Shown: piece by piece, positions 1-64,000 of the stretch | Layout of the letters: each line of letters opens with the position of its first letter | Position numbering within the stretch: position 1 is the stretch's first letter | Assembly: GCA_000934665.2 (NCBI GenBank) | Contig: JYFJ02000726.1 | Location: 1 to 64,000 of the forward strand | Reading direction: 5' to 3' | DNA from: Catajapyx aquilonaris | Taxonomy: Eukaryota | DNA: 64,000 nucleotides | Position numbers and translations under genes: made by a program | The notes under the pieces: model-generated | What the model was told of the DNA's origin: nothing | What the model saw: the letters and a program-made list of their open reading frames with translations, nothing else | Databases searched by the model: none

Positions 1-139
1 TACAGTAATTCCCGGCTCGTTCCAACCACAGGTAGTAGGCGCGGATTCGAATGTTCTGGAGCTTTTTTTTTTCTATTGGTCTTTGAGAACGTTTGTCCAG
101 AGAAGAATTTTTGTCTGGAATTGTTGGGGAGTTCCAGCC

Positions 140-2346
140 ATGGCGGGGATGAACGAGGACAAGCTGAAGGCCATGGAGGCTGAGATGGACCGGTAATAAT
201 TAATTGTCCAGCATGTTTGAGTGAACTCAAAAGATAGCGACATTTTTGTAGCATTTTATTTAACGCAATGGGTCAAAACACAGGTTTGTGAAGATTTGTT
301 GCCTTGTTACTCTTCATGACCTCCTTCAGCTACACCTGGAAAATTTGTAAAAAGTTGCTCATTAGAACGATGAAATACTACGTAAAGTACAGCGCTGAAT
401 GTACAGAAGCCGACAACTCTTACAACGCACGGTACTTATTATACTATTTTAACTACAGGTTTGAGGCGGAGATTGCCCTGCCGACTCCGCTGACATCGTA
501 TCCGCCTCCGCCGCCACCGGGCCCTGGTCCACGAGTTCCCATCATGGCCAACACGTACAACCAAGTGCAGAAGCAACTGGAGGAGAGGCAACAAGGGTTC
601 GTCTCCTCCATCCTGTACCAACCTGCCGTGGCTGCCATTGCTGCTGCCGCATTCAACACCAACCCAGCCGCTGCTGCTGCCGCCGGTTTATTCGTACCAT
701 CGCAAGTCCAGCGGAACCCCATCAGTACGCATATTTTATTATTTATCATTATTGTTCCCCCCATCAAATCAAGTTAATTGATAGCCTGTGCCTGTATCTT
801 CCTCCAGAACCAGAGAATCCAGTTGTGATCAGCGCAACCCCGAAGGTGTACAGCTCCAAGCAGATCGGGAAGAAGCTGCCACCGCCTCCGATGCCAGAGC
901 CACCCCCGCCGCCTAAGCGTCCGGCAATGATTACCATAGCTGGTATGCTCCCAAGCGTACTGTCCGCCACAGGGGAGCAGCGGAAGCCCCCAGAGATTCC
1001 CAGGCCACCCCCGCCCCCCATGGCCTCCTCCTCCTCCTCCTCGATGAGCAATGACGACAGTAAAAAGGGCAAGAAGCTGAAGAAACTGGTGCGGACGGCT
1101 GGTGGGCAAGTCTGGGAGGACACTTCCCTGGCGGACTGGGACCAGGACGACTTTAGGATATTTTGCGGGGACCTCGGGAACGACGTGACGGACGAGGTGC
1201 TGTCTAGGGCATTCAGCAAGTTCCCCTCCTTCATGAGGGCAAAGGTCGTACGAGACAAGCGCAACAATAAGACAAAGGGCTACGGGTTTGTCAGCTTCAA
1301 GGATCCACAGGACTTCATTCGCGCCATGAAGGAGATGAACGGTGAGTCTCTGACTTGAATTTTGCAAGCTTAAAGCATGACAATAAATTGCGACAAGAGC
1401 GGACAAGACATTTCAACAAGCAATGCAGATAAAGCCAATTTCATTTGTCGGTGAATTGTAGAGAGCCTCAGCCTGTACACAATCACATATATTAAAAGCC
1501 AAATTTTTTTTTATGGCCAGGGGAAGTACATCAATGCTAATTTTTTCGGTGCACATACTCTTCCCAAGTTAGTGTACAAAACAGGGTGCAATCACTTATT
1601 TACCAAGCGGCCCCCACCCGTACGAGACGAACAATTGCGGGAGGGCAGCTGCAGGTCGCCTGGTTGGGCCGGCTGACACCTGCTTGTGGTTGCTCTCGGG
1701 CGTCTTATGTGACGCAGCGTCTTCTCTAGCATGGTCCACTTCATGCTGTCGCCTAAATCTGAAATATGGGCAGTCACAACAACGCACGTGGCAAAACCGC
1801 AAGTACTTACGCAGGGTAGTAGTAAGACGGGTCGAACTCCGATCCGCCTGCTCCCCACCCGCGGGACATGAAGAAGTCCCGCTTTTTGAGCCCCCCGTCC
1901 TGAGGGGTTGTCCACAGCACCTGAACCGCAGCCGCAGCCTGGTCCTTCAGAACCAGCGCTGTCACCAGCATAAGCCAGACACACACACGGATTACATGTG
2001 CCATTATTAGCACCCGTTAGGACGGCTACCTTTGCCAAGTATAATGTGACCCTGTAAAGTGAGGAATTGAAACTGTGGCCTGCAGGGCTGTCTCCCCCTT
2101 AGTTTTATATGAAAAGGCGCCTCCAGAGGTGCGTCGGCGCCGCCCCCCAACCGTCGGCGCCCCCCTCTTTTTTTCTCTCTCTCTCTTCAGTATATACTAC
2201 AACTGGACGTATTATTTCCAGGTCGCTACGTGGGTTCCAGGCCGATCAAGCTGCGCAAAAGCACCTGGAAACATCGCAACATGGACGTGGTTCGAAAGAA
2301 GGAAAGAGAGAAGCAGGCGCTGCTCAGTCTGGTCAACGGACGCTGA
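140..2346 (+). CDS. RBM42: RNA-binding protein 42 (single RRM, U4/U6.U5 tri-snRNP-associated); exons 140-192, 459-724, 808-1341, 2222-2346
   Basis: N-terminus MAGMNEDKLKAMEAEMDRFEAEI; RRM signature RTAGGQVWEDTSLADWDQDDFRIFCGDLGNDVTDEVL...KTKGYGFVSFKDP...EMNG|RYVGSRPIKLRKSTWK; all introns GT-AG and phase-consistent. Confidence 0.95.
1596..2004 (-). CDS. Putative neuropeptide precursor (118 aa) nested antisense in RBM42 intron 3; exons 2004-1811 and 1758-1596
   Basis: Hydrophobic signal peptide, KKR, RR and RR cleavage sites, C-terminal G-K-stop amidation signal; 52-nt GTAAGT...TTTCAG intron joins the two ORFs in phase 2; internal repeated motif FxSxGWG. Confidence 0.8.
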
Positions 2347-2553
2347 CCACAAATGACCTCAGCATCATTCTATCTGTCATTTATATCGTCCCCCTCTCAT
2401 CAATAAACAATTATTACGTGTGTGGCTGATGCGTTTTATTCCGATTTTCCTTTAATCCTTTCCGTATCATTAAAAAAAAAAAAGGCATGTCTCGTACATA
2501 CGATGCGTGTCCACAGGACAAGGAACAGTAGGAGGACAAAAAAAAGAAGGGGT

Positions 2554-2625
2554 TAGCAGAGCGTGGTTTCGATCCACGGACCTCTGGGTTATGGGCCCAG
2601 CACGCTTCCGCTGCGCCACTCTGCT
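2554..2625 (-). tRNA. Initiator tRNA-Met (CAT), copy 1
   Basis: Reverse complement AGCAGAGTGGCGCAGCGGAAGCGTGCTGGGCCCATAACCCAGAGGTCCGTGGATCGAAACCACGCTCTGCTA: A1:U72, GGG/CCC anticodon stem, GATCG T-loop; oligo-T Pol III terminator follows. Confidence 0.97.
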
Positions 2626-2817
2626 GTGCCTTGAAGGGACCACCTTCAGAACCCTACTTGTCCCCTCAGCAGCACATGACGCAACAATACCACCTCAATC
2701 AACCATCCCGCACATCACAAAACAATGAGCACAAAATGACGCATCTGCATCACTATCGAACCATATCAGTAATTAAACCAATGTCAACAATATATCGATA
2801 ACAACTAATGTCGGTGA

Positions 2818-3099
2818 TTAATATTAGTTATTATATCGGCTATCAGCTAAATTATGACCACTAATACATTAGGAGTCACATTAATGTAGCTGTATCACTA
2901 TAATGTCGTCGATAATAACTAATGTTAATATTATCGACATTAGTTGTTATCGATATTGGTTATTAATGATATAAGTTAGGTTTGATAGTATTTAATATTA
3001 GTTATTATCGACGACATTATAATGATACAGCTATTAATGTGACTACTAATATATTAGTGGTCATAATAGCTGCTGATAGCCGATAATAACTAATATTAA
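2818..3099. repeat. AT-rich long inverted repeat (about 115-bp arms) with a further partial copy to about 3200
   Basis: 2821-2935 is an imperfect reverse complement of 2984-3096; motifs ATATTAGTTATTATCGACGAC and ACTAATATATTAGT recur at about 3136-3197. Confidence 0.8.
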
Positions 3100-4235
3100 T
3101 ATCGATTATTAATATGGCACTAATATCGATTATTGATATTAGTTATTATCGACGACACGACTGATACGGCTATTAATACGACTACTAATATATTAGTTGC
3201 GTAGTTGAAAGAGCTAACATGGATCAGCAATATGTCGACAATGAGTGACTAATATTAATTATCGATATAAGTAATATTGGTTAAGCAATGATTGTGCCGA
3301 TTCGTCGTTTGCGTAAATTGTGATTACTAATGTAGGCTATTATATCGCATAGCTATAATACTAGTTGCTGAATGGCCATGTCAATTACGTAACTAATATA
3401 TTAGTGATATTAGTTATGTTGATAGCACCTATATAGTATTAGTTGCTGATCATATGCAAAGTATAATTCACAATCTGTGACTCCGCCCCCTGTACTGTAA
3501 GCAATAAGCTAACTCATCATACTTGAATTCACTTGAATCCATGTTCAGCAATATTAGAGGGCAGTATGGCGCCCTGGTGGACTTTGTCCGCGCGGTGACT
3601 CATCACCAACGTGCTTGTAGTACTACTGTCCCCCTGAGAGTGGCAGTAGTGTGCAGACCTATGCGCCAACTGGTAGTTGCATATTGTACTACGTCCAAAT
3701 TGGGAGGGTGGGCCAAGCAGTGTTGCCAATATTTGGCAACGAGTCCGCTTACATGTCAATATTATAGGAATCAAAGGAATGGTGTATATAAGTTACGCCG
3801 ATAGTTCTGATATCAATGATGTATTTGTTAGTAAAGGGATGCGATGACGCAGGTGCTTGGAAAACCTGCGAGGTGGGTACTAATTAGGCTTCAATTAGCA
3901 GCTAACACGAGCTTGAAAGAGAATCAAGAGTGGCAGGGGAAATGAATATGAATGTAAAACCAGAAATTGAATTTTTCTCTCTCTAAAAAACCTTGATGTC
4001 AGCAACAACTGCTAAGTTAGCAGTGGGACTAAAATTACACCCATTGTTTCAACCCCCCTCAATTTCAGTAAAAGAGAATAATAATGATGATTATTATAAT
4101 AATTGAAGCTGACTTCCTCACCAAGGCAACCCCGCGAGTTTATTTATAATATCAGTGTTGGCCTGTAACAACCAAGGGGATGTTCCTGATCGGAGACAAG
4201 TGGTTACTGATACGCTGACCAAGGACTCCCAGGAG

Positions 4236-6990
4236 ATGTCGGATTACGGGTCAGAAGAAGAGGAGGAGTTAGGACCCAGCATCGGGGTAAGGGTCAACCC
4301 CCCCAAAATAAATTAATTCCAAAAAAAAAAAAAAATCAGGATCGTTCGAAAATGGCCCAAAATCCAACATGGCCTCAATTTCTAATAAAGAAGACAATCT
4401 TTCTTTGTCTTTAATATCCCGAGCACGCGTGGGTAGCTCTGAATGTACAGGGATAGAGAGAAAGAAGAGATGGTTGGGGGGGGATGTTGGAGGGGATTAT
4501 TATGGCGAAGGCGGAATTCATTTCCGACTAATTGAATCAGGTCAACTGTCTTGTGGCAAGGATCAAGAGGGGAATTTCAATTAACCGGATCCTTCATATT
4601 AAGAGGGGGGGAGGCCCTCATCTCAGGAGGGAGGGATCTACTTCATTCCCCATATATAGGCCTACTTATAACCTAATTGCTCTACTTCTTGATCAGAATG
4701 GGTTTGTTGGGAGGGAATTATTGCGATTTAACTTCAGCTCTGATGGAGACTGGAGGTTAACTTAATGTCTACCTATTTTTTCAGCACGATTTCCATTAAT
4801 AAATCCATATTTATTGAAATACGCATTCAATTAATCAATTCATATTTATTGAAATACTCATTAAATATTGTAATTGATATGTACATTTTTAATTTAGTAA
4901 GTAATCCTTTTTTGAATTATGTGATTAATATTAGAGATGCCTATTTGTGTTAAGTTATTCATATTCATAGATAGATTCATCGAAAAACCGGCTGGTTTTA
5001 TCATATACCGAGCTCGGTGAAACCGGTCCTTGAATCTTTAATTGGTTAATATTATAGTTGCCAGCAAAATACGTCCAGCTTTTAGGTGGCCACGAATACA
5101 CGCGACTTCAACGAATTAAAATAACAATTAAAATAAATTGCACCTAGTAAGAGCACAAATACGTCAAAAAAAACATCAAAGAAATGCTGTCATTAAATCC
5201 ACATATTGTTAGCCCAAAAGATGATTAAAAAATTGGGATTGAACACTTTGTAGTGTGTATACCCCCCCCCGGCAAGCTGCAATTAGTGCTAAAATTACCT
5301 GATTATGCATTGCGAACGTGCGTCGTGGTTTAATTAGCCTTCATAATAAAAGCTGTTAATCGGTTGAGAGTTTTGTTGTTGTTGTTTTTTTTTGAACGGA
5401 ATAACCTTTAGGCCTACCCAGAATAAGCTGGATTTGTACGTCACGTACCCCCCACAATTGACTAGAATCGCATAGAAACGTCTAGAAAATTGGGTTGGAA
5501 CGACTACCGAGAATCGCAGGCTTGTACATAGATTAATATTATTTTAATATATTCGAGCAGGTTGCGTAACACAACGCAGCAGCGATGCGCGTCCATATTA
5601 TTAATTATTAATGCGCAGTCGTTTGTGAATACCCGATGTGAGGTGTAGTCCACTTTTGTCTAATTAGCGCAAATACTGCATTGCACTCAGCGAAAGGCCC
5701 ACTGTTTAATTAGCACAATTATATTCATATAAATTATGTTAATGACAATTTCAGTAAAAATGAAGTCTGTGGGGGGTGGTGAAAAAAACAAGAAAAAAGA
5801 AAAAGGTTAGCAGAGCGTGGTTTCGATCCACGGACCTCTGGGTTATGGGCCCAGCACGCTTCCGCTGCGCCACTCTGCTTGGGTGAGGATAGCCTCGTTC
5901 AAAAGGGGCCTTCATGCTGCCGGGTGGGCGGGGCGTGGGACGTCAGCCCGTCAGCAGGGAGCCAATCGGAACGGGGGGAGGGAAATTTCGAATTTGGTAC
6001 TGACAGTACTGTACATTTGCAGGAGTACGACGGTGATCGTAATGAGTTGCAGCAGCGACATGGGAAAGGGAAGGCTCTGCTCCCCAACGGTGATGTGTAC
6101 GAGGGGGAGTACAAGTACGGGAGGAGGCACGGACGGGGTGTGTACAAGTACAAGAGAGGTCGTGGAGCACGCTACGAGGGGCAGTGGTACATGGGGCGCA
6201 AGTATGGCTCCGGTACCTTCTACTACCCGGATGGATCCCGATACGACGGACACTGGCAGGACAACAAGCGCCATGGGTTCGGTACTTACACCTACACCAA
6301 CGGCGACGTGTACGAGGGCTACTGGGAGAACAACGTCCGCCAGGGACAAGGGCTGTACATCCACAAGGCATCTGGCGCAAAGCACATGGGCAACTGGGAA
6401 GGAGGGCACAAGCTAGGTGACGGCATGCTCATCACTGGCGAGAGGAGGTACATGGGAAACTTCAAGAACAACCTGGTAAGTCACACCGCAACACGTTACA
6501 AACATCATTAATATATGTAGGTACTTAAATTACAATTGTAGTCAATAATGATAAATAAGTCAATGTGTGCCCACAGCCGGAAGGGCCTGGCCAGTACGTG
6601 TTCCCACTCTTGGAGTGCCAACAGGCCGGGACGTACGAACAGGTTCTGGCCCCAACGGAGGATGGGGAGGTGAACATTGCCCCCGGACTGGTCACCCAAC
6701 TGGACGAAGGAGAGGAGGGCGAGGAGATGCAGGAAGGCCCCAAGATGATGGCCCTGTGGAAGACCAACGCAAAGGCCACCCTTGTGTTCCCACCGGACGC
6801 CGAGTTGCCTCCGTCCAAACTGGATCGGCCAAAGACACCCCCGTTGCCCAAGACCCCACCCGCTGGCGGAAGCGAGCAGGAAGAGGAGGCCTACCAGCTG
6901 CTGCTTGACGTGGCACCACTGGGCACCCCGAGGATGACCCTGGAACAGGACCCTTCCTCAGGGAGTGACATCCTCCTGGCGGCAGACTAG
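4236..6990 (+). CDS. RSPH1: Radial spoke head protein 1 homolog (MORN repeats); exons 4236-4286, 6023-6475, 6577-6990
   Basis: MSDYGSEEEEELGPSIG|EYDGDRNELQQRHGKGKALLPNGDVYEG resembles the RSPH1 N-terminus; tandem MORN repeats; PEGPGQYVF...CQQAGTY C-terminal block; AATAAA at about 7056. Confidence 0.9.
5808..5879 (-). tRNA. Initiator tRNA-Met (CAT), copy 2, inside RSPH1 intron 1
   Basis: Identical 72 nt to copy 1; oligo-T terminator downstream on the minus strand. Confidence 0.97.
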
Positions 6991-8947
6991 GGAGGGAATC
7001 GGGACATTGTTCACACAGTTGTGTTCGTCAAAGTACAAAAGTGCAAAAAGTACAAAATAAAAGCAGTTCCTCAGAAGACAATCCAGCGTCTTTTTTAAAA
7101 TCCGTTGAATCGACGACCCTGTTCAGAGGAAAAGGAAATGAAAGCAGTGCTTTAGATGAAGAGCTTTTTTTCTTTATGGGCATGTCATTTTTTTTTAAAC
7201 AATGGAATCCAAAACTATTGGTTGTTACACAACTTGGCCACCGTTACCCCATTTCCTGAGCATCCATAACATTCAACTGCCAACAAGTGGTGGTGGTTTT
7301 CTTTGTGTCCCCACTGGCAGGCACATGGAATTGGAATAACGGAGGGCAAGCAAAGCCCTTCACCCCTTATTTTTTGTTGTCAATTTTGTCCGCCTTTACC
7401 TTCAAATTCCACCCCCCATTTGATGCAAATACCAATCAAAAATTTGTTTAAATTGCCAATTCGGGTCCCAAAATTGAAATCGTGATTATGCCCCCAAGTT
7501 ACAGGGGGGTGGACAAATTCCTTTTACGTGATTTGCCAGCGCTAGGCTCTTACAAAGATCACGGGGGCATGAGCCTAGCTCTGCACGTGGCCTTTACGCC
7601 ACTCTCCCTGCTCCCAAGTGTTGACGTCCGCAGTCGGGGATACGGATGCGGTGAGGTTTACGCCAATGAGGCAGGGAGGGAGGAGATAGTCCACTCGTGC
7701 CCTCAGATATATTTAATATATATATATATGTTTGTATATATTATATGTACACAACGCAATCACACATCCACACACACGGGAACAAAAAGTGTCCCTTCAT
7801 TAGCTCACTTCAATCACACAATTCACACATTGGCCACTTTCATTTTTTACAACGGACTATCTCCTCCCCCAACACCACCCCAGAGAACGAAACCAGACCC
7901 ATCCGCCCATTCTCCGCAGGACATCGAAGGGAAAAAAAAAAAAATGTATTTTTTTGGCTTGCCTCTGTCCGGTGAAACTTGGCAATATCAACCGTTCACA
8001 AGCTTTTTTTCTGTAGTTTTGTCGTCATTGTCCGACAGTTTCTTATTATCACATTGCCTGATGTTCGGCTCTTCTCACACTCTTGTACCATCAGTAACAA
8101 ATTTTTTTTTTCTTCGTCCCATTTGGACCACTGAATACAAAAATAACTTTAGAAAAACTAACTTGCAGTCATGACTTGGGGGGGAGGGGTTAGCTTCATC
8201 GAAACAAAAAGAATTTCTGTCTACGACTTGAACTTTCCCGTCTTCCCATCAAAATGCCAGTCCATAGTATCGCCTTTCAGCTCCTCGTGTCTTCTTCCCA
8301 TTTCGATGACACGTGAATTCAGTCAACATCATAGCGTTCAGGTCACTGCCTAACCTCTTAGCGGTGGGGGCGTGAAGGAAATCGCCTCACTCCCTCACCT
8401 TCAAAGAGCCCACAGACAATAGTGTCCAGAGACGATGAAAACAAAAAATCCAATTCAACCAGTTGTCATGTCATTAGGGGGCGGGATTTTAAAAAAAAGA
8501 AAAAACTGTCTTGAGTTGATCCGCACCGGCTACAGCCACAGGCACCATTCTGCTTCACATCGTTCATCACGAAAAGGAGGCGGGGGCACGCCACACCACA
8601 TTAATCCTAGTATGTACAGTCTTCTCTCACCTTATTCACACGCACACATTATCAACAACGTAACAACAAAAGAAAACAAAATAAACCCGCTTTTTTTCTC
8701 GTATAAACAACGGTATTTTTTTTCCCAATCTCATTGCAGCATAACTTAAATTAGTCCATGTTTGTTTCATTCAGATTATTGCAGAGCCTTCACATGTTTC
8801 ATTTTCATTTTAGATTTCCATAGCTCTTTGGACAGCGCAATAATTCTATTCACAGGTGAAGCCCCCACCCACTTTTTTTTTCCACTTTCATTCTGCAGTA
8901 ATGGTGACTCGAAATGATGGTGCTGCAACCTGCCTTCCCCGTACGGC

Positions 8948-10904
8948 TTACTTGCTGACATTGCCTTCCTCCTCCTCCGCTTCCTGGTGATGCTCCGCTA
9001 CGTACAGGGCTGGGTCAATCACCTAAAATGAAAAGGTGTTAGCTTCACGTTGTTGACGGAACTGCCGATACACGAACTGGACGGCACTTACCTTTGGTAT
9101 GGGCTTGATCTCTGTTCCCAGCTCCTGCTCGATGCGGTGCAAGTTGAAGCGGTCCTCGTAAGTGATGAGGTTGATGGCAATTCCGAGATGTCCGAAGCGA
9201 CCTGAGCGTCCGATGCGGTGCAGATAGGTCTCTGCCATCTTGGGGAAGTCAAAGTTGATAACCACGTTGACGGCCTGAATGTCTATACCTCGAGTGAAGA
9301 GATCTGAGCAGACCAGGTTGCGGCAGAGTCCGCCGCGGAAGTCGTGGAACACGCGGTTGCGGTGGGCCTGGGCCATCTTTGCGTGGATGTAGTAGCAGGA
9401 GTAACCCAGTTCAGTTATCTTCTTTGCCAGCAGCTCCACACGTTGAGTGGAGTTGCAGAAGATTATGCTCTGGTTGATCTGCAGCTTGGAGAAGAGAGTG
9501 TTGAGGCAGTGGACCTTCTGCCTCTCCTGCACGAAGGCATAGTATTGGGTCACCCCCTTGAGAGTCAGCTCGTCCATCAGGTTTATCTCGTAGGGATGCC
9601 TCAAGTGCTTCACCATGAATTGCTCCACGGTCAGGGGGAACGTGGCCGAGTACAGGAGCACCTGCCTTGTATTAGGCAGGCATGAGATCGCACGATCCAG
9701 CATTCCCTTGAAATCCTGCGACAGGAGCTTGTCCGCCTGCAAAACAAATCACCACCATAGAAAACCTCTTTCAGGTAAAAAAAAAGGACAAGCCAAAGCT
9801 TGAGAAAGAAACACTCACCTCATCTAAAACTAGAGTCTTGCAGTGGTCCATATGAGCCACTTTCTTCTCCATCAGGTCCAGGATGCGGCCCGGTGTGGCA
9901 ATGATCACGTGAACTGCAAAACAAGAGTTAAGTTACGCCCATGTGTGACTTGACATGACCACTCATTGATTACCAACCTTTCTCGTAGATCCTCATTATG
10001 TCGTCCTTGAGGTTGGTTCCTCCTGTTGTGACCATCACTCTGATGCCCATGTGCTTAGCCAACTCGATGCAGATCTGACTAGTCTGGAGGGCCAACTCTC
10101 GTGTGGGTACTATCACCAGGGCTGGAAACGAATTTGGAGCATGTATTTATCACATGCATAGCTTTCCGACAAGCTCAAGTCGAAGGCCTGTTACGTGACT
10201 TGGATCAGAAGCAATTCTCATTCACAAACATATGTAGGGGAATCCAACGATTCTCATCATATCCATGTCACACAATTGTGAGGCTTTGTAAGTTGCTTTT
10301 AACCAGCCCACGGCTATTGCAGCAATCGTGCCCAAATGTTAAGTTAAAAACCCTCAAAGTTTTGAAGCAAAAAAGAACAGCTTAGCTTTTAAAAATATTT
10401 ATGGTTACGGGCTCGGTTCTCACCTTGAATGTAGTCCTTTGATGGATCGACCTGCTCAAGGATGGGGATGGAATAGGCACCAGTCTTCCCAGTACCATTC
10501 TTGGCTCGTGCGAGAATGTCCCTTCCGCTAAGGGCGATGGGGATGCTGGCCTCCTGGATTGGAGAGGGCTTCTCCCAGCCCTTCTCGAAGATCCCCATCA
10601 GCAGCTCCCGCTTCAGGCAGAAGTCTTCAAATTCATTGCCCTTGCGGTCTGTGACATCTGAGGTCCTGCGTCGTGTGTCCTTTGCAGGCAGCTTCAGCTT
10701 CGCCTTCCATCCCTTGTCCTCCTTCAGTTTGTCTGCATCACTGTTGTTGCTACACATGGTACACGAAGCAAGCGATCAGTTACCTGCGCCAAGACAATTA
10801 CACGTGACCCGAAACACTTACATGGCATTGTTCTGACTGTTGATGTTGTTGACCATAGGTTTCACCGGGGTGCTGTGATTGGTCAGGTTCACATGGGACT
10901 CCAT
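8948..10904 (-). CDS. DDX6: DEAD-box RNA helicase DDX6/Me31B; exons 10904-10822, 10740-10424, 10121-9978, 9913-9819, 9736-9092, 9022-8948
   Basis: [87 protein letters not shown] junctions in phase. Confidence 0.97.
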
Positions 10905-11900
10905 CTTGTCTTGAGGTATAAGACGGGGGAATCACAGATACTTGGGGAGCAGTGGGTAAATGGGGGGGGCCCAAAAGGGTCAGTCACTCCTCACACACAA
11001 AAAAAACACTTACCACCGAACAAAAAACAAAAAAAAATAAACAAAACAATTGATAAAAAATTAAAGGTGGAGTCACCAAGTGTACGTGTAGCAAACACTG
11101 ATTTATACTGTCACTGGCAGCACATGATTTGTTGGCCTAAGCCCACTGGACCATATCTGTAACAGAGGAAAAAACAACACATTAGCGCAAAAATTGTCGC
11201 ACAGCTCAAATTCATTATGAACATACGTTTATCATTTGTCTGCATATTTACAAATTGTCTTGTGGCATTAATCTCCAGCATTTACAACTGAACAATTACA
11301 AAGTTTCCGTGGACCCTGAGTTGGTAGGTGGAATTACAAGCACACATGTATTGAAAACAAAAACAAGCATTGGGTATGCCAGCTGACTTATTCCCTGCAA
11401 AGGTATACTCGTAACTCCTGGTCCATGGAAACTTAAAATGTACCTACTGACTACTTCATTAAATTGGGGCAAATGCAATCATATGTAAACAGCAACTCCG
11501 CTAAACTGGTAACTGCACTTGGCGCCAAAAATAAACCAGTACTCTGAGGACAAAGTCCTCATTATATCGCAGAGAGATTACCGTTCAACATGCTCAGCCC
11601 GCACTCAGCTCAACACATGTCCCTGCACATTTTAACTCTTACAGTGTGCATGTTTCCTAACAGAGTTTTTAGTAATCACAACTCGGCTGAAGTCTCGCTT
11701 ATGAAAACCCGAATGTTAGGGTTACATGTCTTAGTGAATTCATTATTATCTGAAGCAATAATCTATAATTTACGTGATTTCAGCAGCTCAATTTTTTCAA
11801 TACGGTACAACAATATTTTTCACACAGGTCAATTGTCAATTTTCCGATCGCCCCAACCTACTTACTGCAGGCAGCACTTGCAAGAGGTGAACCACAAGTA

Positions 11901-12177
11901 CAGTGCCGGAAAAAACTGATTGTACATCTCAGGACATTAATCCCGTCGTACTGCTAGCGACATTTTCCAAGGCGGCAGACTAACACATCGTAGTGATTGA
12001 GTGTGAGCAAGAAATGGTAGGCCCTGTGTGGCATCACTGGCTGGGCTAAATGGAATTGCACCCAGCTAGTGACGTCTCCCCAGGCCTACCATTCTTACTC
12101 GCACTCCAGCACTTCCATGTGCTCTTCCGCCACATCTGAAAATGTCGCTAGCAGGACAGAATTGATGTCCAGCATTG
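11901..12177. mobile_element. Fold-back MITE, Tc1/mariner-like (CAGTG termini, TA flanks), copy 1
   Basis: Long internal inverted repeats (e.g. GCTAGCGACATTTTC / GAAAATGTCGCTAGC); homologous to 41743-42002. Confidence 0.75.
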
Positions 12178-12972
12178 TACCCCCTTCAAGCAGCGTCAAG
12201 CTAGTTGGCTGGGGTGGAAGTGTGCATAAATGGAAGTCGCATTCACATACACTTCCATCTGCAGCTCCATGTGCACTGCTTTCCAGGACGCAATGCAGTT
12301 TTTTCCCCCAGTACTGTGCATTCCCCCATTCACAAGGCAATAGCACCCATGAAGGAAAAGAAAGGGGACAGGCAACAGTTAATTGGTTCTAATCAGTTCC
12401 AATAATTCAATCACATCCTTGTATATTTTTGCTTCACACCTAATTTCACCCAAGTGATCCAAGGTTACTCATTATCCAATGACCCAACAAATTGAAGCAG
12501 CACCTGTATGAAAAAAAAATCATCCCAGCAAACACAATCTGACATATGATGCGATATGACATCAGTAGCAATACAGGGCCACAAAAAAAACCAATTGTGC
12601 CATTATCAGCCTTGTAAAGCCTTGTCCCACCGAAGTCGTTGCACTGCGCAACTGGAATAAGCATACGACTCTGATACGCATGACACTAATTTCACATGAA
12701 ATGCTCAGATCTCATTGCGGACAAGTGTGCCCACACATTGCTGCAAAAGCTTCAGTCAATCTTGCAATCATACCCAAAACATAATAAGACCAAGAAAATG
12801 TCCCCATGCCACCATTTCTCAACACCCTCCACACAATCACTGATAATCTCCAAAACATTACATCAAAATCTGTAAGTTGCCAATCAACATCAGATTCAGC
12901 AGTCCAATGGGCTATTACATAAAATTGTCCTGAAATGGGGGGGGGGAACCACAATTTATTGTCAGTTCCCTC

Positions 12973-13082
12973 TTACATGTGAGCGATTTATCCAATTGTT
13001 TGAGGTAAAAGTAACAATCGATTTTCGCCTCCAACAATAAAGGTTACTTTGGTTATGCAGCGATCAAATCGCTCACATGTAA
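12973..13082. repeat. Short element bounded by a perfect 17-bp inverted repeat
   Basis: TTACATGTGAGCGATTT ... AAATCGCTCACATGTAA. Confidence 0.65.
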
Positions 13083-13401
13083 ACGCACTTTAAATCCCAA
13101 CCCTGTCAGGTTTCACACAATTTTCAATTATCGAGAATATGTGAAATCTGGCAGGGCATTGCCAACCAATTGGGCTACGTACAAATCAAGGCAACACTGC
13201 ATATTTAATATTGCATATTGTCGCAAATTCTAATTATCTGGTAACTAGGGCCGAGTTAATGGGTTGGCATTTACTCGAGGAATATTCTGGTCATTGACCT
13301 GCCCCATTCACCAACAAATTTGCACTAACACTATCACACTAAGCTAAAACCAACGGGTAAATCACTCGGCACGTTGAGCGTGAAACGGACTTGTCGCCTG
13401 A

Positions 13402-13564
13402 AGGGCCATACACAGGCCGTCGACGGTTTTGGTCGCGTTGACGCCGTGGACCAATCATGACCCATGTAAACAATGTGTTGCGCTTGTTTACATGAGCCAT
13501 GATTGGTACGAGGCGTCAACGCGACCGAAGACCAAAACCGTCGATGGCCTACGTGTACGGACCT
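13402..13564. mobile_element. Palindromic MITE-like fold-back upstream of the DDX6 coding region
   Basis: GGCCGTCGACGGTTTTGGTCGCGTTGACGCC...CCAATCATG...CATGTAAACAA pairs with TTGTTTACATG...CATGATTGG...GGCGTCAACGCGACC...GACCAAAACCGTCGATGGCC. Confidence 0.7.
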
Positions 13565-13899
13565 GTATGCGGTACAACGGCGTGCAGTCAATTGCGCAAC
13601 TCTGAGAACCTCTTGTCTGCGCCACAATGTTCCGCAACACCCACTAAAACTCAAGTTCCTATGATGCTGCCTAGTAGGCCCTTTGTCTTCCCCCTCCAAA
13701 ATCCCACTACGAGTTTCATTCCTACAGTTGGACCCTAACTGACCCTGCGTGACATCCCCTCAACCCTTGAGCAATATGTACGCAGGTAATACATACAAAA
13801 AAAGGTACGTAGGTGATACATACATGGAGTCGAGTTTCCCCCAGTCCGAGGGGTGGGTGGTGGGAGGCGGGCTAGGGGGTGGTGGGGGGGAGTGACGCT

Positions 13900-13933
<34 letters not shown>

Positions 13934-14519
13934 CGTCTCCCTCTCTCAACTACTGTAGCTGCGTCTCTCGGGGCTGAACGGCAAGGAACCGGGGGCCGAA
14001 TGGCTTGGCAGGGATCAGAGAGGGAAGGCGGCAGGAGGACCCCCGGCGTCGGAGCCAAAGATGCGTTGTTCGAAAATGGTCGGGGGGAGAGGGAGGCTCC
14101 CCGGCTGCGGCGGCGGCGACGGAGAGAGGACGAGCGGAGGGTGGGCAGGGGCGACGAGGGGACCGGCCAGGGATGGGGCCAAAGGGCGGATGGCCTCGGA
14201 TACAATCTCCTTCTCTCCTGTCTCGCATCCAGCTCTCTCCCCTCTCTCTTCTCAATACCTCCTTCCTGGACAAGATAAGTCCTTCCACCACAACCAACGG
14301 GACAAGAATGGAGGTTCCACAATCTGCCCTAGCCCAAAAGGAGCGCTCATGTCGATCAGGGTGCGCAATGGGACGACTGCGCACCTCTATAGGAAGGAAA
14401 GGGTTTGGAACAGGATTGGGAGAGATGGACGCCATTGTCAGGCTCCACTATTCACCACTTTTCAGCACCTCGATTAATTATCGCGGGTTTAAAAGTCAAT
14501 CAAATTGATGGGGGGGAAA

Positions 14520-14625
14520 AAGGGGGCGTGGCCTACAAGCGCATTCCCACTCCTGTCTAGCCGCAGTGACGTCAGAAACAAAGGGGTGCGTTCCTGCCTC
14601 TGCACCGAACTGAGTGACGTCAGAT
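14520..14625. promoter_or_regulatory. Candidate DDX6 promoter: GC box plus two palindromic CRE sites
   Basis: GGGGCGTGGC and two TGACGTCA next to a GC-rich, CT-repeat-containing region upstream of DDX6. Confidence 0.4.
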
Positions 14626-14758
14626 GGCAATACGATACCGTACATGATTTTAGTAATAAGATAGTTTTTCAAACAAAAAAAACACCAAAATTATTGCCAA
14701 AATTAGGAATATGTTTGCTCCCCCCCAATTATAATTGACAGTTCAGTACCCAATGGGT

Positions 14759-14988
14759 ACCGACGCAGGTTGGCATAGTGGATAGGGCGTCCGACTGCTA
14801 ATCGGGAGGTCCTGCGTTCGAATCCCGGGGCCGGCAACCTTGACTGTGGTTTTCTGTGGTTTTCCACGGTCTTTCTAGGATAATTCCGGGGTCGCTTCCG
14901 TATAATAGGCCACAGCCGCTTCCTTCCATCCCTATCCTTGGAGGTTGAAAGGCAATGCTAGGCCAACCTCCTTAAATATCAATTATAA
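14759..14988 (+). mobile_element. tRNA-derived SINE with 14-bp target-site duplication
   Basis: A box TGGCATAGTGG, B box GTTCGAATCCC, SINE-type body GGTTTTCTGTGGTTTTCC...GGCCACAGCCGCTTCCTTCC, 3' stem-loop GGAGGTTG/CAACCTCC; AGTACCCAATGGGT at 14745-14758 and 14989-15002. Confidence 0.88.
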
Positions 14989-15954
14989 AGTACCCAATGG
15001 GTCTCCCCCGGTTTCCATATGCATTCGTGCTGCACATAGCGGCCATAAAAGTGTTTTGTAATTCAATATACAGAAAGATTGCGTGCCTCCCCGTACAGTG
15101 CATTTTACAAACGAGAAGGCAATGACCTGGCCAGGAGACTACAGTATTATCTCCACCACCCACCCTTGCCTCAGTGCATCGCACACAGCGATAAAATGTT
15201 GTACTGCTACATATCCTGGATTTGCATCAAATTTGCATCGTTTAAATTGCTGCTAGAAAAATTGAGATTTGACAGCTACATTTTCTTATCAGCGTTCTGA
15301 TAAGTGCTGTCACAGTGCATTGTTTCTATAAATAACCCCACATGAGGTGGTTTCTTTACGAGGTCAAGCGTAACCAAACGTACGCTCTAATTGCGCACGT
15401 CACGTAACCACAGCACAGTCCAATGCCAATTTGACTACGCTCCGTTGGGCTCCGTTGAACCCCCCAGCAGTATTTCCTACAAAACCTTTTTATCTTTTAT
15501 GGGCTAATCGTACAGCCCCTCACTAATGGGCAATTAAGCACAGTCTGGACCAAAAATGGCTGCCATCACGCCAACCCCACTGAAATAGATATGGGAAACT
15601 CACCGACCTGCCGTTGTTGTATTGTCCTCTGGTGCTACGGAGTCGTATGTACCGTGTGTACTGGTCTGAGCTGTCAACACGCAGAACTGGGCAGCACCCA
15701 CCACGGACGAAGACAACGGAGCGAATGTCCAGCGACGAGAAGAAGAGAAAGCAGCAGCAGCCGGGGTGATTTAAACTCCCAGCATGCATTGCGGGCATGC
15801 CCCCCCNCCCCCCCCCCCTCCACCCACCCCCTCCCTCCCCCCAAAAAATAGCGGGATTTCAAATTTGACAAAAAAAATGCTGTTTTGTACATGGTTTAAT
15901 TAATACATGGTTTTAATTAACACATGGTTTTAATTAACAAGTGGGTGGTACTCA

Positions 15955-18900
15955 TCAGAGGTAACAGCTTTCTGATGAGAATGCGGGGTTGATGAAGCTG
16001 CTGTTTGATTGCGGGACTAGGTGTCTCTCGAGGTCGGTCCAAAATGTAGGGGATCCCCAGCTTAGTCGGGGGCATGAGGAGAATGCGGAGGGAAGATCCA
16101 GGCTTGCGTCGCCGTTGGATATGAGCATGGCCACTAAGCTTGGGAACTGAAACGATACGGTGCGATTGGCATTATTGCGGATCTAGAAGTCGCGCACACT
16201 AATCTGCACTAAACAGTTCCGCTTCTTTCTCAAGTCATGCTAACTACTATTGCAGCTTTGGATGGGCACGGACACAAACTTGCCGGATGCCTTTCATTGT
16301 ATCTTACATGACACCATGTAAGACGCACCTTTCCCCCCCAAAAAATTTCACAAAATTGCCCTGTCTTATATGCGGAAAATACCATATTAAACCTCTTTCC
16401 CCCCTTAATATGATCTACTGAAATGCGGGTGTGTCTTATATGCCCGTGCATGTCAAATACGGTAACTTTGTAGTGTTGGATCAATATAGACATGTGGTGC
16501 TCTTAATGACAGTACCTTTTCAGTCACTTCAGTCAGTTTCAGTTGTAGCTCCAGTGTTGAGCTGGATGGTGTATGATGGCTAATGATGATTCCTATCCAT
16601 GAAGTTTGGGATGTAATCTCTCCTATGGTGTACCCTTTTTGGATTAGGTGCGGAACGATTTCGGACAGCACTGTTTCCTTATCTTCAGTAGCGTACAGCA
16701 AGAACCCGGTGTGTGAATTTTCAAGGGTTCGGATCCCTTTTGGTCTGGCCTTGACCAAAAAGTGTGTTACCTAAAAGCAGACTATGGTCAGTTGCAGTAT
16801 TGCGGCACATTAACGTAACACTTTTACTCTTCTGCTGTTAGTTCTCATCCCGACTGCTGTCAGAAACAGAATGAGGGCAGCTGTTATGGCAGCCACAGCA
16901 TACAGAGACGCCGTGAGAGCCATGTCTTCACCGCTAAAGCCATCCTGCAGTGGAGCAGCTTGATGCATTTCCAGCACCTGGAGGCCAACCATTTCCGATG
17001 GTCCACTGTGACATCGGATTGATGTTGGATCTTCCAATATGGCTTCATTCTGCTTGCTCCATTCCTGTTGGGTGAAGATGCAACAATGAACGTAGCAGGC
17101 AAAAGTGATGTGTCCAATAATAATTTTCCTTACAATTATGTGAGACACATAAAACACCTAGCCACACTATAATGCACCATTTATATGCATGTAGTTGGAA
17201 ATATTGACATTCTCCCGAATATAAAGTTGAAAGCCTTACCAGTAGAAGGTGTGCATGTTCCGGGCTGCAGTCCCAAGGATTGTCGCCCATTGCCAAAGAC
17301 GACAAGCGAGTCCCAATTGCACCCAGCTGTTCTATTCTGCTTAGCTTGTTCTTGGACACGTCCACCATTCTAAGAGCGCCTGACCGTCCCTTGCCCTCTT
17401 CCAGATTGCAACTTCCTGGGCTGTGGATGGTTTCACCAGCATTCATCCTGAGGTCTTCCATTTGATTGTTGCACAAATCAAGGCTCTCCAGTTCTGGAAG
17501 CTCCGGCAGGAAGCAGATGTCCGAGATGGAATTAGAGGACAGGTTGAGGACCCTCAGGTGAGGAAATGCTCTGGCCGAGGCTGCTGGCAAGCTCTCCAAG
17601 GCATTGTATGACAAGTCAAGCTCCCAGAGAAGTGGCAGATATACAGTGGGGTGGAATGGAAGCTCCACAATTTGGTTCATGGACAGGTCCAGTTGTTGTA
17701 GATTTGGCAGCAAGCTCAAGTCCTAAAATTAAAAAAAAACATTTTCACTAAAATTACTCGATTATGACATGGAAAATCCCACTCTTCTCTTTTTAAAAAT
17801 CCTGTCGTCATACCTGATCAGAAATGTTGTTGAGTTTATTTCCTCGAACGGTAAGAAATCTGACTGATGATGCACAGGACTGAGACTCCATATGCCCGTC
17901 ACTGTCAACTGGTTCCATGGGGCCTAACAGCGTTATCAGGCTGTTGTTTCTCACACTGACTTCCTCAAGGTGGCAATACGCAGGCTGCAGAAGATCATAC
18001 AAAGATTCCAGCTGATTCCCATCAGCTTGTAAAACCCGTGCCCAGTCTGGTATGGCTTCAGGAAGGTGGATTAACCCTGTGAAAATTATAACACATTAGC
18101 GGTGGTGTGGGGATTGTGCAAAAGCAGGTCTAACAACCTTTGTATCTGCAGTCCACCAGTCGTTTGCTTTTTTGGCACCTGCAAGCACGAGGGCACATAT
18201 CGCAAGGTGCCAGAAGAAGATCTTGTTCCGCCACGGACAACAGTTCTTTTCCAGCCATGAAGGGAGGCTGGCTACACACAAAGTCCAGAGTATGATTATC
18301 CCGCATCGCCTGATGCCAAAGTCCTAACAACGCACAGTCACATCGCCATGGGTTCCCTCCTAGATTTAATGTCATTGCAGAATAATAAGGAGGTAGATCC
18401 AGATTTGAGAGTGAAAGAAGTCTGTTCCCTTGCAAATTCAGGGTTTCTAAAACTGGGAAGAACTCCCAATCAGGATCGGAATTAGTCAGGGTGTTGAGTA
18501 TGTTTCGTGAAAGGTCAACGTGCTTCAAAACAGTCAGATTGTGAAAGATGGACAAGTCGAAGGCAGGTAGAAAGTTGGAGGACAGGTTTAGCATTTGAAG
18601 ATGACGCAAATCGGAGAATGCACCAAACTCCAATTTGGACAGTCGATTTGCGCTCAAGTCCAGGGTTGTCAGGTACGGTAGACGCTTCAAGAGAGAAGTC
18701 TCTTCCAGATTATTCAGCTTGTTTCGACTCAAGTCAAGCCAGGTCACGTTCCTCGTAAGTTTGATCAAGGGTTGTTGAGCCTCCTTGTAGTTCAGTCTGA
18801 AAATTTATGAACTCATTTAAACCCTTTTGTTACCATACAAAAAAATCAGCATACCCTAAGGTGCGGATGGCATTCTTAATGAGGACCAGATGTGCCGTTA

Positions 18901-19852
18901 TATTTGGAATGTGCCTGAGCAAGACTTCCACATCAGATAAGCTGTTTGATGAGAGGTCCAGAAGATCCAGTTGCAAACCTTGCATTCCTCTTATGTGCTC
19001 CAAACTGTTGTGGTTCAGCAACAGTACTCTCAGGGTCTTCGCAGCACTTGCAGAAGAAAACGCAGCTTCCGCCGAAAACAGCCTCAACTGGTTATGACTC
19101 AGGTCCACTTGTTCCAATCCGCTGATTCCTTTGAGCGACTCTTTCTCCAGCAGCTCCAAACTTACATTCCGAACAACAAGACGTTTGGTCCGCAGACTGC
19201 ATAAGCCATCTCGAGGAAGCAAGCGGATGGTGCCATGAAGCTGGAGAGATTCCAGTTCCAGAGTCTTCAATGCCCCCTGTGCCTATGTTTACAAAAGGCT
19301 TAAATTAATTACCAGAGAATTTTGAAAATTCGATTTAAATATTATTAGCCATGTTTGCGGATTAAAAATGGCGGTAAGCCAAACTCTGATTTTATGTGTT
19401 GGAAAAATATGTGTTTTTTTTTTGCTTTCTTTTGCTTAACTACATTTTTACTGTATTTTTAACTATTTTTAACAAATTGTAATAAAATTATGTGGCACTG
19501 TATAAATGATAACAAGGCTTTACTATGCTCCATATGTCAATACAGTATTACATACCTGTTTTTGTGACGTATTGGCCTTGATAAAAATCAGGAAAAAAAC
19601 CCTCTATAAACCTAAAAATAACTCACCTTTGCTTTAAACCTTTGAAAATCTGCGAACGTGTCGCAAACAACATTCTTGACGTCTCCATCACATTTGCATG
19701 GGAAGTACAGCACATTTGAATCACACTGTGCATCCGATAACAAAACGCTCGAGGTCAACATACAAGTCACCACAGCAAAACATCTGACACCTAAAGAACA
19801 AAAAAAATTTAAGTACTTTACAAGAAATTATTGCTTTATACTCACCGGACAT
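15955..19852 (-). CDS. Toll-like receptor, multiple-cysteine-cluster type, divergent TIR (about 895 aa); exons 19852-19846, 19790-19627, 19282-18855, 18796-18138, 18076-17814, 17722-17240, 17064-16828, 16770-16516, 16146-15955
   Basis: Signal peptide MSGVRCFAVVTCMLTSSVLLSDA, LRRNT, LRRs, internal NPWRCDC plus CPRACRC cluster, second LRR block with NPWDCS, TM ASLYAVAAITAALILFLTAVGM, TIR box1-like HTGFLLYATEDKETV and box3-like LSWGSPTFWTDLERHL; exon lengths sum to an intact frame. Confidence 0.85.
16315..16464. mobile_element. Degenerate pogo/Tigger-type MITE fragment in the last Toll intron
   Basis: TAAGACGCAC and GTGTCTTATA motifs and an AAATACGGTA terminus. Confidence 0.45.
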
Positions 19853-21497
19853 GATTACGCTTCAGAGACTTCAAGGTTCGAATCAGAGACGACACCTTGT
19901 TTCCATAATGTGGTTCACATCTTTACTGTAACAAGAAAAGTTTCAAGTGAGTGACAAACAAACACCTTAAACAACCTGGTACTAACTTGTGGGTGTGGAG
20001 GATGCTTCAAGCTCGGTTGATTACTGCTGGTGGCAGCCTTCATTATAACCGGAGGCCATGGCCCGGTTGAGAAAAGTCCTTGGATGCTTTCCAGCAAAGT
20101 TGTCAAGGTTATGGGCGTCAGTGCAATAAGATTTGTCAGGTAAAAGGTGCTGTAAAAAAAATTTATAGGGGGGGAAACAGGGGGGGGTTCCAGACACTTG
20201 CATCTTACAGGTGCTGCCAGCTAGAGACAGAAATTCTGTGGGCCAGTTAATAAATTTATGGAAAATTATAAAAATGTGGTGAGGCTCAAAAAACGGGAGT
20301 TTATTTTTTTTACATTTTGAATAGGTAATTGTAATGACATATGATGATTGAGGAGTGGTTTAGGATTTGAATGTTCTATACATAACCACTATTCACGTTC
20401 AAATATGGGACACAATAAATTCTAAACTCTTTAAGTAGAAGGTCGTAACTTCGTAAAATATGTACAGGAGAGTAATATTCTATAGGCGGTAAACGCGTAA
20501 AGGGTAACGAAATATCAAATGTAAGACATGTATGGCAACTATTGTATAACACTAGTCAAAATCATACGCTATACTTCAAGACTTTACGTTATATACATTT
20601 CTTGATTTTTAAAGATATGCGATTTTTAATGTCAAGTAAAAATGGCTCATTGTTCATTTTCATTCGCTCATACATTTAACTCACAATTACAATTTGCTAC
20701 AAGGAGAAAAAGTTATCTTAAAAAGACATGCACAAATGTATAACGAGCACCATTATTATGTACAACACTTTGCCGGTAACTAATAGCCAATTTACAAAGG
20801 GTGTTTAATGCCACCCAATCAGCAATTTCTTAATTTTCAAAAAAATGTCTAATCGAGCTTGTAATTTTAGTAATGAAAAAGCACTGAAAACAGTCGTAAT
20901 GTTTACCTCGTATTTATAATGTGACACACTTTCGTCTCGTAAACTAGGAACTACTGCATTGTCCAATAGTTTCTTCCCCTATAGTAAGTTGGGCTTGGCC
21001 GATTCCAAGCTCCATGACAATGTACCGGTACTCAACAGAAACAACGGCTACTCCTAAGAATGACCACATGGCATGTAATACTGGGAATAAATGATGAGAT
21101 CAGAACCGCGGTATTAAGGAACAAATAAATTGGCACTAGAATGGGTCATATGATGACTGCTGTACAGGACGATGTAGTCAGTGGATGAGGAACATGAGCT
21201 GCATTGCGGACGCTGTGTCTGCTGCTGTCTCCGTGGGTCAGTTGGACGGTGCGTGTCCTGCGTAGGGGTACCTCCCGAGTGCCGCGGCGGCGGCAGCAGC
21301 CGCAGCAGCCGCCGCAGCTGCCGCAGGTCCTCCGCCGCGATGCGCCGTGGCCATCGTGACGGGCAGGCCAGCAGCCAGGGTCACTGTGGGGACAAATGTC
21401 CGGTCCCTTTTGCATTTTCATACACGATCCCCGCAACTTAAATGGCTCTCTGGAAATGAACCGGCGTCACTTATACGCTATATGCGGTTCTGTCCGG

Positions 21498-31427
<9,930 letters not shown>

Positions 31428-32090
31428 TCCATCAAGCAAGAAGGAAGCACACAAGGCAGCGAGTCGGACTCAAATGGTAGCGGGGGATCAAGAAAAAAGC
31501 CCGCAACGAGGCGCCACCCTCGCTCATATGCCGGCATGTGGACTATACGCGTCGGGTCTAATTTGTACTTTGACTTAACGGTCAAAACTTCAGGTGCATC
31601 AAATGTAATTTTTTCGGCTGCGCTCCAGGAATCGAGCCTGAGGCCCACCTTAATTCCGAGAAATTAGCAACTTTAAAAAGGCCCACCGCTTGACTTGTTC
31701 CTTCTTAAAACTTTTTTTTAAACACCCTTAATATTGCAGGTGCGGTTGCGAAAAAAAAAAAAATGGCACACACAAAGAGATCGGACCGCTTTTTGATTCT
31801 GCCGTTTTCGGCGATCGGCCTTCGTTTCATCAAAGAGGCGAAAATGACGTCACGCGACCTTCATTCCGGTTGCTAATCCGCCCACGCACGGATTGGCAAT
31901 GTTTACAGGCGCCGGAAGCCTTTAGGTTTTCTTAGAAATCATGAGCCACTGTCCGAGTGTGGGCCGCCGGAAGTATGACGAATATATGCTGCGGTTCCTC
32001 CTTGGAATCAGTACCGTAAGAGTCACATCAGGCAGGTCATGTAGCTTCTGGCTGAAGAGGTCAGAATAATTAGTAATAATAATAGTAGTA

Positions 32091-32092
<2 letters not shown>

Positions 32093-32157
<65 letters not shown>
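32093..32157. repeat. (AAT)n microsatellite
   Basis: Perfect AAT run; explains the spurious poly-Ile ORF. Confidence 0.95.
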
Positions 32158-34333
32158 GACGTGTACCATACGTACATGCCATATCATATGATGAACAAGT
32201 TCGTGTTCGTGGCATAGTTCACCATCAGGTTCACCGTGGGAGCTCCCTGAAGCGACGAAAGTTTCGGATCTGGAACCGCGCCCTTCGGTATAATCTGCAT
32301 TCCTTGCTTCTTCATCTTCTCTGGACGACCTTTAGCAGCTCTTTTCTCACGGATCCGGCATCGCCCCGGGGTCACATTCGGTGGAATCCGCCCCCCAAGT
32401 GAGAAATTGTTCACTCTAGCAACCAGGTTGCTTTCTGGGGGCAAGGTATGGCATTCCGATCACCATAATAGTGAATGTGAACTTTCCACATACCAAGAGC
32501 CAGATTCATCCGATTTCTTAGAAATAGTCATACTCAACATAACGGGTCCGCACATGTAATATTGTGCGGGCTATTCTTTGCCGCGACACGTGTTCGCAAT
32601 ACGTGCCAATTGCGGTTGGCGTCTCCAGGGAGGATTGCTCAAGTCTTTCACCCATTTTTTTGCAGGATGATAGTGCGGAATCTGGCTCCACCACCCACTC
32701 TGGCCAAGCTTCAAATTCCTCCGCACCTTTGCCGCGCATCCATTCTCCAATATGACTCACATGTTAAGCCACATTCATTAATATCACCAAGAGTACATCA
32801 GTTAGAAAGGTATAGCTGCTGGGCCACTTTACACCTTCACACACACCCAGCAGCATTCCTGAAACGACGATTCACAGATGGACATGTGTGGTCCACATAC
32901 TGCCGGGTATGGACGCTCGGGGTCTTCCTGACGCCCATTTTTTATTTGGTCTCGCCTACCCTCTTTTTTTATTAGCTGAATCTACTTTTGTACTTCTCAG
33001 AATCGGGTGGTTAGACCTTCAGTTTTTTTGTTCCTTTCGGCGCACGACTTTCCACACTGACAACTGGTCAAAACCACGCCATCTTGGCGGTATCGCACAT
33101 CAATTAGCATTTAGATAGGATTTATGTAATAGACCGTAACCGAAAACGATAACTCAACCGTAACCGAAAACGTTGACTGGTGCAATATTTAATGATATAG
33201 CGAATGGAAAAATTCGGCAAAAATTTGCAGTAGCTCAGTGGTGATTCACCCTCTTGCTGAAAATCCCAGGTCGCAACCCCCCACCTCTTAGGTCGCGTCT
33301 CTCTTAAGCCATGTCCCGCTGATACCCCCGCATATAAACGGCCTTTCTCATACCAAACCCACCCACCCCGGTACGGGCCTGGGGCAAAAAAAAACGGTCC
33401 TGTTAAGTTTACGATATCATAAAAAAAAATATGGGGAGGAGCGTCGGGTTAGGACGTGCCCAATCTGACTCTCGCTGAGTCCCTATTGGAAGAAGGGACG
33501 TGGGATGAGGAGGCCCATTGGACCGTGTTGGCGCATATGCCAGGGGATCTCGACGTCCTGGTTGGCCCTCTTGGAGTAGGAAGGAACGCGGAAGGTGCTA
33601 TCGACCTGCCCGATACACTTGGGAAGTGATTACGAGACATCTAGTGGCGCGAATGGCCATCACTGTAGTACCATATCCCTCACATACATGACGCATGGAA
33701 GTTAATGGTATTGTGGCGCCACTATCCGTTGGCGACAAAAGAGCGAATCGGCTCAGTTCGATTCGCTCGGCCATGCCGTCACCAGTACGACACCGTCCAA
33801 TACTAGGTGATGACTCACCACGGACAATGATCTGGAGGCAGACTCAATCCAGTGCTGCATAATTTTAGTTTGTTTCAAAAATTATACGTAGCGCAAGGGG
33901 CTAACCACTTCCCAGAGACTCCTTGGTACTTCAAGAATTTGGTACAATTTACAGTCGAGTGGTTAACCCCTTGACGTAGCGTCATGCCTGAAATGCACGT
34001 GATTTATTGGTCAGAAGCGCTTCATGTGCACTATTCGCATACATACACTCCAGCCTTTACCGCTTTCGGTTACATGTTTGCACCAATAACCGCTTTAATA
34101 TTTCACTGCGGTTACACTTTCAAACTGGCAGCTGTCCTTTACTTCACATTTTAACCTTGGTAATGTTTATAGGATATACAGGGTGACTGTAAGTCTGGAC
34201 ACATTGGTCGTTGTTGAATGACAAAAACAACCAACAATGTGTCCAGACTCGAAGAGTCACCCTGTAGTACATTTTGTAGGTAAAAAGCTGCAAACTTATC
34301 CACAAATCCATTCGCCCATTTGAGGGTGACAAA

Positions 34334-35124
34334 TCAGACTCCTATCAGTCCGCCCTTTTCTATTTGCTCTAGTGTGGCCTGCAGTTTAGTCTCGAACAAC
34401 TCGCACCTCACTGGCATCTCTAGTGCGTAGAACGGGTTCTTCAGGGCGTAATCAGCGTACAGCTCGTATATCCGCCTCAGCAGGGCCTCCACTCCAGCTT
34501 GCTTCGGGTCTGCTATAGCGATGATCTTGGTTCCGGTCAGGGTCTGGAGGCAGTAGAGATGGAATGTGTCTGACTCCAACACAGATATCCCGGAAGAGTG
34601 CGGCTCTGGGCTAAGCTGCGAGGAGATGGCATACAAGGGGTAGAACATGCTCGCCAAGAAGATCTTCTCATTGGTGGACATATGGGACCGGCCAAAACGG
34701 AGGTTCACCGGAAAGCTGTCCGAGTTCTCCAGAAGCTCCAGAGCATCACGGCCATCCTCCAGCATACGGCCCACCACCGGTATGCCATTCACAGACATGA
34801 GAGTGTGGCCCACTGTATCAAAAGATATTAATGTCCTAATAAGTTAATTGTCCTACAACTGCTGACCAAGACTTATCGTGACCTGTGTCTATCCAGGTCT
34901 TGCTAAGGTCAAAACTAGTGACAGTTTCTAGGCCTAGTCCCGCCCTCACCCTTGATTCCATCCTGCTGGCCGAAGACAACCACAATCCTCTTGTTCTCGC
35001 AGGCCAGCTTGAGGTCCAGAGGGAAGCTGAACGTCTTCTCGTTCTCTATATCCGGTGGATTGTGGTCGTAGTTGTAGATCAATCCTCCGGATTTCGACAG
35101 AATGTAGACGCTGAAGACCGCCAT
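34334..35124 (-). CDS. TRAPPC4: Trafficking protein particle complex subunit 4 (Trs23/synbindin), 217 aa; exons 35124-34950, 34812-34334
   Basis: [17 protein letters not shown]...[58 protein letters not shown]. Confidence 0.95.
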
Positions 35125-36236
35125 CTTGGAATTAAACACATCGGGTGCGTTCCTGTCGACGCCCACGAAATAAAAGAAATCAGCACTGATTACATTTAAC
35201 AAACATTAAGCACTCCTTAATTATTGATCATGTTTACAATCTTACAGGTAAAGTTGCAATGTATTGAAAATTATAAATTTTAAGTGTTGCGAAGAAACAA
35301 ATAGCAGCCACCCGAACACACCAAGCGCTACATATGAATAATTATGGCTAAAATCAGTGCAATTAATCTAATAGTGCCACTTCAAAATGATTGTATTATT
35401 TATGCCAAAAAATAGCAGCTAGTTTCATTATTGACAGGCATTGTTGGCCATTGTGCTACTGAACTCCGGTTGAATAAGTATTAGTACAAACGACACAATT
35501 AATAAATAAACAAATTAATTCGGAATGGTTCACTGTGTGAGGGTGATTACTGCCTGAAAAGATTCAGAATTCATTCCGACTGTAGCTGCATGCGTTATCG
35601 TACAGTAAGGTGAGACAGGTTTAACGGGATAATTTTTATTACTTCTCGGAAGGCAACAATTCACTGGCTGAAACAGGTCAGTTTCTTCCTTCACGCTGAA
35701 CTCTACAATTGCACCAATTTTATTTTCCCAGGTGGGTCTAGGAACTGTCTACGATTTTTAAAATCAACTGTTGAGGACGTCATTGGCTGCACCTGCAGCA
35801 CTTTTTGTCTGTCATGTACACTTTTTTTTTCTTTCTTGCGTCACACTACCATATTACTGTTTCGTTATTGGTACCAGTTCGTAATGTGTCTCCAGTTATT
35901 CTCTGATTTAATTACCACTTATTAACAAATGCTGCATTGAAGACAAAGCCTTTCTTTTTTTGTTGTCACGGCCTAAGATAAGTAAAACCACAACCTTGTC
36001 TGTAGAGAGTCATCCATAGTTAGGAAGCACTTTGATTTGTCCATTATTTGTCTCTCCTTTCTGAGTGTCAAGATTTTTTTTTCTTACAACTATGTCACTT
36101 TTTAAATATCTCGAGTCCATTGCACTCTTGCCCCGGGGAACCTGCCAATCTCACACAGTAACTGTTAACATCTGTGGCTCCCTGCCAAACAACAACTTCA
36201 CCCCTTGGATGGAAGAATTCCACCAGATTTTGGCGG

Positions 36237-39200
36237 TCACAACATATTGCTGCTGCTTAAGAACCTCCACTTCTGAGAGGTTATGCTTGTCTCGCATGTC
36301 TCAGCTGTGATTCCTGCTGTTTGGAAGTAGCGAGAGTCCATGCAGAGATTGTAATTTGGATGATGGATTATCATTACTTCTCCATCCTCTTTTCTCTTCC
36401 ATTTCTGTAACATGGAAGAAATTACGTTTATCACAGCCCAGTGTTGCGTCAGGTGTCATCGGCACCATTTACTGACCTGTGTTGCAGATCCCAGACACAT
36501 CCGAAGCCTTACTGGTGCACCCGGTCGAGGATCCATTAAAGTTAAACACAGATCTTGATGTCTAATGAGGTCATCCTGGGTCAGAGACCATTCCTGGAGT
36601 ACAACAATCGATAAATGTACACTTGTTGGCAATTATTTGAAGCGGCATAGCCCATACCTGGTTTCCACCAGCATTATGGCAGGGATGCAGACCAACGTTC
36701 CCATCAGCCAGCCTTCCCATGGTATCCATGCAGAGCCTGCCCTGTTGCAGGGACCCCACGGAAAGGCCTGAACTCTCGGGAACCTTCAGTTCTGGGTAGA
36801 CATTCTCCAGGTACCAGCGGAAGGGCTTGCACTGAAGTTTCCTCTTCAGTTCCAACCTGCCCTGGATATTGCCAAATGGAACACTTTTGGCCAGAGGGAC
36901 AGCCGAGTAGTAGAAACGCTTGTACTCGTCCATCCATACTTCTGCAGCTCTCCTTGTGTTTCTGGCAAACACTGTGCCCGAACCCCCAGGGAAGGAGTAA
37001 GGATGCTGCTTACGGAACACGTGACCCACACGTGAGCATGGGATTATCTCCAAAGAACCACCGCATTGCCACACACGGAATGAAATTTCTGAAAGGTAAG
37101 TGAAGATATATTAATGCGTTTCACTTGAATATTAATTTCAATAAGGTCTAGTTAATGCTTATACATTCGACCTAATATTAACAACTGATATTTAACAGCC
37201 TCTACAAGCAAACTGTCAAAAAGTAAGTGGTTAATAATCACCATGGTGCAACAAAATTGCTAACTAACTTGGGCCATCAATTAGAACAATGTAATTGCAC
37301 CCAAAAAAATGCAGCACCTCTGTAAATACCACTGAACCCAACTTATTGAAACAAGTCAGAAAGTATAACGCATCGTATACTTTTATAGCCCCATGGATGA
37401 TATCATCTGCCTCGTAAAAATGGTGCATGAAATCAGAAAGTACCCCTCCATTGGCTACACCCTAATTGCATATTGCTTTCAGTTTTATGTGGCACAAAAG
37501 GCATCCTTTGAATTTGCCCATAATGCATTTTTCTGAATATTGCAATCCATCTCACTGAATGATCAACTCACTTGAGTGCGGTGCTCACAAAGAGTTTGTG
37601 ACAACATAATTTCTTGTTTTTCTAAGCTCTGTGTAATCACAAATCTTCCAAGTGGATTGAACTCCTTTATTAACAGAGAAAACTTTCTATTTAATAGTAA
37701 GATTGGTTATGAAACTTCGTGACTGATGGGTGGTACTCCCAACAAATTACGAAGGCGCACATGCTTATATACCTACCCAAATTTTCTCCTCCCCATATAT
37801 CCATCTGCATATCATATTGCCCCAGCTGTTTGAAGTAAAGCCGATCTATCACAAAAAGCCCTCCTGCAATCATGGGCGTCCTGCGAAACATAATACATCA
37901 TATTAACATACCACAGGCCAAATTATGCAAATAGAAGCAACCTAAATAAATGTAACCCAAACCTGATCGGACGAGTGGGATCCTCCTTTCTCTTTCTCCT
38001 CTCATCGGAAGTCAAAAATTCCCACTTGAACACAAGATTCCAGTCGAATCCTCCTCTCAAATCAGCAGAGGCGCCGATGTACTGGAAGCTGTCCATGCTT
38101 ATCACATCAATGACTGGACACACCACTCTTGTTCGATTCTTGAATATAAAACGAAATGAGCGTGTTAATCAACTACTCCTGAAAAGTGATGGGGGCAATG
38201 CATGCATAATAAAGCAAGTTCTCAAAAGCCACAAAAGAAGTTTCACGTACTTGGAAGCAGCTTTACAACATGGTAACCATAAATCATAACCCAGCACTTA
38301 AAATTCGAAAATCTAGTCGGATAACATTCACTAAATTTGAAATTAAAATATATCATTGCAAAAAAAAAGGGGGGTTCATATCTCATATAAACATCATAAC
38401 TGACAATCCAGGCATCAAGAGGCAGCAAAATCATTTTACTGCGAATCAATAAATCATGATATAATGCATTCGTGACATTGCAACGTAGCTAAATCACATC
38501 CATCCGATTCACAGTGAAAGTGACCAACCTCAGCAACTCTTTCTAGTAGTGGCTCAATCCAGTTGACATTGCATTCGCAGTGACTATCAAGAAAAGTGAG
38601 CACAGGGGCAGTGGCTGAGTTAGCTCCCCTCACGCGGGACCTCATCAGACCCTCCCTTTGTTTGTTCCGCAGCACCAGAACCTTCTCCATCTTGGCCAAT
38701 TCTTGTCCATCCGATGCTGCAGGAGAGAGATAACATTGTTTTAAAGAATTCTTAGGGCAATAAAAGGTTTCACTACTGTACACTTCCAAAAATCTGAAGA
38801 ACAATATACCGGTACTCAAGGTTCCCAGCCGAGAGCAGCTAGTAACTGTCCATCGGACGAGAAGGTGTGTGCACAGTTGCACTTCCACCATAATCACCTG
38901 CTCCCATGTAATTTAACCTTAATGAATGAACAATGCACCACAACTCAAGTCAACACTTCCTTCATGTTCACCCGGCATTAACACATAATGAGTCATGTCT
39001 CATTTTAACTGCTAAAAATGGCTTATGGAAAGTAGCAATTTATTGCTTATTCCCAAGTCGGGCTCCCTTCAACCTTCGAAAGTCAACATCCTTCCCATGT
39101 ACAGCAATTATTATGAGCCCCTACTTCAAGCGTACAAAAAAACTCACGGTCATCACTGAAGTCATCCACCAAGATGATCTCTCGGATAAGGTGCTCAGGG

Positions 39201-42200
39201 CTACGGTTGAGCACGCTGCAAAAGAAAGCCGGGCGAATTAATATCTCGCAGAAACGTTTCACCATTGGGAGACACTAAGTGCTCCCTAGAAGATGGCACA
39301 TTAAAAAAATTGCCACAATAGATAAAGGCGGCAATAAAAAAAAAAACTAACCTGACCACTGTCCGAAGGAGGGTAGAACGTGCCTCGTTGTGGAATGTGA
39401 TTATGACCGAAGTCTCAGGAAGATCTTGGCGCCACTGCTTTTTTCTACACCTGTAAAAAAATGGTAGCTAATTAGTAACAAGCAGGACAAGCTTTGCATA
39501 TCAGATGGAGTGCTACCAACTCTTTGATGAACAGAAATCAGACATGTTCACCTTGTGATGTACAGTGCATTCATATATCAATGTCTTTGAAATAAGTGTT
39601 TATTTGGTAGAGTGCACCGCTCTCTCCATTTACACGCAGCAACTAGAACAATTTCCTACCCATCTGCTTATTACGTTCCAGCCCAAATGAAACTGCAAAC
39701 GGCGTTCCTTGCAACACTTCTTCCTGAATAATGCAGGCAGACTCTGCATTTCCTGCTCATATCATGCAACTTGAACAAGTACCAAAACAAACATGCGTGT
39801 TGGCTACCAGAAATAGAGCGCAAAATTGCACCATTTATATCACTGGCCACATCCACATATATGCTAATGTCTCATATACCGGCCCCTGCTCCTTTTCACG
39901 CACCAAGCAATAATAAGTTGTATATATTGAAATAGATGTGCATGTAAAAAGAGGTCAGGTGTCGAACTGGAACGGTTTTGTGACCCACAAAGTGAACCCC
40001 ATGAACACATAGAATGGCAGGTAGTGAGCCAAAACGTGATTTTCCTGTACCACACCGCTACGTTCCATGCGTGACACTGACAGACGATTGGGCTGATTAC
40101 AACGTTCGGTTTTACAATTTTTTAAACCACAACCTGTCAATTGACCATTACATTTTACATATTTATTAGAGGCTATATTAAAATACCAGGGGTCAGGATT
40201 TTAAATTTTTTTGGTCCAGTTTGCAGACATTCATCTGAATTGCAAATTATTTGGAGTGGCTAATTTTTAATAAAGATGTTAAGAAAAATGGTGGTCATCC
40301 ACCCCCCTAAAAGGGCTCTGTTCCTTCTAATGCTAATGGGGTAAAGCTAAAAAATTACAAATAAAGATGTTAAGCTAGATAAAAAAAAGCAGGACCAACT
40401 GGAATATTTCAACCCCTGAAATTAGATCAGAAGCGCATATCCGCGAACATCCCAAGTTACTCAAAGTAGCAGCGATTCCCAAACCCGCTATTTGGCTATT
40501 GGACCTAGTTGAAAAGATGGGACCGCTCCCGTTCCCATCGGGGTCATCCTCTTGTCCAATTAAGATGGAAGGCCAGAAAGAAGAGTGAGTTTTTTGGCAA
40601 GTGTGGGTCAGGGAAAGCTCTCCAGGAGCAAGCGCTGCAAGCAGGTCAATGGGACGTCCGGCAGGTCACGCTATCCTGGCCGGCCAAAACTTGCTCCTTC
40701 AACTAGCGGTCACTTCTTTTTTTTCCCAAACACCCCCCCAAGGTGGACACCTTGGCCCCAAAAAGCCCACATCGGCATATGAAATACCCAAAGGAATGCA
40801 CAAGTACCTACCACGCAAATATCGCATGGGCAATAATGGTTGTTTTCGAAATGTTTAGGCAACAGTGTTACGAAGTCAGGAAAAAGTGTTACCTGGAAAG
40901 CACCATTTAGGTCATCCAGGGGAAGGTTAGTTTCTTATATTTTATGTGGTCACGCCCGTTTTCAACAAAAGCAACGAACCGTAAAGCATCTTATGTAATT
41001 CAGCGCCTCTGAAGGGGTCAGTTCACACGCCATTACGAAATGGGTACAAAAATTGGTATAAAACACTCCCATTATAACAGTCTCCTGGTCATGACCTACG
41101 ACAAACTTGCCGGTAAGGTCAAAGAATTTTTAGTCCCAGAAACCACTTTTAAGAGACGCAAACGACCTGTGTACAGTCGCTCAAATTAGCCTCCAAGAGA
41201 GAGGCAAAGCCACAATAACGTTCGTTGGCCAGCGGCTTTGGAGGCTAATTTGAGCTTCAGGTCTGCTACCTTGGATGATCACTTGCATGAGTCGACAAGG
41301 AAGATAAAGCAACTCCATACACAACCACCATTAGCAAATTTCTGCAACCGGTACTACTGTAGTCACGGAGTCTGCAACATCCCGGAAATGTGAACTTGTT
41401 AGTTATCGCTTTATACTCTTCTTCGGACTGCTTCACGTGGTGTGACCAGGAATTCAGGTTAATGTTGTAGTGGTTTACTAGTCTGCAGTTTTCACTATTA
41501 CTGACCTCGAGGGGGTTCTCCCACACGAAAGTTGAGCACCAGCTTAATTAGAGGGGGGCTCATCAATCATCCTGAGGAACCCAAGCACAAGAAGCCAACA
41601 CCGACGATAATAATAGGCTCTAATAACCGTCGATCTACAAGTGACGGAATGAGCCGTCAATCATAATACCCTTTGTCGTCCCAACGATTTCCTTCGCGCA
41701 TGCAGTCTATGCGCATGCAATCTGTACGCATGCGCCACCGTACAGTGCCGGGCATTAATTCCGTCACACTGCTAGCGACGTTTTCCGTTGCGGAAGAAGT
41801 ACAAATCGAAGTGATAGAGTGCGAGCCGTGCGAGTAAGAAATGGTAGCCCTTGGGTGACATCACTGGCTCCATTGCCCCCCAGCAGGTGACGTCACTCAA
41901 GGCCTACCTCTTCTTACTCGCACGGCTCACACTTCGATTTGCACTTCTGCCGCATCAAAAAAAATGTCGCTAGGAGTATGACGCGATTAATGTCCAACAC
42001 TGTACGTTTTTTGTCATAAATAAAGTGTAGGCCTACTCACGCTGCGTTCCTGGTGTCCGGCACAGGTCGATCTGAGGGCAGCCGGTCACTCTCAGCCTGG
42101 TTGAACTTATTCCTGGCATAGGCGTCCTCTCCGTCGCGTAGTCCACCGACGTACGCCTTTTCATCGAAATACCTCCAAGCCAATCGCTGGTCTTCATCGG

Positions 42201-45051
42201 ATCGGACCGAGCCAGCTGCTTCAGGCCGATGGAGAGGCGCCGACGACGGGGGCGCCAGAGGAGGGTCGTCGCCTCTCCCCCCGCTGCTCAACCCTCCAGC
42301 TCCCCCGCCTCCCTCCCCTGCCGACGCCAGTCCTCGAAGTGCTTCAGCCTTCAGACGAAGTGCCCTCTTGCCACCTGCTCCACGCTCGTCCTGAAAGACA
42401 TTACAAGGGAAACGGTGGACCTCAGACAACTTCCTAGAAAAACTCGCTGTGCTCGGCGGTTGCCCGAGCGCAAAATGCAAAATCTTATTTTGGCCATAGC
42501 TCGAAAATGGCGGGGAAATTTGCATTTCTGAGGATTTTTCGCTTCGCAATTGTCGACAATAGCTTTCCAATGAGCCATCTCCCGACCCGCTATGACGTTG
42601 GGAAGTGCCTATATACAGCCAATGGGAAGCAACTTGCTGCCAAAAAATCTTCCGAGAAGACGCTTCTCGAAACTGTGCAACAGGAGACTTCACACGTCAC
42701 GGTTAGACGCATACGTTTGCATGTATCCTGCCCAATTACACTTGATTGTTACCGTCAGAACCGGCTCTACAGAGGATATGAGTGGGTTGGGACAGGTACT
42801 CTAAAGAAGCCTAATAAGTTCCGCTGGTGATCACGAACTTAACAATTCTCAGTCTATTTACAGGGTCCGTGCCAAGAAATATAGTTGCATGCCCCTGCCG
42901 TTCAATCGATTTACATAATGATGCAGTGCTCTATAGATGCCTTAACAAGATAGGTCGGAAATTGCGTGTTTCAAAAGGCGGAAGAATCCTCTTTGTCAAT
43001 AACTCATCAAGGGTTTTTGGCGACGAACGCCATAAAAGTATTAAGCAACTAATGAGCCCATGTTCTAGTCACGACAAAACGGCCTAAATAACAGGTCTCA
43101 TTCCACGCTAAAAAAGCAGCGTGGACAATATTTCCACGTCGCTTTTTATTCGGCACACACAAAGAGAGGTTGGTAATGAAACCGCAAGATGATTGTCTCA
43201 GCCTCCTGAATTCATGACGTTGGTATCTCAGGTAATCAACTTGAGAGCTGGCGGAGAAAACTAATTATGAATCGTGCTACGCCATGGGCTCATTTCGACG
43301 TATGTTCCCAGCTGTTGTCTTCAGGTAATATCGTGAATATATGCACTCTACAGTGTAGCTTTAGCATAAAGCAGGACTGAACAAAAAAGCCCAAAGCCAT
43401 AAGTTATGCAATGAAAATACTGTAATGATAATTGCACAACTTGTGAATTAATTCGCCATACACCATATACGAAAATGGAATATTATTTTTAATTTTAATA
43501 TTACACATTGACCTTTAACGGTATATACGACATCAGTTTGCTGGTTCATTACTAGCAATTAACGATAATTAGAACGCAACATTGACCTGAATTTTTTCCC
43601 CCAGCGCAATTGCGCACACTCAACCCATATGCAGCATCCACTAAACTTTCCCCCAAATGATGAATCTCTGAAGTGCCGACAGGTCAATTTTCTCCGCGAA
43701 ATGAAATCAAGGACGCCTATTTACACAAGGTGTTTCAATTTTCCATCTTAAAGATTATAGCGAAAATCTAGTTAACATTTCAGTTAGAACATGGCGACAA
43801 AAAGAAGAAAAAAAATGCAGAAATTTATCACTAGAAGAGGATTAAGTGGCTGTACAACCGACGTTAATGTGGTGCAAACAGGTTTCTTATGCACTGCAAC
43901 TCTTAAAGTTATGACTTATGAGTTATCGACCCTCAGGTAATGCTTCGATCATTAAATGAAGTGATGTACAGTACATTAGGCTTGTAGAATATATAAATCA
44001 ATCATAAACAGCAAATCCTGTGTTATATGAATACGCATTGTACTCCAGCAAATTACTGCATTAATCATCAAGTACACTGCGAGGTAACCACAATTTCGCA
44101 CCTGGCACTCCGTTTACCTAATGCGCCCATTAATTTTCGCAATTATATTGTAGTTCCAAGCCCAACTTGTAGGAACACATCTAAAATTATAATTTATGCA
44201 TCATCCTACTGCATAATCGGAGATCTTGCCTTAATTCGTGTTGATAAAACCAGCAGTAATTTTCATAGTCTGATTAAACTTTTTAATCAACTTCCCTCTG
44301 CTATTTTTTTCTTCTTACTCGCCATTAAATTATGCAACTTGCTCTGGGCCATGTTACGCTGTCACGCCTAAATATTAACTTCACTCATTGACCAGCAGCA
44401 CAGCAGCCCTTTCGTATAGATCCTGTACCATCAAATGTCAGGGAAGACATGCTGCAGTAATCAACATTGTACGTGTCCTTCCCCCCGTTGAATTAATTAC
44501 AACTCTCAGGACAAGCCCTGGATATTCTGCACTGTAATCTGGTTTATAAATAGTGGCCTGCTACGTATGCTAAAACGCCAAAGATAGGCCAAGAAATTAA
44601 TATAAATTCTGCATCAGACAATTACGAGTTTAAAGCTGCATTCTTTATTAACCGCTAGAAGCAAATGCGTTACCAGATTCCCCGTAGCTCCAAGCCGAAT
44701 GCAATATTCATTAAGACCCATGGAGAAAATTCTTCGCTTGCAACAAAGGGAAATACTTCACTTGAATTGCATGTGTAAAGGAACTCTCAAAAATCAGAAT
44801 AATTGGACTGTTAATATTGCAGAAACTCAAAGGTCAAGTAATGGCCAGAAGCTGCATGCCTCATTTATTAACTCGCGGAAACGAATTTGCAAAGTTGTGA
44901 TGGTAACAGGAATACTATTTTTCATACTATTTCAACAAAATTACATGATGTAATTAATATTATTCAAATGTAACTGTTACAGGATTTTGGCCCACAATGC
45001 TAATTAGGCCTTACCTATTACAATGCAAACGAAAACACATCTCACACAGCA

Positions 45052-45112
<61 letters not shown>

Positions 45113-48100
45113 TACACCATCCTTTTACCATGAACCAGCAGACAGAGACGTATACATGTTGCCAATTGATTGACGTGACGGCTAAATCCGATTCCATATT
45201 ATGGCCTTTTATGGATCCTGAGCTCTATAACGCAACGCTAATTATAACGCTAATTTCCCTGATAATCAAAGCCATATTGCATATTAATTGCTTGCCTCGA
45301 AATGAATAATTTCCGCAAAAGGGGAGCATTTCCCGGTTCCGTTTTCGTTATTTGTCCTCACTTCCAACGATTTCTCTCGCCCCCCCCCCCNNCCCCCCTC
45401 TTAATCATATTGGTATTAAATGCCACGACCACTAATAGAAATTGGCACTTTCATTAAGTGGTCAGCACCTTCTTCTAATAGCAAATTACGGTTGGACATG
45501 GGGCGGTCCTATTATACAACTTTCCCAGTACAAGGTGCTTTCTGACCAACCATCCAGTCAAGAACGCGGATATGCTCAAGGATATCTCCCTTGATTCAAA
45601 ATGATAAATGTACACAACTCTGCTCGTAAATTGGACAAGTTGCATAAGCCTCACAAAAATCGTCACTATATTTGCGAAAAAAATATATAAACTAGTAGCA
45701 GCTAGTGACGTAACATCTGCACTGGATTGGCACGTTAACTTCAACAAACGCAACTTGACAAGTTAGAGAGTTTCACTTTGCAGGGGCCTCGGCACTCCCC
45801 TTTTTTGGTAAACACAACTGCTGCATCTCATAAAAAAATATGACTCCTCACATTTTCGGCTGGAATGTTTGCCAAGTTCCTCATGCAAAAAAAGTGCCAT
45901 ATGTCTGCATGATTTCCTGTAAGTTCACTTAGAAAGTACAGTCAATTTATATCAAATTCAAATGTATACAATATATTGTAATGCATATTGTACATCAAAT
46001 ATCTCCTGTTTTCATTTGTGACATACTTGTGCACTTGGCATGATTGTCGATCACCTACAGCACCCATCATATGAGGCACTTCATTAAGCCCTCCTTTCCT
46101 CCAATTAACACTGGCGTGCCTAATAACCAAATTATGGCACACAAACACAGGTCAGTGGGGAGTGGGACAGGAAACGGCGGCTGTGGCAACACGTGACATG
46201 ACGTAACTGAAAGCAGTCGGAATCCACTTTCGCCGTCGATTGAAGGTAAGGCCAACGGGACTATGGAAAGAGGAGGAGGGAGGGGGGGGGAGGGTAGATA
46301 GAGAACATGTAAAGTAGGCGAGCAACACCACTCAAAGAGAGAAAGCCCTTCATACCATCCCATTCCATCTCCTCAAGGCCGCTCGCCTGCAGGCAACCTC
46401 TCTTTCTCCTTACGAAAGGTCACCTTGAGTGGGTCTCAGTTGCCTATCGCCCAGGATAAACCCTATCATTCTTGAAGCTAAAAGTTCCACACTCATGGAG
46501 ATCGGCTGGTCCGCGCTCATTGAGATCGGCTGGTCCGCGCTCATTGAGATCGGCTGGTCCGTGCTCATGGAAGAGCGGCTGGTCCGTGCTCATGGAAGAG
46601 CGGCTGGTCCGCGCTCATGGAGGGAGGCTGTTCCATGCTCCTTTAAAGAAGCTGTGCATGATGAACATTCCTCCAATTTGTCCAATTGTCGTCACTCTCC
46701 CTTCCGGACAGTAGTAGCGTCATATTTCCGGAGAGGAGCCATGTCACGCTCGTTCAGAACATGCCTCCCGCCTTTTCCTTGCAAGCCTTGCTCTCTCCTA
46801 GTTCCCATCACGCCTCCTCTTATTCTCGCCAGCCATTATTCCGTCTATCGCGATTATCACATCCGCGGCCTCACAATCGTTTTCCCAGGAGCACGATGGT
46901 CCTATTATGTGAGGCAGGTCGAGGTCCACCACCCATTGCGTCAGTTCAAAAAAACGATACTTGCTTTCTTGTACGCCTCCTCAGCCATATACAGCAAAGT
47001 TTGGTAATGGCCATTTCATGCTAGACAACTTTATAGCATTGTTGGATATTACGACTGAGTTTCAGTGGTGCAAACCGGACTATAAAGAGGGAAGTTGGCT
47101 AATACATATACGCAGTGGATATGGCTTCTAAAAAAAATGAATCACATTTTCATTCCTTTGAACTGGAAGGATGCTGCGTGTCTGAAATTCCAAATTCGTA
47201 ATGGACTCGTGATGAATGTCATCCCCGTTACACATTCAACATGGTATCTTTTTTTCGCTTCTCCGTTCTTCCATTAGGCGACATCAACATCACCAATACC
47301 TTTTCCGGCAAAAAAAATCCCGTTAGAGGGACGTTCCATATGTCCTTTGGTCAAAAAATAGACTAAATTTGGTCGGAGTATGATACGTTCCAAATCGCTT
47401 TAACATTCGAAAGGCACCCCGTAAATCATATGAAAGCTATCCTTATCTTTACTCTTGTTCCATTACTAATCCAGTATCCAGATATCGTAATCCCTATAAT
47501 GCGTCATCCTATGTAAGCATGTCGCACTAATCATGTTCTCAGTTCCAGAGTAAAAGTTGTTCACTCTATAATAACCAGTTGGAAGCAACATTTGCGATTG
47601 CTTCTTCTCAACTTGTTACCACAGACAATACCTCTTGTATTGTCTCAGGTATATTGTCTGTGCTTGTTACTTGAACAGTCCATAACTGATACACTGGAGT
47701 ATCACCCTGTACAAGGCGTGTTAAAGGAATAGACCCACAAGTATTCCTTTTCAGTTTCAGGCATCGTACCAAGCATCATCCAATAACGTCACGCCACAAT
47801 AAATTCCAATTAACGGTGTCTGTTTTTAGGCTGCCAACATTGGCCGATGAGAAAATCACTCAACGATGAGAAGCACACTTGGATTCCCATGAGTTCCTCT
47901 AAAATTCTCCTGAGGATTCCTCAAACAAGTGCTTCGCTTCCAGGAAATATTCTCCATATTCCTCTGCATGCATTTGGTGAATGTTCCATGTTGTTATTGT
48001 TCCAAAAATTTCACAGCAACTATCCAAAATAGTGCCTGCTTGTCTTATACAAAAGACAAACACCTTCGACCAATCTGATAGCGCTAAGCCCAGTTTTTCC

Positions 48101-51100
48101 CACGTCACAACAACAAACAACGAACGTCACACCAGCCATGATAGGTGAAATCACCAGCCAACCAATCCGGAACAAACGTCCAATTCCACACATCCTGAAT
48201 AGGAAGAATCGTTTGTTTGAAGGCCAGATCAAGGCTCCAGAAAGTCTTTTGTCTGAGAAGATGGCATTTTCCATCATCTGTTCCCATCATCATCCAACAT
48301 CGTGCCAATTGAGGATCTTAACTCGTCAATTTTCACCGCTTCATATACTAAAGCACACCGACCCGGATTTTACCGTGCAATTTCTTTATTTTGTCCAGTA
48401 TACAATGTGTGGCACATATTTGCGATACAGTTTCCCTTCTGTCATCACTTTCTCTCGTCCCTTTTGTACACACACGATTCTTGGCTCCCATTTATTGTGT
48501 TTCTCTCATCCCACGAACCGCCACTTTTACTTTTTTTGTGTGTGTGTATGGTTAGAACATGTATTATTGTGGGTGATGCAGTTTTTCCAGATTACATGGA
48601 AAGTTTCCTTATGCAAGTCGTGCTTTTAGAGCTATTTCTGACAAAACGTGAAAGTGCGACTTTTCTAGTGCAAAAGCTGCAGGACACCCATTGCGAATCG
48701 TGTGAAAAATTTAAACACAATTGATTGTGTCTCAACAGGGCAGGTCAGTATCCAAGTCACTGACCTTTCCATGACCTGCTGTTCAAAAAACTGCAGTCAC
48801 GCATATTGCAAAAACGCATAAATTAATAACTTTATAGTTTCCAGCACATGCGCTACCGGTACCTAAAAACTATTATTTGAATCACATTTCCTACATTTTT
48901 TTTTTTTTTTGCATACTCCTAACGAAAAATTTCTCACGTGCAATGGACCATCACGCACATATTCCATATTTCGTATGTGCGTGTTCCGTAAAAATTTATT
49001 CCGCGTGACACCCCTTCTGACTTTTTCTTCCATTTTTGGTTCCGGGAAATGGCCCGGAGTTTTGTTGGGGAGGGAGGTTCTGGTATATACAGTGGGGGTG
49101 GTGGTGCTGGTAGAGAATAGAGCATGTTGGGAGTTGATGGTGGATCGATACACTTGGCGCCGTTGAGGGTTGCAAAGGGTTGGAGCACAAGAGCCTTTTT
49201 TTTTTTTCAAAAAAAAAAAAAAATCGACAAAACTCTTGACCTTTGCCCATGCATTTATCCAGGCGATGCCGGACATGTGAAAGCTAATCCGAAATTCCTT
49301 TCCGAAAAAGTTGGAAACGTTATCACGTTCAAATGGCCCTACGTTATGCTGAATCGCCAAAAAAAAAAGTGGTTATGGAAGAAAAAAAAAACTAATTCAA
49401 TGCAAATGTCACGTGAAAAGTAAACTTTCTTGTTGGGTTTGAGAACTGCAAAAATGCAGATGATTTATGAGCCTTTCCAAACGTTACGATATGGCTCTGC
49501 ACAATCGGGATGCCGGATCCTGAAGAGTCTCCAAGTCCCATATGTCCTCGTTTCAAAACTTGTGAAGTTACTGACCCCTACTTTTTTTCCCCACCTGAAC
49601 CTGTCTGCGGTATCAATAAATCGCAATGTATAAATCACACTCGCTTTTTAAAATAAACCAAAAAAAAAAATGATATCATCAGACCAGTACATTATTTTTT
49701 GAATAATTTCGTGCCATATCACGTACATTATGCCCTTACTGATAAACCAAGCTGAACTCTGCTCTCCTTGAATCCCATCCGTCGCATCGATTCAATTCCC
49801 CCCACCCTGACCTAAGACCCCCTCCCAAAAATTGTGGACTTAGCCGCTTTTGTTCCGCCACTAAATCCCAATCCTCCTCTAATCCAGCACCGCCTACAAA
49901 TTCCATAAACTCCAGGCCTTGGCTTGCCCTGGATATCACAGTAGCTCGATCTCCGCATGTCCATTAAACTCAACGAAGCTTAGAGCCTTCCATCAACCCC
50001 CCCCCCCCTCCCCCCTGTCCCTATAGCCCTATAGCACTTTTCGCCCATGGAAGATATATACCCTGGAACCGTTACTCCTCAAATGAACTGCATCGGGCAC
50101 GTGCAACGGATGATGTTTCATGACCTCTTCTCGCTCTCCACTAAACAAGGATGTAATGTTGGAGAAAAGTCGGGTCCAAAGCTCAAAAGACACTTCCCTT
50201 GGCCTCTTTTATTTCTAGGAGGAGGCTTGCGGTGCCTGCAGTTTTGTGTAAATCCTACCAGGAGGATTTTCTCGAGAAGCAATGGGACGTAGCAATTGGC
50301 TCGAAAAAAAGGCAGCAGCTATATCCCAAGTAGCAGGGCTTCTCAAAGGAGGAAGAGGAGGCACTATTTTCAATGGTAAGAAACAAGCTAAGCCAAGGCA
50401 ATATGACACAACTTTTAATGTGACAACCCGCCGATTTACCACACAATATTATTTTTCACGCATAGATGGCGCACACTCCTGCACTCTCCTGCCACCTTCA
50501 GCTCGACAGCGATACTATCAGGTCGGACAAACATCCGATTAGGAGAAACCATGTGACAGGGATTCGATGCTCATCATTCAACACATTATCCGAATATATT
50601 GGGGGGATCAGCCTACATATTGTGCCCGTTTGCAAAATCTGGGATTGCGCAGGTTGCAGATACGGCTGCAGCCCTGCAGGCTGCTGCAAAAAAACACACA
50701 TTTCAATACTGCGAGATTATAAAATAATCATCTGATGTCGCCGGAAGGTACATAAGATTAAATACTGCATGTCTGCCCCAGAGTGCAGTCATTATTCAGC
50801 GGTTTAACTGTGATGAAGACAACGTCAATAATATTTAACATGATTTAAACTATACCATGGCAGCGTGTAAAAATTATGCTAAAATTAGCATACTTTTAAA
50901 TCCCTATTCAATTATGATTCATAACACACTGTATGTGGTTTAAAAAAATTGTGCGGTATTTGAATTATTCACAAGCAGACCACATGCTATAAGCCGCACC
51001 ACATTAAAAAAAAATAATGCCATGTGTTTTGAATTTAAGCGCATGTGTTACTAAACATTACAAAAGTGAAGATATTGTTGCAAGCCCTCAGTAACATATC

Positions 51101-54100
51101 AATATTTGAATATTTTGCTTATACGCAGTGGAAACTTGGCTTTAAAAAAATACCACAGAATAAACAAGTCATCCTCAAGCATCCTGCACACTGTAATGAA
51201 CAAGTTTCGCTGCATCCACGATAACTTTTAAACTAATTTAATTCCATCCATTATTGAAATTGTGACCTGGGTCCTCTCACCCTTTTTTAAAAAGAGGCCC
51301 TGTCAACAATCGTCCCCATTACTCTCCCACGTCCCGACTTCACAAGCACCCGGGTCGATCCCATGCCCAAGTCGACACACGCTCGCCATGTAACTGCAAA
51401 ATTCCCTGGAAGTGAAAAATAGCGAGTGGAGGAGAGGGGGTGGTAGGGGATGGTAAGGGGGGGGGTAATCCCAGGAGCACTTTCCATCCGCCTGGATCGT
51501 CATGGACGAAGGGGAAAAAGGAGAGCCCCCTGCAATTGACTTCGCCTCCGTTCACTTTCACCCTACCAGCTCAAGACAAGATCAACGGGGATCTGGAATA
51601 ATTGGCTCGAAGAGAATGCCTCCAGAGAAGAAGCGGCAGGTCCCTCCCAATAAATGAATTGAGAAATATTGTGTTGCGACATGAATATGATGCAACTGGG
51701 TGGTCCCAATACTCCAGAAAAGCAACAACTAACGATTTTTGATGATGAGAACAATCCATTATAAAGAACTGGAGCAGTGTACCAGCACGTATATTGGCTT
51801 CAATATCAGAGCAGCTAGCGTTGAAATGAAACAAGGTACTGCACCGTCCTGGGTTGGATATCTCGATCCAGCAAGCGGATAATTGCATTCGACTGCTTCA
51901 CCCCCGCGGCAAGAGAAAATGCACAAACATGACTTCAGCAGAATAATCATTACGACTGAAAATCCTCTCTTGCATGCAGCTACCTCGTAATTGGTTCCAT
52001 TATATGGCAATGAAAGTTTTTTGAGCATCAAATTGTAAAGTGGTTCTATTTAAAAAAATTAACAGTATTATGTAAATAGCATTTTTCCTGATAGATATCG
52101 AGTCAATATACATTTTTTCAAAAAATTATTAATGTTAGATGGATGTGTCTACAAGTAACCGCACATTTTGAAGCCCAATAAGACAATTTACACCCAAACG
52201 CAATTATAGGCCTTCTGAATATTAACCTCCACGTAATTTATCCTACCACAACTGACAGGCTGACAGGAGGAAGTGGTTATTCCAAAATGCGAGGGGTGCA
52301 TATTTACGAAGGTTGGGGAGCCCACAGGATGGTATTAAAGGGCATATGATGAAGTGTGAAGGAAGCTGAAGTCCACACTTCCCAAACTCAGATGAACATG
52401 GCAGGGAACTGGTAGAAATGATATCCATTTCCACCATTGAGCCTGAACAAGTACTGTGCCTGATATTGCTCAGTACATCGTGTACATGTTTACACCCCAT
52501 TGCGACATAAATCCGCGAGAAAATTTTATTCCAGCGTTTCCTGTGAGCCCGAGAGAGAATCTAAACTGTCAAAAAGGATATGCTGTGGCTGCAGCAGCTT
52601 GACACATGCCAACATTTTGGATGTACGACTCCCATTTTGGCCTTGTTTTGCCTTAAAATCGCAAAAAGCTTCCGTTGTTTTGGGGGGTGGCCTGTACATA
52701 GTAACGAACGTAACTAGGGCCAACGACCCCCAGGGCAACCGGTGTCAACAACCTCAAGTATCGAGGGTCAACAACCAGTTCCAAACAGTCAGAGACCCGG
52801 TGACCACTGACCGGACTGGACGTATATAAAAAAACCCTCCTGCAGTCCCAATGTCCCAAGAGGCACCGACACCCAAGATGGGTCCTAAGTCCCCTCCTAA
52901 GGCCCACCGTAGCTCCAAGGGCACATTGGCAGCGAAGGCAGCAGCCGCCTTGAGCCTGACAGCAGCAACCAGCCAGATCCCGGACATCAGCGTCAACCCA
53001 TCGCCTCCTCAGAACCAGCAGACGCAGGGCCGTCGGGTGCAATACCGACGTATCCTCCTGAATGCCATCGCCCACCAGAGGGGTCGTCAAGGATGCCTCC
53101 TGAAGGACATCACCAGCTACATGTCCAGCCAGATCGAGCAGGGGCCAAGCAAGTCTGAGGTGTTGAAGGGACTGTGTATGGCGCTGAAACGGGCCGAGAA
53201 CGACGGCATGGTGGTGTCCACGAAGAAAGGCACGTACCGGCTGACCACCAGCGGAAAGAGGACCGCAAAGGCAGTGGAGATCGGCGCAACCGGTAAGGGA
53301 AGGGGTACCCTGAGGGAGTCCACCCTGGAGCTGATCGAGCGCCGCAGACGCCGCCGTCGCAGGGGCGGAAGGAAGAAGGGCCGCAAGGGACGCAAGGGAC
53401 GTCGCAGGCGCCGCCGCGGAAGGAGGGGACGTCGCGGACGTGGACGCAAGCGAAGCCGCAGGGGCCGCACAGCCCGCAGCAGCCGCAAGACGCGCTGAAG
53501 CTGAGCAGCAGACCACGACGAGGTCACCGCAGTCCATCGGAGGTCGACCGCCCAAACCGAACCAAAAATGTACATTACGTTCGGAACATATCCAAAATTG
53601 TATGTAAGCAGTCGCAATGAAAACAAGTACAAAATGTAATAAAAACAATTATAACCGACATGCGTTCTATTCCTAACAATGGTCGGTCCTGCGGCCATTT
53701 GTTTGTTTACCAGGTGTTCGGGTGGCGATGGCAACTTTGTTGGGTGGGGACGACCGGTTGTTTACTTTGCCCATTTGTATGGAATTCTTCAGAATTCTCA
53801 ATAATGGGATCTCATGGAGATGTCCTCATACAACAATAAGAGTGAACATTGTCAACAGTGTCAACAAAAATGTATGGTATAGTGTGTCGATAAGGCATAA
53901 TTATTTAGTTTGGAGTAACACCTTTGTGGAAAAAAAATTACCACACACAATTCTTTCACACAAGTCCAAACGACCCGCACGTGGTCATAAAAGATAGTTC
54001 AAGTGCGCTGAGCAGGTCAAAGAATCCACAACGGCATTTGGAGTAAACAAGATCATTATTTTCTGCTTGGCGAACTTGCAAATGTGCCCTGCAGCTTTCC

Positions 54101-57100
54101 CCGGTCCCCAACTCAGCAGCGGTGCGATCATATTTGCAGAGAATATCACTCCCTCCAGAGTACCTGGTGGCCTCCCAAAAGCTCTTCCAGGGGAATCTGG
54201 GGCTAGATATCATTTTCTGCATGCAGGAGTACATCCCATTCACAGAGGCCAACAAAGCCTCCCCCTGTACCCATTCAAGTGTCCGTAATCCACCATTTTG
54301 CGGCACTTTTAGCCGGTGTTACAAAGTTGCTAAACAATAGATGCGCACACTGGATATTGACCACTACAGGACTGAACATCACTGTGTGAGCTTGTCGGTT
54401 ATTATGGAAAACCGGTCCGTACTCTATGCATTATGCATGTGAATAGCTTCCTCCCACACATACATACACAAGTATATGTACCCCCAACTGGTTTATTCTC
54501 TTCAAAACTGACGTCTGGAGTCAACAATCCGCAGCTTCTTCCCCTTGTCCATGACACTGATCAACACCAGCTATCTCTTGGCTGCCAGGATGTGACAGCT
54601 CCCCCAGAAGCCACCGGACTTTCCGAAGAGGTCAACAGTGACTGCCGCCATAAATCCGATTATGGCCAAAATCCCCAACACATTTTTCTAGGTCGCTATT
54701 CAAGTATGGTCAAGCTGGTCCACCCTAGGCCATTTTTCACCGTATTGTTCAGCATGGACAGACATGTGAAAGCCTGTTTCGCCAGCTGCTACTCAACACA
54801 CGGTCCACAGAACGCATTCTTCGACTTCTGCACATTTATTCTAATTACATATCAGAGCCCGACTCTCAAAGAAAATCCATTTTTTTTTTTCTTCTCAGTA
54901 GTATACCATTCGTTTTCCGCTCCAACGAACCTTCACTCAGCAAATTGGTAGCCTCTTAACACTAAGAAAAACTAGATTGTAGGCGGAGTCCTCTAAAACG
55001 TACGTCTGACTTAAGCAATGGGAATGTGAAAGTTGAGGGGGCTATAATGCTGATAGTAGCCACACCCTTGTAATAAATGGCCGAATAGCTATTTAAAATA
55101 TATATCTCCTAATAGGCTTATTCTCTCCATCGGATGTTTGTCCGACCTGATAGCATCGCTATCGACCTGAAGGTGGCAGGAGTGTGCAGATGGATTAAGC
55201 GCCATCTATACGTGACGAATAATACTGAGTGGTAAATCGGCCGGCCATCTCATCACTGTCATACTGATTATTATCAATTTTGCAGAATTTTGGCAATGGG
55301 TTCACTACACTGTAAACCTCAAAACATTAAATGAGCATCACTGGTGCTATTTTAATGTTTTGTGGTTTACAGTGTAGTAATATGGCCCTAAGGTTTCAAC
55401 CCTTGTTACAACCTTGTTTAATTGCCAAAACAGTGTGAATAGCTCACATTTTATAACATTTGTCCATTCTTTGCCCCCCAGTCATACCATGCGTGGACCT
55501 CCCAAAATTATGGCCAGACCCAGCTTTTCGATTTCACTGGGGGGAAAAAAAAGGGTGGTCCTGTCACAAAGCGAGAGCTCATTTTGTGCATTACTCAACT
55601 GTCCCATTCATTACACACTTGGCTGCCGACAAAAGGGCATGCTGAGCCAGCTCATGCCCCTGCCAGAACTCCAGGGACGTCCCCCCCCCCCCCCAAAAAA
55701 GGGAGGTGTATTCACCTGCCTTGAATTTTTTGGGAGGACGGATACAGGACAGGAGTCATTTCCTGCACACAAAACACCTCATTCATATATGGAAGAATGT
55801 ATAGAAAAACCTTATATGTTTACTGGATATAATCCGCAAGGGCATTGACACCTATGCGTTGGTGCATGCGAACCAATTCATTGCACCCACAGTTTTCCCA
55901 CACATAAAAAACCCACACTTCACACTGTAAAGAATTCATCCTGGTAGAGTCATGCACCCTGCAGGTACATGAAGCACCACATTAATTGGGCCAGACAATT
56001 TATGATTTTCAAACACAGCCATCAGAGCCGGCATGTGTACTGCTGCAAAGTAAAGGTTCGTAAAGCACCGCTGCTCTTAGAATTCTATGCTGTGCTGGCA
56101 TCTGATGAAATATGAATGAGGCTAGAATAACGTTGGTATTGATTGTGATACCAGTGCCATGCAGCCAAGAGGCATCCCCCAAAAGAGCAAACGGAACGTG
56201 CAAAAAATCACATGCTGTGTGAAGTGTGGTGGAAGAGGGGGGGAAAAAATGTGTGACATTTTCTCTCACAATATTTCCTGTTCGTTGAGTAAGGGTAATT
56301 AGGCATAATGTGTGCAATTTCTCATTACTGGTTTTGATGGCCTGCGCATCCCACTGTCTCCCACTGCAATTATTCAGATGCCACTGATTTTCATCTTAAT
56401 ATGAGTTACCCTCCTTTTGCAAAATCTGGGACGAGAAGTCCCGTGTTCCCGTTAGCACTTCACATCGGCTAATGAGCATTCTTCAAGCCTGTCAAGCACA
56501 TGGCTTGCAAGTGTGCTGTCATGCATTATTTGCAGTGAGTATCTTAATGACTCTATAACAGGAGGGATGATAAATTTATTTCTTAACAAACCGTGCCAGA
56601 ATATGCTCATAATAAAATTTCCAGATGTCGATAATATCAGACATGCTCTGTACAGTTATGTATGCAACAACTCCTACGCTAAGATACTGTATGTGTCCCA
56701 GTTCCCCCTGTTGCATTACCATACCTGTTTCCATATCTATTATCCCAAAATCTGATTAACTCTGCTGCCACACACACTGGCAGGCATGCAGCAAGTATCA
56801 GACCACATAACCTATGCATCCTCCTGCATAATGAAACCACAACCCCCGTTGCCATCATTATGCAGCCTATCAGTTTCATCAGGCAAGGTGGTAGCAAATG
56901 ACATGGATGGAAGACAATAGGCAAAAGTTGTGCGTACAACACCCGGTGGCCCCGAGGCACCTTCTCTGAATAAACCCCAACAGGGCATTAGTCTAACGAG
57001 ACTGTCACAGGTGAGCTTATTGATTACTTGCAGTGTACTGACACGGTAGCAGCTACACACTTTGAGTACTTGTATGCTACCAGTGGTTCCTCGAGGTACA

Positions 57101-57978
57101 CCAAAAATTATGAAGGCACCCCTTTACATTCAGTATAACAGGGGGGTTGGATCTTAAATTTTTTGTCCACATGCAAAGTTTTCACTCCACAGACTTTCAT
57201 CCGGAGTGCAAATTGCTGACTTGGAGTGCTTAATTTTTAATTATTGGATTTAGCCGTGTTGAAAAAAACAGGACCAACTGGAGTGCAACATTTGCACTCC
57301 AGGGCTCAAGTCTGCAGTGCTATAAATAATTTTGAAGTGCAAATTGCACCTTTGCATCCATATAATTTTGACGCCTGGTATTCTTGTGAATACTTCATAG
57401 TGAAAAGCAAAATAGCAAATAGAGTTACATTACACTTCAACAATATTATGACGTACGGTAATTATAAAATATTCCCATTCATACGCAGGTTTATTTTTAC
57501 AAGTTTTAATTGAGTTAGCGGCTCTCGTCATCGCTGACTACCCCTTATAGGGAAATGTTGTGATGGTGATGATGATAAAATATTAATAAAACTACACATG
57601 CTAGGAAACTATATGATATTCATTATTTTCACATGCACCGCTGCGATTTACTGAAATTAACATAGAGCGCAGTAATGTGTACACTGCCATTCCGCAGCAA
57701 TCGCCAGACAAGGTAATTTCATCTCATGATCTACTCCCAATAATAACATCAGCTGTCTTTTTTTTCAAGTATGCAATGCAGTACCCATTATTATTACGGT
57801 AATTATTATTCGCTGGTACCCCCCATTCATTTGGGAGAGGCCGTGACCCTCTGACAATTAAGTTTGTACCGACCTGTGGTTTGGTGTCCCTGTCGAGTTG
57901 CAGGTAGTAGAAGAGGGCACATAGTCCGAAGCTGAGAACGAGCATTAACCTCAGATTCCTCCTGAGGACTGGCGCCAT
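36237..57978 (-). CDS. GALNT2: Polypeptide N-acetylgalactosaminyltransferase 2 (pgant2), about 601 aa; exons 57978-57874, 42390-42041, 39450-39352, 39215-39148, 38716-38529, 38138-37963, 37880-37777, 37088-36658, 36593-36477, 36404-36237
   Basis: Type II anchor [68 protein letters not shown] (DxH); [19 protein letters not shown]; ricin-B lectin domain; phases consistent. Confidence 0.95.
41179..41255. repeat. Short element with an 18-bp inverted repeat
   Basis: GCTCAAATTAGCCTCCAA ... TTGGAGGCTAATTTGAGC. Confidence 0.65.
41743..42002. mobile_element. Fold-back MITE, Tc1/mariner-like, copy 2
   Basis: TA-CAGTG...CACTG-TA; internal inverted repeats such as GAGCCGTGCGAGTAAGAA / TTCTTACTCGCACGGCTC; homologous to 11901-12177. 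Confidence 0.8.
45053..45110. repeat. (ATT)n microsatellite
   Basis: Perfect ATT run. Confidence 0.95.
46492..46622. repeat. Minisatellite, about 5.5 units of 24-25 bp
   Basis: Units CTCATTGAGATCGGCTGGTCCGCG and CTCATGGAAGAGCGGCTGGTCCGTG. Confidence 0.9.
50431..50548 (+). mobile_element. Dispersed repeat family, copy B
   Basis: Shares the core with 28061-28246. Confidence 0.7.
52851..53498 (+). CDS. Histone H1-related protamine-like (PL-type) sperm nuclear basic protein, 215 aa, intronless CDS, nested antisense in GALNT2 intron 1
   Basis: Winged-helix pattern [29 protein letters not shown]...[24 protein letters not shown]; last 52 aa contain 30 Arg; TATATAAA at 52823; AATAAA at 53638-53643. 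Confidence 0.82.
   Translation: MSQEAPTPKMGPKSPPKAHRSSKGTLAAKAAAALSLTAATSQIPDISVNPSPPQNQQTQGRRVQYRRILLNAIAHQRGRQGCLLKDITSYMSSQIEQGPSKSEVLKGLCMALKRAENDGMVVSTKKGTYRLTTSGKRTAKAVEIGATGKGRGTLRESTLELIERRRRRRRRGGRKKGRKGRKGRRRRRRGRRGRRGRGRKRSRRGRTARSSRKTR
55121..55310 (-). mobile_element. Dispersed repeat family, copy C (inverted)
   Basis: ATCGGATGTTTGTCCGACCTGATAG...CTGAAGGTGGCAGGAG...GCGCCATCTAT is the reverse complement of the core. Confidence 0.75.
55304..55378. repeat. 75-bp palindrome abutting repeat copy C
   Basis: ACTACACTGTAAACCTCAAAACATTAAA / TTTAATGTTTTGTGGTTTACAGTGTAGT. Confidence 0.75.
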
Positions 57979-58648
57979 GATCTTCTTCTGGTCTGTCGTG
58001 GATGATGATGATGAGGGGGGCTACGAGGAATGGCCCGTGGTGGGACCGACGAGCGAGTGGCCCGCCGGCCGATGTCTCATTCCACCCTGCTCCTCCTGGC
58101 AGGCCCTGGTCACTGCACCACACTGACGGGGCTTGGCCTCTCTCGCTCTCTCTGTGGCCTACTCCTCCATGATCACCACACAGCAGCACTACTCCCAGCA
58201 CAAACAGACACTGGTAGGCACTGGCAGACATTCGCATTGTGACCGCCAGAGTGGCGCTGCAGGTCAGGGAGGTGACTAAAACGTGACGTCATCGCCGCCT
58301 CCTAGTAGTTCATATTTCGGACACCACGGCGCTGGATAGCCATGGTTCAAAAAACTGAAAGGCGCCTAATTGTCAGTAATTAAAATATTTAATGCGGATC
58401 CATCAACAGTACTTATATTTCATTGTCATATGTGCACATGCAATGAGGTTCAATAAATCAGTGCAACACCAGTGTACGTTCCCTCGATTTAATAAAACGT
58501 TCCCAACTGCACTGAGATTTAGATTGGTACATGTACACAAATATCGCTACCCCCAAACAAGTAGTTCTTCAGTCAATCCCAATCGCGCAAGTCACAATCA
58601 CTTCCGAGAGTACAAAACACTTGGCACCGCAGCAGGCGATCCGTCCCC

Positions 58649-61362
58649 TCACCTAAGCTGGTAAGAAAACCTCTCTTCGTTGAGTGTCCTGACTCCGGAT
58701 ATGAGCAGATTGTGTCCTGTTTGTGTCCGGGTTGGATTTTGTAACTCGGCACTTGGATGGCCCATGAATGGATTCCACCTCTGGGGAGATCCGCTTGGGG
58801 GCATCCCGTTGTGACTGTGGGGTGAGAGTGCGGACATGCTGTTGGGTTGGTTGCGTTTGGCCATGGAGAGCAGGAAGGAGGTGTCTCCTATGGGTGGTAA
58901 GGGAGACGCCTGGTGGGCGCCGCTCCAGTCATCTTTAAAGACTTGAACTGTGAGGATGGGCACCAGACCAGACAGCCGATCAACCACGTGGGACAGGACC
59001 AGCTGTTCGTCAGCGTCACGACGTACCCTCACATGCAGGGAGCCAGCCTGAAAGCGAACGCAAATGTAGCGAGTGTCCCAAATGAATGTGTACCCTACTT
59101 TACCAGTTTTCCGCAGGACAATGTCCAGAAGTGTTCCTGTCTGAACTCAAGCACCCCGTCGAGAGTGAGTGTCTCTCTAAGGCACTTGTCCAACTGCCCC
59201 ACTAGATGGCTAGGAGTCGTTTGCAGCAGGATGCGACCCGTGCAAGAGCTCATCGGAAACATGGTTCCGCATGTCACCACCGCCAGAAAGAATCCTGAAA
59301 ATGTGTCTGCTGATGACCAATGGCTGAAAAATAAAGCTGTTGTACACAGTGCACTATGATTATTTTAACATTTAATGATTGAACTCACTAGGAATCTAGG
59401 AGGATTCCCGTGACTATGACAGTGGTGGATCCTGCAAGCGCAATTAACACCACAGGGTGTAACCTTGGTAGCAGGAGTCTGCTGAGGCCAGGGACCAATG
59501 CGCAGAGGCCTCGACTGAGATCTGCAACATGCTCTTGCAGGCACGAAGAGGCAGAGGCACCCACGACTTGTGCCAGAGCACAGTCTGGCTTGCCCATCAC
59601 CACAACCAACAGCTGACAACCGAGTGACACCAACGCACCCACTGTCAGCCTACTCCTGCAATAGTAATGCATGTTTAAGTAATCTGGACACTAATCAGTC
59701 CTTATCACTTGCAACTTTCTAAAATAATTATTAATGTTGCTATACGGAAGCATATAGATGTCAAGTTTTTGTTGGGCGGAAGTCGGAGTGAATTTTACGA
59801 CCCGGAGAAAACAATGCAACTCTCTCATTTTTGATGTAAAATTTTATCATATCTGCCAGCTCTGATGACATTATGTCGTTACTTTCTTTTAGAATGTTCC
59901 CGGCCAAAGGTCACAGCCTTATCACAACACGGCTGCAAATTCTGCATTTTGACTGAGTGTTTACAAGTTGGCTAAAGCAAACATGTTTTTAAACTGATGA
60001 CAACAACTGCTGCTCATATTTGATATAAAGTTGAATCTGGATATAACAGACGTCAAGGCACAGCGGAAATCAGTCTGTTAAAGGCGAATTAAAAAACCAT
60101 ATATGGAAGATTGCCAGGCAGTGGCGTCGCTAGTGTTGTTGTCACCCGGTGCGGCAACTCGTGGTGTCACCCCCCCCCCCCTCCACCCCTTACTCCCGGA
60201 TAAAATGCGCAAAATTTTTTTACAATCTATTGGGTATCACCCCCTTTGAGGGTGTCCCTGTGTCACTCGTGTCACCCGGTGTGGCGGTGCTATTAGCGTA
60301 TTAGGTGATATAAAATTAGGAAATAATTTTGTAACAATCACGTGGGTGTAACCCCCTTTGAGGGTGTCACCCGCACCTGCCTAGCGACGCCACTGTTGCC
60401 AGGACCAGCCTTTCGAGTCTGTTATATCCGGATTCCATGTATTTTATTTATATATTTCATAATGAGGAAGGAGTCCATTGCAGTCATAACGTATGAAAAT
60501 GAATGTGCTCCCTGCAAAGAAAGGACGAAGGCCAACTTACGTGTCGATTGCAGGCTGGGCTACCACCAGTCTCTCCGCAGCCTCCTTGGCCACCATCAGA
60601 GCAGCCAGTTGGGCCAAAATTGTGGAAGCGAACAGTCCTAATACTACAAATCGCTCGTATCCAAACGTGAACACTTGCGAACTCTGAGGATGCTGCTGGT
60701 CCACCCATGCATTCAGCAAGCTCACCAAAATCGTCAGCAGTGTGAAGCATGTGTGGTACGTGCACGCTTGAAGGGCTGCAAAATTCGATAATCAATCTGC
60801 ATTGTTTCACATAACCGCTACCTCGACCGCTACCTCGACCGCAATGTACCTAAGCTATTAGAAGACGAGCTCCACGAAGCCAGTACCAGAGTACAAATTG
60901 AATTTGAGACAAGCATCGCCAGGAGGTAGTTGGACCCGCTAGCCTGAAGCACAACCCTCAGTTCTTTGACCAGCGCGGCCGGGAATTGAAATGCCGCCGC
61001 CTTCTTAGCCAACGGCGACGGCGGGGAATCCATAACCTGCAATTAGACCAGTTGTTAATGTGTCCAACGCACTGACTTGTTGGTCTACTCACGATGCTAA
61101 AGGACTCATCGGTACTGAAGCTTCCTGTGGGTCCACGTAGCCTGAGATCTGCAACACATACCGATCAGTGCAAATGGCAGTACATATATCTGACCAGACT
61201 CTTCATACCTTTAGGTTCAACCTTTGCGTTATCCGGTGCTTGCGGCTGTTGCCTCGTAGTCTGACTGCTGACCTTTGCCTGTGACTGATGCTCCCAGCTG
61301 ATCCCTGGGAGTGCAGGGGCCGCCCCTGATGCCTGGGGCGGTGCCAGACCAAACGCAGCCAT
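58649..61362 (-). CDS. SLC30A6: Zinc transporter 6 (CDF family), about 505 aa; exons 61362-61209, 61148-61093, 61036-60850, 60775-60541, 59655-59389, 59323-59104, 59047-58649; start codon and last codons less certain
   Basis: FTFGYERFVVLGLFASTILAQLAAL..KEAAERL; LQEHVADLSRGLCALVPGLS; ILLQTTPSHLVGQLDKCLRETLTLDGVLEFRQEHFWTL; AGSLHVRVRRDADEQLVLSHV..LTVQVFKDDW; GT-AG junctions in phase. Confidence 0.92.
60119..60395. mobile_element. hAT-type MITE with perfect 15-bp TIRs and 8-bp TSD
   Basis: CAGTGGCGTCGCTAG ... CTAGCGACGCCACTG; TTGCCAGG at 60111-60118 and 60396-60403; subterminal GTGTCACCC repeats. Confidence 0.92.
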
Positions 61363-61786
61363 CCGACCGGGGGAAAAAGGAGTCCTAGTCTGATAGGAAT
61401 AATAAAAACGCCGTATGTCCAGCCGCCATGCCAGGGATACACGTCAGGATCCAACGACGCGTTGGATGGGCGAACAGGCGGCCATCTTTAGAACGAAGCC
61501 ACTCTAAAATGTGGTGGTCTATGAATAGAACGCCCTCTGGCTGGACAAGAGGTTCTCCATCATGTTCATGGTTCATCCCAAGGCTGGCTGGAGATGAGCG
61601 ACAAGATCAAAGTGACCATTAAGAGTAAGTAGGATGTAATTAGCTGAGGTGTGTTATTAACATGGGTTGAACCGCAGAGTGGACTGGGGTGGCTTCGTGG
61701 CGGTGGGTGGCTAATGACGACAGCTGCGGGATATGCCGTATGCCATTCGACGGTTGCTGTCCGGATTGCAAGCTGCCAGGGGATGA

Positions 61787-62743
<957 letters not shown>

Positions 62744-62745
62744 AG

Positions 62746-62928
62746 ATGGATAAAGGCATGAGGAAACTCCCGTCGTGGATTACGGAGAAGGCGAAAGAAG
62801 AGGTGAAGCCAGAGGCACAGAAAGAGTGTGTCCCGGTTAAAGTACGGAAGGTCCAGTATGTGATGAGTCCTGACGAGCTGGGGCAAGCTGCTAGACTAGC
62901 GCTGGAAACTAGTAAGAAGGCTGAGTGA
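62746..62928 (+). CDS. CYREN: CYREN/MRI-like Ku-binding-motif microprotein, 60 aa
   Basis: RKLPSWI fits the APLF-type KBM R-x-L-P-x-W; VQYVMSPDELGQAARLAL resembles the MRI segment TVYCMNEAEIVDVALGIL (recalled, not aligned); AAGATGG start context. Confidence 0.6.
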   Translation: MDKGMRKLPSWITEKAKEEVKPEAQKECVPVKVRKVQYVMSPDELGQAARLALETSKKAE

Positions 62929-64000
62929 TTGTAACTGTGATGGTGAATTACATTCCTGGAAGTTTTAGCAACATATCAATGGTTTGAGAATGTGTGAGGC
63001 AGCTGAACAATTTAAGAAAGTAGCATTATGGCTGTGGAATCAAGGATGTCTTCAATATTGATGTGTCTGTGTGTGAGTTAATTGGCGTTAATGATGCCAA
63101 TGCATGTGATGACAGTGGACAGTTTATAATGTTTATGATTTTTTTACAAGATGTTGCAGATATTAGTTTAATCATTCCAGATAGATACATTGCATGTAAT
63201 TTACATAATTATTATCACTCACACTCTGCTCACACTAGTGCACATATTATAAAAGTTTACACACCACCAGTGTGACCATTATGCGAATCCGTATATTTGT
63301 CATAGTCATCCCATGTGAGTAGAACAGTGTTCAAACTGTCTGAAGAAATGTGTTTTCTCTCGTGTGTATGTGGTTGGTTGCTTATGTGCAAAGCATACTC
63401 AAGAAGTGCATATAAGTGTAATGGAGTAGTGCTAGGATCTAGCGTGAATGCAGATTTACTGGCATTAAATAATGGCTCGTAACAAGGTGCAAGCAGCCAG
63501 CCACATACGAGAACTTGTTCTAAACTGTATTAATTAATGCAGGTAATTAATGTTAGATCCTGGTAAAGGCAGTTTTGTGGGGGAAGACCTTGAAAACCAC
63601 ACATTCGCAGTCCGATTACAGAGGTGTGCCATGCAACGTACTGTAAATACTGCCCACATGCTCAGTTTTTTCCCACCCACTAGGGTCCTTCAATACTCAA
63701 CAAAAGGTATGGGCCATCCATTTTATATGCAAGTTTTAAAGGCACCATATCAATCACTAGTGACTGTTCAAGTTATGAACACTGTGTAATTGTCTTTAAA
63801 TGTACTGATGTGTGCATGTGATCTTCAGTGTTCGGTTGTTGTCATAGCTCAATATCTGGTTTCTGCTATTATTTTCTAATGAGCTGTTAAGGTCAACGAA
63901 GTTATTAGCATCCCATTAAATTTGTCGGAGAAACCAAGCTGTAGATCAGCGTTTCTCAACCTTTATACCCTTGGAAGACATATTCATGTCTCAGGGAACC

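Follow-up and report, generated by a model that had tools for sequence, protein, structure and literature searches.

A candidate two-exon prepropeptide gene antisense to RBM42 in Catajapyx aquilonaris and its motif-level likeness to AKH, corazonin and GnRH

Introduction

Corazonin is an amidated 11-residue pGlu peptide that is located directly behind the signal peptide of its precursor. In AKH preprohormones, the signal peptide is followed by the hormone and then by a cystine-bridged C-terminal portion. According to Li et al. (2016, PMC5024129), true AKHs have a length of 8, 9 or 10 residues, pGlu at position 1, an aliphatic or aromatic residue at position 2, FS, FT or YS at positions 4-5, Trp at position 8, and a C-terminal end of the form W-, WG- or WGX-amide. 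The same paper applies the label 'proto-AKH' or GnRH-like to annelid and brachiopod peptides of more than 10 residues that display only two to four of the AKH hallmarks. The RGWamide/APGWamide peptides, as characterized by Thiel et al. (2021, PMC8557429), were described for trochozoans. Here the Trp residue itself is amidated (GW-G-basic), the precursor carries many N-terminal copies of the peptide, and two conserved C-terminal Cys residues are positioned around a phase-0 intron.

In the present study, we analysed a window of 64,000 nucleotides, namely positions 1 to 64,000 of contig JYFJ02000726.1 from C. aquilonaris, and focused on its minus strand between positions 1596 and 2004. On balance, we lean toward the view that this region is an unannotated two-exon orphan gene, antisense in the last RBM42 intron, which encodes a 118-residue secreted prepropeptide without a recognised family.

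Results

The plus-strand exons of RBM42 (140-192, 459-724, 808-1341 and 2222-2346) join into an open frame of 325 residues, and the last two of these exons flank the intron that hosts the candidate (1342..2221, plus strand). None of the 120 RBM42 matches listed was near-identical, and close relatives therefore appear to be poorly represented in the libraries. The RBM42 comparison agrees with an arthropod origin of the sequence. The match to a moth RBM42 scores higher owing to a duplicated segment in the moth gene model, not because of closeness.

On the minus strand, coding exon 1 (1811..2004; ORF P0001) runs from an ATG at position 2004 over 194 nt, comprising 64 codons and two bases of codon 65, and its ORF ends at a TAA within the intron donor. 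Coding exon 2 (1596..1758; 163 nt including the stop) contains ORF P0002, which starts at 1757, and terminates with the TAA at 1598-1596. These exons are separated by a predicted phase-2 intron of 52 nt (1759..1810, minus strand; GTAAGT...TTTCAG), the removal of which would yield a joined coding sequence of 357 nt with 118 codons plus the stop. This is in agreement with the first-pass annotation, which had proposed that two ORFs are spliced across a 52-nt canonical intron at 1810-1759 and that the resulting gene is nested antisense within an intron of RBM42. An alternative in-frame acceptor is located 6 nt downstream (exon start at 1752) and would lead to a 116-residue product. No Rfam family was detected inside the host intron, and a self-search revealed no second copy or paralogue of the candidate region within the window.

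The predicted product starts with a signal-peptide-like N-terminus of about 25 or 26 residues (1927..2004, minus strand), in which Arg6 is combined with a hydrophobic core of 13 residues and a subsequent run of Ala; a home-made heuristic, as distinct from SignalP, placed the candidate cleavage site after residue 25 or 26. Further along the same strand there are three putative cleavage sites, namely KKR at residues 40-42 (1879..1887), RR at residues 67-68 (1749..1754) and RR at residues 98-99 (1656..1661). The KKR site directly precedes a first GWG block (residues 43-54; 1843..1878) that includes the motif FMSRGWG (45-51) and is followed by A-G-G with no basic residue. The last RR site precedes a C-terminal peptide (residues 100-116; 1605..1655) with a second GWG block, FVSYGWG (108-114). 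Gly-Lys at residues 117-118 (1599..1604), immediately before the stop, is a predicted amidation signal that would convert the peptide to a Leu116-amide, as judged from the general rules of prohormone processing. Cys occurs just once, at residue 8 within the signal peptide, and the mature part contains none. Gln106 lies six residues past the last RR site with no cleavage site in front of it, and the intervening residues P-A, A-A and L-P amount to three X-Ala/X-Pro dipeptides. Basic sites bracketing short peptides and a Gly-basic end, both of which are generic properties of amidated precursors, are thus present, and the N-terminal signal peptide that such precursors carry is recognised by the home-made heuristic.

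All elements of the anatomy described earlier for this locus, that is the signal-like N-terminus, the KKR, RR and RR sites, the Gly-Lys-stop and the F-x-S-x-G-W-G motif occurring twice, were found in the sequence. The accompanying statement that there are two peptides holds insofar as two GWG blocks exist, but only the peptide with block 2 has an amidation signal. Block 1 lacks a downstream cleavage or amidation site, Gln106 lacks a cleavage site on its N-terminal side, and the two blocks would therefore not be processed alike.

A signal-like N-terminus, a small size and the lack of a domain would suit many kinds of small secreted proteins. Conceivably, the locus could therefore encode a real secreted product other than a neuropeptide, such as an antimicrobial, glandular or cuticle-associated small peptide containing Gly, Trp and Tyr. 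We regard this as improbable, because KKR and the two RR sites flank the repeated motif and because the terminal Gly-Lys-stop is a specific signature of prohormone processing in the regulated pathway. Moreover, the sequence displays neither a Cys framework nor a cationic amphipathic stretch.

The base composition of the candidate resembles that of the RBM42 exons. The GC content amounts to 0.60 in exon 1 and 0.58 in exon 2, with a dip to 0.48 in the small intron, compared to 0.37-0.39 for the surrounding RBM42 intron, ∼0.35 for the other RBM42 introns and 0.56-0.62 for the RBM42 exons. Per codon position (1/2/3), the GC content is 0.65/0.49/0.65 in the candidate versus 0.58/0.46/0.73 in RBM42, position 2 being the lowest in both. 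A codon model trained on 1441 codons from exons of this window with Pfam support ranked the proposed frame first among the six in both exons: the log-likelihood for exon 1 was +8.4 bits versus -5.6 for the next-best frame, and for exon 2 the score was +1.7 versus -0.5, which is a small margin. The best-scoring frame changes across the predicted intron, exactly as the splice model requires. Furthermore, the candidate scored 0.083 bits per codon, which is within the range of 0.063-0.34 that was obtained in a leave-one-out analysis for eight out of nine true exons.

Upstream of the ATG, at a distance of 99-105 nt, a TATAAAA box is present on the minus strand (2103..2109), and no other ATG intervenes between this box and the start codon. 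Counting both strands, TATAAAA occurs 19 times in the 64-kb window, where 12.4 occurrences are expected from shuffles; at this density (19 sites over 128 kb of strand), the chance of finding one at such a position is ∼1-4%, depending on the span allowed. The start codon resides in the context CTAATAATGG, with A at -3 and G at +4. Transcription may start near 2074-2080, which would give a putative 5′ UTR at 2005..2080 (minus strand). An acceptor-like TTTACAG/G near 2046 would leave room for an upstream non-coding exon. Past the stop, no canonical AATAAA or ATTAAA was found within 400 nt; the only signal-like hexamers near the stop are CATAAA (1515-1510) and AATATA (1493-1488), which together span 1488..1515 on the minus strand.

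The absence of a canonical poly(A) signal is one of several observations in favour of the region being a non-functional ORF that arose by chance, i.e. a GC-rich intron stretch that is open in multiple frames, mimics the motifs of signal peptides, splice sites and cleavage sites, and gives rise to no protein. Two further frames, one per strand, are also open over the region, bringing the number of open frames to three, and the openness of the region is therefore cheap evidence for a gene. In addition, the overall codon score of the candidate is matched or beaten by 22 of the 181 other ATG-ORFs in the window and is only ∼1 sd above their mean. The candidate was also picked from among many scanned ORFs, with its motifs chosen afterwards, and no relative was found in the libraries searched. 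The internal repeat depends largely on a G-rich 9-mer common to both blocks. Its score of 33 (ungapped BLOSUM62) was equalled or exceeded in 26 out of 2000 runs in which the mature part was shuffled; it was also attained by 12 of 84 other ORFs in the window, mostly low-complexity or true repeat proteins.

Two sets of observations argue against a chance ORF. Firstly, the signal-peptide rule was passed by 6 of the 213 ATG-ORFs of at least 50 codons in the window. A composite rule required a signal-like start, a GTRAGT donor followed at 40-300 nt by a YAG acceptor, no fewer than 30 further codons, two or more dibasic sites and an amidation site. In the real window the candidate was the only ORF to pass this rule; among null sequences, it was passed in none of 41 windows and, after block shuffling, in only 7 of 3166, with the reservation that both this rule and the test of the repeat were devised after the candidate had been seen. 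Secondly, the TATA box, the start context, the best-of-six frame and the GC dip in the intron are all gene-like, and none of them was used for selection. Taken together, we judge a chance origin to be unlikely, while it is the rival to which we assign the most weight.

Homology searches did not connect the candidate to any described protein. When exon 1 was compared by phmmer to 1.84 billion representatives, five matches with E<=1e-3 were obtained, and all five were fn3-repeat proteins that we consider spurious. At face value, these matches (E 1.4e-7 to 9e-4), which align over residues 16-61 around W-T-T-P-x-x-G-G, could mean that exon 1 is what remains of an exon encoding a fibronectin type III domain. 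We give this idea practically no credence. Each repeat on its own reaches just 20-26 bits, the significance being a sum over 3-9 repeats, and the matches were rejected for this reason. In addition, only ∼30 residues of the 84-position domain are matched, and Pfam fn3 did not match the ORF (no family for P0001 at E<=0.01). The same octapeptide also retrieved an unrelated bacterial protein: the single exon 1 match in metagenomes (one locus) was a bacterial calcineurin-like phosphoesterase with this one octapeptide in common, and it was likewise rejected.

A word-index search with exon 1 delivered 41 candidates among longer proteins, none of which had E<=10, and no candidate among proteins of near length. 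Pfam assigned no family to either exon or to the two other open frames. In the Atlas feature search, exon 2 retrieved nothing and exon 1 only weak leads (best score 0.86). These include clusters of neuropeptide precursors, namely PDH, DH31, NPF and progonadoliberin, at 0.77-0.80, which we treat as a lead and not as evidence. Thus, the phmmer and word-index searches with exon 1 and the Pfam and Atlas searches bear out the earlier view that no named family can be assigned. A main-text literature search with the GWG-core strings yielded no neuropeptide paper among those listed; supplementary peptide lists could hold a match. It should be borne in mind that a core of 8-12 residues is too short to stand out as significant against billions of library proteins.

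Discussion

The view that this locus specifies a secreted, convertase-cleaved and C-terminally amidated precursor, as had been put forward in the first-pass annotation, gains support from the anatomy in combination with the GC island, the frame-specific codon bias, the TATA box and the start context. From these features we infer how an orphan prepropeptide gene at this position would be transcribed and processed and how it could act in signalling. Transcription would begin at the TATA promoter near 2109, and the 52-nt intron would be spliced out. After cleavage by signal peptidase behind residue ∼25/26, a prohormone convertase or furin-type enzyme would cut at KKR(40-42), RR(67-68) and RR(98-99), the basic residues would be trimmed by a carboxypeptidase, and Gly117 would be converted to a C-terminal amide. 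The expected products are a non-amidated peptide of 24 residues (43-66) with GWG block 1, an acidic, hydrophilic spacer (69-97) and a 17-residue Leu-amide (100-116) with GWG block 2. The latter, the predicted amidated peptide, would be the most likely bioactive ligand, presumably for a GPCR.

If real, the gene would represent an orphan peptide-hormone gene overlooked by annotation pipelines, being short, without a homologue in the searched libraries and hidden antisense within a housekeeping gene's intron. Its product would also be a ligand candidate for arthropod GPCRs that are still orphans. A GC island in an AT-rich intron, a change of the best-scoring coding frame over a mini-intron and a TATA box could then serve as homology-free flags for genes of this kind.

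The earlier description of the peptides as GnRH/AKH/corazonin-like stands with respect to the S-x-G-W core, Ser5 and Trp8, but it does not extend to kinship, as three of the six AKH hallmarks fail and the layout differs. At the level of sequence comparison, the likeness to AKH, corazonin and GnRH is one of motif only. Nonetheless, one sub-case of the orphan gene reading, in which the gene is real, would make it a divergent representative of the GnRH/AKH/ACP/corazonin superfamily. A receptor of the AKH, ACP or corazonin type would then be the target of block 2, and block 1 would represent a decayed second copy. Counted from Gln106, block 2 has Leu107 at position 2, Ser at position 5 and Trp113 at position 8, followed by Gly and a predicted amidated end. 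With reference to the hallmarks as given in PMC5024129, this makes two firm hallmarks, aliphatic Leu107 and Trp113, plus a conditional pGlu, the formation of which from Gln106 would need unproven trimming by an aminopeptidase. In terms of that source, block 2 also fits the loose 'proto-AKH' description of more than 10 residues with two to four hallmarks, and S-R-G-W is common to block 1 and corazonin.

Several findings speak against such membership, which we consider very unlikely. The stretch Gln106-Leu116 has 11 residues (17 when counted from RR), positions 4-5 are Val109-Ser110, and the W-G-P-L that precedes Gly-Lys-stop is one residue too long. Moreover, the block 2 peptide ends the precursor instead of directly following the signal peptide, no cystine-bridged related peptide is encoded, and a cleavage site before Gln106 is absent. 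By sequence inspection, no in-phase donor/acceptor pair was found for an alternative splice that would place Gln106 directly behind the signal peptide. None of the sequence searches tied the candidate to AKH, CRZ or GnRH precursors, and a core of four residues can arise by convergence.

When the orphan candidate is placed beside AKH/RPCH, the likeness consists of a small precursor that starts with a signal peptide and, in block 2, of the aliphatic residue 2, Ser5, Trp8-Gly and the predicted amide; the candidate differs in having a second, non-amidated copy and in the distance of Gln from RR. With corazonin, block 2 shares the length of 11 residues from Gln106, Phe at position 3 and the predicted amidated end. 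Block 1, in contrast, starts with Asp43 after KKR, lacks Gln, continues into A-G-G and is not amidated, and it does not show the corazonin layout. Neither block directly follows the signal peptide, and no database search linked the candidate with corazonin. Unlike block 2, the spiralian 'proto-AKH' peptides of PMC5024129 directly follow the signal peptide, and this label is descriptive rather than a test of homology. The candidate resembles the RGWamide/APGWamide precursors of PMC8557429 in its R-G-W-G string and in carrying more than a single Trp-containing peptide. Membership in this family was rejected: neither GWG is followed by a basic residue, the mature part has no Cys, the intron is of phase 2, and the host gene is of the arthropod type. 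The rotifer APGW/AKH precursor of PMC10730642 is a loose architectural parallel only.

The S-x-G-W core makes kinship directly testable. A bolder proposal, to which we attach little probability, is that of a new arthropod branch of the superfamily with a rearranged precursor, carrying two F-x-S-x-G-W-G cores of which the C-terminal copy would be active. After cleavage at RR, a dipeptidyl aminopeptidase would strip P-A, A-A and L-P stepwise, upon which Gln106 would cyclise to leave an 11-residue pGlu...Leu-amide that acts on an AKH/ACP/corazonin-type or an orphan rhodopsin-type GPCR. If so, further cryptic superfamily members with rearranged precursors could come to light. Leviev and Grimmelikhuijzen are said to have proposed trimming of this type for cnidarian preprohormones in 1995, and its occurrence in the arthropod candidate is speculation on our part, by analogy. 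The parallel lies in the three X-Ala/X-Pro dipeptides before Gln106, the stepwise removal of which would expose this residue for cyclisation, and the locus would then offer a bilaterian case of N-terminal processing that has so far been proposed for cnidarian neuropeptides.

The RBM42 locus and its surroundings

The candidate gene is hosted by RBM42; its plus-strand exons (140-192, 459-724, 808-1341 and 2222-2346), once joined, give a continuous open frame of 325 residues. The RRM exon shares 79-86% identity with RBM42 of centipede, spider, sawfly and thrips and 71% with mammalian RBM42, and in alignments the N- and C-terminal parts resemble hexapod-type sequences, which makes an arthropod, and probably a pancrustacean, the likely source. 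An RRM (PF00076) was present in all 120 relatives among the matches listed. None of these listed matches was near-identical to the RBM42 of the window, and the library therefore seems to cover the species and its close relatives poorly. The score of a public moth RBM42 gene model against the RBM42 of the window was inflated by a duplicated RRM segment, which looks like an annotation error. In addition, an AATAAA on the RBM42 (plus) strand at 1382-1387, 40 nt into the last intron, could mark the end of a short isoform without the last exon.

Immediately 3′ of RBM42 lies an AT-rich nested inverted-repeat element (2780-3450) with arms at 2887-2928/2992-3033 (42 nt, 95%) and 2851-2885/3033-3067 (35 nt, 94%), and with direct copies reaching ∼3200. 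It looks like a MITE or a long hairpin; plant-miRNA Rfam matches at this element were far below gathering scores and were dismissed as probable hairpin artefacts. Two minus-strand tRNA-Met (CAT) genes of the same score, 3.25 kb apart (2554-2625 and 5808-5879), are located within an 87-nt direct repeat (2539-2625 and 5793-5879; 95% identical), the first of them ∼200 nt past the RBM42 stop. The window is gene-dense from 5783 to 62740, with Pfam matches to MORN repeats (5783-6508, plus), the C-terminal part of a DEAD-box helicase (9026-9748, minus), LRR exons (17048-19282, minus), Ets (21501-22193, minus), sybindin/TRAPP (34337-34843, minus), glycosyltransferase 2 with a ricin-B lectin (36574-38912, minus) and LURAP (61787-62740, plus).

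Anatomy of the candidate precursor

The candidate lies wholly within the last RBM42 intron (1342-2221), in antisense orientation; the first-pass annotation had placed it antisense in an RBM42 intron. Coding exon 1 (2004..1811, minus) starts with the ATG at 2004, and its frame closes on a TAA within the donor. The intron (1810..1759, minus) has a perfect GTAAGT donor and a TTTCAG acceptor, and coding exon 2 (1758..1596, minus) ends at the stop TAA (1598-1596). The minus strand reads as the proposed join of two ORFs across a canonical intron, and scripted joining of the exons by their coordinates gave a CDS of 194 + 163 = 357 nt, i.e. 118 codons plus stop. Use of an alternative in-frame acceptor 6 nt downstream removes two residues. 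The translated product contains the expected basic cleavage sites (KKR at residues 40-42, RR at 67-68 and 98-99) and amidation signal, Gly-Lys directly before the stop; the end of exon 2 reads RRPAAALPQLFVSYGWGPLGK. The repeated FxSxGWG motif was likewise recovered, as FMSRGWG in block 1 (45-51) and FVSYGWG in block 2 (108-114). Two more frames are open across the whole region (1573-2007, plus, 145 codons; 1592-2098, minus, 168 codons). Neither of them shows a credible start or a Pfam match, and neither scores well for codon usage.

Signs of a gene at the candidate locus

Several signs that the first-pass annotation had not used point to a gene at this locus. The GC content is 0.60 and 0.58 in the exons and 0.48 in the small intron; it is 0.56-0.62 in RBM42 exons, 0.37-0.39 in the 3′ remainder of the host intron and ∼0.35 in the other RBM42 introns. 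As for RBM42, the minimum is at codon position 2. A codon model trained on 1441 codons from Pfam-supported exons of the window ranked the proposed frame best of six in both exon 1 (+8.4 bits; next −5.6) and exon 2 (+1.7; next −0.5). The top-scoring frame thus changes at the predicted intron, in keeping with what the splice model requires. The codon signal is modest: 0.083 bits per codon, with eight of nine true exons at 0.063-0.34 and one at −0.09 (leave-one-out). This value was matched or exceeded by 22 of the 181 other ATG-ORFs of at least 50 codons in the window, some of which are surely real exons.

A TATAAAA (2109-2103, minus) is located 99-105 nt upstream of the ATG at 2004, with no ATG in between. 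Since the window holds 19 such motifs on both strands, the chance of one at this distance and on the right strand is ∼1-4%. The start codon is flanked by A at −3 and G at +4. An acceptor-like TTCCTCACTTTACAG, followed by G, was noted at ∼2040-2062 (minus) inside the putative 5′UTR, so that the candidate could begin with a non-coding exon further upstream and use a different promoter from the TATA box at 2109. Neither AATAAA nor ATTAAA occurs within 400 nt past the stop, where only CATAAA and AATATA were found.

The claimed signal peptide agrees with a home-made rule (positive n-region, 11-residue uncharged core with a mean hydropathy of at least 2, small residues at −3/−1) that was passed by six of the 213 ATG-ORFs of the window, including the candidate. 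A composite rule required a signal-like start, a GTRAGT donor, a YAG acceptor that is pyrimidine-rich and 40-300 nt downstream, a frame that stays open for 30 codons or more beyond it, two or more dibasic sites and an amidation site. The candidate was the sole ORF to pass in the real window, and neither the reversed window nor any of 40 block shuffles yielded a pass. Passes occurred in 7 of 3166 block-shuffled windows (119 for the signal-plus-splice part alone), a rarity that overstates significance because the rule was written after the candidate was seen. Two more signal-like ATG-ORFs are on the minus strand (57830-58237 and 59391-59672), the latter passing the two-exon rule and failing the cleavage and amidation rule. 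When the mature part was shuffled 2000 times, 26 of the shuffles equalled the internal repeat score of 33 (ungapped BLOSUM62), as did 12 of 84 other ORFs of the window, mostly low-complexity or true repeat proteins. The modest codon signal, the missing canonical poly(A) signal and the two other open frames speak for a chance or non-functional ORF, and the scarcity of composite passes speaks against one; such an origin is unlikely. We lean towards a real orphan peptide-precursor gene, a prediction that rests on one genome and is clean and cheap to test.

Search for relatives

With exon 1 as query, an exhaustive phmmer search of 1.84 billion representatives yielded five proteins at E≤1e-3, all of them fn3 multi-repeat proteins. 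Kinship with fn3 was rejected as an artefact, since single repeats gave 20-26 bits around W-T-T-P-x-x-G-G, the scores sum over 3-9 repeats and Pfam fn3 did not match the candidate ORF; the probability of an fn3 relic is negligible. A bacterial phosphoesterase, the one metagenome-scan match, was drawn by the same octapeptide and was likewise set aside. Word-index protein searches with exon 1 gave no relative, Atlas returned nothing usable for either exon, Pfam and Rfam assigned no family, and full-text searches of main texts with the candidate motifs gave no neuropeptide paper among the matches listed. Missing homologues are weak evidence, because no core of 8-12 residues can score significantly in libraries of this size, because close relatives of the host appear absent from them, and because the phmmer and word-index libraries were queried with exon 1 only.

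Predicted processing and products

What is observed is the sequence anatomy, from which we infer expression, processing and a signalling role. A TATA-driven transcript would be spliced once, and the preproprotein would enter the secretory pathway and lose its signal peptide after about residue 25/26. Convertases would cut at KKR and both RR sites, a carboxypeptidase would take off the basic residues, and Gly117 would serve amidation. The predicted products are a short propeptide, a 24-residue free-acid peptide (43-66) with block 1 and a Tyr-Tyr-Tyr run beside acidic residues, a hydrophilic spacer (69-97) and a 17-residue Leu-amide (100-116) with block 2, the product most likely to act as a receptor ligand. 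A secreted protein other than a neuropeptide would share the signal peptide; set beside the basic sites and the terminal Gly-Lys, it seems distinctly improbable.

The two blocks would not be processed alike, because A-G-G comes after block 1 and, in block 2, six residues separate the RR site from Gln106. These six residues (P-A, A-A, L-P) form three X-Ala/X-Pro dipeptides, a substrate pattern of dipeptidyl aminopeptidases, and such trimming was reportedly proposed for cnidarian precursors by Leviev and Grimmelikhuijzen in 1995. On a bolder reading, trimming would expose Gln106, and its cyclisation would yield an 11-residue pGlu...amide peptide.

Comparison with named peptide families

The proposed GnRH/AKH/corazonin likeness is confined to a shared S-x-G-W motif. 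According to Li et al. 2016 (PMC5024129), true AKHs have six hallmarks. Counted from Gln106, the candidate peptide agrees with two of them, Trp at position 8 and, at position 2, a residue that is aliphatic or aromatic; pGlu at position 1 is conditional on the trimming considered above. In contrast, it has 11 rather than 8-10 residues, V-S instead of FS, FT or YS at positions 4-5, and a W-G-P-L-amide rather than a W-, WG- or WGX-amide end. The same paper gives the AKH precursor order as signal peptide, hormone and cystine-bridged C-terminal part, a layout from which the candidate departs because its sole Cys sits inside the signal peptide. Its loose 'proto-AKH' usage (>10 residues, 2-4 hallmarks) would cover the Gln106 peptide, as a descriptive label that does not show descent. 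The S-R-G-W of block 1 also occurs in the corazonin sequence given in the first-pass annotation, but this block has no pGlu, no amide and no position directly after the signal peptide. True membership of the superfamily, as a sub-case of the orphan gene, is quite unlikely. RGWamide/APGWamide precursors, described in PMC8557429 as spiralian, with many GW-amide copies and two C-terminal Cys, do not fit the candidate either. In line with the original view that no named family can be assigned, the searches gave no usable match and the candidate departs from the AKH, corazonin and RGWamide patterns. It fits no named family and would behave as a conventional neuropeptide precursor, processed by convertases and amidated.

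Follow-up and report, generated by a model that had tools for sequence, protein, structure and literature searches.

A putative linker-histone-like gene with an arginine-rich tail, opposite in strand to a vertebrate GALNT2 orthologue

An intronless open reading frame (ORF) ending in an arginine-rich stretch is located on the strand opposite to a GALNT gene in the 64,000 nucleotides of contig JYFJ02000726.1 analysed here (the window). The question raised by this locus is whether the ORF encodes a sperm nuclear basic protein of the protamine-like (PL) type that arose from histone H1, as proposed in a first-pass annotation made from the sequence alone. Such H1-derived proteins have precedents in molluscs and tunicates, in a liverwort and in certain fish. 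PL proteins are described in part of PMC13148410 as a winged-helix head followed by a disordered C-terminal half with a protamine-like, Arg/Lys-rich stretch of 30–50 residues, which is cleaved in some taxa. Protamines formed from H1 by post-translational cleavage are reported for Mytilus (PL-II*), tunicates and the liverwort Marchantia in sections of PMC13148410 and PMC13251019, the latter giving a size range of 3–10 kDa for protamines. According to passages of PMC11607694, the sperm nuclear basic proteins of fish include each of the types H, PL and P, and a vertebrate H1-related PL-I is named for the red mullet, Mullus surmuletus, in a portion of PMC4584325.

Gene structure and coding status

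The ORF comprises 215 codons plus the stop, extending from the ATG at 52851 to the stop codon at 53496–53498, and an in-frame stop is found at 52827, shortly 5' of the ATG. The following elements were assigned to the gene:

52851..53498, + strand: intronless CDS (P0001), read from the ORF, the best six-frame codon score and the GC content by codon position (0.58/0.61/0.75)
52823..52830, + strand: TATA-like element (TATATAAA), 28 nt 5' of the first ATG and 55 nt 5' of the Met10 codon, with a putative function deduced from its position alone
53638..53643, + strand: AATAAA polyadenylation signal, 140 nt 3' of the stop

The length of the ORF alone is no proof of a gene, since the tail region is free of stops in every forward frame and in two reverse frames, and an antisense frame of 331 codons spans the whole gene. 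The codon-usage log-odds of the sense frame, calculated for residues 1–163, is +0.367 bits per codon, the highest of the six frames (runner-up +0.096); 500 intronic windows used as a control had a mean score of −0.555 (sd 0.211, maximum −0.062). For the globular part, GC content at the three codon positions amounts to 0.54/0.45/0.80, compared to 0.42–0.45 in the flanks. TTA, CTA and TCA are completely absent from the sense codons, so that the longer antisense ORF is regarded as a shadow of the codon bias. Because of the top score of the sense frame, the GC3 periodicity and the Pfam match described below, the ORF is considered more than a chance reading and, judged from sequence features, has the appearance of a genuine CDS.

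The codon for Met10 (52878) is a possible alternative start (−3 A, +4 G), from which a product of 206 amino acids (about 23 kDa) would be made. The ctgcag immediately preceding the first ATG might be a splice acceptor. If the TATATA motif is the promoter, transcription would begin at about the first ATG and translation therefore at Met10. CRE half-sites, CCAAT boxes and GC boxes were not found in the 450 nt upstream of the ORF. At the 3' end, no histone stem-loop or any other credible Rfam family was obtained at E ≤ 10 in 53400–54100, and the same outcome, neither a stem-loop nor another credible family, was obtained for the whole window at the gathering score. The first-pass observation of an AATAAA without a histone stem-loop therefore stands, and at the sequence level these features are those of a polyadenylated, replication-independent mRNA as expected for PL-type genes.

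A retrogene or mobile-element origin was considered and rejected, as the window holds no second copy of the locus (52000–54500) and no poly(A) remnant 3' of the signal. Repeats within the locus are of the short tandem type (8–12 bases, not more than 3.7 copies).

Run X1 (32 million letters of contigs) contained one 250-base contig, either RNA or sparse DNA, covering 53408–53657, which differs from the window in one letter and ends 14 nt past the AATAAA. Its cover elsewhere in 50000–56500 consisted of just short repeat-like pieces near 55.1–55.3 kb.

Protein layout and the putative winged helix

The predicted product is a 24-kDa protein with the tripartite layout of H1, an arm (residues 1–63), a globule (64–131) and a basic C-terminal part (132–215), the latter comprising a hinge and a tail:

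52851..53039, + strand: N-terminal basic arm rich in Ser, Pro and Ala, residues 1–63 (model pLDDT below 50, no secondary structure)
53040..53243, + strand: putative H1/H5-type winged-helix globular domain, residues 64–131 (PF00538, model topology, Foldseek)
53244..53339, + strand: hinge, residues 132–163, ending in RESTLELIE; candidate processing site (from sequence, with cleavage by analogy)
53340..53495, + strand: protamine-like tail, residues 164–215 (composition counts; 6.58 kDa if released)

The arm contains nine Pro, eight Ser, five Lys and two Arg (counted for residues 1–61); S-P-x-K and T-P-K motifs are present once each, at Ser14 and Thr7, respectively. Cys82 and Cys109, the only cysteines of the protein, are both located within the putative globular domain. 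The sole acidic cluster, RESTLELIE, adjoins the start of the Arg run. In the 52 residues of the tail, 30 Arg, 10 Gly, 6 Lys, 3 Ser and 1 Ala were counted, while Pro and acidic residues are absent; Arg thus makes up 58% of the tail (69% together with Lys) and 19.5% of the full product (42/215). Pfam assigned no family to the tail alone, protamine families included. Coordinates and composition given in the first-pass annotation (30 Arg in the tail, two Cys, a basic Ser/Pro arm) were reproduced by recounting, as was the prevalence of CGC and CGT among the tail Arg codons (CGC 18, CGT 4, CGA 1, AGG 6, AGA 1; CGN in 23 of 30). The CGN usage had been taken to argue against a recent frameshift turning Lys into Arg codons. 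This is consistent with the alternative tail frames, one rich in Ala and acidic residues and the other in Pro, Gln and Gly, neither resembling a Lys/Ala/Pro-rich H1 tail; these frames give no sign of a recent frameshift, a weak negative that does not extend to old events.

The tail is rich in Arg and Gly and not, as in canonical somatic H1, in Lys, Ala and Pro. The protein is for this reason not regarded as a canonical H1, and the same trait separates PL proteins from H1. P-type protamines are small, consist mostly of Arg and have no globule, which does not apply to the product of 215 amino acids; only a tail set free by cleavage would qualify. The architecture of PL proteins, a winged-helix head with an Arg/Lys-rich stretch of 30–50 residues in a disordered C-terminal half, corresponds to that seen here.

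Linker_histone (PF00538) was the sole Pfam family recovered at E ≤ 10 with the whole protein. The match to the whole protein (19.8 bits, E 9.6e-4) did not reach the cut-off of 22.4 bits, and neither did that to residues 1–163 (20.5 bits), but the isolated residues 55–140 exceeded it by 0.2 bits (22.6 bits, E 1.2e-4). The Linker_histone match named as a check in the first-pass annotation was thus obtained above threshold with the domain and below it with the entire protein. The alignment spans profile positions 3–73 of 74 with all three queries, without frameshift or stop. PF00538 was matched neither by the four other-frame ORFs of the locus nor by the 121 other ORFs of at least 100 amino acids in the window. 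In the ESM Atlas, the best match to the whole protein reached 0.90 (189 of 256 features shared) and 25 of the 30 matches belong to the Linker_histone set; without the tail, Linker_histone clusters remained on top at 0.85, although values of 0.85–0.90 are also reached by 4–10 of 100 shuffled proteins according to the tool's own note. Among the named clusters are 'protamine-like', 'spermatid-specific linker histone H1' and 'testis-specific H1 histone'.

Single-sequence AlphaFold models, both of low confidence (mean pLDDT 53.5 for the full length and 62.4 for residues 55–140), show the succession helix-helix-helix-strand-strand, i.e. the three helices and the beta-hairpin wing of a winged-helix fold. 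When the model of residues 55–140 was compared to the PDB with Foldseek, the H15-like winged helices of KAT6A and MORF were leading, in one top group with H1, H1x, H1.0, H1.4 and H5 in chromatosomes (prob 0.9–0.98, TM 0.5–0.6; every E-value at least 0.03). VIA-align, which is independent of Foldseek, returned generic winged helices for the domain model (cullin, MAGE, Stn1, MCM and others, Z up to 8), with H1 at rank 29. Both programs gave winged helices almost exclusively, H15-type domains coming first in Foldseek only; the VIA-align result consequently supports the fold class and not H1 specifically. Foldseek with the full-length model was discarded as meaningless, since pLDDT of the globular part is below 50 there (best E 1.0). 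A sequence search of the PDB with the domain found the KAT6B winged helix (8e4v_A) as best match at E 0.31, while rows obtained with the whole protein were tail-driven or insignificant, the best being the tail of a ribosomal Plectin/S10-domain protein (E 0.048). Taken from profile and model together, there is borderline support for residues 64–131 being an H1/H5-type winged helix of a very divergent linker histone, as had been suggested before from the sequence.

Sequence relatives were not recovered. Searching 1.84 billion representatives with phmmer and the whole protein gave no hit at E ≤ 0.001, word-indexed searches with the whole protein, residues 1–165 and residues 55–145 in the 'near' length class gave no homologue, and none of the 599 pattern matches from a scan of metagenome contigs was confirmed. 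The gene is best read as lineage-restricted, as far as these databases reach.

Proposed identity, related proteins and alternatives

The reading favoured here, to which we assign about an even chance of being correct, is that of a lineage-restricted sperm nuclear basic protein of the PL type, with H1 as its source and encoded by an intronless, polyadenylated, single-copy gene within the probable intron 1 of GALNT2, on the opposite strand. The gene would be driven by its own TATA promoter, and the poly(A) signal in place of a histone stem-loop would allow expression outside S phase, e.g. in spermatids. The H1/H5-type winged helix might dock on linker or nucleosomal DNA, while the Arg tail (free of acidic residues) would compact chromatin in the manner of a protamine by neutralising the phosphates of DNA. 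Phosphorylation of Ser and Thr residues close to the tail end is a candidate switch for deposition. By analogy to PL proteins from mussels, from tunicates and from a liverwort, cleavage at the acidic hinge before the Arg run may release a protamine-like peptide of 6.6 kDa. Cleavage near ESTLELIE and an intermediate status between H1 and protamine, both put forward in the first-pass annotation, are likewise proposals.

Several known proteins share parts of this organization. PL-I of surf clam, mussels, tunicates and Mullus surmuletus has a similar N-terminal arm, an H1/H5-type winged helix and an Arg/Lys-rich disordered C-terminal half. The searches made here detected no sequence relationship to PL-I, and the protein described here is known from its gene alone; the PL-I tail is a mixture of Lys and Arg, whereas a sharply bounded Arg/Gly block is present here. 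Like the genes for Mytilus PL-II* and the corresponding proteins of tunicates and Marchantia, the gene combines, in one ORF, a head of the H1 type with a peptide rich in Arg, and by analogy to these the acidic to neutral hinge adjoining the Arg run might be a processing site. The primary papers on H1-derived protamines released by cleavage are reportedly those of Carlos (1993), Lewis (2004) and D'Ippolito (2019). H1FNT (H1T2) and HILS1, spermatid H1 variants of mammals, are comparable in their very divergent winged helix, the intronless gene and presumed use in the germ line, and HILS1 is also nested within an intron of another gene. ESM Atlas clusters named after the H1FNT/HILS1 type are near neighbours (0.84 and 0.81, scores which, being below 0.9, serve as leads only); the host gene differs and there is no alignment-based orthology. 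Teleost protamines (salmine, clupeine) are similar to the tail alone, with its high Arg content accompanied by Gly and Ser and a size within 3–10 kDa. True fish protamines are free peptides of approximately 30 residues without a globular domain, whereas the Arg block found here forms the C-terminus of a much larger protein. The KAT6A and KAT6B (MOZ/MORF) domains giving the best Foldseek matches (7y43_A, 8e4v) are located N-terminally in large acetyltransferases, and the remainder of that architecture is absent.

Two alternatives concern the kind of protein encoded. The gene might specify a replication-independent H1 variant acting outside sperm, either in nucleated erythrocytes like H5 and H1.0 or in oocytes and embryos, with an incidental Arg-rich tail. 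The winged-helix evidence serves this explanation equally well; H1.0, H5 and H1x globules are among the best Foldseek matches (H1x 2lso; H1.0 6la2, 7xx6 and 9ipu; H5 7xvm), and an intronless gene with AATAAA and without stem-loop is also typical of the H1.0/H5/H1x type (for H5, see the relevant part of PMC11607694). We nevertheless consider such a variant rather unlikely. With 58% Arg and neither an Ala/Pro/Lys-rich stretch nor acidic residues, the tail is protamine-like and differs from those of somatic and oocyte H1 and from the Lys/Ala/Pro-rich tails of H1.0, H5 and H1x, similarity to which is too low to be reported by phmmer; moreover, the named ESM Atlas neighbours are sperm or testis forms. 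Even less probable, and quite unlikely in our view, is a genuine winged-helix protein without kinship to H1, the Arg/Gly tail of which would mediate nuclear or nucleolar targeting or RNA binding. Arg-rich tails are also found in proteins of the nucleolus, in RNA-binding proteins and in capsid proteins of viruses. In line with this explanation, numerous winged helices without mutual relationship received the same Z in VIA-align, the whole-protein Pfam score was sub-threshold and the PDB sequence search with the whole protein had a ribosomal protein as its best match. It is opposed by the Pfam result, in which Linker_histone alone was recovered and was covered over its full length (E was at least 0.067 in the remaining weak rows), by Foldseek, which takes sequence into account as well, placing H15-type domains first, and by the succession of arm, globule and tail, which is that of H1.

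The ORF might also be unexpressed or without function, whether as a recently arisen sequence of this lineage, as a gene copy in decay or as a stretch kept open simply by its high GC content. This would agree with the failure of all homologue searches to find relatives and with five of six frames being open through the tail, where openness is cheap. It is judged unlikely, given that the non-repetitive two thirds of the ORF show GC3 periodicity and a codon bias specific to the frame, together with an uninterrupted Pfam domain match over the full length, and a TATA element and AATAAA which are both rightly placed and oriented. Descent from a virus or transposon, some capsid and core proteins of which have a similar Arg-rich, nucleic acid-binding C-terminus, is suggested only by the tail composition and the intronless nested position and is highly improbable: the locus occurs only once in the window and contains just short tandem repeats, families of polymerases, integrases or capsid proteins were not found in nearby ORFs of at least 100 amino acids, and the family matched by the domain is one of cellular histones.

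Within the favoured reading of an H1-derived PL-type protein, a more far-reaching proposal is that the tail, once cleaved at the hinge, is the actual protamine of the sperm of this vertebrate, a protamine still synthesised as the C-terminal part of an H1 linker histone. This proposal is based on analogy and appears improbable at present. If true, it would provide a living vertebrate example of the route from H1 via protamine-like proteins to protamine, for which documented cases of cleavage are so far confined to molluscs, tunicates and a liverwort. Arguments for an H1 origin of vertebrate protamines have drawn mainly on invertebrates and plants, and a vertebrate gene joining an H1-type winged helix to a sharply bounded protamine-like block would be a directly testable case. 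It raises the questions of whether the block is released, how it would be deposited and how rapidly such genes turn over. If unexpressed, the gene is a curiosity only. Genes of this kind can escape whole-protein sequence searches and sit unannotated within introns.

The GALNT2 host gene

The host gene is a vertebrate GALNT2 orthologue by sequence comparison, and its strand is opposite to that of the H1-like gene. An exon in 36574–37110 (− strand) matched human GALNT2 with E 1.2e-83, compared to 6.9e-56 for GALNT1, and 115 of 151 aligned residues are identical to human GALNT2 (hand count of the alignment). The ORF at 42040–42696 (− strand), which holds exon 2, aligned to GALNT2 residues 30–123. 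Since the neighbouring genes show the DNA to be that of a vertebrate, the contrast to Drosophila drawn in the first-pass annotation is beside the point. The parts of the host gene that flank or enclose the H1-like gene are:

42041..42390, − strand: GALNT2 exon 2, aligning to human GALNT2 residues 30–123 (acceptor tgtctttcag|GAC, donor GTGAGT)
57874..57978, − strand: candidate GALNT2 exon 1 of 35 codons, with Met, basic residues and a signal-anchor-like hydrophobic stretch (phase-0 donor CAG|GTCGGT)
42391..57873, − strand: putative GALNT2 intron 1 of 15,483 nt with phase-compatible donor and acceptor, containing the H1-like gene on the opposite strand

A Pfam scan of small ORFs covered 137 of the 213 minus-strand ORFs of 35–99 amino acids, leaving out those above 52.75 kb and one ORF with an N. 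An Sgf11 match at 48595–48744 (− strand), between GALNT2 exon 2 and the H1-like gene, was dismissed as chance (E 1.4e-4, below the cut-off, in ORFs without coding character).

Antisense nesting in GALNT2 intron 1 had been claimed before. The orthologue and the opposite strand were confirmed, while the position within intron 1 is probable and depends on the candidate exon 1. A PDB sequence search with its 35 residues gave no match. In a crude signal-anchor scan with a threshold of 1.9, eight other candidates were found and 57874..57978 was missed (hydrophobicity approximately 1.85 by hand). The latter was chosen as exon 1 because of its phase-compatible splice sites and its codon score, the best of the nine candidates (+0.195, compared to 0.014 or less for the others).

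Limits and coding character of the H1-like ORF

52851–53498, forward strand: intronless H1-like ORF of 215 codons

The ORF extends from an ATG at 52851 (ATG1) to the stop codon at 53496–53498 and is preceded by an in-frame stop at 52827. A tripartite protein can be read from it, consisting of a basic arm (residues 1–63), a probable H1-type winged helix (64–131), and a hinge (132–163) with an arginine block as tail (164–215). The Ser/Pro/Ala-rich arm contains one S-P-x-K site (Ser14) and one T-P-K site (Thr7), while the hinge ends in the sole acidic cluster of the protein (…ESTLELIE), after which the tail begins. The 52 tail residues include 30 Arg, 6 Lys, 10 Gly and 3 Ser, i.e. 36 basic and no acidic residues. 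CGN codons account for 23 of the 30 tail arginines (CGC 18, CGT 4, CGA 1) and AGR for seven. Cys82 and Cys109 are the only cysteines. On recomputation, the counts of the first-pass annotation held; it had reported 30 Arg in a 52-residue tail, two Cys and mostly CGC or CGT as Arg codons. It had also described an AATAAA signal without a histone stem-loop; the signal lies at 53638, and neither a histone 3' stem-loop nor another credible RNA family was found in 53400–54100 at E ≤ 10, nor for this gene at gathering score when the whole window was scanned.

A TATATA is located at 52823, 28 nt from ATG1. Were it the promoter, the message would start at about ATG1 and the protein at Met10, the codon of which (52878) has A at −3 and G at +4. 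Alternatively, the ctgcag immediately 5' of ATG1 could be a splice acceptor.

The length of the ORF is no argument for coding, since five of the six frames (three forward, two reverse) run through the entire tail without a stop, owing to its very high G+C content and repetitiveness, and an antisense stop-free frame of 331 codons (294 from the first ATG; 52653–53648, reverse strand) spans the whole gene and exceeds the sense ORF. This Ala/Ser/Leu-rich frame matched no Pfam family and is regarded as a shadow, because the sense frame is devoid of TTA, CTA and TCA codons, which leaves the complementary frame stop-free. A codon table was trained on exon pieces of genes nearby that match Pfam or PDB (1,152 codons in total); by this table, the sense frame of residues 1–163 scored +0.367 bits per codon, the highest of the six frames (second, +0.096). 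Intronic control windows of equal length (n = 500) had a mean of −0.555 (sd 0.211, maximum −0.062); as these are less G+C-rich, the six-frame comparison is the fairer one. G+C at codon positions 1, 2 and 3 of the globular part is 0.54, 0.45 and 0.80, compared to 0.42–0.45 in the flanks. An unexpressed or decaying ORF is unlikely next to these values, and a viral or mobile-element origin is very improbable, as neither a second copy of the locus within the window nor a dispersed repeat or an associated family at the locus was found. The observed/expected CpG ratio is approximately 1.0 in 53000–53999 (gene and 3' flank) compared to 0.4–0.7 in the adjacent 500-base bins; little weight is given to this, as germ-line-unmethylated sequence, a CpG-island-like patch or mere selection for CGN codons would each account for it.

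The probable winged-helix domain and the search for relatives

Linker_histone (PF00538) was the only Pfam family matched at E ≤ 10 by the whole protein (E 9.6e-4). The match covers residues 64–131 and profile positions 3–73 of 74; its score of 19.8 bits is below the cut-off of 22.4 bits, as is that of residues 1–163 (20.5 bits), while residues 55–140 alone barely exceed it (22.6 bits, E 1.2e-4). The tail alone matched no family. As internal controls, four ORFs in other frames of this locus matched no Pfam family, and none of 121 other ORFs of at least 100 amino acids in the window matched Linker_histone. In the ESM Atlas, whose scores are leads rather than proof by its own calibration, the whole protein fell closest to clusters of H15-domain proteins (first match 0.90, 189/256 features, 25/30 in the family set); next came clusters that bear the names protamine-like, spermatid-specific H1 and testis-specific H1. 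With both arms removed, Linker_histone clusters remained on top (0.85).

Confidence was low in the single-sequence AlphaFold models, with a mean pLDDT of 53.5 over the full protein and of 62.4 over residues 55–140; both show three helices and then a hairpin. Foldseek with the domain model returned winged helices throughout, the H15 type in front. The top matches were the winged helices of KAT6A and MORF and the linker histones H1, H1x, H1.0, H1.4 and H5 in chromatosomes (probability 0.9–0.98, TM 0.5–0.6, E 0.03–0.4). A second, independent aligner gave generic winged helices (Z ≤ 8) with the first H1 at rank 29, and among PDB sequences the H15-like domain of KAT6B again came first, although its E of 0.31 is not significant. 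Residues 64–131 thus likely form a winged helix, as the first-pass annotation had proposed, and of the subtypes the H1/H5 type has the best support, which is statistically borderline. A winged-helix protein without kinship to H1, the tail of which would serve in targeting or RNA binding, is quite unlikely; the generic winged helices from the second aligner fit such a protein, the Pfam and Foldseek results an H1 relative. A replication-independent H1 variant with a role outside sperm is a minor possibility; it would share the Linker_histone match, and the sperm-related names among the Atlas clusters point away from it.

No match at E ≤ 0.001 was obtained with phmmer against 1.84 billion representatives, word-indexed searches gave none either, and none of 599 pattern matches in a metagenome scan was confirmed. 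Such a result is expected even with canonical H1s in the libraries, given a domain that reaches only some 20 bits with the profile of its own family; it indicates that the searched libraries contain no close orthologue.

Protamine-like architecture and origin of the tail

In the model reportedly put forward by Lewis et al. (2004), Arg-rich tails would stem from Lys-rich H1 tails that underwent a frameshift. Read in the other forward frames, the present tail is Ala/acidic-rich in one and Pro/Gln/Gly-rich in the other, and neither reading has any likeness to an H1 tail. Together with CGC as the main Arg codon, this fits the earlier view that no recent frameshift made the tail; older events are outside the reach of this argument, and the CGC runs could also be derived from shifted GCC runs.

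An arm, a winged helix and an Arg block form the architecture termed protamine-like (PL) in the literature. PLs are described as having a winged-helix head and a disordered C-terminal half with an Arg/Lys-rich, protamine-like stretch of 30–50 residues, which some molluscs, tunicates and a liverwort remove by cleavage (PMC13148410). Protamines of 3–10 kDa often stem from an H5-related PL precursor (PMC13251019). Histone, PL and protamine types are all present in fish (PMC11607694), and PL-I of Mullus surmuletus is a vertebrate case (PMC4584325). The H1-like gene is probably a new, lineage-restricted member of this class, encoding a putative sperm nuclear basic protein; the first-pass annotation had cast it as an H1-to-protamine intermediate, which it may be. 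With a poly(A)-type message, expression would not be confined to S phase; the winged helix would direct the protein to DNA of the linker or nucleosome, and the Arg block would neutralise phosphates and condense DNA in a protamine-like manner. Phosphorylation switches might be provided by Ser and Thr residues in the arm and close to the C-terminal end (…RKRSRR…, …ARSSRKTR), and cleavage in the hinge may free the tail block as a 6.58-kDa peptide. If the tail is this animal's protamine, the finding becomes sharply more interesting.

The probable GALNT2 host gene and other features of the window

The reverse strand carries a GalNAc-transferase gene:

36.2–37.1 kb, reverse strand: GALNT2 lectin exons (Pfam)
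37.7–37.9 kb, reverse strand: Glyco_transf_7C piece of GALNT2 (Pfam)
38.5–38.9 kb, reverse strand: GT2 piece of GALNT2 (Pfam)
about 39.3–39.4 kb, reverse strand: further GALNT2 exon
42.0–42.4 kb (within 42040–42696), reverse strand: GALNT2 exon 2, aligning to human GALNT2 residues 30–123
57978–57874, reverse strand: best candidate for GALNT2 exon 1, ATG with A at −3 and G at +4, donor CAG|GTCGGT, phase 0

The exon in 36574–37110 matched human GALNT2 with E 1.2e-83 (GALNT1, 6.9e-56), and 115 of 151 aligned residues, counted from the printed alignment, are identical. Exon 2 has a good phase 0 acceptor (tgtctttcag|GAC at 42390) and a |GTGAGT donor. Since the exon in 42040–42696 has no upstream Met and no membrane anchor of its own, exon 1 must be located 5' of it, which on this strand means higher coordinates. 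The candidate exon 1 comprises 35 codons, in which a hydrophobic stretch comes after basic residues, and its codon score (+0.195, GC3 0.71) is the highest of nine anchor-like candidates; this short piece matched no PDB sequence. Three candidates between exon 2 and the H1-like gene scored −0.44 to −0.65, like non-coding DNA, while the remaining near-zero candidates are likewise all located beyond 53.5 kb. The H1-like gene therefore probably lies antisense inside a 15.5-kb GALNT2 intron 1 (42391–57873). Of the nesting previously proposed, the GALNT2 identity on the opposite strand held, and the assignment to intron 1 is probable. Keyword searches of open-access literature found no account of a gene of this kind within an intron of GALNT2.

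The GALNT2 orthologue (36240–42390 and 57874–57978, reverse strand) is compact and would span about 22 kb as a whole. An Ets-family gene is located at 21501–30105 (reverse strand), with a Pointed/SAM exon at 29707–30105 and an Ets domain split across two ORFs (22079–22519 and 21501–22193), the top match being human FLI1/ERG (E 2e-45). The GALNT2 identity and the FLI1/ERG match were read as marks of a vertebrate, which leaves the earlier contrast with Drosophila protamine-like proteins without bearing here, and the small size of both genes suggests a compact, fish-like genome. A weak match to the Sgf11 zinc finger inside the putative GALNT2 intron 1 (48595–48744, reverse strand; E 1.4e-4, 21.7 bits with a cut-off of 26.4) is probably due to chance, the surrounding ORFs being without coding character. 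Further features are:

465–1355, forward strand: RRM protein (Pfam)
2554–2625, reverse strand: tRNA-Met (CAT), Rfam 56.1 bits
5808–5879, reverse strand: tRNA-Met (CAT), Rfam 56.1 bits as for the other copy
9026–10775, reverse strand: DEAD-box helicase (Pfam)
14765–14836, forward strand: tRNA-Ser (GCT), ARAGORN only
17048–19282, reverse strand: leucine-rich-repeat protein (Pfam)
34337–34843, reverse strand: Sybindin/TRAPP subunit exon (Pfam)
61787–62740, forward strand: LURAP-domain ORF of 318 codons (Pfam)

Four N letters are present in the window (15807, 28559 and 45391–45392). The tRNA-Met at 5808–5879 overlaps the start of a stop-to-stop ORF with MORN repeats on the forward strand (5783–6508).
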